Below, piece by piece: positions 1-64,000 of a stretch of DNA of 64,000 bases (the stretch's first letter is position 1; every line of letters begins with the position of its first letter). Both the position numbers and the translations under genes were made by a program. The DNA comes from a virus (lineage: Duplodnaviria; Heunggongvirae; Uroviricota; Caudoviricetes), in IMG/VR virus record IMGVR_UViG_2681813421_000002, positions 1 to 64,000 of that record; one strand, written 5' to 3'. Below the pieces are notes generated by a model, which was not told the origin of the DNA, did no database searches, and saw only the letters and a list, made by a program, of their open reading frames with translations.

Positions 1-3000
1 AGAGCCTGCTCCTGCTGTGGAGTTTTCGGAGTAGAAGGGGATACTTGATCTCCCGGAAGTAGATCAATGATTTCTGTATCGTGATTAACAGTGCGTTTTT
101 GTTGTATGGCTGTTGCGATATCAGCCGCTTGAGAAGCTTTTTTAAATCCAAAAGATTTACCGGTTAAGCCGGATATCTTTTCAGTAAGAGCCTGATCCAT
201 TCCTTTCGCTTTTTCGGAAAGCGAAGATATAGAACCAAACGAAGTAGCCAACGCAAAATCCTTTACCAGGTCCAGACTTGTTCCAGCAAGGCTGGTAGCC
301 GCGCCGCCAAATAAATTACTTGCACCACTGATTCCGCTTTCATTTATTGCGATTAACCGCTCAAGCAAACTCGATGGAGAGCCGGTATTAACATCAGTGT
401 TCTCTGGATTAATCGGTTGTGGTTGGTTACCTGTTTTTTGTGGCTTTTTGACTGCCTGGGCATGTTGTGCAACCTCAATTGGCTGTTGTGTTGCTGTCGG
501 AACGGCATTCAAAACTGGTTGAGCTGGAGATTTTCCATTAGCATATTTTACCTTGCGACCAACACTATATTGCGAATCGCGGGCAATTAGCTGACCACCA
601 TTTTCTTTCTGAATTTTATTAATCCGCGCCAATGTTTCGTCAGAGAATTGTCCCTCCCATAGACCAGTGTTTGTGTTAAATGCTCCAAGTGCGTTCTTAA
701 TGAACTCATTATTAACTGCCGGATTTCCGCCTTCTTTCGTCGCAATTGCACGAACTAATTGCGTCATAACCTCTGGTTTGCTGACATCTATTTTTTCATT
801 AGGCGATACACCAAGATATTTACTGACGTTATCAATATATTGGTTAGTATTGTTCTCATTTGGCGGTGCCCATTTTGAAATGATGCTGGATACCGTCTGT
901 AACTTCTGATATCCCGCTGCGGCACTGGTGCCGTTGTAATAGCTGGAAACCTGGTTTGCCAGTGCCCTGATCCCTTCTTCAGGTGTGTTAAATCGCGCAA
1001 AACGTTGTTCACCTTTTGCATTTGGCGATTCCAGCGTCGCCCCTTCCTGGTTGGCAAAAACAAGATTGCCGAGATTATTATTTCGGTAATTGCGGTTTTT
1101 AGCGTTGCTGCCGCCAATATTCAGATCCGCTGCAATGGTGTTGTTGGCAGGTGAACTAAATTCAGTTGGAGAAGTATACCCGTGCTCACCAACTCCATCC
1201 TCGCCATTACGCCCACCTTGTAATTGTTCACCTAGAGAATGAATCGCATCGACAGTTTTTTTGGTGCCGTCTTCAACAGCTTTTTTTACTTGTTTCGTGT
1301 TTTCGTCAGTGGATAAAAATGTATCCTTAAGGCTACCAAAAACAGATTTGGTGATATCTACCGCGCCGTTAACACCACGAGCAATATCTCCGGTATCAAA
1401 ATTCTGAAGTTTTTCACCTGCTCTTTCAAATCCTAGCGCAGAAATTCCTTTCCCTATCAAGTTCGTTGCGCCCGACACCAAGCCCCCCATATCGAGCACA
1501 TTAGCTGTTGCGTAAGCCGTTTTTTGCTGTTCGGCTACAGCATCATCGTCACTTAATCCAAAGGCTGCCTTTTGCGCATCTGTATCAGTGTAACCATCTA
1601 TAGCGTCATATCCCGCCATAGCCAGCGAACCGATGATAGGGATAGCTCTTGCAGCTGTAGAAGCAGCTGATTTAACACCTATTTTTGCAGCACTTTTGAG
1701 GGCTACGGATTCGGTTTTTTTCTTTGCAACAGTTTCACCTGTTTTAACTGTGGCCTCTTCGGCAACAACACCTGCTGGCTTAACTGCCTTTGCTGTGTTT
1801 TTTGTTTCTTTAGCAATACCCTTAGATGCGTCGCTTGTGGTGCTGATGTCTTTGGCTTTACTAACCTTTGTTTTAACAGTCTTTGCAGCTCCGGCACCAG
1901 CTCCAGCAGCAGCGGTTCCGGCAGCGGCTTTTTCACCAACAGTAAGGGCTTTTTTCCCCAGATTGCGACCTTTCCTTTTCGGTTTGTTCCGTTTATTTTT
2001 ACCAGCCTGATCGCCAATATTGATTTTATTTCTTCTGCTTGCTCGATTTCTCCAGAGATCACTTAAGCCGAACTTATTCCCAGAAGATACTGATTTGCGT
2101 AGCTTAACTACTTCGTCGGAGACATTTTCCAGACCATCAATTATTTTGTTGTCATTGGTCTGAAGAATTTTTGTTTGCTCTTCTACTGCTTGTGCTGATT
2201 TTGTCTCAACAGCATTATTAAATGCTGTTGCAGAGGTTGCTTTTTGAGTATTAACCACCGCCGGATAAGTGATAGCTGGAGATGTCGCTTTCGAAGGTGA
2301 AGCCTCACCTTTCCCCTTTTCTACCCATTCTTTAAGAGATTCTGCTTTACCTGTGATCTCTTTAGTAATGTCGTACATGCCGCGAGCAGCCATCCACAAC
2401 GGACCACCAGCGCCAACACCTGCGGCATCTGTTAAAGACTCTTCACTGGAAGACTGATTGCCATCTACCCCTATAATGGAGCCTAATTTCCGGAGGAAGC
2501 CTTCTTGTAGTTTGGCGTCGGCCTTATGTGCTTTCTGCCATTCTTTTTTTCTGGCTATATCTTCGTTGTTTTTCTGGGATACAAAGCGTCCGTTACTATC
2601 CCGAAGCGGTCCTTTTTGGCTTTGGGGGGATTGTGGTTCAAGAGGAGCAGAATTAGCGGCTAATGGCACAGAACCTTTCAACTTTTGGGCTGACTGGCGT
2701 GATGACGCAAAATGAACGCGCTCTGATGTGTTGGTTGCAACAATGAGACGTTCTTCTCCGTTGTTGACCTGCGTCCTCCCTTTTTTCATCGGAAGGCGTT
2801 TTATATATGGGTTAGCTTGGGTATTCTTGGCATCATCAGAGACATAGGGTTCGCTTGCTATGAGTCTACGGGATAGTCTTTGACTTACTTTACCTTGATT
2901 TTCACCAAGTTGAGTTATAGACCCTCTACCAGAGAGAATGGCGTCTTTGATCTCAGCAAGAGCGTTAAGTTCGTTTGTGCTCGCCCCCTGAATAGCGTCA

Positions 3001-3125
3001 ATTATTGCGATACGGTCTTTATTCTCTTTCAAAATAACCTCTCTTTTGCCAGCGGCGATCAACGTTTCCCGGCTTGAGCTTTGTATTTTTCTTCCAGGGC
3101 TTTTGACATATGGAGTGCTCGCCAT
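1..3125 (-). CDS. Large virion protein, Sit-like tape-measure/injection protein (3' end beyond window edge, >1040 codons)
   Basis: ATG at 3125-3123 on minus strand; frame spot-checked open toward position 1; absent from ORF track, consistent with no stop in window; ORFs 1633-2010(+) and 1703-2062(-) are shadow frames with Ala/Gly/Lys/Pro-rich low complexity; sits at end of tail module. Confidence 0.5.
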   Translation of the reverse strand, partial: MASTPYVKSPGRKIQSSSRETLIAAGKREVILKENKDRIAIIDAIQGASTNELNALAEIKDAILSGRGSITQLGENQGKVSQRLSRRLIASEPYVSDDAKNTQANPYIKRLPMKKGRTQVNNGEERLIVATNTSERVHFASSRQSAQKLKGSVPLAANSAPLEPQSPQSQKGPLRDSNGRFVSQKNNEDIARKKEWQKAHKADAKLQEGFLRKLGSIIGVDGNQSSSEESLTDAAGVGAGGPLWMAARGMYDITKEITGKAESLKEWVEKGKGEASPSKATSPAITYPAVVNTQKATSATAFNNAVETKSAQAVEEQTKILQTNDNKIIDGLENVSDEVVKLRKSVSSGNKFGLSDLWRNRASRRNKINIGDQAGKNKRNKPKRKGRNLGKKALTVGEKAAAGTAAAGAGAGAAKTVKTKVSKAKDISTTSDASKGIAKETKNTAKAVKPAGVVAEEATVKTGETVAKKKTESVALKSAAKIGVKSAASTAARAIPIIGSLAMAGYDAIDGYTDTDAQKAAFGLSDDDAVAEQQKTAYATANVLDMGGLVSGATNLIGKGISALGFERAGEKLQNFDTGDIARGVNGAVDITKSVFGSLKDTFLSTDENTKQVKKAVEDGTKKTVDAIHSLGEQLQGGRNGEDGVGEHGYTSPTEFSSPANNTIAADLNIGGSNAKNRNYRNNNLGNLVFANQEGATLESPNAKGEQRFARFNTPEEGIRALANQVSSYYNGTSAAAGYQKLQTVSSIISKWAPPNENNTNQYIDNVSKYLGVSPNEKIDVSKPEVMTQLVRAIATKEGGNPAVNNEFIKNALGAFNTNTGLWEGQFSDETLARINKIQKENGGQLIARDSQYSVGRKVKYANGKSPAQPVLNAVPTATQQPIEVAQHAQAVKKPQKTGNQPQPINPENTDVNTGSPSSLLERLIAINESGISGASNLFGGAATSLAGTSLDLVKDFALATSFGSISSLSEKAKGMDQALTEKISGLTGKSFGFKKASQAADIATAIQQKRTVNHDTEIIDLLPGDQVSPSTPKTPQQEQA

Positions 3126-3179
3126 TGTGGCAATTGTTCAACGTCACTAACGGGCTGATATCCATACAGAGTCAGGTTG

Positions 3180-4001
3180 TTAATAATGGTTAGCCATCCA
3201 TTCAGATCTAATTGATGGGATAAACTCTCTATTGAGAAAGGGGACGTACAGTGTGGTTGTCACATCTGCACCCTCCTTAGCGTTTTTGCAATGTTGCGGA
3301 GGCAGGATCAGTCGGCTTGAGCCTCTCTCAATAGACATTTTCAGGCCGTGGCGTAGGTCTTTTTGCATAAGCTGTATGCGAGCCACAAGCGGGGTAAATT
3401 CGGTTTCAAGCGCCATGCTTTCAATGATGTCAAAGCGTCGGTTAGCGGCCTGCGTGAAGTCCTCCGGATCGTCTTCAAGCGCCGTGCATAAAGCGAGTTC
3501 AGCAATTCGCATCCGTGCTACGCCAGCACTGTATTCGGGAGTTTTCATATCAGGAAGTGACGCTCGCATTCGTTCAAGGAGTTCCGCGCCTTTCCCGGTT
3601 AATGGTTTAAGTATCCAGTCAGTTGGTACTCCATTTACTGGTACGTTGGTTTTCACGTAAGGAGGTACAGTGAGTATTTCTACTGTTTGGGCCAGGTCGC
3701 TCAGGTTAATATCTGCATGATGCGTATTACCGCAGTGACTGCACTCATAGGAGTAGGTCATTACTGCATCGGGGCGCGAATTAACAAATATCCACCAAAG
3801 AGCAGTTCTGCGGTCCTGAACTGTCCAGTTAGCACTGTCGTTAATTTCACCATCCTGCATAGAGTTAAGGTACTCTGTAGTCGTTGCCTCATCTTCTGCC
3901 GGGTTCAGGTCAGAATATTTCAGCGCATCCTTCACGGTAGGGGCGTGGAACTGAATTTCTGTCTCAGGACGGGAAGGCAATGGGAATTTTGGAATGTTCA
4001 A
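3180..4001 (-). CDS. Hypothetical tail-module protein (CxxC motif)
   Basis: 273-aa ORF co-directional with and immediately upstream of the Sit-like gene; CSHCGNTHH motif; no recognisable family. Confidence 0.5.
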   Translation of the reverse strand: MNIPKFPLPSRPETEIQFHAPTVKDALKYSDLNPAEDEATTTEYLNSMQDGEINDSANWTVQDRRTALWWIFVNSRPDAVMTYSYECSHCGNTHHADINLSDLAQTVEILTVPPYVKTNVPVNGVPTDWILKPLTGKGAELLERMRASLPDMKTPEYSAGVARMRIAELALCTALEDDPEDFTQAANRRFDIIESMALETEFTPLVARIQLMQKDLRHGLKMSIERGSSRLILPPQHCKNAKEGADVTTTLYVPFLNREFIPSIRSEWMANHY

Positions 4002-4247
4002 TTATTCCTCCGAAAAGCAGGTATCTGTTCATTTTCCAGAGGATAGGGAGTGTGTGATTTGCGATGGGGATTGAATGAAGATCTTTGCCGGTCGAGAAGC
4101 GATTATTGAGGGTGATTTTTACACCTTAAGTGACGCTACTCACATATCCACAGAGTATTTTTATAAACCTTTTTCCATTTTTAATCCTTTTTAGATCCTT
4201 TTTAGGCGTCGCTGGAGCCAGTAGTGGCGCGGGCTGTAGAGGAGGCT

Positions 4248-4365
4248 GGTGTAAGATTTGCCCTCAATTAAATACGATCGGTGTAAGATTTGCCCTCAGA
4301 AGGTGTAAGATTTGCCCTCAAAAGGTGTAGTAATTGCCCTCAAAGTGGTGTAAAAATTGCCCTCA
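4248..4365 (+). repeat. Iteron array: 5 direct repeats GGTGTAAGATTTGCCCTCA upstream of repA
   Basis: Repeats at 4248, 4280, 4302, 4324, 4347 with 22-32 bp spacing; DnaA-box-like ATATCCACA at 4144-4152; iteron half-copy at 4111-4125. Confidence 0.8.
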
Positions 4366-4389
4366 CCATTTGAAGGATCACACAGGGTT

Positions 4390-5145
4390 ATGAACAGAGC
4401 GGAATTAACAGCAAAAGCCGTCAGCCTGATTGAGTCAGCGACACCTATTAGTCGTAGTCTGGCACAAGCCAATGAGATCACGGAGGCTGCTTATCACCTG
4501 ACTCGCGACCAAAAGCGACTGTTGTTTATTGTGGTGGGAAGACTTCGCTATGCTTCTAAGGATGGCGTTCTTGGTTCAGGTGCCTGTGAGTTGACGGTCA
4601 ACGAATATGCAGAGATGTATAATTTGCCCTCTGCTGAAGCCAGCAAGGATATTCGTAAGGCCATTTCAGGGCTTAGCGAGAAGAAAGTTACGATATATAA
4701 CCCTGATGAATCGACCGAATCAGAAGACAGTTATGAGTCTTATCCCTGGATGATTAAGGATGCCTATTCACCACGGCGCGGGACTTACATTATTCATCTT
4801 AATCCATATCTCATGCCGTTTTTTACTCTGCTTGATAAGAGATTCACAAGGCTGAATTTTACCGAAGTATCTCGCCTTACAAATCCTTATTCTATGCGGC
4901 TTTATGAGTCCTTATGCCAGTACAGGAAGGATGATGGAAGCGGCTTTGCCATACTTGGCGTCGAATGGATGCGGGAGCGTTATGGGTTACCAAAAAGCTA
5001 TCAGCGGTATGCCGAATTTAAGAGAAGTTTTTTAACGAAGGCTGTAGCAGAGATTGAAAAAAATACAAAAATGAAAATAGTCTTCTCAGAGGTGACGGAA
5101 GGCGGCAAAGTTACCAGGATAAAATTTACCTATCAGCAGTCTTAA
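4390..5145 (+). CDS. repA: Iteron-binding replication initiator RepA (Rep_3 family, pSC101 RepA / F RepE / R6K pi type)
   Basis: Track ORF 4357-5145 starts at TTG inside last iteron; ATG at 4390 (MNRAEL) more likely; motifs SRLTNPYSMRLYE and EFKRSFLTKAVAEIEKNT typical of Rep_3 initiators; flanked by iterons. Confidence 0.8.
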   Translation: MNRAELTAKAVSLIESATPISRSLAQANEITEAAYHLTRDQKRLLFIVVGRLRYASKDGVLGSGACELTVNEYAEMYNLPSAEASKDIRKAISGLSEKKVTIYNPDESTESEDSYESYPWMIKDAYSPRRGTYIIHLNPYLMPFFTLLDKRFTRLNFTEVSRLTNPYSMRLYESLCQYRKDDGSGFAILGVEWMRERYGLPKSYQRYAEFKRSFLTKAVAEIEKNTKMKIVFSEVTEGGKVTRIKFTYQQS

Positions 5146-5146
5146 G

Positions 5147-5440
5147 GGCAATTTTTACACCCCTCTCAAGGTGTAGAATTTGCCCTTAACGATCGGCAAT
5201 TGAGGGTAATTTTTACATCTTAATTGCATGTATCTTGTTATTAGCAAGTTGTGTTTTTATATAACGTATTGATATGTAAGGATTATGTAAAAAACGCCCT
5301 CAACCAATATCGTGCGTATCGTGCATTCTTATTGCGCTTTTTTATTATCATTCACTGTGTTAACTGATTGATATTATTGAAATATGTAAAGAATGCCTTC
5401 ATTGCAGATGGATTGATGATGTAAAAAATGCCCTCAAAAT
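5147..5440. repeat. Downstream iteron-like repeats in both orientations plus AT-rich stretch (origin/incompatibility region)
   Basis: GGGCAATTTTTACACC (inverted iteron) at 5147, direct copy GGTGTAGAATTTGCCCTTA at 5170, further TGTAAAAAATGCCCTCA-like copies at 5285 and 5420; visibly AT-rich 5220-5410. Confidence 0.65.
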
Positions 5441-5526
5441 TGCGCTACCTTCCCTACCCGCTATCGTTGAGGTCGTGGGTGCTGACGGGAAATGAGCAAC
5501 CCTCCAGCACACATAATTAAAGCTAT

Positions 5527-6234
5527 TCAGAATTTGATCACTCCACTCACAGCCCCCTTTAACGCGCTTGTAGCCATGCCAGCGGCACCGTTGACCAAAG
5601 CAGAAACACCTGAGCCTGCGGATGTGTATTTCTGGAAAGTGATTGGATATGACAAGAACTCTGACACCTGGTCTCGTGAGCGGGTGATTTCCCCAAGTTG
5701 AGTGGGGAATACGCGCATTTCCTCTTCCAGTTCTTTACCGCCATCCTGAGTTACCCGGTAGAGCCGGATCTTCATTAGATATTCAGGAGGAAGGTTTATT
5801 GTTCCGTCCGGGTTTGTCACGCGGGAACGACGCTCTTTGAACCAGTTCATGATCTTGCCGTCTTCGGTATCCCTTACGGTCATCGTGACTGGTCCGGCGG
5901 TGACGTAGGTTGGCTTGCTGAACTCTACGCTACCTATCACCTTGTTTTCTGTCTCGATATTTCCGCTGCTGTAGGTGATATCCTTCACGAACATATCGAA
6001 ACCGTTCAGACCGTCCACTTCAACCGTCCACTGCCATCCCTGGGCGTAACGAATACGCATAGCGGCAGCAACAATATTTTTCCCGTAGGCAATATCGCTG
6101 CTGTAGTTCCCACTTACCCCGCCGCCGGATATTGCTTTATCCAGAATGTCGCTAATGAGGTTGCTGGTGAATGATTTTGTGTTAAATGACAGTGCGGTGG
6201 TCAACGTTCTGCCAACGCTGCTGAAAATACTCAC
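5527..6234 (-). CDS. Phage tail/virion protein, unassigned
   Basis: 235-aa ORF in co-directional structural gene block; no recognisable motif. Confidence 0.5.
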   Translation of the reverse strand: MSIFSSVGRTLTTALSFNTKSFTSNLISDILDKAISGGGVSGNYSSDIAYGKNIVAAAMRIRYAQGWQWTVEVDGLNGFDMFVKDITYSSGNIETENKVIGSVEFSKPTYVTAGPVTMTVRDTEDGKIMNWFKERRSRVTNPDGTINLPPEYLMKIRLYRVTQDGGKELEEEMRVFPTQLGEITRSRDQVSEFLSYPITFQKYTSAGSGVSALVNGAAGMATSALKGAVSGVIKF

Positions 6235-6249
6235 TCTGCGCCTCCAGCG

Positions 6250-6810
6250 TTAAAAAATGGTAGCCCCCGGAATAATCGCCCGGTTTGAGGACATTTTTTC
6301 TTCAATCTCCTGAACGCGGGCATATAACGTGGCTTCATCAGGTAGATCTGAGTAGTCAAATTTCCCGTCGATGGACGCTCGACGCTGGCGGGCGACATTT
6401 CTGACATTGATAAGCGCCTCCAGGTATTCTTCCAACATACCAATGATTGCAGGCGGCACTTGCCATTCGTCCAGTTTTCTGTCGCGGAGATTAACCAGAT
6501 ACAGCATCCGAAAAGGCCATCGTTCTGAACCTGTCAGCTCTAATTCAATAAAGCCGGATAGTTCATCCGAATAGACCAAAAGGCCATTGCTGTCGGTGAC
6601 GTGAACAAGGGATAGATAATCTTCCGGCAATGGGATTGCGGTGCCACCAGCTTTTTCGAGTTTTAGTGTCTTCACTACCCCGGCCCTGTCCTGATACGTG
6701 GTCAGCGCTTTAATCAGGAAGGCTTTCAGCGTGTCTTCTTCACGCACAAGCAGTGGGTTAAATCGCGTTTTAACGCTTTCTAATAATTCGGTTGGTGTCA
6801 TCGTAGCCAC
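6250..6810 (-). CDS. Phage tail/virion protein, unassigned
   Basis: 186-aa ORF tightly packed in structural block. Confidence 0.5.
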   Translation of the reverse strand: MATMTPTELLESVKTRFNPLLVREEDTLKAFLIKALTTYQDRAGVVKTLKLEKAGGTAIPLPEDYLSLVHVTDSNGLLVYSDELSGFIELELTGSERWPFRMLYLVNLRDRKLDEWQVPPAIIGMLEEYLEALINVRNVARQRRASIDGKFDYSDLPDEATLYARVQEIEEKMSSNRAIIPGATIF

Positions 6811-6855
6811 AACTCAAATTCAGAGGAAATCCCGTCCGGAAGGACGGGAAAGAGA

Positions 6856-7347
6856 TCACTCTACCCAGTTGTAAACAATACGCAGGGAAGGTTTCACGAC
6901 TGCCGTTACGTCTTCGGAAGAGAAGTCCACGGCGTCGGAATACACTTTGCAGTGAGAGTAGGTACGAATCAGACCTTTGTGGTTGCCGCTGTTGGATTCA
7001 GCCGCTGCCTGGAAGGTGATATCAAGATACTCTTTGCCATAAACCATTTGTTTAACGGCTGCGAGTACATCCCCTTCGATTGTCTCAGAGCAGGTGACCT
7101 GGAACTCACCAGAGTTGCGCAATGGCCCGTGTTGGTTGAACTTCATGCCGCCGGGGGCATAATCCTCCACGTCTTCGCGTGTCATTTCCGGTAACTGAGT
7201 GGTACGAACAAGTACAGACAGGTTTTCGTAACCTTTAATAGTCATCCAGAATTCTGAACCAATAAGTTTTTCGCCTGCTGCCAGGTTTTTATTAAACCGG
7301 GATTTCAGGAAGGCGATATCGGCTTTTGTATTTGCAAAACCGGACAT
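6856..7347 (-). CDS. Phage tail protein, possible tail tube
   Basis: 163-aa ORF downstream of sheath candidate; size fits tube proteins; assignment by position only. Confidence 0.4.
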   Translation of the reverse strand: MSGFANTKADIAFLKSRFNKNLAAGEKLIGSEFWMTIKGYENLSVLVRTTQLPEMTREDVEDYAPGGMKFNQHGPLRNSGEFQVTCSETIEGDVLAAVKQMVYGKEYLDITFQAAAESNSGNHKGLIRTYSHCKVYSDAVDFSSEDVTAVVKPSLRIVYNWVE

Positions 7348-7355
7348 AATTACTC

Positions 7356-7946
7356 CTACACAAAAACAGATGAGATATTGCTACGGTTGATCGATGTATT
7401 ACCGCTGCATTGCAGGGTTACCGTGTTATGAGTGAAATAGCCTTCTGGTGTGCGCGGGGCGTCCAGTTGGTAACTCACGCTTTTGATAACAACGTCGGTA
7501 AGGGCTATGTTCCTACCTATGTTTAACGTTACTGTCTCCGGGCGACGACCGAATGGCGCTACATTGTTCAGTTCCGGCGATTCCATCTTCAGCAATGCTG
7601 TAATGGCTGCGTTCACTTCAAGTTGCGCGTTCGTTGTCGCCATGAAATCAATTACCAGATTAAATTCAGGCGGTTGCTGACCTTCCCAAACAAGCATTGA
7701 GTTGAAGAGGGTTTTTGTTGTTACGCCGGTTGCGGTCTGAAGCGTATCTGCAAGAGAGCCAGCCGCAGCGCTAATACCACCAAGCAAACCTCCTACTGAC
7801 TGGTTTTCAAATGGTGATTGCCACATTGATGATAGTTCTGCGGTAGATCCTTCACCGATATAACCGACGACCATATCCTCTGAAGAGAGGATATAAACCT
7901 TCATTAACGGACTTATTCCGTCAGGCATTATCGCGCCGCAAATCAA
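7356..7946 (-). CDS. Phage tail protein, unassigned (possible tube or chaperone)
   Basis: 196-aa ORF; start ambiguous (internal Met at about 7928 or 7904). Confidence 0.45.
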   Translation of the reverse strand: MICGAIMPDGISPLMKVYILSSEDMVVGYIGEGSTAELSSMWQSPFENQSVGGLLGGISAAAGSLADTLQTATGVTTKTLFNSMLVWEGQQPPEFNLVIDFMATTNAQLEVNAAITALLKMESPELNNVAPFGRRPETVTLNIGRNIALTDVVIKSVSYQLDAPRTPEGYFTHNTVTLQCSGNTSINRSNISSVFV

Positions 7947-7995
7947 ACGCTATTTCTCCCTGGTAGAGGCCACCTTTGCAGGCGGCCTATGTCAC

Positions 7996-8736
7996 TTACA
8001 AACCGCGTTTTTTGCGAATGCGCATTGATTTTTTGCGGTTGATATTCGCTACGGATGTATGTGCTTTGCGGCGTGCTTTTTTCAGCGCCTGTTTTTGCAA
8101 TGACGTCATGCGGCGAGGACGCGGGCGTTTACGGATGATGGTAACCTTGCCATCACGAACCACTTTTTTACGTACCGCTTCCAGCATTGCGCTATCACCA
8201 CCAGCAACGGTGTAAATGGCAATAGCTGTTTCCATCATGTCGGTGTCGCTTTCGGAAAGAGCGTCAAAAACACGTTCGGCAGCTGAGTCATCTTCATCGT
8301 CGATCATTTCGGTTACATCGTCCTGATCAGCGCCAAGCGCAACAGCTGCATCAGCAAGAGCTGCGAGAGCATCGTTATAAGCATCGATTTGTTCATCGGT
8401 GAAATCGGTGCCTTCATCGATATCAGCCAGGCCAGCCATAGTGATTGCTAATGCATCAAATGAGTCAGCCTCCGGATCACCATCTTCAACCCAACCAGCA
8501 AGCATGGACGCTGCCAGGCTGCGCATATCACCTTGTGCACGGGATTCAACCGCTTCCATCATCGCGGTTTCAATGTCGTCTTTGGGCTTTGGTTGAGTGT
8601 CCTTTCCTTTCTGTCCTGCACTTTCCAGCATGGCGTTATCATTATTGTCCTGAGTGGATTTATCACCGCTTTCAAAGCAGCCAGAACCGAAAATCGCACG
8701 CATAAACGGATCAGCAGTATAATTTTTCATATTCAA
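7996..8736 (-). CDS. Acidic virion protein with strongly basic C-terminal tail
   Basis: 246 aa; Asp/Glu-rich body and C-terminal RKRPRPRR...RKKRGL tail; between sheath candidate and smaller tail genes. Confidence 0.5.
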   Translation of the reverse strand: MNMKNYTADPFMRAIFGSGCFESGDKSTQDNNDNAMLESAGQKGKDTQPKPKDDIETAMMEAVESRAQGDMRSLAASMLAGWVEDGDPEADSFDALAITMAGLADIDEGTDFTDEQIDAYNDALAALADAAVALGADQDDVTEMIDDEDDSAAERVFDALSESDTDMMETAIAIYTVAGGDSAMLEAVRKKVVRDGKVTIIRKRPRPRRMTSLQKQALKKARRKAHTSVANINRKKSMRIRKKRGL

Positions 8737-8773
8737 ACCTCTCTCCCCCGCATCATTTAGCGGGGGTTATAAA

Positions 8774-10432
8774 TCAGCGCATCAGAATTGGCTTACCGAC
8801 GATTCGGCGAGCTGTACCGGTCGGACAAACAGACCAGGCCACTTCCCACAGATCGATGTCCTTTTGGACAACCTGAACAACATATGGATCTTCACCCTGG
8901 GACTTGTCACGTGGAGTAACCAGCGCACCGGCTGCAACGTAACGGTCAAGCAATTCAGTCATTGCTTTCATTAGCGCTTCTTTGGTAATGCCATCCGGTT
9001 CGTGCTTAATCGCCTGAGCTACTTCATAGAAATCTCTGGCGATGGCGTTCATCAAGGAAGACACATGCTGGAATCGCAGATAGTTGTTTTTGCTGTAAGT
9101 TGTTAAAGAGTCGTCAATGTAAACGGACCCGTCAGCAGCAACTGAAACTGGATTAATGCGCGCAAGAACGAACGCTTCACGATCAACTGCACCGATATTT
9201 GGAATTCGGGCAATGTTCTGTCGATCAATAATCGCGCGTGATATACCTGCCGGTGCGTAATGCCAACCACCAACATCCGGTACCAGCGCCACTCCTTTTG
9301 CCTTCGCTACGAATGCGTCGCAGCTAATGCCATAGACGACATTCATTCCAGTGAAAGTATCTCGGCAGGAGAGCGGGAAGTAGTAACGGCTTGGTTGATG
9401 TGAGCCGCCAAAACTATGGCTTTTCGCTTCTGAAATAGCGTTTTCAGGTGTCTGGTTGCCCTTCAGGTCATAGAACATGTCTACGCGAACATCTTCAGCC
9501 AGCTTTTTGATTGCGGCTAAGGCGGATGCGTCATAACAACCCAATGACAGCAATGCGGTGTAATTAACCTCTGAAGCTTCGAGAACCTTTAATGCTTCCA
9601 GATAGTCTGCAGCGGCAATTTCGGACAGATTTCCATCAGTACCACCTTCAAAAGCCACATCCTCAAAAATGAGTTGAGCAGCGGATGCTTCTGCATTATC
9701 TGCCAGTACGGCACCAATGCGAGTGGACTGGCTTTCAAGCAGTGTCGGAATCCATGCTGGTTGGCCCATGTCGTTGGTGCCTTCTGGATTGAAAGACACT
9801 TGGTGGCTTTCCAGCACCTCAATGGACCCATCGGTTTTTTTTTCTTTCAGCGTCAGCGTAAAGAGTTCGCTTTCTTCATCATCGCGAGTTAGTGATAACG
9901 TGCGATTTTGAGATGCATCACCATCTTTGATGAAGAATAATGCCTTCTCTCCACCTTTAATCTGGGGCGTCTCTTTGGGTGTGAAGGTCACTGATTGAGT
10001 CGTTGCAGTTGGAGCAACACCAACGCTTAATGTGTCACCTGGATTTGCTGTGGTTTCAGTAGGTTCAACGGAAAGTTCTTTGCTCGCCTTTGCCGCTTTT
10101 GCTTTGCCCACAACGGAAACAGAAATACCCGGCACCTTCATGTCTTTAGCGCAAACTCGAACGACATATCCAGAGCCGCCTTTTACTGCACGCTCCACGT
10201 GGCGATATGGTTCAAATGCCGCGCCCAGGCGAGGGTGAATCGGTGAACCTAATACGCTTTGATAAGTCGTATCGTCAACTTTCAGTACCTTACCCGGTGC
10301 GCCACGACGCGATATTACAAGCCCAGCAAAGACGGATGCGCCACCGCTGGTATTGGTGAGGGTAGCGTCAGCATTTACTGACATTACAGCAACGCCAGCT
10401 GCCTGCCCTACCGAAAAACTAATCTTATTCAT
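8774..10432 (-). CDS. Contractile tail sheath protein candidate
   Basis: 552 aa; C-terminal region has GGWHY...PAG... pattern resembling conserved C-terminal domain of P2 FI-type sheath proteins (recalled, not aligned). Confidence 0.45.
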   Translation of the reverse strand: MNKISFSVGQAAGVAVMSVNADATLTNTSGGASVFAGLVISRRGAPGKVLKVDDTTYQSVLGSPIHPRLGAAFEPYRHVERAVKGGSGYVVRVCAKDMKVPGISVSVVGKAKAAKASKELSVEPTETTANPGDTLSVGVAPTATTQSVTFTPKETPQIKGGEKALFFIKDGDASQNRTLSLTRDDEESELFTLTLKEKKTDGSIEVLESHQVSFNPEGTNDMGQPAWIPTLLESQSTRIGAVLADNAEASAAQLIFEDVAFEGGTDGNLSEIAAADYLEALKVLEASEVNYTALLSLGCYDASALAAIKKLAEDVRVDMFYDLKGNQTPENAISEAKSHSFGGSHQPSRYYFPLSCRDTFTGMNVVYGISCDAFVAKAKGVALVPDVGGWHYAPAGISRAIIDRQNIARIPNIGAVDREAFVLARINPVSVAADGSVYIDDSLTTYSKNNYLRFQHVSSLMNAIARDFYEVAQAIKHEPDGITKEALMKAMTELLDRYVAAGALVTPRDKSQGEDPYVVQVVQKDIDLWEVAWSVCPTGTARRIVGKPILMR

Positions 10433-10499
10433 GCTGGTTCTTATCCTCTAAAGCGAGAGAACGAGGCAAGGCTGCCCACGGTTAATGGGCAGCCTCTGA

Positions 10500-10778
10500 T
10501 CAGGATTCGCTTACCGTGAAGTTATCGCCTACAGTTACTTCTTTCGTAGTTGGTTCAACACTGACGGTGCTTACGCTTTTATGTGCCTCCCTAACAGTGA
10601 CTGTGCACTGTGCGGTTTTATTGCCGTCATTTGTTTTGATTGTCAGCACTGCCTGCCCGGCCTTAAGAGCGGTACATGTAGTGCCATCAACCTGGACAAT
10701 ATCAGGGTGATCTGACTCAACAGTGAAAGATTTGTCTGTTGCGTCAGGTGGCGTGATAGTTACTTGAATGTTTGCCAT
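10500..10778 (-). CDS. Small Ig-like (Big_2-like) domain protein, possible decoration protein
   Basis: 92 aa, beta-rich Thr/Val pattern typical of bacterial Ig-like domains; lies between the two large structural genes. Confidence 0.45.
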   Translation of the reverse strand: MANIQVTITPPDATDKSFTVESDHPDIVQVDGTTCTALKAGQAVLTIKTNDGNKTAQCTVTVREAHKSVSTVSVEPTTKEVTVGDNFTVSES

Positions 10779-10925
10779 TTTTTTCTCCTTAACGCCCCTT
10801 AATCAGGGGCGTGTTTTTGCCTTACTTCTGCTTTGTTTTTTTCTGTGCCTTTGAAGTGTTCGCGGCGATAGTTTCACCTTCATCTACGTCAAGTGACGTT
10901 GGTGATACCGACACGTTCGCCACCA

Positions 10926-12623
10926 TCACTTTTTTTCGTTAACCTTGCCTGTCAGCATGTCGATAGCACCTTCTTTGGCACGAGTCAGACGCAGGCGGGT
11001 GAAGTAGTTTTCACCGTTGCGAGGATGTACTTCGTTGATGGCACTGCCCCAGAGAGTGGTACGGTTAACGAGAGACGGATTGGTTTCGTGAACGTAAGGG
11101 ATTGCTGGGACTGCATCACCAGCAATCAGACCGGCTTTACCGATGCCTTCGCCACGCCCATAGAAGAAGATGTCATCCAGCCCGAAGTCATATCCCTGTG
11201 CCAGGAATTGCTCACAGACAGGTTGCGGCACTTCGTAAATACGAATCGTGCCAAACAGGGTGCCGATGTACTGTACATACGGCGACTGAACGTAACCTGG
11301 TGCGATCTGGAAGTGCTGTGGAGGCAGAGAGCGCAGGAAGTTCGCGGCGTCACTACCAGCAAAGCCGCCACGAATACCCGTTGTCAGGGTACGATTTGCC
11401 ATTTCTTGAGACAGAGCGTTTACTGCGTGACGCAGGAGGCCGACCCAGGACTCATAGTTTTGAGCTTCCGGCAGAGCCACATCAAATTCACGACCATAAA
11501 CGGTATGGAATACCAGGGTGCGCAGACGCATGATGTCGGTTTCATGGGAGATCCAGTTACGCATCGCGGAGAACTGAAGTGCCGCTAATTCAAGGCCGTG
11601 CTCACGGCTTAAATCGGATGCGGACATTACCGTGTGTTCGGAAGCAAGTACGTACTGGGACGGACGAACTTCGTACTTACGCATAGCCTGGTTGATCACC
11701 GGAATCAGGCTTGGATTGCGCTCGATGTTAATTTCGACCTGAACAGCAATTTCAGTACCTACTGGCGGAGCCTGGGTAAATGTAATGTCAATGACACCAG
11801 TGTCATAGGCAACTTTGGCAGTCGCTGAGAAAGTATTACCTTTGCTGTCTTTAGCATTGAAATAAAGGTTGCCATCGCCGTCGTCAACTTTGGACGGTTT
11901 GCGGTTGATCAGCAGTTTGTTATAACCAGCGCGAAGCGGGCAGGATTGTCCCTCAAATTTTTGGATGTTGAACTGGAAGGTTTTGGTGCTGCCATCCCCT
12001 TTAGTGGAAAGGGCATACAGGCGCTTCATTTGAGAATAAACACCAGCTGACTGCATATTCAGTTCGTCACCTTGGTTGAAGGTGCCGAATTTTGTGCCTG
12101 CTACGTTGACCAGTTCATAAATATTTGACTCGTCACGATCACAAGGAACAAAAGTACAGGCATCACTGGTAGCAGCGCCCAGAGAAGCAGGCAGAATTAG
12201 AGCAGCATATTGAGCAACTTTCATTACGCCGTCAGAGCTACGCATTGATTGCGCGACAGACTCAAACATTGCCTTACCCGTGCCTTCATGGGTATCACTG
12301 GCACATTCAGTCATCAGGCGTTCAAGAGCCATGTGTGCGTTCGCCAGGATGTCACTTGCCGGGTAATGACCATGTTGACGTTTATACTCATGCAGAGACA
12401 TAGCCCACCCACCAGTGATCTGACGAGCGACCTCTGGATTTACGCCTTCAAACATAGGCACTTTCTGGATTGCTTTATCCAGGTTTTCCATCATTACTGC
12501 CTGGTCAGCAATCATGTTGCCTGCTGCATCGGTGGTCGGATCGACGGTCATAGCCATGACGCTTGCCGCCCGATTCATAATCTCGCGCTCGCGATCACGA
12601 GCTGGCTGAATGTTTTTATTCAC
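10926..12623 (-). CDS. Major virion structural protein, major capsid protein candidate (P1 gene 23-like position)
   Basis: 565-aa ORF heading the structural block, adjacent to sheath candidate; capsid versus tail not resolved from sequence alone. Confidence 0.4.
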   Translation of the reverse strand: MNKNIQPARDREREIMNRAASVMAMTVDPTTDAAGNMIADQAVMMENLDKAIQKVPMFEGVNPEVARQITGGWAMSLHEYKRQHGHYPASDILANAHMALERLMTECASDTHEGTGKAMFESVAQSMRSSDGVMKVAQYAALILPASLGAATSDACTFVPCDRDESNIYELVNVAGTKFGTFNQGDELNMQSAGVYSQMKRLYALSTKGDGSTKTFQFNIQKFEGQSCPLRAGYNKLLINRKPSKVDDGDGNLYFNAKDSKGNTFSATAKVAYDTGVIDITFTQAPPVGTEIAVQVEINIERNPSLIPVINQAMRKYEVRPSQYVLASEHTVMSASDLSREHGLELAALQFSAMRNWISHETDIMRLRTLVFHTVYGREFDVALPEAQNYESWVGLLRHAVNALSQEMANRTLTTGIRGGFAGSDAANFLRSLPPQHFQIAPGYVQSPYVQYIGTLFGTIRIYEVPQPVCEQFLAQGYDFGLDDIFFYGRGEGIGKAGLIAGDAVPAIPYVHETNPSLVNRTTLWGSAINEVHPRNGENYFTRLRLTRAKEGAIDMLTGKVNEKK

Positions 12624-12753
12624 GGTTAAGCCCTAAATTCGGGCGCGGCGTGAAGGTTCTTTTGACGGGCTAACAATACCTACTTTGTGATTTAGTCAAT
12701 AGGTTTAGTAAAATAAAATATATTAACACGCATGTTGTTATGTGATTTAATTT

Positions 12754-12770
12754 TAGTTTTCTAACACAAA
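12754..12770 (+). promoter_or_regulatory. Operator-like motif TAGTTTTCTAACACAAA upstream of 12782 gene
   Basis: Member of dispersed TCTAACA-core motif family (12 or more copies in window), all intergenic. Confidence 0.5.
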
Positions 12771-12781
12771 TCATTAGAGTT

Positions 12782-13174
12782 ATGGCGTATCGAATCTTTG
12801 TTTCGTATAAAAATGGCGCTAAGAGCCACTCTCTGAACACAACAAGTCGCTTTCTTGTTGAGGCGCAGTTGGCATCAATTCTTGCCGAAAGTGAGATACT
12901 CTCGCTCGCTGAACGGATCGTTATCCAGTTTTCTGGTAGAGATATACTCAATGTCCCCGCTCTCACCCCGGCCTCCGAAGTTATGGAATCAATTAAATGG
13001 CCTGTATGCGGATGTCCTGCCAGGGTTGAAGAACCGGTAACTGCAACGCTCTACATGCCGAAAGCTGTAAGAGATTGGCTTGCTATGGTTGGCAATGGGA
13101 AAGTCAGTGCTGGACTTCGCAAGTTAATTGAAATGGCAGATATTCCTGAGTTAAAAAATGCATGGCGACAATGA
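12782..13174 (+). CDS. Hypothetical protein, operator-controlled
   Basis: 130-aa ORF directly downstream of operator motif; no family recognised. Confidence 0.45.
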   Translation: MAYRIFVSYKNGAKSHSLNTTSRFLVEAQLASILAESEILSLAERIVIQFSGRDILNVPALTPASEVMESIKWPVCGCPARVEEPVTATLYMPKAVRDWLAMVGNGKVSAGLRKLIEMADIPELKNAWRQ

Positions 13175-13190
13175 GTAAACAAGGGACAAA

Positions 13191-13649
13191 ATGAGTCACG
13201 TTAACCCATCAAAAACACAATATCGCTTAATGCTGGCGATCGCGTCAGCTATACCAACCAGCCTGAATCCCCCGGCAGGCTATCCCACTGTTGTTGATGA
13301 TTGTTTTCAGTATTACGGAGAAGACATCCTGAGCCAGTCAAAAGCGCTCAAGCAGTTATGTAAGGCAGGTATTCTTCACTGTATCGGAGATCCGGACGAT
13401 TTTGTTGTTATGCTGGCGGATCGTGACTCTTTTCTACTGTCCTGGAAAGCTGGTGCGCGCGAAGCACGTTTGGGGAATGGTATTGGTTACATAGACTATA
13501 GCGATTGTCCGCTGGCATTTGCTGGTGGATATATGCATTGGCATGAGCGAAATAGGGGCCGTCAGCGTCAGTATCGTTTGAGTGACTTTAACGTCTGTCA
13601 CGGTTTCGAAGAAGCTGACAGCCAGGACATCTGGCTTCAGGAGCCTTGA
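13191..13649 (+). CDS. Hypothetical protein
   Basis: 152-aa ORF, 17 bp after previous gene. Confidence 0.45.
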   Translation: MSHVNPSKTQYRLMLAIASAIPTSLNPPAGYPTVVDDCFQYYGEDILSQSKALKQLCKAGILHCIGDPDDFVVMLADRDSFLLSWKAGAREARLGNGIGYIDYSDCPLAFAGGYMHWHERNRGRQRQYRLSDFNVCHGFEEADSQDIWLQEP

Positions 13650-13969
13650 TCCCCCTTCCCTTCCCAAATCTCCCTGTTTCTTTGGTTATTCAGTGCGTTT
13701 CGTTGGTTGCATTCGTCGATCGTGCTGAATAACTGTTCAGCGTATGTCGGATACTTGTTTAACAGCACTGGCGTGTCTTCTGGCACTAAACAAGGGGAGT
13801 AATCAATCAGATTTGCCTGCGGCCTGCTGGTGGCTTCTACGGTAATTTTCACTGGCACGCTGGTTGATGGCTTTTGCCCGTTCCCGCTGCATCCTGATAA
13901 CGTCATCAGGCACACGCACATCGTTAATCCCAGCACGGCGTAACGCATTTTCAAGGCGAGTGATTTCAT
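13637..13969 (-). CDS. Outer-membrane lipoprotein, o-spanin (Rz1-like) candidate
   Basis: Signal peptide with lipobox LSGC; overlaps 3' part of i-spanin gene in another frame; true start probably internal (about 13948). Confidence 0.45.
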   Translation of the reverse strand: MKSLALKMRYAVLGLTMCVCLMTLSGCSGNGQKPSTSVPVKITVEATSRPQANLIDYSPCLVPEDTPVLLNKYPTYAEQLFSTIDECNQRNALNNQRNREIWEGKGDQGS

Positions 13970-14276
13970 TCTGGCTTTCCTCCCGTTGTTTGATTAGGTT
14001 GGCATTCAGTTCTGCTGTTTTGCGCTGGTACTCCTTTTCCAGTGCTTTAATTCTTTCGTTTTCGGTCAGCATGGCTGAGCGAGCGTTCTCACTTAACTGT
14101 AATGCGGTAGAAAGCGTGTTGTTCGTGCTTTCCAGTTGTGATTTTGAGTCTTCAAGCGATCGGACATACCTGATGTGTTCGATAACTGCCGTCGTTGTTC
14201 GGTAAATTCCAGAAATGGCTAAAAGCGCAATTACAATCAAAATTATCTTTTTCAAAACCATCCTCTTCAGGTTCAT
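13803..14276 (-). CDS. i-spanin (Rz-like) lysis protein candidate
   Basis: N-terminal transmembrane helix followed by long coiled-coil; overlapping lipoprotein partner. Confidence 0.55.
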   Translation of the reverse strand: MNLKRMVLKKIILIVIALLAISGIYRTTTAVIEHIRYVRSLEDSKSQLESTNNTLSTALQLSENARSAMLTENERIKALEKEYQRKTAELNANLIKQREESQNEITRLENALRRAGINDVRVPDDVIRMQRERAKAINQRASENYRRSHQQAAGKSD

Positions 14277-14331
14277 TTTTGGTGTTAAACATGTGCCAAT
14301 TCACATCCTTTTGTGTTCCTAAGTGGTGTTG

Positions 14332-15135
14332 CTATGGTTCCTTTTTGGTGTTCTTTTGGAGCGCATCGATAACGCCTTGTGGCATGATTAAACTGATTGC
14401 CGGACTCATTACTGCATCATCCAGTAGAGAACTAGTTAACGTGATGGCGACAGCGTTCTCTAAACCTTTGGTTGCCTGAGTGGTTGACGTTTTAATGCGA
14501 CCTGTAAGGGCTACGACACTCTCACTTGCTGAGTTAATTTCGGAGAGTAAAACTTCGGCGGCTGTCACTGCTTCCCGTAAAGCATCAATTTCATCCTGAG
14601 TAATGACTGGAGCCTGAGCGCCCCCAGCACCACCCTGTCCACCATTGCTATTACCACCAGCGCTTCCAGCAGCTTCTATTTTTGCGTTAATGGCGTTCAT
14701 GGCGGTTTTCAGAGCATCAAGTTTTAGCGCCGTCAATGCGTCCGTTAGAGATTGCGGAATGGAAACATTCCCCATTCCCTCAACAAGGGCGAAAGCAGGT
14801 ATGGGGGTCAGCTCGTTACCTTTTGCGTAGCATTCCCAGCCAATCTTCATCTGTAACAGCTCTGATGGCTTGGTGTATGGGGAAAGAGAATCAGCCAGTA
14901 ATGAAGACGCTTTGCTGGCCTCATTGAGCTGTTCAGAAAAGCCAAGCAATTGAGTAGTCCAGGCCGAAACAGAATCAGGATAGGTTTTATCGGCGAGAAC
15001 TATTCCCTGTATGGCGCTGGCGAGTGATGAGGCTTTTACAGACGCTGCCCGGCTTATGGTTATAGATTCTGGTGTAGAGATACCGGCATCTGACAGAATT
15101 TTGAAGGCTTTAACTTCACCTATTGAATCAAGCAT
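14332..15135 (-). CDS. Baseplate/tail fibre-associated protein, unassigned
   Basis: Likely start is ATG at 15135-15133 overlapping PAAR stop (TAATG); Gly/Ala/Ser-rich. Confidence 0.45.
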   Translation of the reverse strand: MLDSIGEVKAFKILSDAGISTPESITISRAASVKASSLASAIQGIVLADKTYPDSVSAWTTQLLGFSEQLNEASKASSLLADSLSPYTKPSELLQMKIGWECYAKGNELTPIPAFALVEGMGNVSIPQSLTDALTALKLDALKTAMNAINAKIEAAGSAGGNSNGGQGGAGGAQAPVITQDEIDALREAVTAAEVLLSEINSASESVVALTGRIKTSTTQATKGLENAVAITLTSSLLDDAVMSPAISLIMPQGVIDALQKNTKKEP

Positions 15136-15419
15136 TATGCAACCTGAAAAATATCCTCGCCGTTGGCGATAACAGAACCACAAGAAAGCGGATCGCCTAC
15201 ACAGACAACTCCCTTTCCACCTATCGAAAACCATACTCGCGTCGATACAGCTGCCCCTGGATGTGCACTGTTACCGTCAGTGTGACTGGGAAACATGGCA
15301 CCATCTACAACAATTGGCTTACCGTTAACGGTGAACCAGGGAACAGTTTCAGCTACCAGTCGCGGCGGAAATCCTCCGTGACCAGAACAAAGGGTGTCGC
15401 TGGTGGCTATTGCGCTCAT
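15135..15419 (-). CDS. PAAR-repeat protein (tail spike tip)
   Basis: 94 aa with PAAR-like pattern CSGHGG...VNGKP...GD...CG... Confidence 0.6.
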   Translation of the reverse strand: MSAIATSDTLCSGHGGFPPRLVAETVPWFTVNGKPIVVDGAMFPSHTDGNSAHPGAAVSTRVWFSIGGKGVVCVGDPLSCGSVIANGEDIFQVA

Positions 15420-15489
15420 TCTTCACCTCCGGGTTATCCTCCTATTGTCATCACTTTGTTATTTCATCATTCAAACTGAGAGTTAAATT

Positions 15490-15670
15490 TCGGAATATTT
15501 CTGTATTCTCACTTCATTCTCAAATAAATCTCACTGTCAGACCATAATTCATTGGGTGATTAAGATATTCTCAAAATGAACTCAATAATCACTCTTTTTT
15601 TATCTCTTTTGGTGTGGATTTTTGGGTGCTTCTCTTTTAAAATTGCATTTTGATTCTCAAATGTGTCTCA
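15490..15670 (+). repeat. parC: parC-like centromere: 5 or more TTCTCA repeats upstream of parM
   Basis: TTCTCA/TTCTCT copies at about 15498, 15517, 15568, 15629, 15655 in AT-rich leader. Confidence 0.55.
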
Positions 15671-15686
15671 GAAGTGGAGCAAGAAG

Positions 15687-16643
15687 ATGCGCATTTTTAT
15701 CGATGATGGTTCAACCAATATCAAAATGCTGTGGGAGCACGACGGGGAAACTCGCACTCACATCAGCCCTAACAGCTTTAAGCGCGGATGGTCAGCAACA
15801 TTTGGTGCGGGCAAGCCGTTTAACTATGTCATTGACGACGAAAAGTATTCGTATGATTTGATCTCGCCAGATGTTCTGCCGACGAATAACGTGGAATGGC
15901 AATACAGCCCGCTTAACGTCCTGGCTGTTCACCATGCCCTGCTGACAAGTGGCATTGAGCCGCAGGAAGTAGAAATTGTGGTCACGCTGCCTCTGGCGGA
16001 GTTTTACGACGACGACGCGCAATACAATCTCGATAACATCGAGCGCAAGAAAGCCAGTCTTATGCGCCCCGTCACGCTGAATAAAGGCAATGTGTTCACG
16101 ATTAAGAAAGTTACGGTACGACCGGAGTCTATTCCGGCAGGAATTGGCCTGTGCGACAATCTGAACCCTGCCCATTCTGTTCTTATCGTCGATTTGGGTG
16201 GAACTACCCTTGATGTTTCAATGGTCGCCGGGCAAATGACGGCAGTTTCCCGTGTTTTTGGCGATTCGAATCTTGGTGTATCACTGGTCACCAGGGAAGT
16301 AAGGCAAGCACTTGCAAGGGCCAATACCGAAACGTCAAATTACAATGTCGATCAGCTCATTATTAACCGCCACGATGAAGATTATCTGAACGACAATATC
16401 AATGACCCATCAGCGATTGGTGATGTGAAAAAGGCCATTGCCGCAAGCATTGACCGTCTGCGTACCCGCGTTCTTGATGTGATTGGCGACTTTAAAGGAT
16501 ATACGCATGTCATGGTGATCGGTGGTGGCGCACCGCTGGTGGCAGATGCAATTCGCGAGCAAGTTAATATTCGTGATGACCGTTTCTTCGTGGCGGATGA
16601 CCCGCAACTTGCTCTTGTTCATGGCCTGAAAGCAATCGGTTAA
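15687..16643 (+). CDS. parM: Actin-like plasmid segregation ATPase ParM/StbA
   Basis: Aligns by eye along its length to R1 ParM (RIFIDDGSTNIK, ISPNSFK, NVLAVHHALLTSG, PESIPAG, DLGGTTLD, GDSNLGVSLVT, YTHVMVIGGGA); track start 15663 is non-ATG, ATG at 15687 preferred. Confidence 0.9.
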   Translation: MRIFIDDGSTNIKMLWEHDGETRTHISPNSFKRGWSATFGAGKPFNYVIDDEKYSYDLISPDVLPTNNVEWQYSPLNVLAVHHALLTSGIEPQEVEIVVTLPLAEFYDDDAQYNLDNIERKKASLMRPVTLNKGNVFTIKKVTVRPESIPAGIGLCDNLNPAHSVLIVDLGGTTLDVSMVAGQMTAVSRVFGDSNLGVSLVTREVRQALARANTETSNYNVDQLIINRHDEDYLNDNINDPSAIGDVKKAIAASIDRLRTRVLDVIGDFKGYTHVMVIGGGAPLVADAIREQVNIRDDRFFVADDPQLALVHGLKAIG

Positions 16644-16650
16644 CGAGGTA

Positions 16651-16995
16651 ATGTCCATGTCTCAGGAACGTAAGAAAGTGATGATTTATCTTCGCCCAGA
16701 GGCTTATGCCAATGAAAAGGCGGCGAGCGAGAAGATAAAAAAACATAGCGATATGGCAAGAACCGCATTGTTGGCAGGGCTTGCGCTGGGAGAAGTCGAT
16801 AGCAGGCTTCCAGGATTACTGGCTTCCCTGCTGACCGAAGATAATAATCCGGAGCTGATCCGAAAAATGCTGGCATCCTTCCTGGAACTACCAGCTGCGG
16901 TTGAGGAGCGCCCTGCCTCCATTGAGCCAGTGAAGGAGCAAGTTGTTGCCAAAAGCGCGTCGGCGCGCAATCTGGCTGACTCTCTACCTGATTGA
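16651..16995 (+). CDS. parR: ParR/StbB-like centromere-binding adaptor
   Basis: Small protein immediately downstream of parM; start 16651 or 16657. Confidence 0.6.
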   Translation: MSMSQERKKVMIYLRPEAYANEKAASEKIKKHSDMARTALLAGLALGEVDSRLPGLLASLLTEDNNPELIRKMLASFLELPAAVEERPASIEPVKEQVVAKSASARNLADSLPD

Positions 16996-17013
16996 CAGAA
17001 GATGTGCTGGTTT

Positions 17014-17038
17014 AAGGCTGCAAATTGCAGCCTTTTTT
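17014..17038 (+). terminator. Rho-independent terminator after parR
   Basis: AAGGCTGCA-aatt-TGCAGCCTT hairpin followed by TTTTTT. Confidence 0.7.
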
Positions 17039-17282
17039 ATGCCTTAATGGTGCCTAATTGGTGTTAATCTGGCACCGGTTAGGTGCTGTTATGGTGCAGT
17101 TTTGTATCTGGTTCCAATTTAGGGCTGATTTCGTGTTAAACAGGATGCAACAGAGGGCAAATTTAGAATGATTAGTGTTATACTTTTGCAAAGCATAATG
17201 ACTCCACTATAGAGCCAAAACCGCATCAATAAGACTTCTGTTTGGAGCCAGTTTGATACCAAAATAACACCGAGGAACGGAT

Positions 17283-17924
17283 ATGATTATATTGGTAGTC
17301 AGCCAAAAAGGTGGCTGTGGAAAATCAACCACAAGCGTAAACATCTGTGCGGAGCTTGCCCGCGCAAATAAGGATGTAGTGTTACTAGATGCAGACAAGC
17401 AAGGAACAGCTGCCCGCTGGGCAGCTGACCGTAACACGGCAGAGGTTTCTCCTGTAATTCATTGTGTCCAGAAGTTTGGTAATATTCGAGAAACACTTCT
17501 CGATCTGGATAAGCGTTATGAATTTGTAGTTGTTGATACAGCCGGGCGCGATAGCAAAGAGATGCGTACAGGCATAACCGCTGCAGATATTGTGTTGGTC
17601 CCATTCAGACCATCTCAACCAGATTTAGACACGCTGGCACACTTTGTTGAAGTGTTTGAAGAGGCTTTGGACCTGATGCCTAATCCTAGCATTAAGGCGT
17701 TCGCAGTCTTAACAATGGCCCCATCCAATCCGGTTGTGAATGAAACCAATGAGGCCAAAGAGTACCTGGCTGAATATCCGCAACTGAAGTTGCTGAAAAC
17801 CATCATTCGTGATCGTAAGGTTTACCGCGATTGCATGGCTGAAGGGAAGGGCGTTGTTGAGATGGACAACGGGAAAGCTAAAGGTGAAATCCAGATGTTG
17901 GTTAAGGAGTTATTAAGTGATTAA
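17283..17924 (+). CDS. parA: Small ParA/ParF-type partition ATPase
   Basis: Deviant Walker A KGGCGKST, 213 aa; ParA/MinD-like. Confidence 0.85.
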   Translation: MIILVVSQKGGCGKSTTSVNICAELARANKDVVLLDADKQGTAARWAADRNTAEVSPVIHCVQKFGNIRETLLDLDKRYEFVVVDTAGRDSKEMRTGITAADIVLVPFRPSQPDLDTLAHFVEVFEEALDLMPNPSIKAFAVLTMAPSNPVVNETNEAKEYLAEYPQLKLLKTIIRDRKVYRDCMAEGKGVVEMDNGKAKGEIQMLVKELLSD

Positions 17925-18204
17925 ACCTCGTAAATCGGTAAAAGCCCCCGAAGTAAAAGACCCCGATCTTGAACGCCGAATTGAGGATTTTGCAAGTAAG
18001 GCTGATTTGGTGCCGGGTGAGCAACCAGAAGACAACAAAGTGCTCGATAAGGACGCCCCACGTGATTTTAAATCTATTCGTGTTGGTTTCAATGAATACG
18101 AGTACCAGGTACTTGATGCGTTAAGTAAAAAGCATAATCGCAGCAAATTGAATATGATCCGCCATGCTATCCTCATGTTAGCGGAGTCTGAGGAAGCAAA
18201 ATAA
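17917..18204 (+). CDS. ParG-like small partition protein (RHH candidate)
   Basis: GTG start at 17917 with AAGGAG RBS, overlaps parA stop; 95 aa with basic/acidic N-terminus and C-terminal helical segment; palindrome GCACCAAT...ATTGGTGC at 18212-18262. Confidence 0.5.
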   Translation: MIKPRKSVKAPEVKDPDLERRIEDFASKADLVPGEQPEDNKVLDKDAPRDFKSIRVGFNEYEYQVLDALSKKHNRSKLNMIRHAILMLAESEEAK

Positions 18205-18472
18205 AGTCTTTCAGGGTGGTTTTAGAACTTAAAAAATCTTGAACCAAAGATGCACCAATACACCACTAATTTGGTGCACCTTTACATCCTTTTTGGTCCC
18301 AATTGTGTACCATTTGTCATTAATTTACTTATGCGCAAAAGTGGGCTTCATGAAAAAGCTCATTATTGAAATAACGATAGAAAGCAATTTCTAATCAACT
18401 AGTGGTTGTCAGCCTATTCGGCTTATAAGATCATACGCTGTTATACGTTTTTTACGCTTTGAGGAATCCACA

Positions 18473-20134
18473 ATGAGTGAGGCAGAAGCCCGCCCGACTA
18501 ACTTTATTCGTCAGATCATCGATGAAGATCTGGCAAGTGGTAAGCACACCACAGTACATACCCGTTTCCCGCCGGAACCGAATGGCTATCTGCATATTGG
18601 TCATGCGAAATCTATCTGCCTGAACTTCGGGATCGCCCAGGACTATAAAGGCCAGTGCAACCTGCGTTTCGACGACACTAACCCGGTAAAAGAAGATATC
18701 GAGTACGTCGAGTCGATTAAAAACGACGTTGAATGGTTAGGTTTTCACTGGTCTGGTAACGTCCGTTACTCCTCCGATTATTTTGATCAGCTCCACGCCT
18801 ATGCTGTTGAACTGATCAACAAAGGCCTGGCGTATGTTGACGAACTGACGCCGGAACAGATCCGCGAATACCGCGGCACCCTGACGCAGCCGGGTAAAAA
18901 CAGCCCGTACCGCGATCGCAGCGTTGAAGAGAACCTGGCGCTGTTCGAAAAAATGCGTGCCGGTGGTTTTGAAGAAGGTAAAGCCTGCCTGCGTGCGAAA
19001 ATCGACATGGCGTCGCCGTTTATCGTGATGCGCGATCCGGTGCTGTACCGCATTAAGTTTGCTGAACACCACCAGACTGGCAACAAGTGGTGCATCTACC
19101 CGATGTACGACTTCACCCACTGCATCAGCGATGCGCTGGAAGGTATTACGCACTCTCTGTGTACGCTTGAGTTCCAGGACAACCGTCGCCTGTACGACTG
19201 GGTGCTGGACAACATCACCATTCCTGTTCACCCGCGCCAGTACGAATTCTCGCGCCTGAATCTGGAATACACTGTGATGTCCAAGCGTAAGCTGAACCTG
19301 CTGGTGACCGACAAGCACGTTGAAGGCTGGGATGACCCGCGTATGCCGACCATTTCCGGTCTGCGTCGTCGTGGTTACACTGCGGCTTCTATTCGTGAGT
19401 TCTGCAAACGCATCGGCGTGACCAAGCAGGACAACACCATTGAGATGGCGTCGCTGGAATCCTGCATCCGTGAAGATCTCAACGAAAATGCGCCGCGCGC
19501 AATGGCGGTTATCGATCCGGTGAAACTGGTCATCGAAAACTATCAGGGCGAAGGCGAAATGGTCACCATGCCGAACCATCCAAACAAACCGGAAATGGGT
19601 AGCCGTCAGGTGCCGTTTAGCGGTGAGATTTGGATCGACCGCGCCGATTTCCGAGAAGAAGCTAACAAGCAGTACAAACGTCTGGTGCTGGGTAAAGAAG
19701 TGCGTCTGCGTAATGCTTACGTCATTAAGGCTGAACGCGTGGAGAAAGATGCCGAAGGTAATATCACCACCATCTTCTGTACTTATGACGCCGACACCTT
19801 AAGCAAAGATCCGGCAGATGGTCGTAAAGTGAAAGGCGTTATTCACTGGGTGAGCGCGGCACATGCGCTGCCGGTTGAAATCCGCCTGTACGATCGTCTG
19901 TTCAACGTGCCGAACCCAGGTGCTGCGGATGATTTCCTGTCGGTGATTAACCCGGAATCGCTGGTGATCAAACAAGGCTTTGCTGAACCGTCGCTGAAAG
20001 AAGCGGTAGCGGGTAAAGCATTCCAGTTTGAGCGTGAAGGTTATTTCTGCCTCGACAGCCGCCATTCTACGGCGGAAAAACCGGTATTTAACCGCACCGT
20101 TGGACTGCGTGATACCTGGGCGAAGTTAGGTTAA
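18473..20134 (+). CDS. glnS: Glutaminyl-tRNA synthetase
   Basis: 553-aa product colinear and near-identical to E. coli GlnS as recalled (HIGH motif [19 protein letters not shown]-type VMSKR); upstream 18360-18472 matches recalled native glnS promoter/leader. Confidence 0.95.
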
Positions 20135-20160
20135 TAGGTATTTCGCCACATGAAAAAGTA

Positions 20161-20186
20161 AACGCCGCTACTGCGGCGTTTTTTAC
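20161..20186 (+). terminator. Rho-independent terminator of glnS
   Basis: AACGCCGC-tact-GCGGCGTT hairpin plus TTTTTT; dmt stop abuts on opposite strand. Confidence 0.75.
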
Positions 20187-22477
20187 TTCATTATTGCAAT
20201 TATATCGTTAGCAACTACACGTGTTGACGCCTTGCAGGAAACCGACCGTCTGGCTGCCATATGATGTACTTTAAACCCGTTTCCTTCATATAGTTCACGG
20301 ATGTTTGGTGCACCACTATTTGTAATCACTACCTTAGCGCCGCGCTGGTGGGCTTCCACCAATAGAGATACCAGCCGTTTCTGTTCGTCGAAACGGAAGC
20401 TATTTCCTGAATAACTGGTAAACCCTTCTGTATCCGGCAGCGGTTCATACGGCGGATCGCAAAAAATCACATCTCCTTCACCAGCCGCCTCGATGACGCC
20501 AGCAAAGTCACCTGATACAAAGGACGTGTTTTTGAGTACGTCATCAGCCAAAAATGCCTCCATCTCTGCATGTGGGAAGTAGGGCGCTTTGTATTTGCCA
20601 TACCCCACGTTGAACTCGCCATTTTGGTTGTACCGCGTTACGCCATTAAAACAGTGCCGATTAAGGTACAAAAAGGCGGCAGCATGATGTAGCTGGTCAT
20701 ACTTTCCTCTGTTAAATGCCTCACGCACTTCGAGGTAAGCGTCAGCGTTGTTGTAATTTTGGAAAAAACTATATGACAGCGTGACGAGCGAATGTCCTTC
20801 TCGCTGCAATGTCTGATAGAAGTTAATCAGGTCACCGTTAATATCATTAAGCAGGTTGTGGCGAAATCCTGCATTCGTAAATACAGAACCGCCACCAACG
20901 AACGGTTCTATTAACCGCTTGCCGTGTGGTAGATGCTCAAGCACTGTAGGCAACTCTGAGAATTTACCGCCTACCCATTTGAAGATCGGACGCTCATATT
21001 CATCCGGAGTCCGGAGTTTTCTTGTGTAGGTAATGGTATTTATTGTTTTTGGCTGTTTAGCTTCCACAGTCGCAAGAATGCGACACCCAATCCATTGCAT
21101 AACAGGAACTGCCATGCTGTTGCCAATCGCTTTGTAACGCGGCCCGTCAGCAGCGAGCATCGCGGCCTCTTCTTCGCTTAAATCTGGATAGTGATTGCGA
21201 AGGTATGCCAGTTCATCTGAGGAAATTGTTTTACGCTTTTCCGTAGGGATCAACGTATGCCCATCAGGAAAACCTTGCAGCCTTTCACATTCGACAGGGG
21301 TAAGACGGCGGACAGCTACTTCTGCGTTTCTTACTTCATAGCAAACGGCTGTTGGATTTTGAGCCATTAGAGATGGTGAAGTATTCTTAGTTGCAGCATG
21401 TTGTGTACCGCTCATACGCTCAGGAAAAGCTAATGTAACAAGATGCTCATGGCTTTCTTGCTCACGCGCCCGCAATGTACCATGCCCCTCTGACCAAAAA
21501 CCTGCTCCTGTGCTGCTAAAAACGGCAAGGTCAGTGGCATCTTTAAAGTCTCTTGCCTTTACTGTCGATGCGGTTTCATCGTCAATATATTCCCCAAATG
21601 CCGCCATCCTGAAAGCGTTTACGGCTTTCGTCGATTTCATACCGGGGGGCATGTCAGCGTGTAGGCATGGATTTAGGCTTTCGCCACTGATTGCAGCGCC
21701 ATTTGCAATAATGGCGGAAGCGATTTCCTTCTTTTTTCGGCTCGGCGCAATATTCCGGCGCACGCCTTCGAACTCAAAAAGTATCGTTGCGGGATCGAGG
21801 TCTGTTCGAGCACTTGCGACAACAAACACGCGTCGGCGTCGTTGCGCCACTCCGAAGTATTGGGCATCAAGGATTCTCCAGGCCACTTTTCGCTGCGGTC
21901 CATAAATACAACCACACTGCGGCCACTTTGGAGCATGGCAACTGGTTTTGACATCCCACCGCCAGAACGCGTTACTTTTTCGCGATTCAGGTCGAGCACC
22001 TGGTTCGAATGGCGCATCTTCTCCAGCCAATCCGGCAAGGAAACATCCGAAGGCGTTATCTGCCGATGACAAGACTCCTGGGACATTTTCCCAGACGATA
22101 ACGGCTGGTTTGAGAAATGACTCAGCCCGTTTGTCGTCAATTGCATTTGCAAGCTCCACATACTTTAAAGTTAGCGCGCCACGCTCATCATCAAGCCCAC
22201 CACGTAATCCAGCGATACTGAATGCCTGACAAGGTGTTCCCCCGACGAGCACATCAGGGGATTCGATTTCCCCAGCCAGGACTTTTTTGGCAAGTTTTGT
22301 CATATCGCCAAGGTTGGCGACATGGGGCCAGCGGTGCGCAAGAACGGCAGATGGAAAAGGCTCGATTTCAGCAAACCACGCCGGACGCATACCCAACGGT
22401 TCCCAGGCAATGCTCGCTGCTTCAATTCCACTGCAAACTGAACCATATCTAAGGTTAACGTTCTGCTTCACCACCAA
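20183..22477 (-). CDS. dmt: Bifunctional DNA methyltransferase: N-terminal C5-cytosine MTase fused to C-terminal Dam-like N6-adenine MTase
   Basis: N-terminal motifs SGIE/FxGxG-like, PCQ ([11 protein letters not shown]), ENV (ENVPG), [16 protein letters not shown]; C-terminal FVGGGS and DPPY; 764 aa. Confidence 0.85.
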
Positions 22478-23360
22478 CGGCCTCCACTAGCGAAGTGAAC
22501 ATCGCGGATAATTCAGCAGTAAACAGGATAAAGTCAGCGTCAAATCGTTGCGCAACATCCTCTCGATCAATATCGTCGTTCTGGTCGTACAATTCGTCGC
22601 TGAACGACAAAGCCTTGATACTCATATCGTCATTCAGTCTGAAAAATGCACGGTCTTGCCAGTTAACCGCAACTGTGGTTGCAACCTTACCAGCTTCTAT
22701 ATGACTCATGATCTCGTCGGATAGCAGGTCCACTTTTTTGCAGCGGACCGCGCCGCCATCATCAAGCAATGCTTTTAAGGTCGCTTCCTCACCGGCACGG
22801 AAACCGTTCGGGAAGCCATTTTTAATCCAGCCAGTGATGGTCAGTTCTAATGGGTCTTTCGGAGAGAAGGGGACAACGGGCAAGCTGCCAAGCGATTTCC
22901 GTAACAAAGCCAGCTGATCCTCTGCTTTTTTAGCACTGCTGGCCTCGACAAAAACCAGATGATTGCTTCGGTCTATCAGGATTTTAGCTACTGATTTTCT
23001 CGTGAAAGCGCGAGGAAGAAGAGAGTGAAGCACTTCATCCTTCAGCGAATCTTTTTCGGTCTTCTTCAGCTTTCTGTCTTGCTCTTCTTCAAGTTTCAGG
23101 ATTTTTTTCTGTAACTCTTCTTTGAGTACTTGAGAAGGTAGGATTTTTTCCTCTCGTTTATGCTGCATCAGAAGAAAACCCTGGTATTCATGGGTGAGGT
23201 TGTCGCCAAGAACGGGGGTCCAACCAGCTTTAGCCATATCCTGAGAACCGCATGGGGTAAACACAAACTTGCTAAGGGCTGCATTTACTTCTGCAGTATC
23301 CCAGCTAACTTCGCGTGAAAGACGATAGATGAAGATATTTTTGAAAGCGACTGATCTCAT
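22455..23360 (-). CDS. rdgC: Recombination-associated protein RdgC homologue (P1 hrdC-like)
   Basis: Colinear with E. coli RdgC as recalled ([69 protein letters not shown]). Confidence 0.9.
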
Positions 23361-23371
23361 GTCTCACCATA

Positions 23372-23406
23372 TGTGTTAGAAAATACATATTAATTATCTA
23401 ACACAA
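23372..23406. promoter_or_regulatory. Palindromic operator pair TGTGTTAGA-N17-TCTAACACA upstream of rdgC-dmt
   Basis: Two inverted copies of the TCTAACA core in the 60-bp leader of rdgC. Confidence 0.5.
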
Positions 23407-23419
23407 ATGGGTGCATTTT

Positions 23420-24073
23420 CTATCCTTTCTTGAAATCGAAGTTGCTAGCAGTGGCCTGAAAGGTTCCTCCTGCCTTGAAAGCTATGTCTCCGTTAGCGGT
23501 GACAGCAATATTTTCCCCTTTAACATTGATGTTGTTGGCTGATTTGACGTTAACACTCCCTCCTGCATTCACGATTACATCAGCCGGACCAATGATATAT
23601 ATCTGCCCGGACTCATTCATGCCAATCCTTGAGCCTGCAGCCGTATTGGCAATTTCATAGCCGCCACCAGCAGTTCGTACTTCAAGAATATTGTTGCGGT
23701 GAATAACGAAGTCTTTCGTTGCTGAGATTTGGGGGCGGGGAGGCGCTCCATCTACTTCCGGCGGCGTCCAGCCGTTGCCTTTGCCAGATGCTTCTGGTGC
23801 AACGTTTGGAATTCCTCCCGGTGCATCCTGAGCGGCACCAACTATCATTGGGCGTCTGGTGTCTATTCGACCGTTAACATCTAAATAAGGAAACTCTACC
23901 CAGACCAGGTCACCTTTGACTGTGGGTACAAAAGCGTTTCCGATGGGTAACAGGTATTCCGCCCAGGGTAGATCGTCATCAGGAACGCCATTCCAGTCAG
24001 GTAAAACACGGACTTGAGCACGCATAAGCCCTGCCGGGTGCACAGTTCCAACAATTTGCGCTCTACGCTTCAT
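23420..24073 (-). CDS. Baseplate central spike protein (gpV/gp5-like OB-fold plus beta-helix)
   Basis: N-terminal OB-fold-like IVGTVHP...RVLPDW...GDLVWVEF and C-terminal beta-helix-like repeats VNVKSANNINVKGENIAVTANGDIAFKAGG. Confidence 0.6.
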   Translation of the reverse strand: MKRRAQIVGTVHPAGLMRAQVRVLPDWNGVPDDDLPWAEYLLPIGNAFVPTVKGDLVWVEFPYLDVNGRIDTRRPMIVGAAQDAPGGIPNVAPEASGKGNGWTPPEVDGAPPRPQISATKDFVIHRNNILEVRTAGGGYEIANTAAGSRIGMNESGQIYIIGPADVIVNAGGSVNVKSANNINVKGENIAVTANGDIAFKAGGTFQATASNFDFKKG

Positions 24074-25050
24074 TTGTTCGGCACTCCCAATATCATTCGT
24101 GTTGTGTAGCCTACGCGGTCTTCAAAGTGCGCAACATTTTTTACTATCAGCTTACGGGGCATTGATTCATCAATGCGGTTTTCCTGGTCATAGCGGTATA
24201 CGATAATCTCTATCACCATCCCCGGTTTTATATCAGGATTGCCTGCGACTTCTATATCCATTTTGGGGACGAGAGACAGCTGCATATTGCGAAGAGTTTC
24301 CATATCAGAGTCGGATATATAACGCACTGGGAGTGAGCTATCGCCATATTCGACGTAGCCATCGGTCATGGAATACCCAACAAAACGATATTGATTCTTT
24401 GCTGTTGTCGCATGTTCCTGTTGGAGTAGGCGCATTTTGGACAAAGTGTATTCTGCTTTAGGGTTATTCCCCTCGTAGGTAAATGATGGCGTTTGCTTCA
24501 TCAGATCAGCCAGGGTGTAAAAGTTAAATTCCCCCCGGCATACCCAACATAATGCACCTTTGTCTCGCGCTATCTCCGAAAGCATTTTTGACGGTTTGTC
24601 ACCGGCATTCAGATGATATGTAACTGCGCGTTTTAGCACGCTGCTGGTAATTTTAAGCTTGCCGGAATATGCCTTGAATATAGCGTCTGGTGTTTTGTTG
24701 GTATGTAAATTTGTGCGCGGGGAGGGGATCTTAAACCTGCGCACGTCTTCACTGACAGCAATAACGGTAACAACATCACCAGCCAGCATTGCAGACGTAA
24801 CAAAGAAATCTGTTTTAAAAGTGCCTGCATTACCGTTTGGATCGCCCATTTCAGCCACCAGCGATGCACCGTATTTGGCTTTCCAGTCATCAATTACGGT
24901 GCCGGTAGCGTCATGAATTTCCAGTTTTAGCAAAGGGGCTTTGAGGCTGGTTTTTTCTACATATACTGCGGTAAAAATCCAGTCTCGTGGCACTTTGTTA
25001 TCGTTAATGAGCACTGACTGTAGAAAATATTGTTGTAACTCCTGGGCCAC
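24070..25050 (-). CDS. Baseplate protein, unassigned
   Basis: 326-aa ORF overlapping spike gene start by 4 nt; co-directional baseplate block. Confidence 0.45.
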   Translation of the reverse strand: MAQELQQYFLQSVLINDNKVPRDWIFTAVYVEKTSLKAPLLKLEIHDATGTVIDDWKAKYGASLVAEMGDPNGNAGTFKTDFFVTSAMLAGDVVTVIAVSEDVRRFKIPSPRTNLHTNKTPDAIFKAYSGKLKITSSVLKRAVTYHLNAGDKPSKMLSEIARDKGALCWVCRGEFNFYTLADLMKQTPSFTYEGNNPKAEYTLSKMRLLQQEHATTAKNQYRFVGYSMTDGYVEYGDSSLPVRYISDSDMETLRNMQLSLVPKMDIEVAGNPDIKPGMVIEIIVYRYDQENRIDESMPRKLIVKNVAHFEDRVGYTTRMILGVPNK

Positions 25051-25053
25051 TTA

Positions 25054-25821
25054 TCACCCCATAGATATCGAGGTTTCGGTAATAATACGTTTTGCGTCCA
25101 ACTCCCATGCTGTGATCACGTCTGTAATCACACTTATCGGCGCTTGTGTGGCATAAATACGCTCTTCTCCAATTGGTGCTGAAACATCCGTAAAGCCGAC
25201 TTCTTTGGCATCCTGTATCGAGCAAATCAGCGGGACCGGGACACGAACAAGGTGAGTGGTTGCTTCAAATTGTGTACCTGTCATCAGGCGAAGCCGTGCG
25301 CCCAGCGAATTACACATCAGACTCATGGTCGCTTTATCAGTTGCCATTAACGTAACGTCATACGTCAGAATGGCCTGGGTGTATTCCAGTTCTGCTAAAG
25401 GCATTCCGGTATCTGGTTCGCAAAAACTGGCTACTTTTTTGCGGTCAATCTGCTGATCATCGTTGATATAATTGATATCCATAGTGCGTGAGATATTGAC
25501 CAGGGGGAGAGCATCCCGGTTAATGTTCTGGTTTTCAGGTTTTCTCCCTTGCCCGGCATTTGCGCGACGAACTGCTTTAAGAAACTCGATCGCATTGTCG
25601 AAACGGGCCATATAGACACGCTCTGCTGGTGGACGATTCAGGAATGACGCAAAGCGTTTTTCTTCCGGCGCGGGGGCCACCAGTAAGATATCAGAAAAAA
25701 TGTTGCTGATTAGCGTCGCAAACGCGTTATCCACGTTTTCAAAGCCCGTGGTCTGGAATTTTCCTGTGCGTAAGGTTTGCCATTCACCGGTTCGCGCCAG
25801 GAGGGTTTTATTTGAAGTCAT
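25054..25821 (-). CDS. Baseplate/tail protein, unassigned
   Basis: 255-aa ORF in same block. Confidence 0.45.
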   Translation of the reverse strand: MTSNKTLLARTGEWQTLRTGKFQTTGFENVDNAFATLISNIFSDILLVAPAPEEKRFASFLNRPPAERVYMARFDNAIEFLKAVRRANAGQGRKPENQNINRDALPLVNISRTMDINYINDDQQIDRKKVASFCEPDTGMPLAELEYTQAILTYDVTLMATDKATMSLMCNSLGARLRLMTGTQFEATTHLVRVPVPLICSIQDAKEVGFTDVSAPIGEERIYATQAPISVITDVITAWELDAKRIITETSISMG

Positions 25822-26621
25822 TCGATCACTCCGTTTTGAGTCGTATCAAAATTTCTGGCAGGTATGCAGTAGTAAAGCGAACCAACATGCTGTGTGCCGT
25901 AGCTAAAAATACGGTGCACGTACCACCAGCGGCGGGCTACGCCGTTTACCATCTCTTCATTCCATTCAAGAATTGAGCCGACGGGGACGTTATTTGCTGC
26001 AATACGCAGAATCAGAACATCATCGGTTAAGCCATCCTGCTCACCGTCTGCGTCAATCGCATGGAAAGAGTCACGCCCGTCAGGGTTATCCAGCACATAA
26101 ACGATTTCAGGTTCCTGGTAAGTCAGTTCGCGTTGGTTGTTATCCAGTTCAGTGAATGACTCTTCTCCTGTTTCGTCGCTGACTACCCCATATGTGCCAA
26201 CATCTGGTCGATATAAGAGAGCCTGAAACGCGTCTGGGCTGGATTCAATAATCAGCATCCAGTCTGCGCGGATTTGGTCGTTAAAGGCTTTATGCCCGTT
26301 ATAGCGTGCTTTTAACTGTGGAGTCGGTTCTCTCCCAGCCAGGGAAGATGGAAGTATGGCTATATCTGATTCGCCAGCATCCGAAGTAAGGCCACCGTTG
26401 CTATCAGCAAAATTATCATGGCTATCAGCTTTGGCGGCGGGTTGCTCTTCCAGAATGCTGAATGAATCCGAACCGGTATTGCCATGTTCCGGCGCGCCTC
26501 CTGCATTCGCTTCAATCGGTGCTGGCGTTTCTCTCTGCGTGCTGTCATGTTCTGACTCCTTACTTGCCAGGTTTGCATCGTCAGCAAACCATTCGTCAAA
26601 ACGGCCCATAAGCATCCTCAA
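25818..26621 (-). CDS. Acidic tail/baseplate protein, unassigned
   Basis: 267 aa, Asp/Glu-rich N-terminal half; first gene of minus-strand block. Confidence 0.45.
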   Translation of the reverse strand: MRMLMGRFDEWFADDANLASKESEHDSTQRETPAPIEANAGGAPEHGNTGSDSFSILEEQPAAKADSHDNFADSNGGLTSDAGESDIAILPSSLAGREPTPQLKARYNGHKAFNDQIRADWMLIIESSPDAFQALLYRPDVGTYGVVSDETGEESFTELDNNQRELTYQEPEIVYVLDNPDGRDSFHAIDADGEQDGLTDDVLILRIAANNVPVGSILEWNEEMVNGVARRWWYVHRIFSYGTQHVGSLYYCIPARNFDTTQNGVIE

Positions 26622-26771
26622 AGGTCGATCTGTCAGGTATCGAAAGGAAGATTTTCGGGAGATTGTGATTTTGGATGAAGGAGGGGGAATTCATAAAATG
26701 CACTTGCGCACAGTGCAACAGTGCGCTATAGTTATGGCATTCGGTAATCATCACGGAGGATCAAATGACTA

Positions 26772-27074
26772 ATGACCAAAAAAATTAACATAAAGGATTT
26801 CAGGGATGCGTGGCTTGATGATTTTTTTGAATTTTCAACACCACATAGAAAGATACCTCCTGATATTCATATGACATTGTCACGGAAGTTGGACATTATC
26901 AATGCCGCAACTACCTGTAAGGATTTAAGATCACCACCAGGTAATCGGTATGAGGAACTGTCAGGGAAGCTAAATGGCTATTCATCAGTAAGGGTGAATA
27001 AGCAATATAGGTTAATTTTTAAGTGGGTTAACGGAAAGGCCGAGGACTTGTATCTCGACCCTCACAAATACTAA
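26772..27074 (+). CDS. higB: HigB-type toxin (plasmid killer protein family, RelE/ParE superfamily)
   Basis: C-terminal KDLRSPPGNRYEELSGKLNGYSSVRVNKQYRLIFKWVNG...DYH-like pattern characteristic of HigB killer proteins. Confidence 0.8.
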   Translation: MTKKINIKDFRDAWLDDFFEFSTPHRKIPPDIHMTLSRKLDIINAATTCKDLRSPPGNRYEELSGKLNGYSSVRVNKQYRLIFKWVNGKAEDLYLDPHKY

Positions 27075-27144
27075 AACAGATACCCGGTTACGGACCGGGT
27101 TCTGACCAGAGTCCACTTAATACGCACGCTAGTAAGGGCAAAAA

Positions 27145-27483
27145 ATGAAACAGGCAACCAGAAAACCGACGACCGTAGGTGATATCCTGCTGTACGAATA
27201 CCTGGAGCCGTTAGAGCTGAAGATCAACGAGTTAGCAGAAATACTTCATGTTCATCGTAACACCGTAAGTGCTCTTGTTAATAATAATCGTAAGCTAACG
27301 ATGGATATGGCATATCGCCTGGCAAAAGCATTCGATACTTCTGTAGATTTTTGGATTAATCTCCAGACCGCAGTAGACCTGTGGGAAGTCGAAAATGACA
27401 TGCGCGTTCAGGAAGAGTTAAGTCGTATCAATACTGCTGAAAAATTTATTTCTCAGCGGAACCTGAATAAAAAAGCAGCCTGA
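27145..27483 (+). CDS. higA: HigA antitoxin (XRE-family HTH)
   Basis: HTH LKINELAEILHVHRNTVSALVNN immediately downstream of higB; antidote-family architecture. Confidence 0.8.
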   Translation: MKQATRKPTTVGDILLYEYLEPLELKINELAEILHVHRNTVSALVNNNRKLTMDMAYRLAKAFDTSVDFWINLQTAVDLWEVENDMRVQEELSRINTAEKFISQRNLNKKAA

Positions 27484-27502
27484 TATAGTAAAACACATAC
27501 AA

Positions 27503-27529
27503 AAAGCCCACTTAACAAGTGGGCTTTCC
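27503..27529 (+). terminator. Hairpin after higA (candidate terminator)
   Basis: AAGCCCAC-ttaacaa-GTGGGCTT stem-loop followed by T-rich tract. Confidence 0.45.
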
Positions 27530-27899
27530 TTTGGAATTAATGAACATTAAAACTATCCGTACAGAACAAGATTATGAGGCCGCACTGCGTGCGGTAGAAC
27601 CGATGTTCGATAACGAACCGGAAACGAACACCCCGGAAGGTAATTTCTTGGAGGTTATGTGTCTTCTCATTGAGGAGTACGAGAAAAAACATTACCCAAT
27701 TGAGCCGCCATCACCTATTGAAGCCATTAAATCCCGTATGGAATAGCAAGGGTTGACCGTGAAGGATCTGGAACCGGCGATTGGTAAGTCAAATCGTGTT
27801 TACGAAGTGCTAAATGGGACACGAAATTTAACGTTACCTATGATTCGTCGTTTACATTCCCAGTTTGGCATTCCTCTTGAAAGCCTAGTTGGTGTTTAA
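27519..27899 (+). pseudogene. Orphan HigA/YgjM-type antitoxin interrupted by in-frame TAG at 27744-27746
   Basis: ORF 27519-27746 and the in-frame continuation 27747-27899 together resemble E. coli HigA(YgjM): N-terminal NIKTIRTEQDYEAAL domain and C-terminal HTH GLTVKDLEPAIGKSNRVYEVLNGTRNLTLPMIRRL; no partner toxin adjacent; start overlaps upstream terminator hairpin. Confidence 0.55.
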
Positions 27900-27959
27900 G
27901 TTTGGCAGTCTGGAGGGCCGATTTTACATAAAATCAAGGTTTAAATATTTGGTGATTAT

Positions 27960-28700
27960 ATGAGCACTGATTCATCAATAGAAAAGGAAAATGAAAAATC
28001 ATCCGCCCAAAATCTGATAGAAGATGCTGTAAAAGATAAGTTGTTTAATAAGGTTTTTGCCTACATTTTTATTTCATTTTTAATTTCTAACTGGCGAGAT
28101 ATATTTATATTGTTGAAGTCAAAAGATGATGTTATGTATACATTATCTATGGTGTTTGTTGGGGAAAAGATTCCATTATTTGGGAATGTTTTTGTACCCT
28201 CATTCGTAGCTCATTTTGTCTTGCCTTTTATTTATGGTGTTGTGGCTTCAATATTAGCCCCAATGTTAACTTTACTAATTTCTATGGTGACTGGCACAAT
28301 ATACGCTAAATTGAGAGAGATAGATAAAATTGAAGACAAAAAAGAACAAGTAAGAAAAATTAACAGAGACATTAATGATCTTACTAAGAAACGGAAAGAC
28401 GTTGAAGAGCGTCTTGAAAAAGAAAAAGAAGAACATGAATCATTAAAAAGAAAGGTAGAAGAAGTTAGGGAACAGATTGAATGTGTGGATAGCGATATCC
28501 GTCATGTTATTAAATTATATAGAGAGAAAGGTGAGAGCTTAAATTCGTTGGATGATTTTTATGAATTTTTTACTGCCGTGAAAAACTCATCTTTTCGTTC
28601 GGGTGATACAAATGACAGGGAGACACTTGAGGAGATTCTCTCAAAGCTTTCTGATTCACTTGAAAAAATTAAATGCGATGCTAATAAAAAGGTGGGATAA
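27960..28700 (+). CDS. Membrane protein with C-terminal coiled-coil, AT-rich accessory gene
   Basis: 246 aa; 2-3 hydrophobic helices (residues about 30-110) then Lys/Glu-rich heptad region; gene visibly more AT-rich than surroundings. Confidence 0.55.
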   Translation: MSTDSSIEKENEKSSAQNLIEDAVKDKLFNKVFAYIFISFLISNWRDIFILLKSKDDVMYTLSMVFVGEKIPLFGNVFVPSFVAHFVLPFIYGVVASILAPMLTLLISMVTGTIYAKLREIDKIEDKKEQVRKINRDINDLTKKRKDVEERLEKEKEEHESLKRKVEEVREQIECVDSDIRHVIKLYREKGESLNSLDDFYEFFTAVKNSSFRSGDTNDRETLEEILSKLSDSLEKIKCDANKKVG

Positions 28701-28711
28701 ACCCACCTTTG

Positions 28712-29902
28712 TTAATTTTTTATGTACTCCATGAACATTTTTTCAGCTTGTGCTGGTGGTGTTCCAGCCATGACAAGCGCATCAATGAACGCCTGCTTCT
28801 TCAGTGCGAACTGATCGGCAAGGCGTTGCTGAAGTTCCTTATTTTTCTGTTTCTCACGTTGCAAGGCCGCTTCTTTTGCAGCCGCCCGTTTTTTCTGTGC
28901 GTCTGACAACTTTCTGGCCCTGGTCAATTGGTCACGTAGCTTGTCGATATTGCCGTTGTCCTTTGCCAGTTTTGTACTTAAAGCTGCCTGGCGCTTCTGA
29001 TAGAGCCTCCATTCGCGTTTGGCGGCTTCAACGTTTGTTTTACTGCTTCGATTGCGATTAAACTCCTTCTCGTCTTCTTTTGAGAAGTGTTTGGTTGTAC
29101 GGCGGCGATCGTCACCAAATGCAATTTGCGTTGCAGCCTTTTGTAGCGCACGAGCAATACTCATTTGCCAACTGGCGGACTGTAACCGCGTCATTGAGTG
29201 GATCACGTGTTTACAGGCGACGCCTTGCAGCTTCGGGTTGCGAACTTTTGGATAGGCGTATTCTTTTGGCGGGGCCAGGGCAAAGTTACCCGCAGTAGCG
29301 ATGTAACGATACCAGTATTGATGACGACCACAGTCACAATCGAAAGACACTCGCCCGGCGCACAGTGATTTAGTGATTTTGAGAGCTGATTTATCGTCTT
29401 CTGCGATGTCATCGACCATCTGATCCCATTCTTCAAAGCGTATCCGGACGATATGGTGCTGGTGGACGGATATATCCGATGCTTCTACGCGGATATTAAT
29501 CACGTTGTGGCGAAGAGATACGGGGGTAGCTCTTTTGATACCAGATCCGTCATCCACGGCGTTATTTGCACGCTTAATATCGATTGCCTGGCTGGATGCC
29601 ACCAGCTGGGCGTATGTGATGCCAGCCGTCTTGCTGTCATATTTTTCGCGTGTTTTACTCCGTAGCTTTTCGAAACCTTTCAGGTCGTCTCGCGTGAAGA
29701 ACGTGCCGCCTTTTTTCTTCCCTAACTTGAGAATATCTTCGGCGGATTTGTTCCTCAGTCCACCTGGCGTCAGCGTCCGGTGAGCTTGTCGGCGCTTACG
29801 GGTTTGTTCTTTCCTGATAATCTCGAATATACGCGTGAAGTCCTTAGAGGACAGACCGTCAGTGATATAGCGCCCGTCCTGGTTTTTCAGGAAATCAGGC
29901 AT
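28712..29902 (-). CDS. SWIM-type zinc-finger protein with basic coiled-coil tail
   Basis: CDCGRHQYW...CKHVIH resembles SWIM CxCxnCxH finger; C-terminal 120 aa Lys/Arg/Gln-rich coiled coil. Confidence 0.5.
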   Translation of the reverse strand: MPDFLKNQDGRYITDGLSSKDFTRIFEIIRKEQTRKRRQAHRTLTPGGLRNKSAEDILKLGKKKGGTFFTRDDLKGFEKLRSKTREKYDSKTAGITYAQLVASSQAIDIKRANNAVDDGSGIKRATPVSLRHNVINIRVEASDISVHQHHIVRIRFEEWDQMVDDIAEDDKSALKITKSLCAGRVSFDCDCGRHQYWYRYIATAGNFALAPPKEYAYPKVRNPKLQGVACKHVIHSMTRLQSASWQMSIARALQKAATQIAFGDDRRRTTKHFSKEDEKEFNRNRSSKTNVEAAKREWRLYQKRQAALSTKLAKDNGNIDKLRDQLTRARKLSDAQKKRAAAKEAALQREKQKNKELQQRLADQFALKKQAFIDALVMAGTPPAQAEKMFMEYIKN

Positions 29903-30224
29903 TTTCTATCTCCGGTTCCGCGCTTGCGTAATCACGGATCTTGTTCCTCAGCCATGCCACATCAGGAAGAGTTAACGTGGTCCCTGCGGGCATTTCTTCC
30001 ATTTCTGACTCATGGCCCACCAGCACCCGGAATACCCAGCGCAAATCTGCATTGCCATACGCCCTGTAGGCTGCAAGGTCTGAACGATATACTTCATCAA
30101 TCTTTATCGTGTACTGGAAATTATCAGAGTGATACTCCGATACCCGCTTAATCATTTCCTGGTGAAACAGCGCACGAAAAATATCGTCTTCAATGTACCT
30201 ATCGTCGAGTCTGCTATAGCCCAT
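29895..30224 (-). CDS. Hypothetical protein, operon partner of SWIM protein
   Basis: 109-aa ORF whose stop overlaps SWIM gene start by 8 nt. Confidence 0.45.
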   Translation of the reverse strand: MGYSRLDDRYIEDDIFRALFHQEMIKRVSEYHSDNFQYTIKIDEVYRSDLAAYRAYGNADLRWVFRVLVGHESEMEEMPAGTTLTLPDVAWLRNKIRDYASAEPEIENA

Positions 30225-30417
30225 AACAAAGCCTCTCAGTCATAACCTGGTGGAAACTGTATGCAGGGTGTGAAATGCGAGAAACAGACAGGCCACCAGT
30301 TCAGGGGGATGTGGTTCATAAATCCCCTCACTGGTGACAAGTGACTTTCATTAATCTTTATGCGGGGGCCAGCTTCATTTGCTGGCATTAGATTAAAAAT
30401 TAAACGGAGTGAATGAC

Positions 30418-30552
30418 ATGGATGTTATCTTCGAATTATTAATGCTAATTGATCTGTTTATGAACGCTTCATTGACCACGCAAATACTGGCGTCAATATT
30501 TTTGTTACTCTTCTACCTGGTATTGAGGGAGTTAACAAAGCTACTAATGTGA
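30418..30552 (+). CDS. Small hydrophobic protein (44 aa), candidate membrane toxin
   Basis: ATG at 30418 with GGAG RBS 8 nt upstream; product MDVIFELLMLIDLFMNASLTTQILASIFLLLFYLVLRELTKLLM is a single predicted TM helix; below ORF-track cutoff. Confidence 0.3.
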   Translation: MDVIFELLMLIDLFMNASLTTQILASIFLLLFYLVLRELTKLLM

Positions 30553-31206
30553 TCAAAGTATCACGGTATCTTCATCAACTTCTTTCCCAGCCAGTGACTT
30601 TGGCTGGGAGGTGCCTGCTTTAACTTTTTCATGCCCAATAATGGACAGGAACGAAGCGAGTATGCCTGTTTTTTGCTCTTTCTCGACTGTACCGATCATC
30701 TGCTCTACGTAATCCGCACTGGCAACGTTGTGGTATACGGTCGCGTAGCAACACAGGACCATCAGAATATGTTCCGGCCTGATATCCTGCCAGTTCACCC
30801 GGTAGACTTCTTCTCCGTTACCGTTGTATTCGGTGTCAACGATGGAGTCAGGGATTTCGAAAGCACCTTTGTTATTTTGCGGCAGGGATAATAGCTTCTG
30901 GAGTTTTAACTCTCTGTATCTTTCCATCCCGACGATGATTGCTGCTCTGCCATCGGCATGACGGGTCTTGAGAGTCACCTGGCTTGCTCCGGTGCCAGCG
31001 GAGATCGTTGGCGTTATTTCGTCTACCAGTACCTTAAATTTGCTTTTCCGCAGGGCTGCTATAGCTGGAGGAATTTTTTGCTTTTGCTCCAATGCTGACG
31101 CGGGAAGGGGTTTTACTTCGTTAATAATGAGAGCACCGTCTTTCAGTATTGCAGTGAGCATTTGAGGCTTGCTGGTGGTCAGGCTGAATATTGCGATCTT
31201 TTCCAT
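30553..31206 (-). CDS. Hypothetical protein
   Basis: Track ORF starts at GTG 31248; ATG at 31206 with GGAGGA RBS preferred; 217 aa; stop abuts the stop of the small hydrophobic ORF (convergent). Confidence 0.5.
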   Translation of the reverse strand: MEKIAIFSLTTSKPQMLTAILKDGALIINEVKPLPASALEQKQKIPPAIAALRKSKFKVLVDEITPTISAGTGASQVTLKTRHADGRAAIIVGMERYRELKLQKLLSLPQNNKGAFEIPDSIVDTEYNGNGEEVYRVNWQDIRPEHILMVLCCYATVYHNVASADYVEQMIGTVEKEQKTGILASFLSIIGHEKVKAGTSQPKSLAGKEVDEDTVIL

Positions 31207-31474
31207 TGTCCTTCCTCCACGGATGACGGATACAAAAAAAGGCCGCACATGGCGGCCTGCTTTGGCGTTATGACTCCCTACCGCGCTTCGGCTGAAAGTT
31301 AATCGTCAAAAGAACCTTCAACGGGAGCCGTTAGCGCGATGGATTATGTGCAGTTTGTGATTTCCAAAATAGTGTCAACCACTTTTTGTGGATTTTATTT
31401 TTTGACCGAAATTTGGCCTAAATCATGTTGATGTAGTTGATTGTTTTTGTAACATAAAACTTCATTTTGTTTAC

Positions 31475-32098
31475 ATGAAGGACGGTGTAGTGAAGTTAAG
31501 GGTTTTAGGGACCGCGCTCGCGGCTATGTTGGGATGCGTATCTGTTAATACAGCCAATGCAACTGCGTTACCTGCACAATTCAGGGCAGGGCAGCAGGTT
31601 ATGAATAACGCTGGTGGGGATCATTCACAAGCGGCAATTATGGACTTTTGCAAGAGAGAGGGCATTCCATTACGGCCTGTTGGAACTCAGTTTATTGGTA
31701 AAACTGACTTTTGCGTTTTTGCATATACAGCATATCTGACGGACAAAGCTATAACAAAAACAGGTTATTCAACCAAAGATACTCTTTCCAGATTAAGTCA
31801 GGGATGGCAGCAATTCGAAGTGTATCGCCAGCAAGGATTAGGTGAGTTATTACAACCACTTTTTATGCTTGCGTTGGTGCCCGAGGGGCAGCAATTTTTG
31901 GTTAAAAAGGGAATGCTTCGCCAAAGTGATATTGCCGGGTTCGATAGCATGATGGCTTATGAGCGCAAACTAACCGAGCAGCGAAATAAAAAACCATCTG
32001 CTTCATGTGTGCAAAGTAAAACAGCAGAATACAGTGCAGTAGCCGGGCCTTTAGCCAAACAAATGGCAGAGCAATGGTGTAAAAAATACGGGCAATAA
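31475..32098 (+). CDS. Secreted/periplasmic protein, unknown function
   Basis: N-terminal signal peptide LGTALAAMLGCVSVNTANA; 207 aa. Confidence 0.5.
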   Translation: MKDGVVKLRVLGTALAAMLGCVSVNTANATALPAQFRAGQQVMNNAGGDHSQAAIMDFCKREGIPLRPVGTQFIGKTDFCVFAYTAYLTDKAITKTGYSTKDTLSRLSQGWQQFEVYRQQGLGELLQPLFMLALVPEGQQFLVKKGMLRQSDIAGFDSMMAYERKLTEQRNKKPSASCVQSKTAEYSAVAGPLAKQMAEQWCKKYGQ

Positions 32099-32118
32099 GT
32101 TACGCAGCGGAGGCAGAA

Positions 32119-32511
32119 TTGAAAAGATTGGCTATTGCTTTACTGGCGTCTTTCCCTTTGATCGCGAGCGCCGGAAATTTACAAGTTAAGTGCGGTCGGT
32201 TTGATATAAAAATCTATCCAGATGCCATATTTCTGAATGGGAATAAGGTTGATAACGCACACCGAAAAACTGAATCTGACGTAATGAGCTATGTGTTCCA
32301 GGAGTATGCGGAGATGGGGGGAACTTACACGCTGTACTCGCTGGATGTTCCTTCTCGCGGTGATATGACATTATCCCATCAATGGCAGAACGCCGATGGC
32401 GAAGCTCTGCGCGAGGTTAAAACAGAAAAATGTGGCACTTTCCATTCTTTTAAAGGGAAAGCGCCAAATGTTAAATCTGTGCTTGAAAAACAGCGCGCAG
32501 GTGAGCTTTAA
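32119..32511 (+). CDS. Secreted/periplasmic protein, unknown function
   Basis: TTG start with GGAGG RBS; signal peptide MKRLAIALLASFPLIASA; 130 aa. Confidence 0.5.
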   Translation: MKRLAIALLASFPLIASAGNLQVKCGRFDIKIYPDAIFLNGNKVDNAHRKTESDVMSYVFQEYAEMGGTYTLYSLDVPSRGDMTLSHQWQNADGEALREVKTEKCGTFHSFKGKAPNVKSVLEKQRAGEL

Positions 32512-32819
32512 ACACCTTTAACCACGGAGATGCCGTTTCCTGCACGATAGCGGCGGGGAACGGAATTCTCCATCAGGTCACGAATTACTCCCGCCTCATG
32601 TAGTTCCTCTGTTTCCCAGTATCTGTTTGTCACCAGATCGAGGCTGGCTATGACCTTGTGCCGGTCATTCGGCATAGCCAATTTTTCTGCTATAACCATC
32701 AGTGAAAACTCTTCATCCAGTAGGATTTGATACCAGACTTTTGACAGTTCCAACTCTCTAATGAGGGTGAAGCGCCGCTCAAGTGTGGCGGCAGAATAAG
32801 TGAAATCTATTTTTTTCAT
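32508..32819 (-). CDS. Hypothetical protein downstream of antirepressor
   Basis: 103-aa ORF; GC hairpin CCCCGGCG/CGCCGGGG at 32850-32868 separates it from the Rha gene. Confidence 0.4.
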   Translation of the reverse strand: MKKIDFTYSAATLERRFTLIRELELSKVWYQILLDEEFSLMVIAEKLAMPNDRHKVIASLDLVTNRYWETEELHEAGVIRDLMENSVPRRYRAGNGISVVKGV

Positions 32820-32878
32820 CGTGCGGATAATCCGATTATTTGGCAGTTAAATCCCCGGCGTCGCCGGGGATGCAGCAT

Positions 32879-33820
32879 TTAACTAACAATCCAGTCCATA
32901 GCAATAACATCCTCTGGAGCTAAATCAATAGCATGGATTTTCCCGTCACGGATGGTGCGCCAGTGCTTTCGTGATCCACCTTCGGGCCACACCCATATAC
33001 CTTCAGGCCAGGAAGAACGACGACACACTGTTGCGTATCCAGTCCTGATCTTCTCTCTGACGGTATGTAGTGACAGATTATCCTTTGGGCTTTCAGGCAC
33101 AGGATGGTGGATTGCCTGAAACATCCCCATCTTTGGATGATACCAGCGTTTATTGCGTGGTTCTGCCTCCGACATCACCTGCTTAAAGGCTTTCCGGAAG
33201 GGGGCCAGGGCCACAATGGAGCGTCGCGCAAGCAAACCATCTGGAGTTAAAAACTCATGCGTATCGGTGGGAATCCGGAAAGCGTTAACCAGGTTGCGAC
33301 ATTTGGCTTCAGTCAGGCCACATTTCGCCGCCAGCTGGCGGTAGCCAATGTAGCCTTCCGGAATATTGCCTTTCTTTATTTGCTCGAGTGTTTCAGCGAC
33401 CATCGATACTTGTGCTGATACCTCGGCTACCTGGGCATTTACGGCGTTGATCCGGCGTTCATGCTCAAGATGCATTTGCGCCATTTCAGCCAGGATTTCG
33501 GCTTTTGATTTTAACTGTACCCGGGCATTCTCCAGTTCGCGCCAGCGGTCCACCAGCCGGGCGGTGAATTCCGGAGAGAGCTGCGCGACGACAATGATGC
33601 TGTCTCGTTTTCCTTGTTCGCCTTCAAATATGTAAGCCTTGGAAAATCGACGAGGGCCAACTGATTGTTTATTTTCAATTTCCACAGATTGTGGAAATTG
33701 GATCACACTCTTTTTAGCCAGTGTTTCGATAGTTCTCTTCACACTATCTTGGCGACTTCCTACCAGTTCCGCGATCTCAATGCTGGTCATTGTCGCTTTT
33801 TGAGAGATGGACAGATTCAT
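32879..33820 (-). CDS. Rha-family phage regulatory protein / antirepressor candidate
   Basis: N-terminal MTSIEIAELVGSRQDSVKRTIETL matches Rha/pRha family pattern; translationally coupled to upstream small ORF; position analogous to P1 ant. Confidence 0.65.
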   Translation of the reverse strand: MNLSISQKATMTSIEIAELVGSRQDSVKRTIETLAKKSVIQFPQSVEIENKQSVGPRRFSKAYIFEGEQGKRDSIIVVAQLSPEFTARLVDRWRELENARVQLKSKAEILAEMAQMHLEHERRINAVNAQVAEVSAQVSMVAETLEQIKKGNIPEGYIGYRQLAAKCGLTEAKCRNLVNAFRIPTDTHEFLTPDGLLARRSIVALAPFRKAFKQVMSEAEPRNKRWYHPKMGMFQAIHHPVPESPKDNLSLHTVREKIRTGYATVCRRSSWPEGIWVWPEGGSRKHWRTIRDGKIHAIDLAPEDVIAMDWIVS

Positions 33821-34035
33821 CAGTGCACCTCCACGCAGTTCATTGGCAGATTCCAGTAATTGAGGATCTCCATCGCATCAAGAGTGAAGCGTGCGGCAAA
33901 AATGCAGGGTTCTTCAGGAAGGTATGAACGAGCTTCTGCTTCGGTTGCAGCCATGACGCAGATATACAGGTGTTTTTGGCAGGAATAGAAACGCCAGATA
34001 AATTCAGAATGAGTTGGGGTAGGGATAGTAGCCAT
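33820..34035 (-). CDS. Small protein coupled to antirepressor (Icd-like position)
   Basis: 71 aa; AAGGAGG RBS; stop overlaps Rha start (ATGA); P1 icd overlaps ant similarly. Confidence 0.45.
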   Translation of the reverse strand: MATIPTPTHSEFIWRFYSCQKHLYICVMAATEAEARSYLPEEPCIFAARFTLDAMEILNYWNLPMNCVEVH

Positions 34036-34039
34036 ATTG

Positions 34040-34327
34040 GCAGCCTCCTTTTGCTAATTTAAGGAGCTACCGCGTGAGGTTCCAATCTCAATGGCGGTAG
34101 CACTGACTGGGTTGGAACTACCGGCGCAAAAGGGAACCGGCCTGCCTTTCGGCAGCCCAGCCAGCACTACCATTGATCTCTGAGCTAAACGCTACGTATG
34201 GCTGTGCGATGGCATGACACAAGAAAAGACGCTTTCGGCGTCTGTGTCGCCTTTTGCATTATCCGGGGTTCCAATCCCGGCACCCGTTTTTCTAAGGTGC
34301 CGTAGAAATATACCCCACGATAATGCC
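34040..34327 (-). other. ORF-free structured region between two small immI-like ORFs
   Basis: Multiple mutually complementary GC-rich segments (AGCTACCGCG/CGCGGTAGC pairs etc.); no plausible ORF. Confidence 0.3.
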
Positions 34328-34495
34328 AGGGCGCAACAGTCAGTATTTTATGCTTTGGCGGATTTCTTCCGGGCTTGCTTGCAGGCGTAGGCCATTGCTT
34401 TAGCTTTCACTTCATCCAGCTTCCCGGTAATCACTTCTTTTCCGAGAGTGACAAACCAGTCATAGCAACCGCCAGTAATGTTCTTGATTTGAAAG
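34328..34495 (-). CDS. Small protein (55 aa)
   Basis: ATG at 34495 with GGGGGAG RBS; product MTVRYLNFQIKNITGGCYDWFVTLGKEVITGKLDEVKAKAMAYACKQARKKSAKA; below track cutoff. Confidence 0.4.
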
Positions 34496-34835
34496 TTGAG
34501 GTAGCGAACAGTCATTTTGACTCCCCCAGCGCGAATAAAGAATGCAGATTATCGCGTGAGTGGTGGACGACGAGTGATGGGAAAAGACTGTAGTTGTTCA
34601 TAGTGTAGTGACTCCTTGCTTTCGGAGCCGCCATCGACTGTTCCACGGTCTGGTGGCGGCGCAATAAAGGCTGGAACACCGTGAGTCAACGGGGGCTTTT
34701 CAGCCACCTATATTGCACCGCCATAGGTATGGCGGGGGCAATAATACGAAAAACTAAACAGTTTGTCTCAAAAAGTTGACCGGTGTGCCAATCGGTAGTG
34801 AATGTACATCGGAGAAATTTACAATTCAACTTAAA
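34496..34835 (-). ncRNA. Long structured 5' leader, candidate c4-like antisense regulatory RNA
   Basis: About 330 nt between operator motif and small ORF, several hairpins (GCCATACCTATGGCGG, GCCGCCACC...GGTGGCGGC); analogous to P1 immI where c4 RNA precedes icd-ant. Confidence 0.25.
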
Positions 34836-34837
34836 AT

Positions 34838-34851
34838 GTTAGAAAACTAAT
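34838..34851 (-). promoter_or_regulatory. Operator-like motif (TTAGTTTTCTAACA on minus strand)
   Basis: TCTAACA core, heads the immI-like transcription unit. Confidence 0.5.
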
Positions 34852-35425
34852 TTATTAATTCAATCGCCATCTGATACAACGCCATTTCATCGGCATTGTG
34901 CCGTATGAAATCTGCTTTTCCGCCTATTTTTCCATCAGCATGAACAGGGACCAGCCAGGGATATTGTTCTCGGACCTCGGCTGGCGCTGCGTACTGGTGG
35001 TGCCATTTACACAAAGGGAGGACATATTTATGTGCGTTCTCTGCCGTTCTCCCGAAGATATGGTGCAGGGATACCACTGGGCTATGTTGCCCGTGAATAT
35101 GGCAGGCAATGCAGGGGAGAGTACCGATAGCGGTCTGTATCCGGCGTTCATCGGCTGTGAGTGATCTGCCCTTCAGGCCGCGTGACGTGCGTGTTTTTTT
35201 GGGCGGAGCGGATACAGCTTTATCTTTTCTCCGCTGTTCATATTGCTTTGCTTTTTCAATTTTCTTTTGCCGATATTCAGGCGATGCGGCTTTTTCTCTC
35301 GCTCGCTGCTGCTGGCGTTGAGCTTGTTGAAGGCGCTTTGCCCTTTGTTCCTCTCGCCAGGCTGGGTCAGCCAATTTTTGCATGGCTTTTTGTCTCTGTT
35401 TCTCCCAATAGCTCTGTTTCTGCAT
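34847..35425 (-). CDS. Ref-like HNH endonuclease (P1 ref-like)
   Basis: Highly basic low-complexity N-terminal half plus C-terminal Cys/His cluster CIACHIHGQH...HHIFG...CKWHH typical of HNH; operator motifs on both flanks (P1 ref is C1-controlled). Confidence 0.5.
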   Translation of the reverse strand: MQKQSYWEKQRQKAMQKLADPAWREEQRAKRLQQAQRQQQRAREKAASPEYRQKKIEKAKQYEQRRKDKAVSAPPKKTRTSRGLKGRSLTADERRIQTAIGTLPCIACHIHGQHSPVVSLHHIFGRTAENAHKYVLPLCKWHHQYAAPAEVREQYPWLVPVHADGKIGGKADFIRHNADEMALYQMAIELIN

Positions 35426-35489
35426 GATGGCTGCCTCTTACTTTTCAGCTATTTTTCTATGATTGATCAAAACAGTTAGATATTCAAAA

Positions 35490-35509
35490 TTGATTTTCTA
35501 ACACAAAAC
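35490..35509 (+). promoter_or_regulatory. Operator-like motif TTGATTTTCTAACACAAAAC
   Basis: TCTAACA core in divergent intergenic region between the Ref-like gene and plus-strand operon. Confidence 0.5.
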
Positions 35510-35697
35510 ATTAATATCATTCCTGATAACTGTTTGGAGGACATGATGCTTATAGCTTTAAGTGCGATCCACCAGCCATCTGTGAATGAGATTGGCCTGT
35601 TCTATGTGTTGTTTTTCGGGGCGTTGGCGCTACTTGAACTTGGTATTGAGCTTTTCGCAGTGCTTATGTTTTGCGTCACGATTTTGGGGAAATTTTG

Positions 35698-36309
35698 ATG
35701 GTGAAACGTGTTTTGAAAATTTACATCGCGGGGCCGATGACTGGTTATCCAGATTACAACCGTGCGGCGTTTAATGCGAAAGCGAGCGAGCTGATGGCTG
35801 AAGGGCATATCGTTCTGAATCCAGCGGTGTTACCTGGTGGCCTTTGCCAGAGTGAATACATGGATATTTGCCTGGCAATGGTGCGTTCTGCTGATGCGAT
35901 TTATTTGCTCAATCGATGGGAAGAATCGGTTGGTGCTCGTGCAGAGCACGCGCTGGCTGAAAAGCTGGGGCTGACTGTAATTTATGAGTCACCAACCAAC
36001 ATTGAATGCCAGGTTGCTCCGCATATTTACCGGGAACTGGTCAATGCACTGCGTGATATCGCTGCTGTATATCACGGCACAGAACAGCTTCGTGAGCGTT
36101 TAGCCCATACCATTTCCTATTACCTTTCTTTATCTCATGAGCACAAGCTCCGCCAGAAGGTAATGATCAAATTTATCATGAGGTTATCGAAATCCCTGGC
36201 AAACGCCGATCCAAAGAATCCATTACCGAAAGAGGCAATGAATTACCTGAAGTCCTGCAACGTTGTTTCTGAAGATGGCGTTCTTTTGGTTAGAAGGAGT
36301 TCTGCGTGA
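35698..36309 (+). CDS. DUF4406-like (nucleoside 2-deoxyribosyltransferase-like) protein with extra C-terminal domain
   Basis: KIYIAGPMTGYPDYNRAAF...GHIVLNPA resembles DUF4406 signature; C-terminal 40 aa homologous to C-terminal region of the 43840-45246 product. Confidence 0.5.
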   Translation: MVKRVLKIYIAGPMTGYPDYNRAAFNAKASELMAEGHIVLNPAVLPGGLCQSEYMDICLAMVRSADAIYLLNRWEESVGARAEHALAEKLGLTVIYESPTNIECQVAPHIYRELVNALRDIAAVYHGTEQLRERLAHTISYYLSLSHEHKLRQKVMIKFIMRLSKSLANADPKNPLPKEAMNYLKSCNVVSEDGVLLVRRSSA

Positions 36310-36623
36310 GCTGGCGGGGATGGGGAAGGGCAGAAATCATGATACTCCGCCAGTGCGCCGGAACTATGACGGTCGAGAGTATTGGGAAGCTGATCGGTCG
36401 TACCGGTGATGCCGTCAGGACTAAAGCGCGGGAGTTGGGGATCAGCATGATTCTGAAAGGAGACTTTCATCCGTCAGTCAAATACCGGCAGAGCGATATA
36501 GAACTGGCACGGCAGCTTCATCAGTGTGGTGTTCCCCGCCGTGAGATCGCGGAAAAACTCGAAATGCCCCTGGGCATGATTAATCAGTACGTTTATTTCG
36601 AAAGGAGAGTGTATGAAGTCTGA
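36306..36623 (+). CDS. Hypothetical protein with HTH-like segments
   Basis: 105-aa ORF overlapping neighbours by 4 and 11 nt. Confidence 0.4.
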   Translation: MSWRGWGRAEIMILRQCAGTMTVESIGKLIGRTGDAVRTKARELGISMILKGDFHPSVKYRQSDIELARQLHQCGVPRREIAEKLEMPLGMINQYVYFERRVYEV

Positions 36624-37116
36624 AGGTTTAACGCCCGCACAACTGGCAGAGCGTAACGCTGAGTATGTAACGGAAATTTCCCGACTTGAGAAAGCGTGTG
36701 CTGCGCTGGCGGCGGAGAATGCACTTGCTCGTAAAGCAGTTCAGGCATTCTGCGATGTTGTTGGCGACAACACCGAGGTTATCTGCGAGGTGGCAGGGAG
36801 AGATGGCGTTCTGGTTATTTTGGAGGCCATGAAGGCAACAGGAAATATGCCAGTCACCGATGCTTTCCTGGCTGAAATTCGTGCGGAGGCTCGCAACGAG
36901 GGGATTAACTATACCGCAAGCCGTCTTGCTGCTGCTTTCAACCACGGATTTATCAATAAGTCTTTACGTGAAGTTTTCGACGTTACGCGCATGATTCTGT
37001 CAGCGAAAGAAGAGTTGGCTAATGAACCGCACCCGATTGATGGCCTGTCCGGTGAATATGCGGAGAAATCCCTTGAAGAATGGGCGGAACAGATTCGCAA
37101 AGGAGCTGACAAGTGA
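36613..37116 (+). CDS. Ead/Ea22-like family protein (paralogue 1)
   Basis: Shares about 180-nt module (ALAAENALARKAVQAFCDVVGDNTEVI...AMKATGNM) with 41396-42034 gene. Confidence 0.6.
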   Translation: MKSEGLTPAQLAERNAEYVTEISRLEKACAALAAENALARKAVQAFCDVVGDNTEVICEVAGRDGVLVILEAMKATGNMPVTDAFLAEIRAEARNEGINYTASRLAAAFNHGFINKSLREVFDVTRMILSAKEELANEPHPIDGLSGEYAEKSLEEWAEQIRKGADK

Positions 37117-37523
37117 AGAGGATGATTTTTGTGGCGGCATTGCTGACCATTACCCAACAGGCGCAGGCTTCAGCAGTTATTGTGGCATCTACCGCCGCGA
37201 CCACGGCTGCTGTAGCTGCTGCGAACTCTGCGAATATCGCAAACCAACAGTCACAGCGTGCTGCCAATGCATCAGCTAGTGTTCACCCAATCGCCATTAA
37301 GACCGGCAAGAAAAATATAGGTTTCATAACATGCGGCAAACGTTCTGACGAGGCTGTAGGTTCACTTGGATGTACGGTATATGGGGATAGTGAGAGTAGA
37401 GAAATTCCATGGAAAACGTGGCCCGGATACGTTCTCGGCTCGAAGCTTCCTGCCAGCTATGAAGTAAACGCCGTATCGTTTGATCACTATAACGGTGTGG
37501 CAACTGTCTATTTTGCATATTGA
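37113..37523 (+). CDS. Secreted protein, unknown
   Basis: Signal peptide MKRMIFVAALLTITQQAQA followed by Ala-rich region. Confidence 0.45.
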   Translation: MKRMIFVAALLTITQQAQASAVIVASTAATTAAVAAANSANIANQQSQRAANASASVHPIAIKTGKKNIGFITCGKRSDEAVGSLGCTVYGDSESREIPWKTWPGYVLGSKLPASYEVNAVSFDHYNGVATVYFAY

Positions 37524-38284
37524 GGCTCCGCATGAAATTCTCCAAATTTTCTGAGTTGGTGAATCGTATTTTGTCCAATAACCACAGCCATCGTCGCGAT
37601 ATGGATGTAACGATCGTTGTTCATTCGCCTGGCAGCATTGGTTCAACACCCTCAGTTGAGGTTCAGTCAATTCACGCTGGTTTTGATTGGGATTCCGGGA
37701 AAGTGCTGATTTTCCCAGCACAGCCACTGACCACGCTAACACCAGAACAGATTACTGATATTACTGATAGTGTGCGCAAAGGTCAGTCCTGGCACGCATA
37801 TCAGGAATACAAGAAGCATAAAGAGCAGTTGGAAAAATTATCGATTGAACTTGATGCCGCAAAACAGCGCATTGCAGAGCTGGAGGGTAATCGCGCGGCG
37901 CTGGCGGCGGAGAATGCAGGGCTGAATAAATTTATCGCACAGAGTTGCTACGTGTTTGATGGCGAGCAGGATGAAATATCTGATGCGTATATCTGCGCAA
38001 CAGATGGAGGGATGCCGCAAACACCAGCCACCGATGCTTTTCTGGCTGAAGTGAAGACTGAAGCACGCAAGGAGGGCGCTTACTTTGTGGCGAACAGAAT
38101 GCTGGCTGCCTGGGAAGCTGGTTTTATTGATGATACTGCGAAGAACGCCGCGGATATTGCCCGGATGATTCTTACCTCTACTGAGTTTATGGCTAATGCG
38201 CCGGAAGGCGATTTTGACCGCTCATTCTCTGATGGCGTTCTCGAAGATATCGCCGCCCAGCTTGGAAAAGGAGGCAAACAGTGA
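37520..38284 (+). CDS. Ead/Ea22-like family protein (paralogue 2)
   Basis: Coiled-coil plus shared segments ALAAENAGLNKFIAQ and TDAFLAEVKTEARKEG; identical C-terminal coupling junction ...AAQLGKGGKQ. Confidence 0.6.
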   Translation: MRLRMKFSKFSELVNRILSNNHSHRRDMDVTIVVHSPGSIGSTPSVEVQSIHAGFDWDSGKVLIFPAQPLTTLTPEQITDITDSVRKGQSWHAYQEYKKHKEQLEKLSIELDAAKQRIAELEGNRAALAAENAGLNKFIAQSCYVFDGEQDEISDAYICATDGGMPQTPATDAFLAEVKTEARKEGAYFVANRMLAAWEAGFIDDTAKNAADIARMILTSTEFMANAPEGDFDRSFSDGVLEDIAAQLGKGGKQ

Positions 38285-38529
38285 GCAATTCAGCACGACT
38301 ACAGCTTGGTTTTTCACCGCTATCAAAAACAATCGTGTTGGCAAAAATGCGTGACTTAGGGGATGGAACAAAACGTCGTGTCGGCAATGATCGCGGTCGC
38401 GATGTAACCAACGAGGCCGCACAACTCGTTTGGCATCTAGTCATGGCTGAAGGCGGTGAAATTAATTGGGAGCTGGATGATGGTTCTCGCATGGTATTAA
38501 AGGCAGAAAAGCAGGAGCCACCACAGTGA
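38281..38529 (+). CDS. Hypothetical small protein
   Basis: GTG start coupled by AAGGAGG junction. Confidence 0.4.
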   Translation: MSNSARLQLGFSPLSKTIVLAKMRDLGDGTKRRVGNDRGRDVTNEAAQLVWHLVMAEGGEINWELDDGSRMVLKAEKQEPPQ

Positions 38530-38819
38530 ATATCGACACCACGATAACGATTGATACGGCCCTAAATACCGGTCTGGCACTTCTCGGTTGGCTTTACATC
38601 ATGTCCAGTACATGGCGATGGCTGGGTTCCATTTTCCTGAAACAGTGGAAAAAACGGCGCAAACAGGAATTACGCCAGAAGGCATTAGAAGCGTTCTATG
38701 ACGCATTTGAACTTAGCCGCATTGAACCAGGCACAACAGCCAGGATAGCGACAAAAGGCGACCTGATGATAGTGATGTTCCGACAGGAGAAAGCAAATGG
38801 CAGCAAAGCGAATGACTAA
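38526..38819 (+). CDS. Small membrane protein
   Basis: 97 aa with hydrophobic N-terminal helix; C-terminal segment recurs as a short ORF at 41127-41210. Confidence 0.4.
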   Translation: MNIDTTITIDTALNTGLALLGWLYIMSSTWRWLGSIFLKQWKKRRKQELRQKALEAFYDAFELSRIEPGTTARIATKGDLMIVMFRQEKANGSKAND

Positions 38820-39021
38820 TCGCGAACTTGTTGATGCCGCGATTGAACTTGCTGGCGATTTTTATTCCATGATGGGGTACACGCATCGCCCAGGCTTCAA
38901 ATATTGGGAGTCTCCGCACCCGCAAGAGCAACGGGTATTTCAAATGGCCTGTCGCGCTTTTGAAGTTATTCGCGGTTCTGATGTGATGGACGCGGTTGCT
39001 GATTTGGAGGATGAAGAGTGA
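38797..39021 (+). CDS. Hypothetical small protein
   Basis: 74-aa ORF in tight operon. Confidence 0.4.
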   Translation: MAAKRMTNRELVDAAIELAGDFYSMMGYTHRPGFKYWESPHPQEQRVFQMACRAFEVIRGSDVMDAVADLEDEE

Positions 39022-39329
39022 ACACAATTAAAGAAATGCCGGTAGAACGTGATGAATATGGCTGCTGGACACATCCGGAGTATGAAAAGTTTTGCGCAGG
39101 TCGTGAATATATATCCACTGAGGAATTTGACGCCTGGATGAAGGAAAATAATCTTCAGTGGACTATTCGCAGTATGGATGAAGATGATTTTGGTCTGGAC
39201 GCAGCTGGTCCCGATATTGCCGCCTGGGAACCGGAGCGACCAGAGGGTGAAGGCTGGTTTGTTGGCTCTATTCATGACACTGAAGATGGTCCAGTTTGTA
39301 TCTGGCTGCGGGAGAAGGTTGCCGCATGA
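39018..39329 (+). CDS. Hypothetical protein
   Basis: 103-aa ORF; stop overlaps ppp start. Confidence 0.4.
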
Positions 39330-40018
39330 TCCAGGCTATGCATGAAATGAATTTATATAGCCGTATTGATGGTTCTGGCTACAGAAACATATGGGTTGTT
39401 GGTGATCTGCATGGTTGCTACACCAGACTGATGTCCGAACTCCATCGTGTGGATTTTGACCCGACGCAGGATTTACTGATATCGGTTGGCGACCTTATCG
39501 ATCGCGGTACTGAAAATGTCGAATGTCTGGAACTATTGCAGATGCCCTGGTTCAGGGCAGTAATGGGGAACCATGAGCGGTTGATGCTTGATGCGTTAAG
39601 TCCTGATGGCAACGTGAATAACTGGCTAATGAATGGCGGACAATGGTTCTTCATGCTGGACACTGATCAGGAAATATTAGCCAAGGCGCTGGTGGAGCTG
39701 GTAAAGCGTCTGCCATATATCATTGAGTTGAACACCGGGCATGAAACTATCGTTATAGCCCATGCCGACTATCCAGGTGGAGAGTACCAGTTCGGTAAGG
39801 ATGTGTCGCTTTTTGATGTTGTCTGGTCGCGCAGTCGCGTCGGTGATTCGATAGATGGCATTGGTGGAGAAATCACAGGCGCAGATCGCTTTATCTTTGG
39901 GCACACACCGGTACGAAGACCAAAAGCATACTGGAATCAGCACTACATAGACACGGGCGCGGTTTTTTGCGGAAATCTGACGCTAATGCAGGTGAAGGGA
40001 GGGCAGCTTAAAGTCTGA
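39326..40018 (+). CDS. ppp: Ser/Thr protein phosphatase (lambda PPase / P1 Ppp / PrpA-like)
   Basis: Metallophosphatase motifs GDLHGC, GDLIDRG, GNHE; ATG 39326 with RBS. Confidence 0.85.
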
Positions 40019-40060
40019 TCAAATCATTTACGCACTCAAAATCACATTAGAACATTGATT

Positions 40061-40080
40061 TTAGTTTTCTAACATATTAT
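40061..40080 (+). promoter_or_regulatory. Operator-like motif TTAGTTTTCTAACATATTAT
   Basis: Near-identical 18-mer also at 61634 and 62892. Confidence 0.55.
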
Positions 40081-40116
40081 TTTACCGATCGGAACAAAAC
40101 AGAGTCGGTATGCATT

Positions 40117-41112
40117 ATGAGTGCAATAATCACCCCATATGTCGTAAATGAAACTGGTGTGGCTGTCTTTCCTGTAGATAAGCCCACCAGCAATTACATC
40201 GGCGCAGGACGCCGTTTTCTTATATCCCCATTGCCGCGTGAACAGGCTGAAAACACCCCTGATGGTGTCGTTGACCTGAATTATTCACTGGTTGCCAACC
40301 AGTCACTGGCACCCTTTTTTCAAAGTGAGCGCGTATTTAACGCGTTAGGTGGTGAGGATTCTCTCGTTCACTGGGTTAGCACCAACATTCACGATTGCCA
40401 GGCGCATGATAAGCGCGATTGCAGCCACCAGCTAACCACCCATTTCTATAACGGTTCTGCCGTTCGCCTGTGCTGGAAGCATGATGCGGAATACATGATG
40501 AAGGGATACGGCAAGCTGGAAGACCAACTGTCACTGAATCGCGCCAACTGGATTATGAACTGGGCTGCCAGCGAGTTAAAACTTCCGCCAGATCGCGATC
40601 TGAGCATGGTTGAACTCACCTTTTGGGCCATTCGCCGGAATCTTAAAGACGAACTGCCTGATGAAGCTGGTCGCATTGCATTTTGTCAGCCAAAAACTGA
40701 AATCCCTACCGGTACGCTGAAAGAATCAGATATCACTTGGGAGCACAGTACCCGCGAGCTGGTGGACATAACCGCAGAGCAGATCGTCAACCTGTCTGTA
40801 GATGAGGATTCCGGCCTGCTTTATATGCGCCGACCAAAAGCGGTCCTCGGTAAAAGCCCGGCTTATCTCCGGTTTGTGGTTTCTCGTCCGTGCATCGGAT
40901 GCGGTGGCAAAGTTAACCACCCGTTCATGTACCGCGCCCGCTCGTTAAACGAACACGACCGCTGGGCTGTTCCTCTTTGCGATGACTGCGCCAGAAGCGC
41001 AGAAAACGATGTCCGGGCATGGGAAAAAGCACATGGCATACGCCTTTACGTAGCCGCTAACCAGCTTTTTGACTTCGCCATCGAGCGCGGAGTAATCACG
41101 TTTAATAACTGA
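40117..41112 (+). CDS. Hypothetical protein with Cys cluster (putative Zn-binding)
   Basis: 331 aa; RPCIGCGG...C..C motif near C-terminus; operator-controlled. Confidence 0.45.
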   Translation: MSAIITPYVVNETGVAVFPVDKPTSNYIGAGRRFLISPLPREQAENTPDGVVDLNYSLVANQSLAPFFQSERVFNALGGEDSLVHWVSTNIHDCQAHDKRDCSHQLTTHFYNGSAVRLCWKHDAEYMMKGYGKLEDQLSLNRANWIMNWAASELKLPPDRDLSMVELTFWAIRRNLKDELPDEAGRIAFCQPKTEIPTGTLKESDITWEHSTRELVDITAEQIVNLSVDEDSGLLYMRRPKAVLGKSPAYLRFVVSRPCIGCGGKVNHPFMYRARSLNEHDRWAVPLCDDCARSAENDVRAWEKAHGIRLYVAANQLFDFAIERGVITFNN

Positions 41113-41208
41113 TTGGGATAAAGGCATGAGCATGGAGCCAGGCAGCACCATCCGCATTACTACAAAGGGAGGCCTGATAATCATGATGTATCGGAAGGAG
41201 GAAGCCAA

Positions 41209-41403
41209 ATGAATAAAGCCTCACCAGCAGAGTTAAGAGCAAGTCTAGAGATGGCGCATAGCCTTGCTCAAATTGGAGTCAGGTTTGTACCAATTCCAGT
41301 TGAAACAGATGAAGAATTTCAAATGTTAGCGGCATCAGCAGCACAAAAGCTGGAAATCATGGCGAATAAAGCAGAGAAAGCGGAAGGAGCAGATAGTGAG
41401 TGA
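41209..41403 (+). CDS. Hypothetical small protein
   Basis: 64-aa ORF with AGGAGG RBS. Confidence 0.4.
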   Translation: MNKASPAELRASLEMAHSLAQIGVRFVPIPVETDEEFQMLAASAAQKLEIMANKAEKAEGADSE

Positions 41404-42034
41404 AACTAACTATCAGGAGTTGCGCGAGGCAGCGGAGCAGGCAACGCAAGATGAATGGGTAGCATATATTTTGCCGGGTCATAACGGCATTTATCCTGCG
41501 CGCACGTCTGAGGGTAGGCATTGCGGATACTTTATTGACTGGCCTGGCGTCTGTCAGGGGCGGGAGAGCATCAGCATCAGAACCTACGCAGTGAATTGCA
41601 ATGACGCATGGCTAAACACCGAAGGTGATGACATCTCCGGCTCATACGTTAAGTACAAAGACCATCAGGAAGTGGTTGCCGCTCTTGAGGCCAAGTGCGC
41701 GGCGCTGGCAGTGGAGAATGAGCTGGCTCGTAAGGCAGTTCAGGCATTCTGCGATGTTGTTGGCGACAACACTGAGGTTATCGCTGAGGTGGTTGGGCGA
41801 GATGGCGTTCTGGTTATTTTGAAGGCCATGAAGGCAACAGGAAATATGTCAGCCACCGACGCTTTCCTGTCTGAAGTACGGGCGCAGGGTGTGGAGATGT
41901 TTGCACAGTGGTGTAGAGGTGAGCGCGATTTTACTCTCATTGATGAGGATGTTGCTGATGCAGCGGCTTATGAAGAATGCGTAAAAAGAGCTGAATATTT
42001 CGCCGCCCAGCTTCGCAAAGGAGGCAAACAGTGA
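41396..42034 (+). CDS. Ead/Ea22-like family protein (paralogue 3)
   Basis: N-terminal YQELREAAEQAT and shared 180-nt module with 36613-37116. Confidence 0.6.
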   Translation: MSETNYQELREAAEQATQDEWVAYILPGHNGIYPARTSEGRHCGYFIDWPGVCQGRESISIRTYAVNCNDAWLNTEGDDISGSYVKYKDHQEVVAALEAKCAALAVENELARKAVQAFCDVVGDNTEVIAEVVGRDGVLVILKAMKATGNMSATDAFLSEVRAQGVEMFAQWCRGERDFTLIDEDVADAAAYEECVKRAEYFAAQLRKGGKQ

Positions 42035-42792
42035 GCAAGATTGACTATCAGGCACTGCGTGAGGCGGCAGAGAAGGCTACGAAAGGTAAGTGGGCTGTTG
42101 AATTCGACGATGAGATTTACTCCACTGACGGCATAAACCATGAGCAAATAGCTATGGTGTTCAGTGAAAACGAATCTCGTGATGCTGAATTCATCGCCGC
42201 AGCCAATCCGGCTACCGTCTTGGCGCTTCTGGATGAACGGGAAAGAAACCAGCAATACATAAAACGCCGCGATCAGGAGAACGAGGATATTGCGCTAACG
42301 GTAGGGAAGCTGAGAGTTGAGCTTGAGGAAGTAAAACAACACGCTGAAGAATTATCCGAAACCAAGGCTGTTCGTAACCAATGGCGGCCAGATATTTGCC
42401 CAATAACCGGACGTGCATTTTTCATGTGGATTGAGCATCCAACATTGGGAAATGTGCCGACATATGGTGGCCCATTAGATAGTTACACCATTCCAACAAA
42501 GGACGGTGACGGTGAGTTTTCATGTGAGCGTTACGATCATGATTTTGGCGGTTGGGTAGAAAGCGAATGTCTTGGGTTATATCTGATTGATGATAGAGAA
42601 CAATGCAGGGTCTACGAACTGGAGGAACGCGTTAAGGAACTGGATGCTCGGGAAATATCGCTCCCGGAACGTAGCAGCATGCTTCATCGAACAGATTTTC
42701 ACGATGATTACCAAACGGTAATGGCATACAAAGTTTCTGAAGTCATCGCTGCAATCCGCGCCGCAGGCATTCGCATCAAAGGAGGTGAGTAA
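42031..42792 (+). CDS. Ead/Ea22-like family protein (paralogue 4)
   Basis: N-terminal YQALREAAEKAT; same GTGAGCAA coupling junction as at 38281. Confidence 0.55.
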   Translation: MSKIDYQALREAAEKATKGKWAVEFDDEIYSTDGINHEQIAMVFSENESRDAEFIAAANPATVLALLDERERNQQYIKRRDQENEDIALTVGKLRVELEEVKQHAEELSETKAVRNQWRPDICPITGRAFFMWIEHPTLGNVPTYGGPLDSYTIPTKDGDGEFSCERYDHDFGGWVESECLGLYLIDDREQCRVYELEERVKELDAREISLPERSSMLHRTDFHDDYQTVMAYKVSEVIAAIRAAGIRIKGGE

Positions 42793-42968
42793 TGCGTGTG
42801 GCATGTATCGGCTTGTTACCGTACCCGACTCGTTTTTGGGCTTCTGCGCTAATTGCAAAGCCGTATGTCCTGATGGCTGACAACATCATCCCGGCACCAA
42901 AGCGCCGCCATACCGGTATTGCAGCGGCACGACGAGCAGCAAAGAGACGCAGGAGAGCAAAGCGATGA
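42792..42968 (+). CDS. Small basic protein (58 aa)
   Basis: Below track cutoff; Arg/Lys-rich C-terminus. Confidence 0.3.
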   Translation: MRVACIGLLPYPTRFWASALIAKPYVLMADNIIPAPKRRHTGIAAARRAAKRRRRAKR

Positions 42969-43141
42969 AAAACCGTAAGGCAAAACGACTTTTTTTACAG
43001 CGACCTGTGCGTGTGGTGGAGCTGGTTATTAGCAACCATAAGATAGCGGTACTCCATCCATTTGGTCAGGTGGCTTTTGCCGCAAAGCGTAAGCCTACTG
43101 CGTCACAGAACAGGCGGAAGAAAGGGAACGCTGTAAGATGA
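42965..43141 (+). CDS. Small basic protein, MKNRKAK paralogue A
   Basis: Shares first 7 codons and about 20 nt with next ORF (tandem duplication). Confidence 0.3.
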   Translation: MKNRKAKRLFLQRPVRVVELVISNHKIAVLHPFGQVAFAAKRKPTASQNRRKKGNAVR

Positions 43142-43326
43142 AAAACCGTAAAGCAAAGATTCTGTTAGTTCGTAGAAACGCTCCTGGCGTCTGGCAGTGG
43201 GTGAGACTCAGCAACCGACGGATGGGGTTGATGAAATATTACGGGATGATGGATTGTGGTTTTTGCAAAAAGCCCAGCGCGGCGCAAAACCGCTGGAAAA
43301 ACCACTTGCGCACTAAAGGAGAGTGA
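43138..43326 (+). CDS. Small basic protein, MKNRKAK paralogue B
   Basis: 62 aa; Cys pair CGFC. Confidence 0.35.
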   Translation: MKNRKAKILLVRRNAPGVWQWVRLSNRRMGLMKYYGMMDCGFCKKPSAAQNRWKNHLRTKGE

Positions 43327-43327
43327 T

Positions 43328-43843
43328 ATGGCGTTAACACACCGCGAACTCTGTCAGATTGCGTATAAGTTCCTTAAGCGCAACGGGTTCAAGGTTTGTT
43401 TTCATGACCGCTTTATAGCTGTAACCAGTACCGGAGAACAGCCAGATGCTATGGGATTCAGAAATTCAGCATCATGCCTGATAGAGGCGAAGTGTTCTCG
43501 TGCTGACTTGTTGGCAGATAGAAAAAAGCGTTTTCGTAAAAATCCATCTCTTGGAATGGGCGACTGGCGATTCTTTATTAGTGAGCCGGGAATTATTTCA
43601 GTTGAGGATTTACCACCTGGCTGGGGATTACTTCACGTTGTTAACGGAAGAGTACGGAAAGTACATGGGTGGCCCAAGGGTAATTGCTGTTGGGGTAATC
43701 CTGACGATAAGCCATTTACTGGAAATAAGCAGGTTGAATGCGATTACATGTTATCTGCATTAAGGCGCATGGAGTTGAGAGGGCACCTTAATGAAATATA
43801 TGACGGTGTAATTGTTAATAAGAAAGAAGGAAACGCAGCATGA
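43328..43843 (+). CDS. Hypothetical protein with PD-(D/E)xK-like motif
   Basis: ATG at 43328 (MALTHREL); PDAMGF...IEAKCS resembles restriction-endonuclease-like core; weak. Confidence 0.4.
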   Translation: MALTHRELCQIAYKFLKRNGFKVCFHDRFIAVTSTGEQPDAMGFRNSASCLIEAKCSRADLLADRKKRFRKNPSLGMGDWRFFISEPGIISVEDLPPGWGLLHVVNGRVRKVHGWPKGNCCWGNPDDKPFTGNKQVECDYMLSALRRMELRGHLNEIYDGVIVNKKEGNAA

Positions 43844-45246
43844 TCACTATTACCAAAGAACGCCTGCTGACAATCCAGCAGTGGCGCGAAACATACGGAC
43901 CTGGTAGCAACGTTGTACTGCCAGCAGAAGAAGCGGAAGAACTGGCACGAATTGCTCTGGCATCGCTGGAAGCAAAACCAGTTGCTTATATTTTCAAACA
44001 TCCGGCCGGGAAATTATTCTGGGCTTTAACGGATGAAAGCAATAAAGAGCAAGCGGACGTTATTCCTGTTTATGCTGCCGCGCCTGCGTCGGTTGTGCCG
44101 GATAATGCATCAGAGCCTCTTGCTTATGCTTACAAAGAGCTTACGCCTGAGATTATGCGCAACCATTTAGCTGTATTCGAGCGATATGGAATAGCCCCAA
44201 ACGATAGCTCTACCACAATTCAGGCACTGCGAATCGCGCTGGATGGTATAGAGCGGAGCGACGCCATGCTTCAGTCCGGAAACTTTCGGGAAAACAAGAA
44301 TTCGTCAACCAATAATTTTCGGGAAATCGCGGAAACGTCAACCAACTATCCGGTAATTCCTAGTGAGCTGTTGTCCGCAATCCTGAAGGTTGCCAAGATT
44401 CGTGCCGATTTCGATGATTTTGACGGTGACAGGCGAGGTATCGATGATTGTCTGGATGAGGCTGAGCAAGAGCTTATCGTTACCATTAACAAATATGCCA
44501 GTCAGTTGGCAGCAGAACCGATAGCGACTAATGACGTTCGAGAGCAAACAGCCGTTCCGCCAGTTCCGGTAATGCAGGCTGATGTCGCGCAGGCAATTGA
44601 AAAACTCAAACGGAAATTAGTGGAATGCAATCGCTATAACTACTGTGCAGATGCAGTTAAAGGCGTAGAGGATGCCTGCCGTGCTGTTAGCTATAGCCAA
44701 GCCGACAATCAGCCAGCATCTGGCAACCAGGCTGCCGAATCCAATCGCGGTAATGAGTGGACCGGCAATCCTGATATTGATAACGCCATCATCATGCTCG
44801 ATCGCATAGATACGCTGGAAAGTTGCGATGATGACCGTATTGAGGCTGTTAAGGCTGTTTTGCGTAGACTGGCTGGCAACTATCCGGATATTCCGGATAG
44901 TTCGGTGCCAGCGCCAGGAAAGGGCGTCACCGGTGAACGTATCCGCATTAAGCCGCATGTTTATCGCGAACTGGTTAACCGTCTCCACGATACAGCGATC
45001 AAGTGTGCTGGCACCCAGCAATTACGAGAAAGAATTAGCCGTGTTTTGGGCGACGTTATTACACCAGATCATCATAAACAAGCCGAGAAAAGTGACCTGG
45101 AAAGGTGTCACCTTGAGGCGGCATTAAACATTAAGCCGGGGCATACGCTTGGCATTATTGATGCACTATTGGTTCATAAGATGGCCAGGGCTTTATTGCC
45201 GCTGGTGGCTGAAAAGCATGAGGTGGACCATGCCAACGAAAGCTGA
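43840..45246 (+). CDS. Hypothetical protein (468 aa)
   Basis: C-terminal HVYRELVNRLHDTAIKCAGTQQLRERI segment homologous to 35698-36309 product. Confidence 0.5.
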   Translation: MITITKERLLTIQQWRETYGPGSNVVLPAEEAEELARIALASLEAKPVAYIFKHPAGKLFWALTDESNKEQADVIPVYAAAPASVVPDNASEPLAYAYKELTPEIMRNHLAVFERYGIAPNDSSTTIQALRIALDGIERSDAMLQSGNFRENKNSSTNNFREIAETSTNYPVIPSELLSAILKVAKIRADFDDFDGDRRGIDDCLDEAEQELIVTINKYASQLAAEPIATNDVREQTAVPPVPVMQADVAQAIEKLKRKLVECNRYNYCADAVKGVEDACRAVSYSQADNQPASGNQAAESNRGNEWTGNPDIDNAIIMLDRIDTLESCDDDRIEAVKAVLRRLAGNYPDIPDSSVPAPGKGVTGERIRIKPHVYRELVNRLHDTAIKCAGTQQLRERISRVLGDVITPDHHKQAEKSDLERCHLEAALNIKPGHTLGIIDALLVHKMARALLPLVAEKHEVDHANES

Positions 45247-45514
45247 ATTACAGGTGCGCGTAGATGAGCTTGAAAAAGAGAACGCGAGCCTCAAAAAAAT
45301 GCTGTCGCGGGCGGAAAGGGAATTATCAGGCAAATTATTGCCTGAAGAACTGCCACCAGCAGATATACCTGATCGAGTGTCCTGGTGGATGAAGTATTTC
45401 CGTGCACCGTGGGAGGCGTTTTGGTGCTACGACCATCGCAGATGGTGTGATGAACTTGATAGCAATTTTCCCTACTTTGCGGAAGGGAACACCTGCCCTC
45501 AATGCAGGGGATAG
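45230..45514 (+). CDS. Hypothetical coiled-coil/Cys-containing small protein
   Basis: ATG 45230 (MPTKAELQVRVDELEKENASLKK). Confidence 0.4.
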   Translation: MPTKAELQVRVDELEKENASLKKMLSRAERELSGKLLPEELPPADIPDRVSWWMKYFRAPWEAFWCYDHRRWCDELDSNFPYFAEGNTCPQCRG

Positions 45515-45869
45515 CATTTGACGAAATCGATCACCCTATCCTGAACTTCAGAAAGAAGGTCTTTTTCACGCGCCAGGACGTCAGGATATTGACGTTCTGG
45601 CCTTACCAGATGCCGGAGCAGAATGGCCTCAGAAAACACTTTTACGCTGTGCTTTATCCCCTCTGTTTCACTTTTCAGCGTCAAAATAAAGCGCAATTGC
45701 TTATTAGCCTGATTCGGATTCAATACACGAATTTGCAGTTCGTCTATGCTGTTCCGCAATGGGATTGATGCCACCACACTGGTGCAGTCTCTGATTGTCT
45801 GAATTGAACGGCTAACATTGAGAACGTTATTGTGCATGTGCCTGATCCACTAACTCCTGGAGGTTTCTT

Positions 45870-46121
45870 GTGTCAGATCGAAATATAGCAGCTAAAAGCC
45901 AGGAAGAGCGAGACAAGGTGAACGTAGACCTTGCCGCCAGCGGCGTTGCTTACAAAGAACGGCTGAATATACCTGTGATTGCAGAGCAGGTGGCCCGTGA
46001 GCAACCGGAAAACCTGCGCGCCTATTTCATGGAACGGCTACGGCACTACCGGCAGTTAAGCCTCCAGTTGCCAAAAGGGAGCGATCCGGTGTATCAGAAC
46101 GAGGATGCACCAAAAAAATAA
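45870..46121 (+). CDS. hot: Hot, homologue of DNA polymerase III theta subunit (HolE)
   Basis: [43 protein letters not shown] aligns with E. coli HolE as recalled; GTG start with GGAGG RBS. Confidence 0.8.
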
Positions 46122-46208
46122 CGGCAAGATGGGGGAGAAATGTGATTAGCCCCCAGCGTGGCGCGCCTACAAACCCCGCTTTCACAAACTATGCCTTTTC
46201 AATGTATA

Positions 46209-46224
46209 CTGTATGAATAAACAG
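46209..46224 (+). promoter_or_regulatory. LexA box CTGTATGAATAAACAG upstream of humD
   Basis: Canonical CTGT-N8-ACAG SOS operator 21 bp before humD start. Confidence 0.75.
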
Positions 46225-46244
46225 CATTATTGAGGTAAAACGCT

Positions 46245-46634
46245 ATGGGCTTCCCTTCTCCTGCGGCGGATTATGTTGAAAGCCGAATTTCTCTTGATCA
46301 GCAGATAATTAGACATCCTTCAGCGACCTACTTCATGCGGGCAGCTGATAGCCATCACCGTGAGGGAATATTGCAGGGAGCTTTGCTGGTGGTTGATTCC
46401 TCGCTTACTCCGGTTGATGGTTCTCTGCTTGTGTGCGCTATGGAGGGTGAATATTGCATAAAGAGATACAGGAAGTATCCGCGCCAGCACCTGGAGGACT
46501 TAAGCACCGGGAAGAAAGAGGCGTTACCAGTAGATGACGATGGATACACGGGCAGTAATGCTGTTTTTGGTGTGATCACTCATGTCATCAATGATGCCCG
46601 AAGTGGGGAATTTGATGATTGTCCGGTTATTTAA
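46245..46634 (+). CDS. humD: HumD, UmuD-like S24 peptidase-domain protein
   Basis: LexA/UmuD C-terminal-domain-like sequence; P1 humD position next to phd-doc. Confidence 0.7.
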   Translation: MGFPSPAADYVESRISLDQQIIRHPSATYFMRAADSHHREGILQGALLVVDSSLTPVDGSLLVCAMEGEYCIKRYRKYPRQHLEDLSTGKKEALPVDDDGYTGSNAVFGVITHVINDARSGEFDDCPVI

Positions 46635-46706
46635 GCTGCAAAGTGCTGGTGCTTTATGCCTGTGAAGTTTATAATTGTGTACACATAACGAGTACACGAG
46701 GTGTTT

Positions 46707-46928
46707 ATGCAATCCATTAACTTCCGTACCGCGCGTGGCAACCTTTCTGAAGTGCTCAACAATGTTGAAGCCGGGGAAGAGGTTGAAATCACCCGCAGAG
46801 GCCGTGAGCCAGCAGTAATTGTCAGCAAGGCTACTTTTGAAGCCTACAAAAAAGCGGCGCTGGATGCCGAATTTGCATCCCTGTTTGACACCCTGGACTC
46901 CACCAACAAGGAACTGGTTAACCGATAA
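46707..46928 (+). CDS. phd: Phd antitoxin
   Basis: Product from ATG 46707 matches P1 Phd as recalled ([39 protein letters not shown]...). Confidence 0.95.
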
Positions 46929-47308
46929 TGAGGCATATATCACCGGAAGAACTTATTGCGCTTCATGATGCGAATATAAGCCGCTACGGCGGCCTGCCGG
47001 GAATGTCAGATCCGGGCAGGGCAGAGGCCATTATCGGGAGAGTTCAGGCCAGAGTTGCCTACGAAGAGATCACCGACCTTTTCGAAGTCTCCGCCACCTA
47101 CCTGGTGGCTACGGCGAGAGGGCATATATTCAATGATGCCAATAAGCGTACCGCGCTAAACAGTGCGCTGCTATTTCTACGCCGTAACGGTATACAGGTA
47201 TATGATGATCCCGTGCTGGTGGAGCTTGCAGTGGGGGCTGCAACTGGTGAAATCCCCGTATCTTCAGTAGCGAAAAAACTACGTGAACTATATGGTTCCA
47301 ATATTTGA
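46928..47308 (+). CDS. doc: Doc toxin (Fic-fold kinase)
   Basis: Matches P1 Doc as recalled, including Fic motif HIFNDANKR; start overlaps phd stop (TAATG). Confidence 0.95.
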
Positions 47309-47343
47309 AAAGAAGCCCGCTCAACCAGGCGGGCTTCTTACTA

Positions 47344-48438
47344 TCACTCAATGATTTTTTCTGCTGTCAGCCAGCTAATTTCTTGCCTGTCTTTCGGCGG
47401 TTTTAGCATGTGGGCGTATTCAGCGACATTCTCCCACGGAATTGTTTTTGCCCACTCAACGATAGCATTGTGATCTGCAGTGAAGAGTGGAATGGTGTGC
47501 GATTTCAACCATTCTAATGTCGTGACGCCATGTTTTTTGGCGTGGTGCTGCGCATGATGCCGGGCTATCACTCGTAATGGTATTGTCCATTCACTACCAT
47601 CAGGCATCGAAAAGCGCATTGTCTTCGGCATATCTGATTCAAGAACAGCCTCCCTAATACCAGGGAACTCACCAAGAATCATACGACGATAGTCATCACT
47701 ATTTCGCCCGCCATACCTTTCGGCAAAATGATCAAGATATTCTTGGGTAATAAATGGTGAATCCTCCGCACTCAGCTTAATGGCTTTATATACACCACTC
47801 GGATTATCTTCAGCTAAAGCACGTCCATGATGTGAATCATAAAAAAAGCCTATTTCCTCTGGTGACGGAATTGAAGTGAGCAATATGCGTGAATCACCAC
47901 TAGTCATGCTTGCCCACACAATGCTGTATGCCCGATCGCTGATATGTGCGGAATCCACAATAATGAATAAAAGATGGTCGGCGTAGTGACCTGCAATGCT
48001 ATCTTCATAGTTAAGGCGGAAGTTACAAAAGCACATTCCCCAAAATTCATTGAACATCAGACCGCTATCACCGACCTTAAAATACTCAATGATAAAAGGT
48101 TGTTTTTTCAGCAATGCCTCCCAACATTGCCACACATATGCAACAATTCCTCTTTTGCAAACATTTGATTTTGGATAAACAATTACTGTCCGGGAATCAG
48201 GATACATAATCGTATAAAGGGTACTAATAACAGCAAGCACTTGCGGTCGTCCGATCCCATACGGAGTGGTGACAGTAGCTTTTGCATTATTGGGCTGTAT
48301 AGCTTCAACAATTTGTTGTTGCTGGTGGCTTAAATCAATATCAAACAATTCTTTTGCTGCCAGTACCCAATTGTCTTTATATTTCTCCACCAGCGACAGC
48401 CAGCGCGGATCTTTATAAATATTGCTCTTAGTCGCCAT
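47344..48438 (-). CDS. Terminase large-subunit (PacB) ATPase-domain paralogue with degenerate Walker motifs, no nuclease domain
   Basis: About 40 percent identical by eye to PacB N-terminal 270 aa (SHQQQQI, FYDSHH, DNP, SPF, EYGGR); Walker A GHGTGKS replaced by PYGIGRP; Walker B LILDEAS replaced by IIVDSAH; C-terminal 110 aa unrelated; ATG 48438 with AAGGAAG RBS. Confidence 0.6.
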   Translation of the reverse strand: MATKSNIYKDPRWLSLVEKYKDNWVLAAKELFDIDLSHQQQQIVEAIQPNNAKATVTTPYGIGRPQVLAVISTLYTIMYPDSRTVIVYPKSNVCKRGIVAYVWQCWEALLKKQPFIIEYFKVGDSGLMFNEFWGMCFCNFRLNYEDSIAGHYADHLLFIIVDSAHISDRAYSIVWASMTSGDSRILLTSIPSPEEIGFFYDSHHGRALAEDNPSGVYKAIKLSAEDSPFITQEYLDHFAERYGGRNSDDYRRMILGEFPGIREAVLESDMPKTMRFSMPDGSEWTIPLRVIARHHAQHHAKKHGVTTLEWLKSHTIPLFTADHNAIVEWAKTIPWENVAEYAHMLKPPKDRQEISWLTAEKIIE

Positions 48439-49195
48439 CTGCCACTTCCTTAACTTCTTCTTTGGCCTGTTCTGCAATCGCCGCACGGCATTTCGCCCTG
48501 GCTGTAGCGATTGCTTCAGCTCGCACATCGTCTGGAATCGTTGACGTGATATACATATCCAGTTCTTCGGCACGGAATACTGTTTGGTCCAGATATTCGC
48601 GTAGCATCCAGGTAAATTCGAAATCACACGCGATAATCTCTGCGCCACCTTCTGCACCATTTGGGAAATGAATAAATGCCTGTTTAGCCAAACCGATAAC
48701 ACGACATGCGGTTGCCAAAACAGCGACAACCAGGTTTACATTTTCACACGCTACGGGCTGGTTAACGCCGGAGATTACTCCATTTAACTGTCGGTTATAT
48801 GGAAGGTAGTTTGAGATGCGTTCTACGCGCCATGTGCCAGTCAGGCTGCCATTTTTAAATATAATTGGTGTAACGGATAGCCCAAGCTCGCGTATAAGTC
48901 GTTGCGCTATAGCAGGATCATTAAACAGGTCTAATGCTACACATTCGAAAGACTGCGCAAGGGCAAACAGTTCTTCCAGAGAGTAGTCTTTGCCCCTGGC
49001 GGTGATGTAACGACGAACGCCGCTGTCTGCATCACTCCATATAGCTACGCCATGCTCTTCATTCAGCTCTTCATTAAAGCCGAGATACGTCATGATAGTG
49101 CGTTCAATCGTGTCAAACGGCAGTGACATGTCGGCGTTAACAGCCACCAGCAGGCCATTACGCAAGCGGTATTGAATTGTTTTAGTGCTTTCCAT
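48428..49195 (-). CDS. Hypothetical protein
   Basis: 255-aa ORF in operator-controlled operon. Confidence 0.45.
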   Translation of the reverse strand: MESTKTIQYRLRNGLLVAVNADMSLPFDTIERTIMTYLGFNEELNEEHGVAIWSDADSGVRRYITARGKDYSLEELFALAQSFECVALDLFNDPAIAQRLIRELGLSVTPIIFKNGSLTGTWRVERISNYLPYNRQLNGVISGVNQPVACENVNLVVAVLATACRVIGLAKQAFIHFPNGAEGGAEIIACDFEFTWMLREYLDQTVFRAEELDMYITSTIPDDVRAEAIATARAKCRAAIAEQAKEEVKEVADGD

Positions 49196-49201
49196 GTCAA
49201 A

Positions 49202-49642
49202 TCACTCCACAACAAACCAGTCACAGGCCAGCAGGTCGCCAACTGAAGGCACCCACGGAACAACTACACCTTGTGCATTTTTTAAGGCGAAATAAGCACC
49301 ATACGGAACGAGGTCGCCGGGGAAATATCCCTTAATGGCTTCCATTCGTGCCGGGTACTGTCCTTCAGGAACCAGCCAGCAGAATTGGTTTTCGCCGTTC
49401 CACCCGCGTCGAGCAACTTTCTTGCCTTCCTTCAGCCACATCAGCGCGTCTGAAAAGTCGGCTGCTTCAAGGTCGATTTCTTCTTGCTGGGTGGTGATGC
49501 CACCAGCAGAAATAGTTACGCTCCCGGTAAGATTAATCATCACGCCGTTGTCATCCGTAATGATGACCGTGGTTCCATTTTTTTTGTGAGCTTTGTATTT
49601 GGGACGGAACTTAAAAAGCTCTTTCGTTGCCATGTTATTCAT
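49202..49642 (-). CDS. DUF2829-like protein (Tad2-like anti-Thoeris sponge family candidate) with N-terminal extension
   Basis: C-terminal 90 aa FSDALMWLKEGKKVARRGWNG...GDLLACDWFVV matches recalled DUF2829 signature. Confidence 0.45.
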   Translation of the reverse strand: MNNMATKELFKFRPKYKAHKKNGTTVIITDDNGVMINLTGSVTISAGGITTQQEEIDLEAADFSDALMWLKEGKKVARRGWNGENQFCWLVPEGQYPARMEAIKGYFPGDLVPYGAYFALKNAQGVVVPWVPSVGDLLACDWFVVE

Positions 49643-49656
49643 AGTCTTTTCTCTGC

Positions 49657-50151
49657 TTATAACTTTTCGTACTGAAGCGGTGAACGCTTAATTTCAAAGT
49701 GGCCTTCCGATGTGCTACCAAAGCCACCAGCACCACGCTCCGTTTCGTTGAGTTCCTCAACCTCGACTAGTGAGACTTGTTCAACACGCTCAAAAATTCC
49801 TTGCATGACAGCCATTCCAGGCTTGAGACAAACGCCTTCCCCGCCGGGATCAGTAATCAGTTTTGCCATGATTTCGCCGCGATAATCGGAGTCGATAATT
49901 CCTACGCAGTTAGCCAGGCGAGTATGTTTTTTGCAGCCCAATCCTGATCGCGGATAGAGTTTCAGACACCAGCCGGGCGGGATCTCCATAGCCAGTCCGG
50001 TATACACCCACCAGCTTGAGGAAATTGCACCATTGCTATCGACGCATGGTTTTATTTCAACAGCCTCAAAATCCATCGCCGCCGATCCGGAGGTGGCATA
50101 AGCTGGAAGTTTTGCTGCCGGATGTAGGCGTTTCACTTTTACGTAAATCAT
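49657..50151 (-). CDS. dut: dUTP diphosphatase
   Basis: Trimeric dUTPase motifs (GLGCKKH..., GIIDSDYRGE, GERGAGGFGSTS). Confidence 0.8.
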   Translation of the reverse strand: MIYVKVKRLHPAAKLPAYATSGSAAMDFEAVEIKPCVDSNGAISSSWWVYTGLAMEIPPGWCLKLYPRSGLGCKKHTRLANCVGIIDSDYRGEIMAKLITDPGGEGVCLKPGMAVMQGIFERVEQVSLVEVEELNETERGAGGFGSTSEGHFEIKRSPLQYEKL

Positions 50152-50624
50152 TGTTTTTTAGCTCTCTGCGTGAAGGTGTAAACCCGACGTTTGATATGTG
50201 GAACGGTAGGAACAGGAAGACAGGAACTTTCAATAACTCCTTGCTCATCCAGCGATCGCACCGCCCGCAAGAACTGCGACGTGTCGCCGCCAAACTGGCG
50301 GGCATAGGTGCTGCCGTTATGAAGTATTTGAGCTATTACCCGAGTTTTTGTCTGGCTGTCACGATATGCGAATAGCCGCACGGCCTCTTCTGGCGCAATC
50401 GCTAACTGATAGCCTTTCCCGGCACGGTGTCGAATGAATCCATGCGCCAGTAGGTTTTTGAGTTCGTTACGAGTGCGAACAGATCCGTAACCCAGGAAGT
50501 GTGGATTGATAACGACTGGCTTAAACCATTCCGTAGGTGCTTTAGCTAATAGAGCTAACAGCTTCCCGGATAATTCTGGATAGGAAGACGGGTAACAATT
50601 CAGAGATGGGTAATAAGTTTTCAC
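50148..50624 (-). CDS. Hypothetical protein
   Basis: 158-aa ORF, overlaps dut start by 4 nt. Confidence 0.45.
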   Translation of the reverse strand: MKTYYPSLNCYPSSYPELSGKLLALLAKAPTEWFKPVVINPHFLGYGSVRTRNELKNLLAHGFIRHRAGKGYQLAIAPEEAVRLFAYRDSQTKTRVIAQILHNGSTYARQFGGDTSQFLRAVRSLDEQGVIESSCLPVPTVPHIKRRVYTFTQRAKKQ

Positions 50625-50965
50625 CGACGCCCCCTTGCAGGATATCGACCTGCATTAGTATCCGGTGCAATAAAGCCGGTAGTGGGGCGAGTGAAAGCGA
50701 GATTAATCTTCTCGACCATAGTGCGATAATTTTCCTGATAGTGGGCCAGGAGTTTTTCGGCGGCAATGATGGTTACTTTCCGGACGTAGCTTTCTGCTTC
50801 CTCCAGATTTCGCCAGTTTTTTTCGAGGGTAAACACAGGGACGGCCTCAAGCCCGGTCATGATGCCGAACACAACGACAGCATGACTGTTCTTAACACCA
50901 GCGGCGAAGGTTACGGTGTAACCATCCACCTTGAAGCGTCTTGATTCCGTGATTTGACTCTGCAA
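50621..50965 (-). CDS. Hypothetical protein, first gene of operon
   Basis: 114-aa ORF directly downstream of operator motif at 51023. Confidence 0.45.
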   Translation of the reverse strand: MQSQITESRRFKVDGYTVTFAAGVKNSHAVVVFGIMTGLEAVPVFTLEKNWRNLEEAESYVRKVTIIAAEKLLAHYQENYRTMVEKINLAFTRPTTGFIAPDTNAGRYPARGRR

Positions 50966-51022
50966 AGCACCCTCCTAAATAGGCGAGGGTACTTTACAGC
51001 AAAGATGTTAATCTAAAAAGAT

Positions 51023-51038
51023 GTGTTAGAAATTTAAT
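51023..51038 (-). promoter_or_regulatory. Operator-like motif (AAATTTCTAACACA on minus strand)
   Basis: TCTAACA core between cre 3' end and operon 50965-47344. Confidence 0.5.
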
Positions 51039-52067
51039 TTATAAATCCATCAGGCGGCTATTAGCCCCCACAGACACGCCGCCACGGCGCAGATACCGCA
51101 TAAGTGTTTCCGGTTTCTTCCAGGTTCCTTCCTGCATAATCTCCACCATAGAGACCTGCTTTTCAGCCATATCGATAGCGGCCCCGACGCGTGCACTATG
51201 CCCGGTCCACGTCCGGTATCTTCCTTTGTTTGGCGTAGCATCTCCTTTATTCAGCAACACCCAGGCGTCGCTGAATATTTTCTCCATTGCAGGTGCAGTA
51301 AGGGGCGTTATCGTGATCCTGGCCTTATTGCTACGGTGTATCGGCGGGAACAGCACTGCGTCAGGATGTTCGCGAAGCCCGGAAACATCCAGCCAGTCAT
51401 TCAGCACAGCGGTAGTGCGACGGGAAAGCACCTTATCAAGCCCGGCGGCGGTCGTTATTGTCTTCGTGTGTGAAATATGTAGCGTGACAGTGTCACCTGT
51501 TTGGTCCAGATCTCCTACACGAATACGCGAGATTTCCGACATACGCATCAGCGTATTGTATGCAACAAAGAGAAAAGCCCGGTTGCGCAGGTCCACCAGC
51601 CGTTCAGACCTGGACAACAGGACGTCGAGCAGTTTCAGATCGTCCCACCGCAGCGGTATAGCCTGGCCTGTTCGTTCGCCTTTTTCAGTTGCCGCTTCGC
51701 GCCGGATGCGCCGCATAGCCAGAGAAACACTTTTATCATCCGAAAGTGGTGGAAGGCCACAATGCGAAAGCAGCATGTTCAGCATGGCGTAGTGCTTATC
51801 AATGGTGGTCGAAGCCAGATCGGCATCATGCAGCTGAAGAAAATACTCGCGGGCCATTTCTGGTGAGATCGGAAACCAGGCAAGCTGGCGAGCGTGACAC
51901 CAGCGCGCCCAGGAATGAAACACCAAACGGAGGTCGCGCAGAGTATTCGGCGCATAAGCTCCCTGGTCATTCATGAACCGCATAAAGTTTTCTGCGGCTT
52001 CCTGGTACTCTTTGCCAATGTTGCGCAGAAAACCACCGGAACTGCCAGAGATAATTAATTCACCCAT
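51039..52067 (-). CDS. cre: Cre-like tyrosine site-specific recombinase
   Basis: 342 aa colinear with P1 Cre as recalled (VSLAMRRIRRE, IRNRAFLFVAYNTLMRMSEISRIRVGD, GHSARVGAAIDMA, catalytic Tyr region LMRYLRR). Confidence 0.9.
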   Translation of the reverse strand: MGELIISGSSGGFLRNIGKEYQEAAENFMRFMNDQGAYAPNTLRDLRLVFHSWARWCHARQLAWFPISPEMAREYFLQLHDADLASTTIDKHYAMLNMLLSHCGLPPLSDDKSVSLAMRRIRREAATEKGERTGQAIPLRWDDLKLLDVLLSRSERLVDLRNRAFLFVAYNTLMRMSEISRIRVGDLDQTGDTVTLHISHTKTITTAAGLDKVLSRRTTAVLNDWLDVSGLREHPDAVLFPPIHRSNKARITITPLTAPAMEKIFSDAWVLLNKGDATPNKGRYRTWTGHSARVGAAIDMAEKQVSMVEIMQEGTWKKPETLMRYLRRGGVSVGANSRLMDL

Positions 52068-52218
52068 GAAACTATTTGACCTCTATATACAGATGACGCT
52101 ACGCGAAAAATATAAAAATGACAGGGTAGCTATAAGTTAATTTTCAAAATACAAGCCTTTGATTCGAGGCACGTATTTTCAGTGATGTCAACACTGTTCA
52201 TCTACACATGATTATAGC

Positions 52219-52252
52219 CTAACTTTAAATAATGCCAATTATTTAAAGTTAT
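52219..52252. other. lox-like recombination site CTAACTTTAAATA-ATGCCAAT-TATTTAAAGTTAT (13-8-13)
   Basis: 12/13 inverted-repeat arms flanking 8-bp asymmetric spacer, about 150 bp upstream of cre start; outer arms share AACTT with loxP. Confidence 0.7.
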
Positions 52253-52433
52253 AAAATGCCGATTTTTTTTAATCCATCATAGATTGATGATGACCAGTAA
52301 CACGTTGCCTTCATGGTCTTTAATTTGCGAAGTGTGGTTTCTACGGTTGGTTTTCTAAAATTGATGACAAAAAATCACAGTTCGATCCTTTACTCACCCT
52401 GTTATTCGACATAAATTTGTCATAGTAATTTTA

Positions 52434-52450
52434 TGTTAGAAAACTAAATC
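52434..52450 (-). promoter_or_regulatory. Operator-like motif (TTTAGTTTTCTAACATAA on minus strand)
   Basis: TCTAACA core immediately upstream of 52462 gene. Confidence 0.5.
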
Positions 52451-52461
52451 GAGTAGGAATA

Positions 52462-53499
52462 ATGAGTAAGAAGTCGATCGAGAAAGAGTACAAACGGTTC
52501 CTGCAAACCGCTGAACGGTGGAAAGAGCTGGTGGTCGCAAACTCTGTTTTCCATGATACCAGTTATGCTGGCGAGGAATTCCGCCATGTTGCATTAACGC
52601 ATGACCAAAACATATTAGAAGAAGCTGAAAAATGTCTTGCTGAATGGAAAGCCTTCGTTGACATGTGCCGCGATGCCGACGGCAAAGCGTCGAACATTGT
52701 TGAGTCTGTATATTCTCCGATCCCATTCATCATTGAGGACACCAATCAAAGCACGCATGTCGTTGTGCAAAGCGCTACAACAACACGTACATTTACACGT
52801 GAACAATTGCTAAAAAAATACGACAAAATCATAAAGAAAAGCCTGAAAAATAGGGTTTTTTCTCAAATCGTAGGTGCTCTTGAAGAAGAACAGCGCTTCT
52901 TTGAAGCTGAGCCTGAAGGCGAGATCTACCGGGCGCGTAAAGAGGCATATACAGATGTTGTGCTGACAACAAACATCGAAGGCAGCAATGCCCTTTCTCG
53001 CTTTAGAGTTGGCGCACATGGCGCATTGGTTTTCGCAAGACTACCGAAGACAACGATCCCCGTTGTCAATAATGTTGGTGAACGCCGGAGCATTACAATT
53101 TATTCTGGCGTCGAATCGGTACCATGCAGCCTTCTCGGCGATTTTAACTTATATCGTGTTCGTGACCTGGAAAAACACCAGCCAAGCTACGTTGCGAAGT
53201 CGTACATCTTAAGGAACATCGATATTCGCAATGAAAGCCTTAAGCAGAAATCCGCTAAGATGCTGGAGGATGCCGATCCGGCTATTCGCCATATCATTGA
53301 ACGTAAGATACGTACATCACGTGAAGCAATGGCAAGGTTGGATAAAATGGATCTGGAATTGTTAGACGTAATGATGGCCTCTGGAGACGACCTGACCGGC
53401 ATTAAACTGAATGAAGCTCGTAAAAAATACGGCAAAGCAATCGAAGAACGTTACGGATACACATTCCCCCAAACGCAGTACGCCGCGAAGCTCTGGTAA
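52462..53499 (+). CDS. Hypothetical protein at the P1 c1 position (candidate immunity/regulatory protein)
   Basis: 345-aa ORF between lox-cre and pacB, convergent with pacB, operator motif in leader; no recognised similarity to P1 C1. Confidence 0.45.
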   Translation: MSKKSIEKEYKRFLQTAERWKELVVANSVFHDTSYAGEEFRHVALTHDQNILEEAEKCLAEWKAFVDMCRDADGKASNIVESVYSPIPFIIEDTNQSTHVVVQSATTTRTFTREQLLKKYDKIIKKSLKNRVFSQIVGALEEEQRFFEAEPEGEIYRARKEAYTDVVLTTNIEGSNALSRFRVGAHGALVFARLPKTTIPVVNNVGERRSITIYSGVESVPCSLLGDFNLYRVRDLEKHQPSYVAKSYILRNIDIRNESLKQKSAKMLEDADPAIRHIIERKIRTSREAMARLDKMDLELLDVMMASGDDLTGIKLNEARKKYGKAIEERYGYTFPQTQYAAKLW

Positions 53500-53527
53500 T
53501 CACAACCGGCCCCGCATCGCGGGGCTT

Positions 53528-55036
53528 TTATATATCCAGATCCGGCATTTCGATATCCGCCAGAACCTGATCTCGGAAAGTTGCCATTTCGGCACCAATA
53601 TCTTCATTAGCAGGCACATAGTCCACCAGCATAGTGAAGCAGTAGGTATCCCATCGGTCAGGCGATTTGATGTTTAGCTTTTGCCGCATGTGCTCTTTGC
53701 GCATCATCGCCATTTTCCCTTCCTCATTCAGTAAAAAGGGGATTTTTGACGCTTGCTCTGCCGTTTTAGGGTCACTGTCTATCCGCATACGCCCTGACTT
53801 TATGGCATCACGCGCCATAATATTTGCGTAGGCACGCTGATTAACAAATCGCTCCCTGTCTTTGTTCGCAAACATGGGTTTTCCCCACCGAATACGTACC
53901 GGGTTCGCACCACGACGTACCAACTGCGCACACGTATCAGAACCAAAACCATCGGCATCAACCGCGATTGTTATATTCGGGTATTTTTCCGGCGTACATT
54001 CGTTATATATAAAGTCAGCAAAGGCCAATGGGTCCATAGTGCCAGGCATCTCCATTACCTTAAAGTTAACAACGCGCCGCTTATCCCTGTGACCAGATAC
54101 CTTGCAGATGTTGAGGACCGACTTATCTCGCCCATTACCAACGTCAGCCGTTGCCACCCATCCCCAGTTTTTCTCCAACAACACCTTGCGGCGAGCAGCG
54201 CGATCGCATTCATCACGACCAAGCAAATAGCCGTTAATTTCTCGTGGGAACTGACCAAGCACCTTGACCATATACTCAATAGAATCGCGCCCACCATATT
54301 CCAGAAGCTTCTGCCTGATGAATTGTGGTGTGACGAACGGTGATTCTTCCGAGTTAAGAACAATTGCTGTCCAGATCCCTTTCGGGTTGTCTGGGGTTTT
54401 TGCTTGAGAATGGTGCGAATCGTAGAAATAACCACTTGGCCTTGTTGGCTGGGATAGCATCAACATCCGGTTATCTTCTTCAGTAAGAGCACCGGTCATT
54501 ACGCCGATCGCCTTATCAGATATACCAGATGCTTCATCCAGAATTAGAAGCAAATGTGCCGCATGTTCCCCCGCCAGCGCTTCTTCGTTGCCGAGTCGAT
54601 AACCTTTGCAGAGAACTTCCCAAATCCCCTTACGGGAGCGCTCATAAAACATGGTGTCAGAGAGGACAAAATAGGTCTGCAACCACCCATGACGCTTAAC
54701 TGCATTCGCCCAATACTGTTTAACGTATTTGAATACGCCTGTTTTTACCTGGCCTATCTTGTTAGCAACAATGATGACACGGGCATCGGGGAACAGGATC
54801 ATAAAAATCAACAGCAACATCGCGGTAAGGGACGACTTCCCAGTTCCGTGTCCGGACGTGACGGTCGTCCTACTCCCCGTTTCCTGCACGGACTGAATGA
54901 TCTGCTGCTGCTGGTGGGAGGGGAACATCCCAAAAATATCGACAACAGCCTGGGTAAAGTTGTAGCGGTATTTGATTACCATATCGCGCCAGCGTGGATC
55001 GCTGGTGACGCATTTAATCTTGCGCCCTCCAGCCAT
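53528..55036 (-). CDS. pacB: Terminase large subunit PacB
   Basis: Walker A SGHGTGKSS, Walker B LLLILDEASGI, C-terminal nuclease-domain length; directly downstream of pacA. Confidence 0.85.
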   Translation of the reverse strand: MAGGRKIKCVTSDPRWRDMVIKYRYNFTQAVVDIFGMFPSHQQQQIIQSVQETGSRTTVTSGHGTGKSSLTAMLLLIFMILFPDARVIIVANKIGQVKTGVFKYVKQYWANAVKRHGWLQTYFVLSDTMFYERSRKGIWEVLCKGYRLGNEEALAGEHAAHLLLILDEASGISDKAIGVMTGALTEEDNRMLMLSQPTRPSGYFYDSHHSQAKTPDNPKGIWTAIVLNSEESPFVTPQFIRQKLLEYGGRDSIEYMVKVLGQFPREINGYLLGRDECDRAARRKVLLEKNWGWVATADVGNGRDKSVLNICKVSGHRDKRRVVNFKVMEMPGTMDPLAFADFIYNECTPEKYPNITIAVDADGFGSDTCAQLVRRGANPVRIRWGKPMFANKDRERFVNQRAYANIMARDAIKSGRMRIDSDPKTAEQASKIPFLLNEEGKMAMMRKEHMRQKLNIKSPDRWDTYCFTMLVDYVPANEDIGAEMATFRDQVLADIEMPDLDI

Positions 55037-56400
55037 TAATCATCCTCCGGCGGTTCTATCGCGATATCTTCATCTCCGGCGTCATACCCTGCATCAGATG
55101 CATCATAATCACCGTAAATTTCAGCCGTTGCCGAAGGGTCAATATCCAGCTCTTCGTCGTTGGCCTCGAATTCTCCAGCTTTACGCTCGCCATTGCGGTC
55201 GTAATCTCCGCACCCCAATTCTTCAACAATGGTTGCCACATCCGCCCGGCGCTCTGCCAGCCATTGCGGATGGTTAGCCTGAAGCGTCGCAAACTCCCTT
55301 GCCTCTTTGTCCAGCTGTTCATCATCAACATCATTGACGTCAGAAACAGGTGGTTCGAGAAGAGTGATAGCTTTCGCCGCGCGCGCCGCGAGGATAGCCG
55401 GGACGCTGACCCCCTGGCGCTCGATGTATTCAGCAACACCGATATCATCCAGTTCCTCGCGCTCACGCATACGTATAGCGGCGGCGATAACTCTGGCTGC
55501 GCGTGCGTCAGCGCCAATGCGATATTCAATCTCTTTGCCACGCTGTTCGGCCTGTAGGCGTGCTAATTCGAGTTTTTCTCTGGCCTCAGCCTCTTTGAAT
55601 GCTTGCTGGCGAGCGCTCTGACGAAGCTTTTCATCCCCCTGTCGCAGCTTTTGTTCGGACTGATATATAGCTGCCAACCTACTGATAAAATCATTCATGT
55701 AGTAGGCAGCGTCACTGATTAGACCGAGAAGGCGCTGCCCAGGGTGCATTCCTTCTGGCTCTTTATCGCCCAAGGCGTCTATTTCCGCCTGTAGACGTTC
55801 GGCCTCCTGATCAACAATGCTTTGATACTGAAGTGCGCGCTCTTGCGCCATTTGAATTGCTAACCGCAGGTGTTCTTCTGCGCCGTTCTTCATCATATCG
55901 CGAGCCACATTCGTAGTGGGCAATGTGGCACGCTGCACAGCACCGCCAGGGATCATTGCTGAAGATCCCTCAATTTTTGGGGCGCTTTTATCTTCTTCGG
56001 GGATCATTTTCGCCATTTTTTCGCGCAATGATCTCCTGACAGATTCTTTTATCTCATTGTTATTATTTGCATTATTTTCATGATCCGAAGTTTTCTTTCT
56101 CGGCATACTTCGGAAAGAACCTGCGCCCTGCGAATTGTCAATTTCTGTAAATTTTGTTTTTTCTGCACCCTCTTCCAGCTTTTTTGTTGCTCTTCCCGCC
56201 CGTTTTTTTTCAGGTGATTTGGTGCTTTTTTTTGTTGTCTTTACCTGCGACCGCACCTCATTTTTTTTCATATTGAGATGCTTTCTGGCTGTATTGAAGC
56301 TAAGGCCATGCTCCTCACAGTATTCCTTTACAGTGATCCCTTTTTCTTCACGCAACGCTATAAAGCGGGCGCGGTGCTCCTCCCAATTAACCAGACTCAT
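55036..56400 (-). CDS. pacA: Terminase small/pac-recognition subunit PacA
   Basis: N-terminal HTH (ITVKEYCEEHGLSFNTARKHL), acidic C-terminus; contains GATC cluster. Confidence 0.75.
   Translation of the reverse strand: MSLVNWEEHRARFIALREEKGITVKEYCEEHGLSFNTARKHLNMKKNEVRSQVKTTKKSTKSPEKKRAGRATKKLEEGAEKTKFTEIDNSQGAGSFRSMPRKKTSDHENNANNNNEIKESVRRSLREKMAKMIPEEDKSAPKIEGSSAMIPGGAVQRATLPTTNVARDMMKNGAEEHLRLAIQMAQERALQYQSIVDQEAERLQAEIDALGDKEPEGMHPGQRLLGLISDAAYYMNDFISRLAAIYQSEQKLRQGDEKLRQSARQQAFKEAEAREKLELARLQAEQRGKEIEYRIGADARAARVIAAAIRMREREELDDIGVAEYIERQGVSVPAILAARAAKAITLLEPPVSDVNDVDDEQLDKEAREFATLQANHPQWLAERRADVATIVEELGCGDYDRNGERKAGEFEANDEELDIDPSATAEIYGDYDASDAGYDAGDEDIAIEPPEDD
55945..56090 (-). other. 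Candidate pac site: 5 GATC within 135 bp inside pacA
   Basis: GATC at 55951, 55964, 56002, 56030, 56082; P1 pac is a Dam-site cluster within pacA. Confidence 0.4.
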
Positions 56401-56789
56401 AAAGCAACACCACGCTTTTTAACGGCGGCATTCCACAGCTTATTCGCCATGTCCACCAGCTCTCGTTGCTCTTTTCGCGCCTGTTCGACTGATTTCCTGC
56501 TACAGTTTTTAACCAGTAAGCTACCGTATTCAGGCGTGCGCCCGCGCACCTTGAACTGATATCCGTTCAGGCCATGCAACCAGTATTTCCGTGGGTAAAC
56601 ACGATCATCAAGCTCACAAATAGCTCGGCTTGACCGCACAAAATGCCGAATGATGTTGGTTACACTTACGCGTGAAACATGAAGGTGAGGATATTTTTCT
56701 TTAGCTAGAGTGGTGATTTCGGTGACTGTCAGATAGCAGTCAGCCCTAATCATGATATCCGCAATTTCTGCGCTGCTGATATGCTCCAT
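56397..56789 (-). CDS. lpa: Late promoter activator Lpa-like protein
   Basis: 130-aa ORF immediately upstream of pacA with operator motif in its leader; assignment by position. Confidence 0.5.
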   Translation of the reverse strand: MEHISSAEIADIMIRADCYLTVTEITTLAKEKYPHLHVSRVSVTNIIRHFVRSSRAICELDDRVYPRKYWLHGLNGYQFKVRGRTPEYGSLLVKNCSRKSVEQARKEQRELVDMANKLWNAAVKKRGVAL

Positions 56790-56868
56790 TAATCCCCCAG
56801 GCAGGAAATGACCGAGGGGATGATAATGAGAATGTTATTTCTGTATAGACTGGCAAAAAGTTGGTTAT

Positions 56869-56898
56869 ATTAGAAAATTAATTCCATTCATCTAACAC
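56869..56898. promoter_or_regulatory. Operator-like motifs (ATTAGAAAAT and TCTAACAC) upstream of lpa
   Basis: Two partially inverted TCTAACA-type cores in 100-bp leader. Confidence 0.45.
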
Positions 56899-57290
56899 TA
56901 CCAGCGAGATAAGCGAACGACGTGTTTTACCTTAGCGATCCACTTACCACGTGAGTTATTAATTACGGCCTGCGCCACCTTTAAGCTGACTTCAAAATCA
57001 GCCTTACGACCATCAGAATCCACCAGCGTTGCACCGTCTATTTCCGGCAGGCTTAAATAATCCTGTTCTACCTCTAATGGCATTGACGGCTCTCTGAATG
57101 GTGTCAATTGCCGAGCTTTCCAGATAAAGCGAACTCTCAATCCCCTATAAGCCATTACCATGTAGCCTGTTATCGTGCTCTTATGGCCTGCATCAGTACG
57201 CGCAGCATTACACGATACAATCTTACAGGTGACGATATTCCACTCCACATTGGATACTTCGTGAATGCTTAATTTTGTGGTCTCGTACAT
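56898..57290 (-). CDS. Hypothetical protein
   Basis: 130-aa ORF. Confidence 0.45.
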   Translation of the reverse strand: MYETTKLSIHEVSNVEWNIVTCKIVSCNAARTDAGHKSTITGYMVMAYRGLRVRFIWKARQLTPFREPSMPLEVEQDYLSLPEIDGATLVDSDGRKADFEVSLKVAQAVINNSRGKWIAKVKHVVRLSRW

Positions 57291-57865
57291 CAGAATGCCT
57301 CCCAGTCAGTCGCGATAATATCCACGCCAGTGGCGAACCAGTCTGTCTGTGCCTGTAAGTCTCCATTCATCATTACCAGCCGAGGCATAACCATCACATC
57401 GCACCCTTCCACAATATCGAATGCTTCTTCCGGCAGGAATTCGACGAGCTTTTCTTTGCTGCCTATACTGCCACGGAACATCGACATATAGCTCCCTTTA
57501 GGCCATGATGCCCGGCGGGCGTCAAGCCCCTTCATCATCCAGAACACGGCGGCAGAAAAATTGATGTTCTTTTTGGCGATGAAAACATTATTGGCTTCTG
57601 TTTGCTTCAGAAACTTAATTAGCCTTGCCATCGACTCTGATAACGCTACGTATGGCTCATGATTGGCTGCGGACACGCTCACACCATGTAATCCAACACT
57701 GACTACCGTCATATCGCCGCTTTGAGCGGTTTCAATGTTGACACCTTTGCGAACTAACGAGGCATAAAGTTCCTCTCGCTTTTGTGTCCAGCGTTCCCGC
57801 TGACCGATGAAGTCACTCAATATGAGATCTGCTTCTGCATACGCGTTATCGTTCGCCGTTAACAT
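57290..57865 (-). CDS. Hypothetical protein
   Basis: 191-aa ORF; stop overlaps next start. Confidence 0.45.
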   Translation of the reverse strand: MLTANDNAYAEADLILSDFIGQRERWTQKREELYASLVRKGVNIETAQSGDMTVVSVGLHGVSVSAANHEPYVALSESMARLIKFLKQTEANNVFIAKKNINFSAAVFWMMKGLDARRASWPKGSYMSMFRGSIGSKEKLVEFLPEEAFDIVEGCDVMVMPRLVMMNGDLQAQTDWFATGVDIIATDWEAF

Positions 57866-58318
57866 AACGTCTCCTTTTTACACGCGCGACCATCCCTCGG
57901 TTAAACCGATAGAGATGTCGAAACTTCGTATTAATTAAGGGTTACAGCCTGAGCGGCTATATGATGAATTGAAAGGAGTTGTGGCGGTGGTGCCTCCACC
58001 TGCCAGGTTAGCCACTCCTGGCGACGTCACTTATCAGAACGTAGTGAATGAAAATGGCTTCGTCACGAGCGCATAGCCGCAATTACCACAACGGAAACGG
58101 CGCTCACGCTAATTAAACGCCTTTTCCTGTTGTGCGCCGTACTCTTCCGGCTGTCACACCGAATCGCCAGGATGGTGAGTCCTCGGTCCGACGATATGAA
58201 CGGGGCTTGCACATTCCGGCTACCTGGTTTGTTGCCTGAGCTAGGGGAAAAGGTAACCCCTTTAACGTCACCAGACCGCTAACGACGCATGTGCCAGACG
58301 CCGTGTTACAACCAAATA

Positions 58319-58394
58319 TGGTGGCCCCTACCGGACTTGAACCGGTGACCGTGCGATTATGAGTCGCCAGCTCTAACCACTGAGCTAAAGGGCC
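58319..58394 (-). tRNA. tRNA with CAU anticodon, tRNA-Ile2 (lysidine)-like
   Basis: Cloverleaf with encoded CCA; resembles E. coli ileX as recalled. Confidence 0.85.
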
Positions 58395-58421
58395 GGATTA
58401 CTGCCAATTTTGCTTACGCTT

Positions 58422-59249
58422 TTATTTCACCGGAACAAACGGAACAGCGGCATTACTGGTCATATACTGCGGTAATGTACCGTTCCATTTGTTGATCGCT
58501 TCCAACTCCATAACACCGGGGTTCTGGCGCAGAGCTTCACCACGTAAACGAATGGCATCAGCTTCGGCCTGGGCTTTTGTGCGAATAGCATCAGCCTGTC
58601 CGGCAGCTTCCGCGCGCAGCATGTTGGCCTCTGCTTCACGTTGTTTGACCTCTTGCTCGCGTTGCAGGGTTTTTTGGTTTGCCGTAACTTTGGCGTTAAT
58701 ACTGTCAATAACTGTTGGCGGATATTCTGGCTTACCTACATAAGAGAGGCTCATCACCTGAATGCCGATTGGCGTCATTTCTTCCTGAATGTCTTTAAGG
58801 GCTGCATCAAGCAATTCAGATTTGCCACCGTCGATAAATTTGTCGGTGGTCATTTTGCTGGCTAACCGGTTCAGAGCATCTGCAACCTTCTGGCGTAGAT
58901 CGGTATCAGTAATATCATCTACACCTTTGCGATAGGTCTGAAATACCGTTGTGACTTTTGCTGGATCAACCTTGTAGGCTACGCCGATGTGGTAACCAAT
59001 GGTTGTTCCGTCGCTCATCTGGAAGCTGAACGGCTCATCGTATGTCTTCATTTGCTTAAAGGTCGGGAAGATATAAACTTCAGTATTCAAGCCTGTCCAG
59101 TAGCGACCAACACCAACTACTTCACCGATACCTTTATCATCCCCCAGCTTATTTACTTTGATCCCTACGTTACCTGGCTCTACCCGATCGCATCCGGTCA
59201 GACATAAAGAACCCAAAATAATCGCTGCACTAATCAACGTTTTTTTCAT
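58422..59249 (-). CDS. SPFH/band-7 (prohibitin-like) domain lipoprotein
   Basis: Lipoprotein signal peptide with lipobox LTGC; SPFH-like core followed by Ala/Glu/Gln-rich coiled-coil tail. Confidence 0.6.
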   Translation of the reverse strand: MKKTLISAAIILGSLCLTGCDRVEPGNVGIKVNKLGDDKGIGEVVGVGRYWTGLNTEVYIFPTFKQMKTYDEPFSFQMSDGTTIGYHIGVAYKVDPAKVTTVFQTYRKGVDDITDTDLRQKVADALNRLASKMTTDKFIDGGKSELLDAALKDIQEEMTPIGIQVMSLSYVGKPEYPPTVIDSINAKVTANQKTLQREQEVKQREAEANMLRAEAAGQADAIRTKAQAEADAIRLRGEALRQNPGVMELEAINKWNGTLPQYMTSNAAVPFVPVK

Positions 59250-59466
59250 TAATTAATTTCCTGGTTTTTTCACGAAAAAAGACTACTGCGAAAGCCGGGT
59301 AAATGAGCGCGAGAAGGACTCCCAACAATACAAGTATTGTGCTGTTAGATGAGATCATATTTGGCAAAAGCCAAACATACAGAACCAGTGACACAATCAA
59401 ACAGAGGACGGCATAAATATATAACCGCACCCATAGCGTTCGACATTTGTTCGGATTGTTCTGCAT
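59230..59466 (-). CDS. Small two-TM membrane protein, operon partner of SPFH lipoprotein
   Basis: 78 aa, two hydrophobic helices; overlaps SPFH start by 20 nt; GGAG RBS. Confidence 0.5.
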   Translation of the reverse strand: MQNNPNKCRTLWVRLYIYAVLCLIVSLVLYVWLLPNMISSNSTILVLLGVLLALIYPAFAVVFFREKTRKLINEKNVD

Positions 59467-59728
59467 CCTCTCACTCCATTATTTAACGAATAAAAAAGCT
59501 GCGGTGCCGGGTACCTCCCGGTGTCCTTTGGCTGGTTATCCACCGTGGACGGGGAAACAAGGAGAAATGAATGGACTGATATAACCATTTCCCCGCGTGC
59601 GCTTAGCCGCATTCACCGCAATGGTAAGAGCACTTGGCTGGCTGGGCGGCGATGACGCCTGTACGCATTTGGTGATCCGGTTCTGCTTCCGGCATTCGCT
59701 TAATTAGCCAAATACTCTTAACGTTGCA

Positions 59729-59815
59729 CTGGCGGAGAGTAATGGAATCGAACCATCATCGCTTGCGCAATGGGACGGTTTTCAAGACCGCTTGAGCACC
59801 ATGCTCCCTACTCTC
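59729..59815 (-). tRNA. tRNA-Ser (anticodon UGA)
   Basis: 87 nt, long variable arm, anticodon loop CUUGAAA, encoded CCA. Confidence 0.85.
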
Positions 59816-60188
59816 CCGTTATTGTGGCGACCGGTGCTGATCTCCGGCTTGCGGTTATTTCAGACTCTCACGGGCGTTTAATTGCCCCGCCGAACAGCTC
59901 TTTTCCGCAATAGCTGCAATGTCTTTCGCGCATCAGCCTGCGCATTCACCACAATGTTGAGAACACTGGTTGTCACGCTGCAACGCAACATTTATTCATA
60001 GATTGGGATATGACCCCGTTACGCCAGTGTTCTCAACGTTGTAGTGCCGGTTACGGTTCCGGCCAGGCCTCTTCCTCAACGGGGTGTTCTCCATACGGAC
60101 TACCGTTTATTGGTCGTTCCTGCGGTTTATGTTGTGAAGCCAGATGCTTATCTTCTGGTTGCTTCAAAGAGCTGCACTTCATCACAAC

Positions 60189-60262
60189 GGTAAGGGTACT
60201 TCGTAGGGATTCGAACCCTCTGCCAAGCACGGCGATCTCCGACGTCGCAAAATACCCTTACC
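60189..60262 (-). other. tRNA-like fragment (T-arm GGTTCGAATCC with 7-bp terminal pairing, no canonical D/anticodon arms)
   Basis: GGTAAGG...GAGGGTTCGAATCCCT...CCTTACC; fails cloverleaf, no CCA. Confidence 0.35.
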
Positions 60263-60270
60263 TGTTGTGT

Positions 60271-60347
60271 TGGTGCCGGTTAACGGACTCGAACCGCTGA
60301 CATCCTGCTTACAAGGCAGGCGCTCTACCAACTGAGCTAAACCGGCA
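60271..60347 (-). tRNA. tRNA-Thr (anticodon UGU)
   Basis: Cloverleaf with anticodon loop CUUGUAA and encoded CCA. Confidence 0.8.
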
Positions 60348-60348
60348 T

Positions 60349-60425
60349 TGGCGATGGTGGGTGGATTCGAACCACCGACCGACAGCTTAGAAGGCTGCTG
60401 CTCTATCCTACTGAGCTACACCATC
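60349..60425 (-). tRNA. tRNA-Arg (anticodon UCU, reads AGA)
   Basis: Anticodon loop CUUCUAA, T-loop GGTTCGAATCC, encoded CCA; 1 nt from tRNA-Thr. Confidence 0.85.
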
Positions 60426-60429
60426 ACTT

Positions 60430-61630
60430 GCCGGGTACGTCTCCGGCGAGGGCTTCCACCTCCGTATGCTTTTCGGCGCACCGCGCCCTGGCTGCAATTC
60501 GGTAACAGGGGATGCACAACCCTGGCTTCCAGCGTGATTAGCGCCTTCAGCATGACGGGATATACCCGTAGTAGGATGTTATCCCAGAAAGCCATTAATC
60601 AATGGCTGTTACGCGGGAGGGACGTAACAGGTAAGGGCGCTGACCAGAAAGACCTGACCCTTCTCATTCATCTGGTTAATCACACCAGCACCCTTGCCTG
60701 TTATGCCTCCCCGTTCCCTAATACACAGACGGGGACACTCTGCGGTCGATTTTTTGACGGGGGACGACTCATACCCCGTGGCGTCAGGCTTCTTAGGCCG
60801 CTACCATCATCAGATCATCGTTTGCATTTACTTTAATGGTCGGGTTCTAAACCGCCGCAAAGTCGCTAACCATGACGAAAACCCTAAAAAAGCCCACCCG
60901 AAGATGGGCAAATACGCTACATCTCACACAAGAAAGAAGCCGACTGCCTGAGCTGGATTCACTTTCAAATGCCCGCTGAAAGGGATCACAAGTCGGCTTC
61001 TTTCTTGATGCGGCACTCTCTCCGCCCGTCACCGCTCTGTCTCGGTTGTCGCGTTTGCCACGCCAGCCGTAACGAGGTTTAAAGTCTTTGCACGTTTCCA
61101 TCACTCGACTGCCGTCTGTGGCTGTTCGTTGCAGCGGGGGTGCCTCCCCCTGGGGATATCCCCGGCCTTACCCCATTCTTTCAAGACACAATGCAAGGCC
61201 ACATCCGCATAGGTGCATTACTGCAACATTAAGGAGACTCAGGGCAAAAGGTAACCGCCACAAAAATCCCTATGCCTCCTTAATGTTGAAGACGTGCATT
61301 GATGATTAGATGCAGCATGTACCGTTACTCTCTGCCGGACCATCATCAATGAACACCTTAAAAAGACCTTCCGTGGCTCAACATGTATTGTCGTTTACTC
61401 CGCAAAGTGCTCTCTCTGAAACCACTTTCCGCACTAAACCTGCTGAACTTTGGCCTGCACGGTGCCAAAGCGTGCTCTTGCGTTACTACACTTTTCTAAC
61501 ACTTTAATTTGTTAAATGCTGGTGGGCAAACAATAACCAATAAGTGACTATCAAGCCCAGCAAGCGAAACGTGGGTACCGCCCACCAGCAAGGAAAATTC
61601 TATGTTAAGTTACCTTCACAATCAATACAT
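60430..61630. other. About 1.2-kb ORF-free, GC-rich structured region (candidate large ncRNA or regulatory locus)
   Basis: No convincing ORF on either strand; 17-bp perfect inverted repeat CAAGAAAGAAGCCGACT...AGTCGGCTTCTTTCTTG at 60931-61009; many shorter hairpins. Confidence 0.3.
61493..61512 (+). promoter_or_regulatory. Operator-like motif CACTTTTCTAACACTTTAAT
   Basis: TCTAACA core. Confidence 0.45.
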
Positions 61631-61633
61631 TCG

Positions 61634-61656
61634 AATTGTGAATTTAGTTTTCTAAC
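61634..61656 (+). promoter_or_regulatory. Operator-like motif TTTAGTTTTCTAACATATTATTT
   Basis: Near-identical to sites at 40061 and 62892; at 3' end of 61660-62868 gene. Confidence 0.5.
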
Positions 61657-61659
61657 ATA

Positions 61660-62868
61660 TTATTTCCCGTAAAGATCTTCTACACCCCCATTCTTCTTAT
61701 CCCATTCGTTCGCCCATACCCGGCAAGCGTCAATGATTTCCTGACGACGATCTCCTTGCATGAACGGAATGCTTTCATGGAAACAGCTTGGAATGCAGGC
61801 CACACTGAATACAGTATCAAACTCCGTCTGCTTGATTGCCTCCAGCGTCTCCGGACGCATTTTTAATTCATCGATTGGCGCATCCTTAGAGTCCATAATC
61901 CGGCGATATAAGCGCGGAAAATCCGTCTCCAGGTACGCCATAATTTTATCTGCGAGACATTCGTCTATGTCGGTATTCCAGTCCTTTTCGAAGCCCGGCA
62001 GGCGATAGTAAAGCGGCGTTCCCCATACCGATGGGATCACATCCATCGTTAACAGGCGATTAGTTCTGATTTGTTGATGGTAATTAGCCGTCAGCAGTGC
62101 TTCGCCACGCTGCCCAGTTTCCGCAACCAGGCCGTGCGGATACTCATGGATGTAGGCAATGGCATCCCTTCCATCATACATAAGTGGAAATGTCTCTGGT
62201 CTTTGTCCCATGCCACAAGCACGGTTCAGATCGTGACCAAGCTGTGAGCACTCTCGCTTTAATGTTTCGATAATGCTCTGCGCTGTAGCCAACTTTTTAC
62301 GCAGTGTGACGCCTTCGCCTTGATAATCAATGCATTGCTGATTGAGCTTGGTTAAACGCTCTTTTAGTTCCCGGCGCTCTCTTTTCAGCGTGCGGTTATC
62401 CTTCTCCGCAACATCCAGCCGCTTTGTCAGGCTTGGCGGATAGTCTTTTTTGTAACGGTTCAAATCGGCTTCGGCAGATTTACGCAGTGTATTTGCCTGT
62501 TCAAGACGCGCTTCCAGATTGCCGATCTCATTACGCATATTCGCGGCAAATTGATTAACTGCATCACCCAGGCTTTCAACTGTCGCTGATACGCCTGTGA
62601 CTTGTGAAAAACGGATCAAGCCATCATTAACGGCTTGTTGGTATTCCTCAAACTGATCCACCAGCTTATTGTAATCAACTGCCCCATCATCAAGCAGCTT
62701 GTTGATTTCCGCCACCAGGTTATCTGTAGTGGCAATGACACTCTCGTGCAGTCGCTTTGACAGGTCATCACCCGGATTCCGTTTCTGTATAAGAGCGATT
62801 TGTGTGCGCAGCGTTTCAATTGCTGTCGAGATAATTTCCAGATTAGAAGTATCAGTGTGTTGACTCAT
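61660..62868 (-). CDS. Hypothetical coiled-coil protein, operator-flanked (early function candidate)
   Basis: 402 aa; N-terminal 200 aa heptad-rich, C-terminal globular part with Cys/His residues; operator motifs at both ends. Confidence 0.5.
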   Translation of the reverse strand: MSQHTDTSNLEIISTAIETLRTQIALIQKRNPGDDLSKRLHESVIATTDNLVAEINKLLDDGAVDYNKLVDQFEEYQQAVNDGLIRFSQVTGVSATVESLGDAVNQFAANMRNEIGNLEARLEQANTLRKSAEADLNRYKKDYPPSLTKRLDVAEKDNRTLKRERRELKERLTKLNQQCIDYQGEGVTLRKKLATAQSIIETLKRECSQLGHDLNRACGMGQRPETFPLMYDGRDAIAYIHEYPHGLVAETGQRGEALLTANYHQQIRTNRLLTMDVIPSVWGTPLYYRLPGFEKDWNTDIDECLADKIMAYLETDFPRLYRRIMDSKDAPIDELKMRPETLEAIKQTEFDTVFSVACIPSCFHESIPFMQGDRRQEIIDACRVWANEWDKKNGGVEDLYGK

Positions 62869-62891
62869 TGCTGTTCCCGTTACCTTGTTAA

Positions 62892-62913
62892 ATTAGTTTT
62901 CTAACATATTTTA
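62892..62913 (+). promoter_or_regulatory. Operator-like motif ATTAGTTTTCTAACATATTTTA
   Basis: In 5' leader of the 61660-62868 gene. Confidence 0.55.
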
Positions 62914-62947
62914 TTAGTTTGATGACGGTATCGGAAGATGCAATAAA

Positions 62948-62977
62948 CAAAAAACCCGCTAATTGGCGGGTTTTTAT
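62948..62977. terminator. Bidirectional Rho-independent terminator
   Basis: A-run, ACCCGC-taattg-GCGGGT hairpin, T-run. Confidence 0.7.
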
Positions 62978-62981
62978 GCAA

Positions 62982-63296
62982 TTACTGTGTTGCAGCCTGA
63001 TAAATAAGATACGCGATAAATACAGGTACGATGGCCCATTGCAGCAATGAAAGTAGCCTCATTACTGTTATTGGGGTAACTCCATCCACGTATTGTTTCT
63101 CTGACATTTTCCCTAACCAACTAACCGACAACAGTGCCGAGTTTTCACCCAATTCCAGCTCTCTGAGAGCTTCACGGATTAACGGCGCTGTCACAGCCTT
63201 AACCGGTGTGCTCAACGTGATACTCCGCGTCCTCCCCGCATCGTCAGCGAACGCCAGACTCACATAATATTTTTTGCTCAATGTACAAACTCCCAA
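62982..63296 (-). CDS. Small protein with C-terminal TM helix
   Basis: 104 aa ending in hydrophobic VPVFIAYLIYQAATQ; followed by terminator. Confidence 0.45.
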   Translation of the reverse strand: MGVCTLSKKYYVSLAFADDAGRTRSITLSTPVKAVTAPLIREALRELELGENSALLSVSWLGKMSEKQYVDGVTPITVMRLLSLLQWAIVPVFIAYLIYQAATQ

Positions 63297-63478
63297 TCAT
63301 CAGCGCTTGCACTTTCCGGGGTTATGTGAACCTTATCGCCAGTAACAATATTGCGAGCTTCAAAACTTCCATTGATACGTTTCGAGATCTCAATACATAG
63401 AGCCTGCTGCCATGAGCGACGACGAGCGATAGCATTAGTTCCTGCAGGGATAAGTTCTGCCACGTTAAGTAAACGCAA
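63278..63478 (-). CDS. Hypothetical small protein
   Basis: 66-aa ORF overlapping downstream gene by 19 nt. Confidence 0.35.
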   Translation of the reverse strand: MRLLNVAELIPAGTNAIARRRSWQQALCIEISKRINGSFEARNIVTGDKVHITPESASADDWEFVH

Positions 63479-63492
63479 AACGATTTCTCCGT

Positions 63493-63987
63493 TTAATCAA
63501 GACAAACATACTCCGTGATAGCTTTTATGGCTTCAGCGGCACTGCGCGCCTCAAAGCAGTAGTAACCGGCTTCAGTGAGGCGAGTCATCCAGACGAGTTG
63601 TTCGGGAGTCAGGCGATTTCTCCCATGTTTCATCTCAATGCGCATTCCGTGGTATCCCCCACAAGCAAGGTCTATAGAAAGATCGGGGTATCCCTTCTTT
63701 TGGCCCTCTGCCACCATTTTTATTGCCGTCCTTATGCCTCGCAGGCCACCGTTTGGAGTGGCGTGAGTATGCTCATACACATAACGCATATTGCGATACA
63801 ACCAGTCCAGGACGCGAACCTGCTCGTAATGCTCATGGTTCCTTTTGATTAGATCTGGGTTTTTCTCCAGTTCTCTAAGAGCTGCGGCATGTGGGGATGT
63901 TTCAGAATATTCACTGCGACGCCTTCTCTTTTGCGCTATTTTTCTAACACACTCATTGATAGTAAATATGCGAAATAATAACAACAA
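63493..63987 (-). CDS. VRR-NUC domain nuclease-like protein
   Basis: GYPDLSIDL...GMRIEMKHGRNRLTPEQLVWM resembles VRR-NUC PD-(D/E)xK core; true start probably internal, downstream of operator at 63937. Confidence 0.5.
   Translation of the reverse strand: MLLLFRIFTINECVRKIAQKRRRRSEYSETSPHAAALRELEKNPDLIKRNHEHYEQVRVLDWLYRNMRYVYEHTHATPNGGLRGIRTAIKMVAEGQKKGYPDLSIDLACGGYHGMRIEMKHGRNRLTPEQLVWMTRLTEAGYYCFEARSAAEAIKAITEYVCLD
63937..63954 (+). promoter_or_regulatory. Operator-like motif TATTTTTCTAACACACTC
   Basis: TCTAACA core near 5' end of VRR-NUC ORF. Confidence 0.4.
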
Positions 63988-64000
63988 CGTTAGATTTGTA

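Follow-up and report, generated by a model that had tools for sequence, protein, structure and literature searches.

Prophages and temperate phages encode membrane exclusion and abortive-infection proteins and other cargo genes, examples being P22 SieA, λ SieB and RexB, and the accessory genes of P2. Another described system is PD-λ-2, which is made up of a HigB-like toxin, a HigA-peptidase fusion and a third accessory gene that is required for defence (Vassallo et al. 2022, PMC9519451). In the case of phage P1, the block behind the late promoter LP26 has the gene order 26-25-7-24-6-5. Its gp26 resembles T4 gp53 by HHpred (98.9%), while for gp25 mass spectrometry of virions recovered 2 peptides and HHpred no match (PMC9024508). 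The cryo-EM structure of the P1 baseplate has gp26 modelled.

The window analysed here, a stretch of 64,000 nucleotides, can be assigned to a D6-like phage-plasmid of the P1 family. It shares 96.6% nucleotide identity with phage D6, and 119 related plasmid records were found. The published population study of D6-like plasmids (PMC6799933) does not discuss the junction of genes 7 and 25 (7|25) that is described below. Four open reading frames lie between 27960 and 30552, just as an earlier note on this DNA had placed them: 27960-28700 (plus strand, 246 aa), 28712-29902 (minus, 396 aa), 29895-30224 (minus, 109 aa) and 30418-30552 (plus, 44 aa). The note had read them as one defence cluster with no structural or replication role. 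This is wrong for half of the block, as the two minus-strand genes are homologues of P1 tail and baseplate genes, and the block is not a single unit. With moderate confidence, we instead read it as three different things: the late genes 26 and 25, the cargo gene orf73 belonging to an island, and separately the 44-aa orf77, with orf73 as a lysogen-expressed exclusion or abortive-infection protein. The AT-richness described earlier is confirmed for orf73 (GC 0.320) and the 44-aa frame (0.348), as compared to 0.48-0.50 in the neighbouring genes and 0.476 in the whole window.

In P1, gene 7 comes 3 nt after gene 25, whereas the window has a 2.1-kb opposite-strand island between them. This island (26772-28700) interrupts the operon known from P1 and consists of higB-higA, a decaying orphan antitoxin gene (orf72) and orf73. 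The first island gene, higB (26772-27074, plus strand, GC 0.383), codes for a RelE-like toxin (HigB-like_toxin PF05015, E 4e-35) and matches D6 orf70. It is followed by higA (27145-27483, plus strand), an Xre-type HTH antitoxin (Pfam HTH_3, E 7e-11; phrog_1381 ‘plasmid antitoxin with HTH domain’, E 5e-32), so that 26772-27483 has the predicted make-up of a type II HigBA module, with a HigB/RelE-fold toxin and then an Xre-HTH antitoxin in one operon. The HigA-like orf72 (27540-27899, plus strand) is a pseudogene, with a TAG nonsense codon at 27744-27746 where D6 and a related element (L004) have CAG. The identical locus of pGF60-C is annotated by PGAP as a pseudogene with an ‘internal stop’, and in three relatives (L004, L005, L025) an intact orf72 lies directly 3' of a different HigB toxin (PF09907).

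An exact TAGTCATTT box at 26763-26771 was considered as a late promoter; because it lacks a -10 element and overlaps the higB start, it was taken as chance. A generic σ70 promoter scan yielded 8 sites versus 9.5 expected by chance, and the only match ahead of orf73, a weak one at 27816-27844, belongs to this chance-level set. Between the convergent orf73 and gene 25 lies a GC-rich hairpin (AAAGGTGGG-ATAAA-CCCACCTTT, 28688-28710), followed by a T-run on the plus strand and preceded by an A-run that reads as a T-run on the minus strand. It is likely a two-way terminator.

The orf73 product (27960-28700, plus strand) had been described as a membrane protein with a coiled coil, and hydropathy supports this: residues 32-52 and approximately 73-116 have Kyte-Doolittle means above 1.4-2.0 and are followed by a K/E-rich region. 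AlphaFold returned one long helix over residues 81-190 at low confidence (model pLDDT 63, pTM 0.25). Because this model is poor, it was rejected as the basis for a fold search, and the topology rests on hydropathy and charge counts only; the charge distribution suggests that the coiled coil and the C-terminal domain are cytoplasmic. The protein matches phrog_8191, labelled ‘function unknown’. A word-based search found 12 homologues, all in D6-like elements and all at the 7|25 site, and a profile search extended the family to 35 representatives among 1.84e9 proteins. Thus, orf73 is a member of a rare, unnamed and undescribed prophage family. P2 orf30 was considered as a homologue of the family member in a P2-like prophage and was rejected, the only match in the phage collection being D6 orf73.

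The earlier view of this gene as accessory cargo in a turnover hotspot, without a nameable system, was borne out by searches of PADLOC, Pfam and NCBIfam, where only coiled-coil-type matches below the cut-offs were obtained. No family was matched by more than one of 22 members, and the remote members gave no matches in Pfam or NCBIfam. Individual weak PADLOC matches (LmuB, JetC, PbeC, one SAVED_TM, and one 2TM effector in a relative), some of them to models of membrane effectors, were not shared between members and were therefore rejected as compositional.

Comparison of the related phage-plasmids, which the earlier note had proposed as a view on cargo turnover, shows such a pattern for orf73 and none for genes 25 and 26, which are 96-99% identical among D6-like elements. 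In these elements orf73 always occupies the 7|25 junction, and its alleles share 39-44% amino acid identity while the flanks share 97-100% nucleotide identity. Pairs of different allele types have a saturated dS (>1) and a dN/dS of 0.14-0.65. In a comparison with L025, whose allele is the closest in the plasmid collection, ω was 0.13 for the membrane domain and 0.89 for the C-terminal half. The membrane domain is hence conserved under purifying selection and the C-terminal half evolves fast, although the latter value could reflect relaxed constraint instead of diversifying selection. Most members take up cargo positions of temperate phages. The distant ones are solitary opposite-strand genes, located inside P2-like prophages, where the tail S region and baseplate V flank them, at the end of one such prophage, in a lambdoid prophage or in other P1-like plasmids. 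The family also extends to non-phage sites, one in a genomic island and one on a chromosome. Each member examined is AT-rich relative to its own locus.

Our best guess is that orf73 codes for a lysogen-expressed membrane exclusion or abortive-infection protein. The gene is a moron, i.e. a horizontally acquired extra prophage gene, and its product is predicted to combine a conserved membrane anchor of two segments with a coiled coil and a helical C-terminal domain that evolves fast. We infer that it is expressed in the lysogen and acts alone. The variable C-terminal part may recognise a cue of the incoming phage, upon which the oligomerised membrane part would block entry or depolarise the cell. 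Like the prophage exclusion and abortive-infection proteins and other temperate-phage cargo genes, orf73 is a single small AT-rich membrane gene, lies on the opposite strand within late blocks and varies between close relatives; no sequence relationship to any of them was found. A more far-reaching version, which we advance only tentatively, is that orf73 founds a new single-gene, membrane-anchored anti-phage family of Enterobacterales temperate phages (P1/D6-like, P2-like and lambdoid) and, separately, that gp25 is a zinc-dependent assembly factor. The conserved two-segment membrane module would then be the effector and the rapidly diversifying coiled-coil/helical cytoplasmic domain the sensor, and in D6-like elements orf73 would have begun as the output of a PD-λ-2-type HigB/HigA pair.

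It is possible, but in our view rather doubtful, that orf73 is instead the third component of a three-part, toxin-antitoxin (TA)-derived defence module related to PD-λ-2. Such a module would comprise a HigB-like toxin, a HigA-like regulator and, as the accessory part, a membrane protein that either detects the infection or carries out the response. The module of the window would then be a remnant, or would have been rewired to the incoming PF05015 HigBA pair. The order of HigB (PF09907), a 119/139-aa HTH protein and orf73 occurs in E. coli D6-like elements (L004, L005, L025) and likewise in a Klebsiella-type D6-like element (L026) and Klebsiella IncFIB plasmids (L024). As the E. coli-type and Klebsiella-type trios are only 26%, 29% and 33-50% identical, the three-gene arrangement is old. 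In these relatives the two genes before orf73 match PD-Lambda-2_A (E 3e-42) and the N-terminal HTH part of PD-Lambda-2_B (E 7e-43), and a third gene then follows, as in PD-λ-2, where it is essential to defence (PMC9519451). Additionally, orf72 and orf73 could be co-transcribed as far as terminators are concerned, none having been found between them on the plus strand. Such an old and recurrent adjacency to a PD-λ-2-like pair could mean that orf73 does not act alone.

However, component A is missing from the window and component B is a pseudogene. The HigB of the window has no PADLOC match, and a PD-Lambda-2_A-like gene was found only in relatives (e.g. L004, L024). Besides carrying its nonsense codon, orf72 matches positions 1-119 of the 402 in the PD-Lambda-2_B model and has no peptidase part. 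The third gene codes for a membrane/coiled-coil protein, not for a P4-antitoxin-like one, and PD-Lambda-2_C had no match in orf73 or 21 relatives. Furthermore, orf73 is intact in elements that lack the PD-λ-2_A-like toxin and in which orf72 is either nonsense-mutated, as in the window and pGF60-C, or largely deleted, as in L008. Its membrane domain shows the purifying selection described above, and the distant family members are solitary, without any TA pair. Lastly, in E. coli D6-like elements the TA genes are 99-100% identical and the orf73 alleles 36-50%, so these genes do not co-vary.

A role for orf73 outside of anti-phage defence is unlikely. It could then be a membrane factor of the lytic cycle (lysis timing or an assembly site), a gene for host physiology or plasmid maintenance, or near-functionless selfish cargo. 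Its position within the late morphogenesis region, a weak similarity to Rz-like spanin and other coiled-coil PHROGs, the lack of matches in defence databases and the near-neutral C-terminal half would all fit. The gene is nevertheless bounded by the likely terminator and lies on the strand opposite to the late genes. It is AT-rich and horizontally acquired in each context examined, including three types of temperate phage and non-phage sites, and its deeply diverged alleles stay open frames whose membrane domain is under strong purifying selection. Moreover, P1 has no orf73, which means that the gene is dispensable for this type of virion.

Beyond the late genes, orf77 (30418-30552, plus strand; phrog_38362) codes for a 44-aa hydrophobic peptide. 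The strong ribosome binding site reported earlier is present (GGAG at 30406-30409, 8 nt ahead of the ATG), and one helix is predicted, the hydrophobic stretch covering approximately residues 17-36. The frame is found in 93 D6-like plasmid records and annotated in none of them. A second allele (MNIFNKLIDLLNKFISASLTQQVSTSVFLLLFYLVLRELTKLLM) keeps length and frame while its 5' half is heavily diverged, and we thus take orf77 to be a real gene with two diverged alleles. The only recognisable promoter ahead of it is of the P1 late type (30339-30357, plus strand), pointing at orf77. Like the Lpa-dependent late promoters of P1, it has a 9-nt -22 box (AAGTGACTT), a 4-nt spacer and a TANNNT-type -10 element (TAATCT), and the box together with the three preceding bases (gac) is identical to that of P1 LPmat. 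With a matrix built from 8 annotated P1 late promoters, it ranked in the top three of 127,964 positions scored. The diverged alleles have the 22 nt at 30337-30358 in common without a single change, in the midst of diverged flanks. The same matrix showed no late promoter ahead of genes 26(-25), 7 or mat in the window.

A hairpin (30368-30386, plus strand; GCCAGC-TTCATTT-GCTGGC) is located close to where the late transcript is predicted to start. The diverged allele of three relatives (L003, L009, L025) builds a hairpin on the same CCAGC/GCTGG core with another loop and a longer stem (CCAGCTC/GAGCTGG). The stop of orf77 abuts that of a minus-strand gene at 30553, as noted before; this convergent gene, called unknown at the time, is a homologue of mat, ‘maturation control’ (30553-31206; 33% identity to P1 Mat, E 5e-40; phrog_1837, E 5e-94), D6 orf78 being annotated ‘similar to P1 gene mat’. 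Unlike its models in P1, the late promoter of the window is followed by a 44-aa frame without a P1 counterpart; P1 has pmgL at the equivalent place, and a comparison of pmgL and orf77 gave no similarity. Altogether, orf77 is predicted to be transcribed from an Lpa-dependent late promoter, and the peptide, or its antisense transcription into mat, would act at a late lytic stage instead of in the lysogen.

The 44-aa frame had also been called toxin-like. It is indeed small and hydrophobic, with one predicted helix, but a toxin role in the lysogen is less likely because of the P1-type late promoter ahead. A type I-like membrane toxin under the control of an antisense RNA, for instance of the convergent mat transcript, whose 3' end could overlap the gene, seems to us a very unlikely identity for orf77. 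The good ribosome binding site, the AT-richness, the stop-to-stop convergence on mat and the location in another cargo hotspot, in which a HigBA pair is present in some elements and absent from others, agree with such a toxin. The promoter is nonetheless conserved and expected to be silent in lysogens, no Rfam antisense or toxin family was found at the locus, and the frame is restricted to D6-like elements. The peptide has a net charge of -2 with an acidic N-terminus, whereas most type I toxins have a net positive charge.

Turning to the minus-strand pair, the 109-aa protein (29895-30224) shares 41% identity with P1 gp26 (E 6e-23) and matches phrog_1269 ‘baseplate wedge subunit’ (E 2e-36). We identify it as the gp26 homologue, a T4 gp53-like wedge protein; the link to gp53 goes via P1, as the direct Pfam Phage_gp53 match (E 0.053) is under the cut-off. 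The overlap between the two genes described earlier amounts to 8 nt shared by the end of gene 26 and the start of gene 25 (ATGCCTGA), so that the genes are probably translationally coupled. Both are adjacent and overlapping as in P1, the pair is 98% identical to that of D6 (orf74/orf75), and the 26-25 adjacency is also found in Acinetobacter phage ABMM1. In contrast to P1, which has the divergent pmgL upstream of gene 26, the window has mat there on the same strand. Genes 26 and 25 are conserved late morphogenesis genes.

The 396-aa protein (28712-29902, minus strand) shares 57% identity with P1 gp25 (tblastn 56.7% over residues 1-334, E 3e-113) and matches phrog_1722 ‘tail protein’ (E 1e-195) over residues 2-395, and the majority of its 302 homologues are named ‘phage tail protein’. 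On this full-length homology we assign it to the P1 gp25 ‘tail stability’ family. The SWIM-like motif reported earlier is real: C189-x-C191 and C230-x-H232 are invariant in 57 homologues, among them P1 gp25 and the ABMM1 protein at 26% identity. The basic C-terminal coiled coil was likewise confirmed, the last 130 residues being helical with 34 K+R against 17 D+E. In the AF2 model (pLDDT 84), a β-strand ends in the CxC and a helix begins with the CxH, and Foldseek matches in BFVD include phage proteins labelled ‘SWIM-type domain-containing’ in UniProt.

The C-x-C and C-x-H residues are those of the SWIM zinc finger (PF04434, CxCxnCxH), whereas the spacer of 38 residues is longer than that of a classical SWIM and the Pfam profile match is not significant. 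The gp25 of the window gave no match to PF04434 or any other Pfam family, only 3 of the 57 homologues matched PF04434 (best E 2.8), and a loop-deleted construct did not match. The local sequence GVACKHVIH resembles the usual SWIM helix. Solved structures gave nothing beyond coiled coils, sequence searches of them with the gp25 and orf73 family profiles returned coiled-coil noise, and no literature linking SWIM motifs to P1 gp25 was found. From its sequence context, the motif belongs to the conserved late 26-25 pair and not to cargo, and the gene 25 product is probably a zinc-site/coiled-coil protein needed for stable tails.

The idea that the whole block (27960-30552), including the SWIM-finger pair and the small frame, is defence, exclusion or abortive-infection cargo is thus extremely improbable and already contradicted by homology and synteny: an adjoining TA module, a nearby immunity locus, AT-richness in part of the block and a gp25 that has no Pfam match and no assigned role in P1 either stand against genes 25 and 26 at backbone GC (0.49 and 0.48), conserved in more than 300 P1-like elements as well as Acinetobacter and Xanthomonas phages, showing no turnover, and belonging to the P1 late tail/baseplate operon with gp26 placed in the baseplate itself. 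The earlier note had named homologues with characterised morphogenetic functions as evidence against its own reading, and P1 gp25 and gp26 are such homologues.

In terms of annotation, the SWIM-motif protein and its small partner should be described as core tail/baseplate genes of P1/D6-like phage-plasmids, the cargo hotspots being limited to the 7|25 junction and, separately, the 26|mat junction. The probable zinc site of gp25, being conserved, may serve as a lead on a P1 gene left without a role after proteomics and cryo-EM; if true, it would make gp25 a zinc-dependent tail/baseplate assembly factor and provide a first biochemical handle. Similarly, an unannotated, late-promoter-linked 44-aa membrane peptide converging on mat may be a lead for P1 biology. 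As for orf73, it is one concrete candidate for a prophage gene of exclusion or abortive infection that is new, and, if the tentative origin from a PD-λ-2-type pair is true, there would be a new three-part TA-defence architecture in which the third gene is able to function by itself. Since D6-like plasmids are common among E. coli, Salmonella and Shigella isolated from patients and food animals, such a gene could influence which phages, therapeutic ones included, infect these hosts.

Over 26700-31400 the window shares 96.6% identity with Escherichia phage D6, which is a plasmid prophage of the P1 family, and this region also matches 119 plasmid records of E. coli, Salmonella and Shigella origin. 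Nearly all of these D6-like records are non-mobilizable and ~90 kb in length. Gene assignments in 25818-31206 were taken from the D6 annotation and family scans, which gave gene 7 (25818-26621, minus strand), higB (26772-27074, plus; PF05015, E 4e-35), higA (27145-27483, plus; HTH_3, E 7e-11), the HigA-like HTH gene orf72 (27540-27899, plus), orf73 (27960-28700, plus), gene 25 (28712-29902, minus), gene 26 (29895-30224, minus), orf77 (30418-30552, plus) and mat (30553-31206, minus). An earlier note had described 27960-30552 as one AT-rich block of accessory or defence genes without structural role. The observation was partly right: its four ORFs were all found at these positions, and the GC content of orf73 (0.320) and orf77 (0.348) is well below that of genes 7, 25, 26 and mat (0.48-0.50) and of the whole window (0.476). 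The interpretation as a single block, however, was largely wrong, as genes 25 and 26 are homologues of P1-type tail and baseplate genes and the supposedly unknown gene converging on orf77 is mat.

In detail, the 396-aa product of gene 25 has 57% identity with P1 gp25 (E 3e-113) and 98% with D6 orf74, and is matched by phrog_1722, 'tail protein' (E 1e-195). Its 302 homologues lie nearly all on ~80-100 kb contigs with the look of P1-like plasmids, and these come from many different Enterobacterales. Gene 26, overlapping gene 25 by 8 nt (ATGCCTGA), encodes a 109-aa protein with 41% identity to P1 gp26 (E 6e-23) and a match to phrog_1269, 'baseplate wedge subunit'. In the P1 baseplate as modelled by cryo-EM, gp26 is present in six copies. 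By HHpred (98.9%), its T4 counterpart is gp53 (PMC9024508). In the case of P1 gp25, two peptides were recovered from purified virions and no HHpred match above 50% was obtained; the label 'tail stability' dates from older genetics, and the authors state that the protein may be structural or an assembly cofactor (PMC9024508). In Acinetobacter phage ABMM1 the wedge gene adjoins a gp25-like gene, whose product shows 26% identity in the family alignment. Among D6-like plasmids, genes 25 and 26 show 96-99% DNA identity and no turnover. Being conserved, homologous to P1 genes and free of turnover, both are, judged by homology, backbone morphogenesis genes.

As a side observation, Xanthomonas phage Rb1 (PQ569993.1, 33822-34409) encodes a gp25-like core (36% identity over residues 72-261) annotated as 'transcriptional regulator MvaT', which may be a misannotated tail-assembly gene.

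The gene 25 product had also been described as a SWIM-type zinc finger. Residues C189, C191, C230 and H232 are invariant in 57 homologues, those of P1 and ABMM1 among them. In a good AlphaFold model (pLDDT 84, pTM 0.74) the CxC closes a β-strand and the CxH opens a helix, and the last 130 residues form long helices with a net charge of about +17. The Pfam SWIM model gave no significant match to gp25, and comparison of gp25 with solved structures gave no useful one. Against predicted viral structures, six matches were obtained at E ≤ 0.001; these and the next-ranked one include two phage proteins labelled 'SWIM-type domain-containing' in UniProt, from Achromobacter phage Motura (E 1.9e-4) and BcepSauron (E 1e-3), together with small unnamed proteins from phages of jumbo and sipho type. 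Altogether, a conserved SWIM-like metal site in gp25 is probable and membership of the Pfam SWIM family unproven. The motif itself thus survives from the earlier description, but as part of a late assembly gene, not of cargo.

In P1, genes 26, 25, 7, 24, 6 and 5 form an unbroken minus-strand block behind late promoter LP26. In the window, by contrast, an opposite-strand island of ~2.1 kb (26772-28700) splits this operon between genes 7 and 25, which are contiguous in P1. Terminator-like minus-strand hairpins with T-runs are found at the island end (28710-28688) and inside it (27529-27501); a P1-type late promoter was sought ahead of gene 26, gene 7 and mat, and none was found. The island opens with a standard higB/higA pair, followed by orf72 with a CAG→TAG nonsense codon at 27744-27746. 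This gene is intact in D6 and in the related plasmid loci L004 and L025, carries the same defect, flagged by PGAP, in plasmid pGF60-C, and is mostly deleted in plasmid L008. In L004, L005 and L025, orf72 is intact (119 aa) and comes immediately after the gene of another toxin, a PF09907 HigB, and a second antitoxin is absent. That toxin matches PADLOC PD-Lambda-2_A (E 3e-42), and the orf72 of these relatives matches the N-terminal HTH part of PD-Lambda-2_B (E 7e-43); PD-λ-2 is a defence system comprising a HigB-like toxin, a HigA-peptidase fusion and a third accessory gene (PMC9519451). By the simplest history, the older toxin gene gave way to the PF05015 higBA pair, so that orf72 became an orphan and is now decaying.

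The last gene of the island, orf73, was rightly described as a membrane/coiled-coil protein. Hydrophobic segments at residues 32-52 and ~73-116 are followed by a K/E-rich stretch (residues 117-190; K+R 23, D+E 22), which AlphaFold draws as one long helix in a model that is poor overall. A word-based search of 5.8 billion proteins returned only 12 relatives, and every context examined was the junction of genes 7 and 25 in D6-like elements. At this junction the gene exists as deeply different alleles, that of D6 being far more distant. The allele types (window, D6, L008, L004 and L005/L003/L009) share 39-44% protein identity, with saturated dS (> 1) and dN/dS of 0.14-0.65 between them, and are flanked by genes of 97-100% DNA identity; the GC content of all alleles is 0.29-0.32. 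The window's allele is rare, as a version of ≥80% identity occurs in 1 of 156 matching plasmid records and the exact allele in 1 of 5,426 complete E. coli genomes (pGF60-C). The closest allele in the plasmid collection is that of L025, with 82.5% amino acid identity. In this comparison, dN/dS was 0.13 for the membrane domain (residues 1-122) and 0.89 for the rest, and 0.05 for gene 25.

A profile of the N-terminal domain, run against 1.84 billion representative proteins, extended the family to 35 members, mostly of 200-270 aa and of common layout. N44, P89, G93 and P101 are invariant, and a weaker motif of the C-terminal domain is visible by eye in the alignment. Scans against Pfam, NCBIfam and PADLOC gave no match or, with PADLOC, none that was consistent, in line with the earlier statement that no system could be named, and the sources call these proteins 'hypothetical'. 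In P2-like Klebsiella prophages the member is a lone opposite-strand gene lying between the tail S region and baseplate V, and in another P2-like prophage it directly follows ogr at the prophage end. A lambdoid prophage carries it on the opposite strand, with the replication region on one side and the late-regulation region on the other. Among P1-like plasmids, it follows dmt in one of Nissabacter and a TacAT pair in those of Citrobacter/Salmonella. A further member shares a genomic island with a methylase and H-NS, and one chromosomal site is also occupied. All members examined are AT-rich for their locus (GC 0.33-0.44 versus 0.48-0.56).

These observations suggest a possible role. Charge counts (three K/R on the N-terminal side of the membrane segments, five on the C-terminal side, three in the loop) favour a topology in which both termini would be cytoplasmic. 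The second membrane helix carries a small polar stripe (S97, P101, T104, S108, T111, Y115), conserved in the D6-like group, and in the model continues straight into the coiled coil; together these features suggest an oligomer whose membrane helices would pack along the stripe. A lysogen-expressed exclusion or abortive-infection protein fits best, because of the conserved membrane module, the fast-changing domain predicted to be cytoplasmic, the placement as cargo in temperate phages of three kinds and the balanced deep alleles at one site. We advance this reading tentatively, at just short of an even chance. Of the earlier proposal of defence or exclusion cargo, orf73 is retained as cargo and genes 25 and 26 are not.

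That orf73 is instead part of a three-part TA module is about half as likely. The order HigB(PF09907) - HTH - orf73 is recurrent. It is found in the Klebsiella-type D6-like locus L026, again between genes 7 and 25, and the N-terminal half of orf73 is matched by 55 large Klebsiella plasmids, none of them a phage-plasmid. In the only one of these inspected (L024, K. pneumoniae IncFIB plasmid NZ_CP132738.1, 4201-5411), the trio is present with orf73 interrupted by IS903B and an IS66 element upstream; a D6-like phage-plasmid of Klebsiella, for instance L026, is its probable source. The E. coli-type and L024 trios are 26%, 29% and 39-50% identical; compared with L026, orf73 is 33% and the flanking tail proteins are 68-82% identical. 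Because the trio proteins are so deeply diverged, the adjacency is by this measure old. Against obligatory coupling, orf73 is intact where its partner genes are lost, family members stand alone in other phages, and within E. coli D6-like plasmids the TA genes are 99-100% identical while orf73 alleles share 36-50%. A role outside defence takes what probability these two readings leave.

The junction of gene 26 and mat (window 30225-30552; L003, L009, L025, L029) is a second cargo hotspot. An extra HigBA pair (93+93 aa) lies there in L003, L009, L025 and pGF60-C, together with a different orf77 allele. As pGF60-C combines the window's orf73 allele with this other arrangement, the two hotspots assort independently. 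Beside mat, 31475-32511 looks like a third variable spot: at the position of the D6 simB-like gene, the window encodes two proteins (207 and 130 aa) with signal-peptide-like N-termini, and in other D6-like plasmids the spot is filled differently, by genes for 273-280 aa or for 202+130 aa. Separately, Rfam placed a C4 antisense RNA (34090-34177, minus; 76.7 bits), an isrK RNA (34222-34300, minus; 59.4 bits) and a second C4-like copy (34649-34728, minus; 40.2 bits, below the gathering score of 45) in the immunity locus by icd/ant.

The 44-aa orf77 has a GGAG 8 nt ahead of its ATG, and its stop codon abuts that of mat, confirming the strong RBS and stop-to-stop convergence noted before. It is present at ≥90% identity in 93 D6-like plasmid records and annotated in none. 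Loss of its 5' half in plasmids with the second HigBA was considered and rejected, as the alignment shows a diverged second allele instead (MNIFNKLIDLLNKFISASLTQQVSTSVFLLLFYLVLRELTKLLM). Since length and frame are both preserved in this allele although its first 70 nt have diverged heavily, there is good evidence, at the level of the reading frame, that orf77 is a real coding gene. Ahead of it, a 22-nt stretch (30337-30358) is identical in both allele types within diverged surroundings and includes gacAAGTGACTT-tcat-TAATCT. The -22 box and three preceding bases are the same as in P1 LPmat; spacing and -10 form agree with 8/8 annotated P1 late promoters. With a matrix built from these eight, the site ranked among the top three of 127,964 window positions scored, with 12758-12776 (minus), just upstream of a 565-aa ORF (10926-12623) that is probably the major capsid gene, and 17166-17184 (plus), ~100 nt upstream of a 213-aa ORF at 17283. 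A hairpin after the promoter keeps its CCAGC/GCTGG core in both alleles and differs in the loop. With its conserved P1-type promoter, orf77 is most likely transcribed late and dependent on Lpa, which argues against a toxin acting in the lysogen. The product may be a small late membrane protein; alternatively, late antisense transcription into the 3' end of mat may be what matters.

In conclusion, most of what was found is known biology, namely P1 genes 25, 26 and mat, plus HigBA. Two lesser leads are the probable metal site of gp25 and the probably late gene for 44 aa. The main addition is orf73, which represents an uncharacterised and fast-diversifying family of prophage cargo that is worth testing.

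Follow-up and report, generated by a model that had tools for sequence, protein, structure and literature searches.

C4 antisense RNAs are typically excised by RNase P from an operon transcript, and the resulting stable RNA of about 77 nt represses in trans. The heteroimmunity of phages P1 and P7 is determined by the C4 recognition sequences, and the translational block in P1 is reported to cause Rho-dependent termination. In P4, the reported immunity mechanism is transcription termination. The GenBank annotation of P1 gives the immI elements in the order Op51, P51a/b, a1, b1, c4, a2, b2, icd and ant. Homologues of c4, icd and the antirepressor, along with a second c4/icd region, have been reported in a D6-like plasmid (PMC6799933). 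In Gifsy-1, and there only, isrK has been described as a short Hfq-binding RNA that activates downstream translation in trans, and its threshold-setting role was shown experimentally (Hershko-Shalev et al. 2016, PMC4825925). In the same paper a 45-codon ORF is assigned to the C4 region, and C4 itself goes unmentioned.

We analyzed a window of 64,000 nt (positions 1 to 64,000 of the IMG/VR virus record IMGVR_UViG_2681813421_000002, Caudoviricetes), in which a first-pass annotation had pointed to an immI-like antirepressor locus. RNA family matches, structures, site complementarity and geometry, conservation and gene identities were computed directly. We conclude, with a probability of about 0.8, that the locus is an immI-type secondary immunity operon of a D6-like phage-plasmid with two C4 antisense-RNA modules in series. 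Immunity switches in which a small antisense RNA keeps a cell-division inhibitor and an antirepressor from being translated are already known in phages. All of the elements described below sit on the minus strand. The locus is 100% identical to the E. coli plasmid pRHB39-C21_3 and shares 95.5% nucleotide identity with phage D6, a P1 relative; D6-like plasmid prophages such as pYU39_89 are, with D6, among the closest known systems. The D6 RefSeq record has Ref-like, Icd-like and Ant genes annotated at this locus; the RNA genes are unannotated and are covered by hypothetical CDSs. The leader sequence was found in 119 PLSDB plasmids. As the Icd-like protein had no match in the genome contig collection, searched both as a single sequence and as an alignment, the taxonomic spread is based on PLSDB, IMG/VR and the phage collection.

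The downstream module (module 2) includes the canonical C4. The first-pass annotation had noted here a 290-nt, GC-rich and structured segment free of ORFs, which we recovered as 312 nt (34036-34347) with 52.9% GC, compared to 47.6% for the window and 59% for the C4 alone, and with a folding z-score of -4.9 over 34036-34300. A candidate promoter is located at 34307-34336 (-35 TTGCGC at 34331-34336, 18-nt spacer, -10 TATATT at 34307-34312), and the transcript is predicted to start at about 34300. No operator motif occurs near this promoter, which is the positional homologue of P51b (P1c4) of P1. Similar -35 and -10 elements, at an equal distance to the first hairpin, are present in P1, P4, Stx F039, phiP27, P1-like contigs and the D6-like C4A. 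The transcript would begin with an isrK-type 5′ leader (34222-34300; Rfam RF01394, 59.4 bits, cut-off 50), which overlaps a match to c4-a1b1 (RF03163, 22.4 bits). Within this leader, which has two 5′ hairpins, a1 (UUGGAAC, 34268-34274) is displayed in the loop of hairpin 2, b1 (GCAAAAGG, 34250-34257) lies downstream of it, and an intrinsic terminator, listed by the terminator scan and consisting of a hairpin at 34227-34243 and a U-tract (TTTCTT), closes the leader.

The C4 RNA of module 2 (C4#2; 34090-34177, with a predicted mature form of about 34093-34171) matches the full Rfam model RF01695 at 76.7 bits (cut-off 45, E = 3e-13), and none of its pairs was marked as non-canonical. Together with the isrK/c4-a1b1 leader, this match supports the proposal of an immI-like unit with antisense RNA in its structured segments. 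P1-like contigs and the phages RCS47 and JL22 have near-identical copies of C4#2 ahead of their icd homologues. Processing is hinted at by the conserved UAUGG/AAUGG 5′ context and by a CCA-containing tail past the stem. A 39-aa ORF over the C4, named “ash family protein” in one RefSeq record, matched no NCBIfam model and was rejected.

The first-pass annotation had also suggested a search for complementarity to the downstream ribosome binding sites (RBS), and this search was positive. We searched for exact complements of the C4 loop and junction only; these searches replaced RNAduplex runs of the whole C4 versus the transcript, which were dominated by unfolding of the C4 stem. The recognition sequences of C4#2 are CCUUUUGC in the loop (b′) and GUUCCAA in the junction (a′). 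The junction is complementary to a2 (UUGGAAC, 34079-34085), located just 3′ of the C4, and its distance to the C4 3′ end equals that in Stx F039, phiP27 and P4. The loop is complementary to b2 (GCAAAAGG, 34047-34054), which overlaps the Shine-Dalgarno sequence AAGGAGG (34044-34050) of the icd-like gene. Both matches were correctly placed in only 2 of 20,000 shuffles. The upstream a1 and b1 repeat a2 and b2 exactly, and in the minimum-energy fold of the precursor they are paired in cis with the C4 recognition sequences.

The first gene of module 2 (33820-34035) encodes a 71-aa Icd-like protein (NCBIfam NF033153, 49.4 bits, cut-off 25; phrog_1426), by family annotation an inhibitor of host cell division. 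Its coupling to the antirepressor gene had been proposed in the first-pass annotation and is upheld, and only the junction has to be corrected: the stop and start codons overlap by one base (TGATG), and the ATGA reported there instead joins the two ORFs of module 1. The second gene (32879-33820) encodes a 313-aa protein whose N-terminal domain is Rha-like and whose match to phrog_63 (“anti-repressor Ant”) scores 205.8 bits (E = 2.9e-60). The Rha-family label of the first-pass annotation is a borderline miss, the score against Pfam PF09669 (Phage_pRha) being 28.1 bits for a gathering threshold of 29.9 (E = 3e-6, residues 11-98, spanning the whole profile). The protein is 65% identical to the antirepressor of the other c4-icd locus on the plasmid, a paralogue that is annotated as Rha family. 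No similarity was detected to P1 Ant1 by BLASTP (E = 0.32) or to AnrP of Gifsy-1. Its presumed antirepressor activity is assigned solely from family annotation and gene order. A GC-rich hairpin (CCCCGG-CGACG-CCGGGG, then AUUUAA; 32853-32869), read from the sequence and unlisted by the terminator scan owing to its weak U-run, may tentatively be taken as the terminator that ends the unit.

The upstream module (module 1) is headed by the motif TTAGTTTTCTAACA (34837-34850), which overlaps the stop codon of the Ref-like gene. That an operator motif heads the minus-strand unit had been stated in the first-pass annotation, and the counts agree: the window has 12 copies with at most two mismatches, compared to 0.61 expected, and 12 or more were obtained in none of 100 shuffles. 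Elsewhere in the window the motif is flanked by -35-like and -10-like hexamers. It is kept in five diverged relatives, in which the flanking sequence is variable. We consider it a candidate site for a C1-type repressor of D6-like phages, which would bind there. The C1 operator consensus of P1, ATTGCTCTAATAAATTT, has no match in the window at up to three mismatches; where P1 immI has a C1 operator at its upstream promoter, the window has a different, 12-copy motif at the equivalent position.

Two candidate promoters follow the motif. One (34802-34830; -35 TTGAAT at 34825-34830, 17-nt spacer, -10 TACATT at 34802-34807) begins 6 nt downstream of it and lies beside rather than under the motif; in position it corresponds to P51a of P1, which is controlled by C1. 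Its hexamers are conserved in the alignment with the five diverged relatives, and its match to consensus is poor (8 of 12 positions), so it was unlisted by the promoter scan and was read from the sequence; transcription may start here. The other (34741-34769; GAGACA, 17 nt, TATTAT) has 9 of 12 positions in the promoter scan, its GAGACAAA is invariant in the same relatives, and it would initiate a few bases upstream of the first C4-like RNA.

The leader of module 1 had been described as structured and about 330 nt long, and both points hold: it extends over 336 nt up to the start codon (ATG) of the 55-aa ORF, and a 198-nt stretch of it (34598-34795) has a folding z-score of -3.7. As a whole it is not GC-rich (46.7%), and it is not free of ORFs, as it includes a 29-aa remnant of icd. 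It also contains a divergent C4 paralogue (C4#1; 34649-34728, with a mature form of about 34652-34722 if processed as in P1), so that each of the two structured segments proposed as riboregulator candidates has a C4-type RNA. C4#1 has a 17-bp closing stem that is intact except for one U-U pair, two short hairpins, the second of only 4 bp, and a 3′ CCACCA tail. It matches the RF01695 model over its full length at 40.2 bits (E = 1.2e-5) and misses the gathering cut-off of 45, and for this reason we refer to it as C4-like rather than counting it among the curated members. Its homologues in D6, RL465, pHX138 and a Shigella plasmid score 38-43 bits. C4#1 is the most conserved non-coding part of the leader: among 22 variants, 16% of its columns vary, compared to 67-100% in the upstream leader.

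The recognition sequences of C4#1 are UGACUC in the loop (b′) and UGUUCCA in the junction (a′). The junction is complementary to a2 (UGGAACA, 34639-34645), which is located 6 nt past the predicted 3′ end of C4#1, has the geometry of the annotated a2 of P1 and is invariant among the 22 variants. The loop is complementary to b2 (GAGUCA, 34609-34614), which overlaps the Shine-Dalgarno sequence AAGGAG (34612-34617) of the 29-aa ORF and is kept in all variants. Both were correctly placed in 8 of 20,000 shuffles. No a1/b1 copy for C4#1 exists upstream or anywhere in the 93-kb plasmid. Several other candidates were rejected. GAGUCAA at 34517-34523, on the Shine-Dalgarno sequence of the 55-aa ORF, resembles a second b site, is not conserved in D6 and RL465 and is attributed to chance. 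The a1/b1-like pair ACACCG and GUCAAC (34775-34786) is paired with C4#1 in the minimum-energy fold, and only its CACCG is conserved. The T-run of a terminator-like hairpin at 34778-34793 is not conserved.

The 29-aa ORF (34512-34601) is a deletion remnant of an Icd-like gene, and its stop codon overlaps the start of the 55-aa ORF (ATGA). In pHX138 and the Shigella plasmid a full Icd-like ORF of 61 aa is found at this position (NF033153, 48.1 bits), and some plasmids have an in-frame fusion of the remnant with the 55-aa ORF that encodes proteins of 83-85 aa. The 55-aa ORF (34348-34515) encodes the conserved protein payload of module 1 and matches phrog_7786 (146 bits). Compared to the Shigella plasmid, it has 13 synonymous and 6 non-synonymous codon differences, and 15 of 23 differences are at third codon positions. 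Judged from these substitutions, the ORF noted in the first-pass annotation is a real coding sequence under purifying selection. It forms 16 protein clusters, almost all of which come from contigs of about 90 kb of E. coli or Salmonella. The AlphaFold model (pLDDT 84.6) has four strands and a C-terminal helix, and no fold in the PDB matched it at E < 0.001. Pfam, NCBIfam and PHROGs gave no function.

To place both modules in the family, we compared eight C4 modules: those of P1, P7, the D6-like C4A, Stx F039, phiP27, P4 CI and the two in the window. The recognition sequences differ among all eight. In each of them a2 is located 5-9 nt past the C4 and b2 33-40 nt past it, on the Shine-Dalgarno sequence. 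Cognate pairing scores were 13-16 and most non-cognate scores were 0-12. In a scan of the 93-kb plasmid, every paired a and b site occurred only at its own locus. In the closing stem of ten C4 sequences (three of which are C4#1 variants), 98.8% of cells are paired, compared to 36-58% in slid controls, and 10 of the 17 pairs changed on both sides, a result reached in none of 500 shuffles. Covariation was counted on this stem only, which is in register, because MAFFT misregistered the second hairpin between P1-type and P4-type C4; we did not build a covariance model of our own. The C4#1 lineage alone has four distinct variants with no double-sided pair change, too few for a covariation test.

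Based on these features, we propose that module 2 (34336-32879) is transcribed from its own promoter, so that the isrK-type leader would display the a1/b1 copies and some transcripts would end at the intrinsic terminator as a short RNA. Transcripts that read through would contain C4#2, which RNase P would presumably excise, as it does in P1. C4#2 would then pair in trans, through its loop b′ with b2 and through its junction a′ with a2, and since b2 overlaps the icd Shine-Dalgarno sequence, icd translation would be blocked. Translation of the antirepressor would be blocked as well, via the overlapping stop and start codons, and Rho-dependent polarity would probably add to the block, as in P1. 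With both genes untranslated, the prophage would remain repressed. The a1/b1 leader, in cis or as the short terminated RNA, would compete for the C4 recognition sequences and could thereby set the threshold of derepression. Module 1 (34850-34348) would start at the promoter adjoining the operator-like motif; C4#1, by analogy, would repress the 55-aa protein via the RBS of the coupled or fused icd remnant, and may also restrict upstream read-through into module 2.

A more elaborate circuit of three RNAs can be envisaged, which we regard as speculative and rather doubtful as a whole. It would comprise two orthogonal C4s in series and a terminated isrK-type a1/b1 decoy. The block imposed by C4#1 on the remnant and the 55-aa ORF would cause polarity on transcripts that come from the operator promoter or read through from ref, which would insulate the antirepressor against upstream transcription, and the derepression threshold would be fixed through titration of C4#2 by the short isrK-like RNA. 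If this is true, the plasmid would have two paralogous antirepressors under three RNA locks that do not cross-react, the third lock being the C4 at the P1-orthologous locus. Moreover, IsrK/orf45 of Gifsy-1 would be a decoy-against-C4 mechanism, which is unstated in PMC4825925.

Module 1 could be decaying, as the icd gene once controlled by C4#1 is truncated in the window. If so, only module 2 would be functional, the C4-like element of the leader would be a decaying remainder of a c4-icd cassette that was once duplicated, and expression of the 55-aa ORF would be free of RNA control. The sub-cut-off score of C4#1 (40.2 versus 45 bits), the reduction of icd to 29 aa in the window where pHX138 and the Shigella plasmid have it intact, the lack of an upstream a1/b1 copy, and the absence of double-sided covariation among the four distinct sequences of the lineage are all in line with such decay. 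However, the element varies in only 16% of its columns next to a leader that varies in 67-100%, and it retains its 17-bp stem with a single U-U pair. In addition, a′, b′, a2 and b2 are invariant and still complementary (8 of 20,000 shuffles), and the ORF with b2 on its Shine-Dalgarno sequence remains joined, by coupling or by fusion, to an ORF whose protein is under purifying selection. We consider the loss of module 1 function somewhat unlikely, and favor two C4 modules in series.

How the C4 RNAs would act is a separate question. They may work mainly as in P4, by pairing with repeated targets on the nascent transcript and causing premature transcription termination in preference to RBS occlusion. 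In sequence, module 2 is nearer to the P4/Stx/phiP27 type than to P1: P4 itself scores 74.9 bits for C4 and 60.8 bits for isrK, the AGGAGGCUGCCAUNAUGGCUAC context downstream of b2 is common to P4 and module 2, and an intrinsic terminator separates a1/b1 from the C4. Yet b2 is exactly on the Shine-Dalgarno sequence in every module examined, and we think it improbable that termination is the main mode. RBS block and transcription termination are not mutually exclusive. By comparison, the idea that no riboregulator is present, and that the segments fold by chance or as any leader might, has nothing in its favor beyond the fact that a z-score alone is no proof of function. It is refuted by the matches to two curated covariance models above their cut-offs, the covariation of target sites with recognition sequences over eight modules, the shuffle tests of site placement and the covariation of the closing stem across the family.

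The reading as an immI-type operon with two C4 modules in series has several implications. Reading of raw sequence alone was sufficient to recognize an immI-type RNA switch. D6-like phage-plasmids are common in E. coli, Salmonella and Shigella (119 PLSDB plasmids), and their secondary immunity locus now has an exact parts list with three C4-type RNAs, each with only its own targets. Since C4 recognition sequences set the heteroimmunity of P1 and P7, this list predicts which relatives, co-resident or superinfecting, could repress one another's antirepressors. The results also show that a conserved C4 paralogue goes undetected at the Rfam gathering threshold, and that genome records currently place protein-coding annotation over these RNA genes. 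As a separate observation, isrK and the a1/b1 leader of a C4 module are the same element, which joins two literatures that were kept separate in a 2025 review.

The system is already partly described in the literature, and the tandem sub-threshold C4 in the leader is a modest addition. This second, divergent C4-like RNA is the sole unreported detail that we found; no description of it was found in the literature searched, outside of which lay the D6 genome paper (PMC5800970). The first-pass annotation stated that the locus mirrors P1 immI, which is correct for part order and geometry. Like the annotated P1 locus, and like P7, the window has an operator-associated upstream promoter and a second promoter before a1/b1, a C4 with a long closing stem, a2 just 3′ of it, b2 on the icd Shine-Dalgarno sequence, and icd translationally coupled to the antirepressor. 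In contrast, Ant1/Ant2 of P1/P7 are unrelated to the phrog_63/Rha-like protein of the window, the recognition sequences and operator consensus differ, and the window has an extra C4 module and a small ORF between the operator and the main module.

With Gifsy-1 IsrK-orf45-AnrP (PMC4825925) the window shares an isrK-type leader, a promoter for it, a leaky intrinsic terminator, a C4 homologue and an antirepressor. In both, a1 of the leader pairs with the C4 junction, and the mutationally validated G28/G31-C159/C162 pairing of IsrK maps to an a1-a′ pair of a C4 homologue. Gifsy-1 differs in having no icd, its target site being on the anrP Shine-Dalgarno sequence. As in module 2, P4 has a C4 match (CI, 74.9 bits) and an isrK match in the leader upstream (60.8 bits), and it has the same a2/b2 spacing and shared sequence around the Shine-Dalgarno sequence and start codon; the P4 element controls the replication (alpha) operon, whereas module 2 has an icd-ant pair. 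The region orthologous to P1 c4 (90% identical to P1), with the third C4, is at the other locus on the plasmid, next to repL. The locus in the window is a paralogue and not an orthologue of P1 immI, and as a second cassette it belongs to the P4/Stx/Gifsy-1 (isrK+C4) type.

The minus-strand unit that the first-pass annotation had likened to the immI locus of P1, with antisense RNA control of icd and ant, is laid out as described: a TTAGTTTTCTAACA motif at 34837-34850, a leader, a 55-aa ORF, a structured segment, a 71-aa ORF and a 313-aa ORF. From the motif, 336 nt lead up to the ATG of the 55-aa ORF. The segment at 34036-34347 (312 nt) has no credible ORFs and is 52.9% GC, versus 47.6% for the window. 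Both non-coding segments out-fold their own shuffles (z = -3.7 for the leader, -4.9 for the second segment), and a 29-aa ORF lies within the leader. NCBIfam NF033153 identifies the 71-aa protein as Icd-like (49.4 bits; cut-off 25). For the 313-aa protein the match is phrog_63 “anti-repressor Ant” (206 bits), and its Pfam Rha score is 28.1, slightly below the cut-off of 29.9. The ATGA coupling had been placed between these two genes, where the overlap is in fact TGATG; ATGA occurs instead where the 29-aa ORF meets the 55-aa ORF. Overall, the earlier finding holds, and a known system explains it well.

A riboregulator had been proposed in the second structured segment, and we identified there a C4 antisense RNA (C4#2) at 34090-34177 on the minus strand (Rfam, 76.7 bits; cut-off 45), preceded by an isrK-type leader at 34222-34300 (59.4 bits; cut-off 50). 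Overlapping isrK, c4-a1b1, the Rfam family for the upstream target copies of C4, also matches weakly. Complementarity to the transcript was searched using only the hairpin-2 loop of the C4 and the junction that follows it, and sites were named after the P1 GenBank annotation, in which a2 is immediately 3′ of c4 and b2 coincides with the ribosome binding site of icd. For the junction GUUCCAA, the complement UUGGAAC is present downstream (a2, 34079-34085) and upstream (a1, 34268-34274); for the loop CCUUUUGC, the complement GCAAAAGG is present at b2 (34047-34054) and b1 (34250-34257), all on the minus strand. The b2 site overlaps the Shine-Dalgarno sequence AAGGAGG of icd. When the downstream stretch was dinucleotide-shuffled 20,000 times, both matches recurred in place and at the same lengths only twice. 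The isrK-type leader is closed by an intrinsic terminator (minus strand, 34243-34227 plus a U-tract; terminator scan), and upstream of this leader lies a putative minus-strand promoter (TTGCGC, 18 nt, TATATT; predicted start ~34300). This promoter has a counterpart at equal distance to the first hairpin in P1, where it is annotated P51b, and in P4, Stx phage F039, phiP27 and others. Before processing, the leader has a minimum-energy fold in which a1 and b1 are paired in cis with the C4#2 recognition sequences. This segment qualifies as a genuine C4 module.

At a relaxed threshold, the full length of the Rfam C4 model also found a match in the leader upstream of the 55-aa ORF (C4#1; 34649-34728, minus strand; 40.2 bits, E = 1.2e-5), and the same element scores 38-43 bits in D6, RL465, pHX138 and a Shigella dysenteriae plasmid. 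The 17-bp closing stem is retained with a single U-U mismatch, together with two short hairpins and a tail that contains CCA. C4#1 and C4#2 have different recognition sequences: in C4#1, UGGAACA (a2, 34639-34645) is the match of the junction UGUUCCA and GAGUCA (b2, 34609-34614) that of the loop UGACUC, both on the minus strand, and b2 sits on the Shine-Dalgarno sequence AAGGAG of the 29-aa ORF (start 34601). Both matches were found in place in 8 of 20,000 shuffles. Complementarity to downstream ribosome binding sites, a check proposed in the first-pass annotation, is present in both modules. Across 22 variants, 16% of C4#1 columns are variable versus 67-100% in the leader upstream, and the two recognition and two target sequences are invariant. 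The C4#1 lineage, with only four distinct sequences, has no double-sided pair changes. In a set of ten C4 sequences that covers all types, 98.8% of closing-stem cells are paired and 10 of the 17 pairs are changed on both sides, a result reached by no shuffle (slid controls, 36-58% paired). By sequence and predicted structure, we identify the leader element as a second, divergent C4-like RNA that scores below the Rfam threshold.

We compared eight C4 modules, those of P1, P7, Stx F039, phiP27 and P4 (CI), the two in the window, and a D6-like orthologue of P1 c4 (C4A) that lies outside the window on the same plasmid. The recognition sequences differ in all eight. In each, the first site is 5-9 nt past the C4 and the second is 33-40 nt past it, on the Shine-Dalgarno sequence. 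Cognate combinations form 13-16 paired bases and most non-cognate ones 0-12. The pattern of C4 and target is intermolecular covariation, to which C4#1 in the leader conforms. When the whole plasmid was scanned (the window and the remaining 29.5 kb), every paired a+b site was at its own locus only: two pairs each for C4#2 and C4A, and one for C4#1.

Downstream of the C4-like RNA, pHX138 and the Shigella plasmid carry a complete Icd-like ORF of 61 aa (48.1 bits) and then a homologue of the 55-aa ORF, with no second module and no antirepressor at that place. Deletions have cut this icd to 29 codons in the window, D6 and RL465. The 55-aa ORF is retained everywhere, with substitutions biased to third codon positions; it is restricted to plasmids of this type (16 clusters), Pfam, NCBIfam and PHROGs suggest no function for it, and we recognised neither a family nor a fold. 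Remnant and 55-aa ORF are either coupled by ATGA or, in some plasmids, fused in frame into proteins of 83-85 aa. The frames are joined by a G-run indel polymorphism at the junction (window 34512-34530), and the fusion proteins of 83, 84 and 85 aa differ in glycine number.

E. coli plasmid pRHB39-C21_3 (CP057047.1, 93,415 bp) matches the stretch 34300-34860 at 100% identity, and there are related copies in 119 PLSDB plasmids from Escherichia, Salmonella and Shigella. Positions 32500-35500 share 95.5% identity with D6, a P1-related phage whose prophage is a plasmid. The D6 RefSeq record lists here a Ref-like nuclease, three hypothetical CDSs, Icd-like, anti-repressor Ant and pmgF-like genes, in that order, and leaves the RNA genes unannotated. 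Current records lay CDSs across the RNA genes (window 34054-34173, minus; 34214-34390, plus): in RL465 a 39-aa “ash family protein” is called across the C4 (3180-3299 of the extracted stretch), and in D6 the hypothetical orf84 is on the opposite strand (4111-4410 of the extracted stretch). Because the 39-aa ORF matches no NCBIfam model, these calls are probably spurious. Elsewhere in the window is a minus-strand cluster of four tRNAs (58319-60425; Met-CAT, Ser-TGA, Thr-TGT, Arg-TCT), three reported by Rfam and all four by ARAGORN.

The operator motif noted at the head of the unit recurs: TTAGTTTTCTAACA has 12 copies in the window at ≤2 mismatches versus 0.61 expected, the others being at 12753, 23390, 35490, 40061, 51024, 52347, 52434, 56868, 61644, 62893 and 63936. 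At several of these sites it is placed between −35-like and −10-like hexamers. The P1 operator consensus has no match in the window at ≤3 mismatches. D6-like phages likely have these 12 copies as the operators of their C1-type repressor, distinct from the P1 consensus. The plasmid encodes a 345-aa “phage repressor protein”.

By analogy with the P1 model (summarized in PMC8198154 and PMC12197685), C4#2 would pair with a2 and b2 and block icd translation; through coupling this would block ant, and the prophage repressor would stay active. The a1/b1 leader probably counteracts C4#2. By the same logic, C4#1 would repress the 29-aa remnant and the 55-aa ORF, and may be polar on read-through into the second module. 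In this model the sites where transcription begins, processing by RNase P, trans action of the RNAs, the activity of the antirepressor and the binding of a repressor to the 12-copy motif are all putative.

In Gifsy-1, the short IsrK RNA activates downstream translation through pairing of its G28/G31 with C159/C162 of the long transcript (PMC4825925). We found that nt 103-186 of that transcript are a C4 homologue (69 bits) and that this validated pairing is the a1 loop (UUGGCG) with the C4 junction (CGCCAA); the published numbering fits the sequence exactly. That paper mentions neither C4 nor P1. In NC_010392 (34131-34316, minus), “orf45” of IsrK-orf45-AnrP overlaps the C4 homologue, the first AUG of orf45 is that of the UAUGG conserved at the 5′ end of C4, and a b2-like site, AUCACC, is on the anrP Shine-Dalgarno sequence. 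At all loci examined (window, at 34222-34313; P1, P7, P4, D6-like and Gifsy-1), the Rfam family isrK (RF01394) overlaps c4-a1b1 (RF03163), and the two therefore describe the same 5′ leader, although isrK is not listed in the C4 clan CL00128.

The locus is an immI-type C4/icd/ant system but not the orthologue of P1 immI, which lies elsewhere on the same plasmid. There, adjoining repL at 9433-9674 of the remaining CP057047.1 sequence, is a third C4 module. It comprises c4-a1b1 (55.9 bits), C4 (69.6 bits), an Icd-like gene and a 235-aa Rha-family gene, and its RNA region shares 90% identity with P1 and 88% with P7. This module is the true P1/P7 immI orthologue; its loop UCGUAAGU differs from both of theirs. 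The two antirepressors of the plasmid share 65% identity, and that of the window resembles neither P1 Ant1 nor Gifsy-1 AnrP. For the D6-like plasmid pYU39_89, homologues of c4, icd and the antirepressor and a second c4/icd region were already noted (PMC6799933), and the novelty here is limited to a conserved sub-threshold C4 paralogue in tandem with the canonical copy, and a precise target map. The second module of the window belongs to the isrK plus C4 type of P4, phiP27, Stx phages and Gifsy-1, and P1-like phages RCS47 and JL22 each carry the same cassette as a second locus. The RCS47 copy (2001-3600 of the retrieved sequence), with isrK, C4 and icd start, is unannotated, 88% identical to the second module and located between pacB and c1, and a 371-aa antirepressor gene follows it. 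Given its presence in P1-like RCS47, we conclude that this RNA cassette moves between P1-like and D6-like elements.

Follow-up and report, generated by a model that had tools for sequence, protein, structure and literature searches.

Why does a D6/P1-type phage-plasmid that encodes an intact large terminase, PacB (53528..55036, minus strand), carry a second gene for a PacB-like protein whose ATPase motifs are degenerate? This question is raised by the 64,000-nucleotide stretch of DNA analysed here, hereafter referred to as the window, in which six co-oriented and tightly packed minus-strand genes are flanked by doc on one side and cre on the other, as the original prediction had it. The last of these six genes (47344..48438) encodes a 364-aa paralogue of PacB (phrog_5902, 8.6e-165), and the possible roles of this protein are the subject of the present analysis.

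The gene string between doc and cre and its putative operator

Read along the minus strand, the string consists of g1, g2, dut, a Tad2-family gene, an isaA homologue and the gene for the PacB paralogue, with overlaps of 4, 4 and 11 nt and gaps of 14 and 6 nt at the junctions. No function is assigned to the products of g1 (50621..50965; 114 aa; phrog_1968, 4.1e-48), which starts with a TTG codon after an AGGAGG sequence, and g2 (50148..50624; 158 aa; phrog_6669, 1.1e-96), the latter having no match in Pfam, NCBIfam, PADLOC or the PDB. The dUTPase that had been predicted within the string was confirmed for dut (49657..50151) by matches to Pfam PF00692 (1.7e-14) and to the NCBIfam equivalog NF001862, the score of 121.5 bits being above the cut-off of 103. 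The same is true for the Tad2-like protein: the 146-aa product of the next gene (49202..49642) contains a DUF2829/Tad2-like domain that matches Pfam PF11195 (5.9e-23) and the solved Tad2 chains 9EIB (8e-21) and 8V3E (1.1e-20). Three further proteins had been considered as unknowns, which holds for g1 and g2, but not for the third one (48428..49195; 255 aa), a homologue of P1 IsaA to which its residues 2-225 are 48% identical (E 9e-66). None of the six proteins matched any of the PADLOC models.

At the downstream end of the string, the paralogue gene is convergent with doc (46928-47308, plus strand), and the two are separated by a terminator-like minus-strand hairpin (47307..47336) with an 8-bp stem, AAGCCCGC / GCGGGCTT, that is followed by CTTTTC. 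At the other end, cre (51039..52067) is located directly upstream and on the same strand, and the transcription unit may therefore also take in cre. The sole strong σ70-like promoter in the region 46900-52600 is located upstream of cre (52211-52238, minus strand).

An operator motif had been proposed to head the string. The P1 C1 operator consensus ATTGCTCTAATAAATTT was not found within the window, even with up to 3 mismatches, and the C1 protein encoded by the window shows 21% identity to C1 of P1. What does lie at the head of the string is a recurrent 18-mer, AAATTAAATTTCTAACAC, at 51023..51040 on the minus strand, which overlaps the cre stop codon and may represent a D6-type C1 operator. 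When this site was used as a query, 5 copies with at most 3 mismatches were observed in the window compared to 0.07 expected by chance, and a position weight matrix recovered 11 operator-like sites in all, though it was built from the same sites that it then recovers. This putative operator thus recurs as an asymmetric site of 17-18 bp at early-gene promoters, with copies ahead of the homologues of lpa and c1, where P1 also has its operators, and the copy at 51023-51040 is kept in D6 and three other plasmids. The isaA operon of P1 is likewise annotated with a C1-controlled operator, Ossb. No good σ70 promoter was found between the putative operator and g1. A minus-strand hairpin, ACCCTC / GAGGGT, can be read from the sequence at 50969..50990, where it takes in the Shine-Dalgarno sequence of g1; in an Enterobacter relative the pairing is kept with a different loop (ACCCTCC / GGAGGGT). 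Since the operator is putative and a good σ70 promoter is missing between it and g1, the early control that had been suggested is tentative and would be exerted through this operator, the one element from which it is deduced.

Lost ATPase motifs and a replaced nuclease domain in the PacB paralogue

The first ~260 residues of the paralogue are homologous to the ATPase domain of the window's PacB, with 37% identity over 258 aa in BLASTP (E 3e-56), and the protein also matches phrog_2, ‘terminase large subunit’ (9.4e-9). The predicted full-length model is of low confidence, and the folds that it matches best are those of ATPase structures from large terminases (D6E, P74-26 and T4 gp17). The ATG start at 48438, with an AAGGAAG Shine-Dalgarno sequence before it, gives an 11-nt overlap with the isaA stop; this start is the one annotated in RefSeq for a plasmid of 99.8% identity and also agrees with the sequence itself.

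In the terminase-ATPase-like domain (residues 1-262; 47653..48438), both Walker motifs are degenerate, with GIGRP at Walker A and IIVDS at Walker B. SGHGTGKS in the Walker A region of PacB corresponds to TPYGIGRP in the paralogue, so that Lys is changed to Arg and Ser to Pro, precisely as predicted. A disrupted Walker B motif had also been predicted correctly, but the proposed change of DE to DS was mapped wrongly: in a gap-free alignment between the flanking HLL and ISD, LLLILDEASGISD of PacB corresponds to LLFIIVDSAHISD of the paralogue, which gives replacements of Asp by Val and of the catalytic Glu by Asp. The possibilities that the loss of the Walker residues had been a misreading, or that the similarity to PacB was not significant, are not borne out by these alignments. 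In the five alleles of the family that were examined, the Walker A Lys position is occupied by R, Q, Q, H and E, while it is K in 27 of 27 PacB-like proteins and in all four distant terminases inspected. The Walker B Asp position is V, T, A, M and I, and that of the catalytic Glu is D, E, E, D and N. At 52 positions, the 27 PacB-like proteins are at least 90% conserved. All five paralogue alleles retain 21 of these positions and none of the five retains another 15, among them S58, G59, K64, H152, S164, G165 and T192, which are located near the two Walker motifs and the SQPT stretch.

The original prediction of a nuclease domain swapped for an unrelated C-terminus proved right as well. Residues ~263-364 (47347..47652) show no similarity to the nuclease half of PacB in BLASTP and form an orphan alpha/beta domain of about 100 aa from a separate family that comprises over 200 sequence clusters. 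Elsewhere, small proteins consisting of this domain alone are widespread, mostly on contigs from metagenomes and within arrays of small ORFs of unassigned function, and some copies are fused to a DUF1351 or a Lar-like domain. No Pfam family, no solved fold relative and no link in sequence or fold to a characterised protein were detected for it. Compared with what characterises a large terminase, the paralogue thus retains homology to the N-terminal ASCE P-loop ATPase domain and lacks a GK[ST] Walker A motif, the Walker B Asp with the catalytic Glu, the RNase H-like nuclease domain and a location beside the gene for the small or recognition subunit. The fold of the ATPase domain has been kept, the residues needed for ATP binding and hydrolysis have been lost, and a small domain has taken the place of the nuclease domain.

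Origin, distribution and allele exchange

A duplicated pacB of the P1/D6 type gave rise to the paralogue gene: all paralogues group together in each of 200 bootstraps, and their clade is nested, on a long stem, inside that of the enterobacterial PacB proteins. The gene has since been retained in intact and constrained but dispensable form, always directly after isaA. It looks functional, as its reading frames remain intact even though synonymous divergence is saturated, and dN/dS values are 0.14-0.33. When the search was extended to other P1-like phage-plasmids, as had been proposed, the gene was found in about 165 PLSDB plasmids of E. coli, Salmonella, Klebsiella and Shigella; it is missing in D6, P1 and Klebsiella and Enterobacter relatives, and therefore is an accessory gene. 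The adjacency to isaA is constant in both D6-type and P1-type plasmids, and in the latter the paralogue gene fills the space from the isaA stop to hxr, the slot that holds IS1 and isaB in reference P1. How common the gene is and where it resides had been overlooked in the original prediction. The isaA-IS1-isaB locus has been described as ‘variable region 2’ of P1-like phage-plasmids, with no mention of a terminase paralogue (PMC9603915), and P1 IsaB is unrelated to the paralogue. No paper describing the paralogue was found in the literature, and the view that no P1 function of this kind has been described is fair, given that reference P1 lacks the gene. This absence from the laboratory reference may explain why the gene has not been studied.

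The paralogue varies sharply between near-identical plasmids. In three D6-type plasmids, its N-domain is 51-53% identical to that of the window, whereas PacA, PacB, Lpa and C1 are 99-100% identical, with 99.3-99.8% for PacA and PacB, and all of these together with Cre, IsaA(1-225) and Doc range from 98 to 100%. The C-domain is 98% identical across these plasmids even where the N-domain has been swapped, and plasmids with a diverged N-domain are otherwise 97-100% identical. Besides the N-domain, the Tad2 homologue is the only other divergent gene, and Tad2 (Thoeris anti-defence 2) is a known counter-defence family, characterised by sequestration of gcADPR-type signalling molecules. The N-domain alleles do not form a continuum but fall into a small number of discrete, deeply separated types. 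As far as can be judged from sequence comparison, this pattern suggests a role in conflict, but discrete types could also arise by recombination without selection for diversity.

These observations bear on the idea that the paralogue regulates the packaging of its own plasmid, by binding to PacA or to pac with the DNA left uncut and so delaying or tuning pac cleavage, or by poisoning PacB rings until concatemers are ready. The parts shared with PacB that are best conserved, namely the residues preceding the Q motif and those that follow SQPT (FYDSHH, NP.G, E.SP, YGG, G.FP), could by analogy with other terminases be subunit-contact surfaces, and complexes containing a paralogue without a nuclease domain could not cut DNA. 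However, the N-domains do not co-vary with the nearly invariant PacA and PacB, and D6, P1 and many relatives package normally without the gene. In addition, the gene belongs to a string under a putative operator that is separate from the pacA-pacB operon: it is positioned ~5 kb away, after isaA, and in P1-type plasmids it is part of another operon that is likewise not the packaging operon. Because the N-domains have diverged so far while PacA and PacB have not, and because many relatives lack the gene, the evidence points away from a regulator adapted to the terminase of the same plasmid, and we regard this role as rather unlikely.

Possible roles of a terminase-like protein without catalytic residues

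Our tentative preference is for a non-enzymatic mimic of PacB that acts by binding, in conflict with host terminase sensors or with rival elements. Such a protein would work through binding rather than catalysis, mimicking the PacB ATPase domain and thereby occupying a partner that normally meets PacB; the variable N-domain would set which partner is recognised, and the constant C-terminal domain would provide a fixed activity or an anchor. The partner would be found outside the plasmid's own packaging machinery, as indicated by the early-looking gene string with its counter-defence gene and by the conflict-type pattern of evolution; the most likely partners would be Avs1-3- or Upx-type host sensors, which recognise large terminases, or a rival P1-like element's terminase.

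A more specific version of this idea, which we consider conceivable but doubtful, is that the mimic is made before the real terminase and blunts a terminase-recognising system. In this scenario, the added C-terminal domain would trap Avs1-3 or Upx sensors in complexes that are not productive or, alternatively, the target would be the enzyme with which competing P1-like elements package their DNA, and the interchangeable N-domain alleles would represent specificity classes. A point against both versions is that binding activates the terminase sensors known so far, and Avs2 and Avs3 read terminase-bound ATP and active-site residues (PMC13601566). Since such features are absent from the paralogue, a simple decoy would be invisible to these sensors or harmful to the phage.

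The function might instead lie in the constant C-domain, with a role in early DNA metabolism such as replication, recombination or host takeover, for which the dead ATPase fold would serve as a scaffold or DNA-binding platform. This is compatible with the conservation of the C-domain despite exchange of the N-domain, with its wide occurrence as a stand-alone protein in small-ORF arrays, with the fusions to DUF1351 or Lar-like domains and with the position of the P1-type copy within the ssb-isaA operon. Nonetheless, the lack of a detectable link in fold or sequence to characterised proteins, together with the recruitment, constraint and exchange as discrete alleles of the terminase domain, which would be left unexplained, makes it a fairly improbable account. 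Conversely, the fusion to DUF1351 and the P1-type copy in the ssb operon hint at DNA metabolism and count against a terminase mimic.

A plasmid-provided system for host defence or exclusion, in which the terminase-like domain is bait or sensor for an invader's small terminase, portal or terminase inhibitor, appears distinctly unlikely to us. The presence/absence polymorphism, the discrete alleles, the recognised variable region (PMC9603915) and the adjacent toxin-antitoxin pair are typical of defence cargo, but no PADLOC match was found among the six proteins, no effector-like domain is recognisable, and the putative C1 operator and counter-defence neighbour suggest lytic rather than lysogen expression. 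It is very improbable that the paralogue is still an active NTPase with non-canonical motifs: three alleles read GIGQKT or GIGHKS, in which Lys is shifted by one position, and two have kept the catalytic Glu, yet the window allele, GIGRPQ, has neither Lys nor Ser/Thr, and in all five the Walker B Asp is hydrophobic or small and uncharged while the residues after Walker B and the SQPT Thr are gone. Lastly, a decaying, functionless remnant of a duplicated pacB, as might be proposed for a dispensable gene that has lost its catalytic motifs and nuclease domain, is scarcely credible in view of the full-length reading frames at saturated dS with low dN/dS, the conserved overlap of the start with the isaA stop, which suggests translational coupling, the presence in about 165 plasmids of four genera and the gain of a complete, well-folded foreign domain.

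Known proteins resemble the paralogue in part. PacB of P1/D6-type phage-plasmids shares the homologous N-terminal ATPase domain, but the paralogue lacks the Walker A Lys, the Walker B Asp and the nuclease domain, is not encoded beside pacA, belongs to a different gene string and is dispensable. The satellite proteins Ppi of SaPIs and Rpp of E. coli PICIs act on terminase subunits of the helper phage; unlike the paralogue, they are satellite-encoded, are not terminase homologues and target the small subunit, so that the likeness would be limited to the idea of a non-catalytic protein altering packaging by binding a terminase subunit. [quoted passage not shown] Like the paralogue, vs.8 is a phage-encoded extra terminase ATPase domain without a nuclease domain or an assigned function, but it keeps Walker A and B (PMC13601566), whereas the paralogue family has lost both and carries an extra C-terminal domain.

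Few phage proteins are as conserved as large terminases, which is why several bacterial immune sensors target them. A terminase domain stripped of catalysis, joined to a foreign domain and present as discrete alleles beside a Tad2 gene looks like a tool of conflict, and it has gone unannotated in about 165 sequenced phage-plasmids of E. coli, Salmonella, Klebsiella and Shigella. Its role can be tested directly by means of available P1 genetics and of the co-expression assays published for Avs and Upx. The paralogue also provides a first genetic handle on the orphan C-domain family and, if it does blunt a terminase-recognising system, it would be the first terminase-mimic factor in counter-defence or competition.

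The gene string between doc and cre

The window comes from a D6-type relative of the phage-plasmid P1. Phage D6 is 98% identical to it over 48455-51038, and E. coli plasmids of about 90-96 kb share 99.8% identity with the whole of 47344-51038. Gene calls were taken from the RefSeq annotation of one 99.8% identical plasmid and from the ORF list of the window. Between doc and cre they place six genes on the minus strand, namely g1 (114 aa; 50621-50965), g2 (158 aa; 50148-50624), dut (49657-50151), a DUF2829 gene of the Tad2 family (49202-49642), an isaA homologue encoding 255 aa (48428-49195), and the gene for a PacB-like protein of 364 aa (47344-48438), here called the paralogue. The junctions in this string consist of overlaps of 4, 4 and 11 nt and gaps of 14 and 6 nt, and an 8-bp GC-rich hairpin followed by CTTTTC is located directly past the paralogue stop, facing the end of doc. 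Directly upstream of g1 and on the same strand lies cre (51039-52067), which is followed by c1 (52462-53499, plus strand), pacB (53528-55036, minus strand) and pacA (55036-56400). In plasmid NZ_OY754373.1, which is otherwise 99.8% identical, the IS21-family element ISEc62 (istA/istB) is inserted within the gene string.

The DUF2829 protein matched the Pfam Tad2-like family (5.9e-23), its last 89 residues matched solved Tad2 proteins (8e-21), and the dUTPase scored above the NCBIfam equivalog cut-off. No relative of known function was detected for g1, g2 and IsaA in Pfam, PHROG, NCBIfam or PADLOC. Likewise, the paralogue, IsaA, g1 and g2 had no match in Pfam, NCBIfam and PADLOC, and single-sequence and profile searches of the PDB returned none for IsaA, g2 and the C-domain of the paralogue (residues 263-364).

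Relationship of the paralogue to PacB

The paralogue is 37% identical to the PacB of the window over 258 residues (E 3e-56) and matches a PHROG terminase family (9.4e-9). A full-length AF2 model built from 6 sequences was poor (pLDDT 61.6) and was used for a coarse fold search only, in which the top matches were large-terminase ATPase structures. PacB itself can be regarded as an ordinary large terminase, since the profile of its family reaches both the solved P74-26 ATPase domain and the Sf6 nuclease domain. Two P1 proteins, PdcB and IsaB, were considered as counterparts of the paralogue and rejected. P1 contains no second match to the paralogue at E<=1e-5, IsaB is unrelated to it, and the pdcB homologue of the window is located elsewhere (40117-41112).

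In the N-domain (residues 1-262), the Walker A motif SGHGTGKS of PacB is replaced by TPYGIGRP. The original prediction also held that Walker B had been lost through a change of DE to DS. The motif is indeed disrupted, but this mapping was wrong: the alignment is gap-free between the flanking HLL and ISD, and therefore the Walker B Asp has become Val and the catalytic Glu has become Asp. The loss of motifs characterises the paralogue family and not the window copy alone. Five alleles that are 50-66% identical in pairwise comparisons all lack the Walker A Lys, which is replaced by R, Q, Q, H or E, and the Walker B Asp, which is replaced by V, T, A, M or I. Across 27 PacB-like proteins, 52 N-domain positions show conservation of at least 90%. 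All five alleles retain 21 of these, for the most part Gly, Pro and aromatic residues, and all five have lost 15, which cluster at Walker A, past Walker B and at the SQPT stretch. These alignments show the paralogue as a catalytically disabled, nuclease-less copy of PacB that is fused to an orphan domain.

This orphan C-domain (window 47347-47652) has a confidently predicted fold. It belongs to a family of small uncharacterised proteins comprising 225 clusters, with the consensus MPDGS.W.VP..IA..RA..YA ... EDTLPLF..D..EI.DWA.NNM.W.DV, for which there is no Pfam entry and no solved relative. In some family members the domain is joined with DUF1351 or with a Lar-like restriction-alleviation domain, and the genes of the stand-alone proteins sit in arrays of small ORFs of unknown function, a context that was uninformative.

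By its coding signatures, the paralogue is a real gene. The dN/dS ratios between alleles range from 0.14 to 0.33, with synonymous sites at or near saturation (Nei-Gojobori). Its start overlaps the isaA stop by 11 nt in the window and by 8 nt in P1-type plasmids, and a Shine-Dalgarno sequence is in place before the start in both. The maximal ORF (47344-48729) begins at a TTG, 97 codons before the annotated ATG, and this extension fully overlaps isaA; one database entry of 438 aa, named ‘Terminase large subunit’, also uses a start upstream of that ATG. Translation more likely begins at the ATG at 48438, which has a Shine-Dalgarno sequence. In a neighbour-joining tree of N-domains, the paralogues were monophyletic in 200 of 200 bootstraps and formed a clade with a long stem inside the enterobacterial PacB clade, usually beside the D6-type PacB. 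This placement points to a single duplication that was followed by rapid change.

Putative control elements

No match to the P1 operator consensus was found in the window, which fits with the window C1 being only 21% identical to P1 C1. However, a recurrent motif, AAATTAGTTTTCTAACAY, was identified, of which one copy is the 18-mer overlapping the cre stop codon (51023-51040); 5 copies within 3 mismatches were found where 0.07 were expected. A PWM recovered 11 sites, but this count is not independent of the first motif search because the PWM was built from the same copies. The 11 include an inverted pair as well as sites that immediately precede the lpa and c1 homologues, the positions of Olpa and Oc1 in P1, and D6 and three other plasmids retain the 51023-51040 site. 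By recurrence and position, the motif is assigned as the putative C1 operator of the D6 type. Further putative copies were found at 12750, 34836, 35487, 40058, 52433, 56867, 61641 and 62890; these include sites upstream of the pdcB, c1 and lpa homologues, and two of them flank a 402-aa ORF (61660-62868). At 23373-23404, upstream of a 301-aa minus-strand ORF (22455-23360), two inverted and overlapping operator-like sites resemble the bivalent operators of P1.

No good sigma-70 promoter was found between the 51023-51040 site and g1. Upstream of cre there is a near-consensus sigma-70 promoter (52211-52238, minus strand; TTGGCA, 16 nt, TATAAT), and 46900-52600 contains no second match of this kind, compared with about 8 in shuffled sequence. 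It is thus possible that the 51023-51040 site acts on a weak promoter nearby or stops read-through from cre. A hairpin (ACCCTC / GAGGGT; 50969-50990, minus strand) encloses the g1 Shine-Dalgarno sequence; its pairing is kept in an Enterobacter relative with a different loop, and the preceding element TGTAAAGT/TGTAAATT is also conserved. This region may serve in translational control or as part of a promoter. The P1 isaA operon is annotated with the C1-controlled operator Ossb, and early expression is plausible in both the D6-type and the P1-type contexts.

Allele exchange, distribution and possible role

When the window was compared with three other D6-type plasmids, Lpa, PacA, PacB, C1, Cre, g1, g2, Dut, IsaA (residues 1-225), the paralogue C-domain, Doc, Phd and HumD were 97-100% identical, whereas the paralogue N-domain was only 51-53% identical. 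Thus, the N-domain allele does not track the terminase of its own plasmid. The exchanged segment is delimited by the isaA 3' end and the domain junction of the paralogue, and dS between the window and one D6-type plasmid was 1.40 for the N-domain and 0.10 for the C-domain. Co-variation of the IsaA C-terminal tail with the N-domain was considered as a sign of interaction and rejected, since this acidic and variable tail overlaps the recombination boundary. The sole other divergent gene in this set encodes the Tad2 homologue (49202-49642), which is 68-85% identical overall between these near-identical plasmids. Its N-terminal extensions differ in length, so that the proteins range from 146 to 233 aa, and its Tad2 domain is 99% identical in one plasmid and 73% in another.

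Among PLSDB plasmids, 760 carry a PacB homologue, 461 an IsaA homologue and 164-166 the paralogue. The window allele is present in about 34, other alleles in D6-type backbones in about 10, and the P1-type allele, which is 49% identical, in about 120. D6 lacks the paralogue and has a pdcA-like ORF in its place, and in D6-like plasmids of Klebsiella and Enterobacter the operon ends at isaA. P1-type plasmids show the order ssb, isaA, paralogue and convergent hxr. The laboratory reference P1 (NC_005856) is 98% identical to them on both sides of the isaA-hxr interval; between the isaA and hxr stops, IS1 and an unrelated isaB replace the paralogue of the roughly 120 P1-type plasmids in a clean swap (22532-24243, or L004 2033-3744, compared with L003 6004-7120 of MH422554). 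Laboratory P1, in which isaA is non-essential, therefore lacks a gene that its natural relatives commonly carry. In a published comparison, isaA-IS1-isaB is listed among the variable regions, and the paralogue is not described (PMC9603915). At the sequence level, these comparisons show a gene that is constrained, dispensable, common and exchanged as discrete N-domain alleles.

We searched the literature on terminase paralogues or decoys and found no description of this gene, and no terminase mimic was found among catalogued anti-defence proteins. The nearest counterpart in the literature is T4 vs.8, a terminase ATPase paralogue whose function is not described (PMC13601566). It is likewise an extra copy of a terminase ATPase domain, but one that retains the Walker motifs and triggers EcAvs2 (PMC13601566), whereas the paralogue has lost these motifs.

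The paralogue would act by binding, as a mimic of PacB. A role in conflict, directed against host terminase sensors or rival P1-like elements, is the reading that we rank first, because of the pattern of the N-domain alleles, the fact that Tad2 diverges in parallel, the presence/absence polymorphism of the gene and its probable early expression. It is also possible that the paralogue regulates packaging of the plasmid itself, but this is weakened by the lack of co-variation of the N-domain with PacA and PacB and by the absence of the paralogue from close relatives. A third option is that the constant C-domain determines the function, which would then lie in early DNA metabolism. The conflict reading meets a real difficulty in the biology of the sensors: the terminase sensors published so far become active on binding, and Avs2 and Avs3 read terminase-bound ATP and active-site residues (PMC13601566), which the paralogue lacks. 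Conversely, with these motifs lost, a terminase-like protein that the phage makes early may escape detection.
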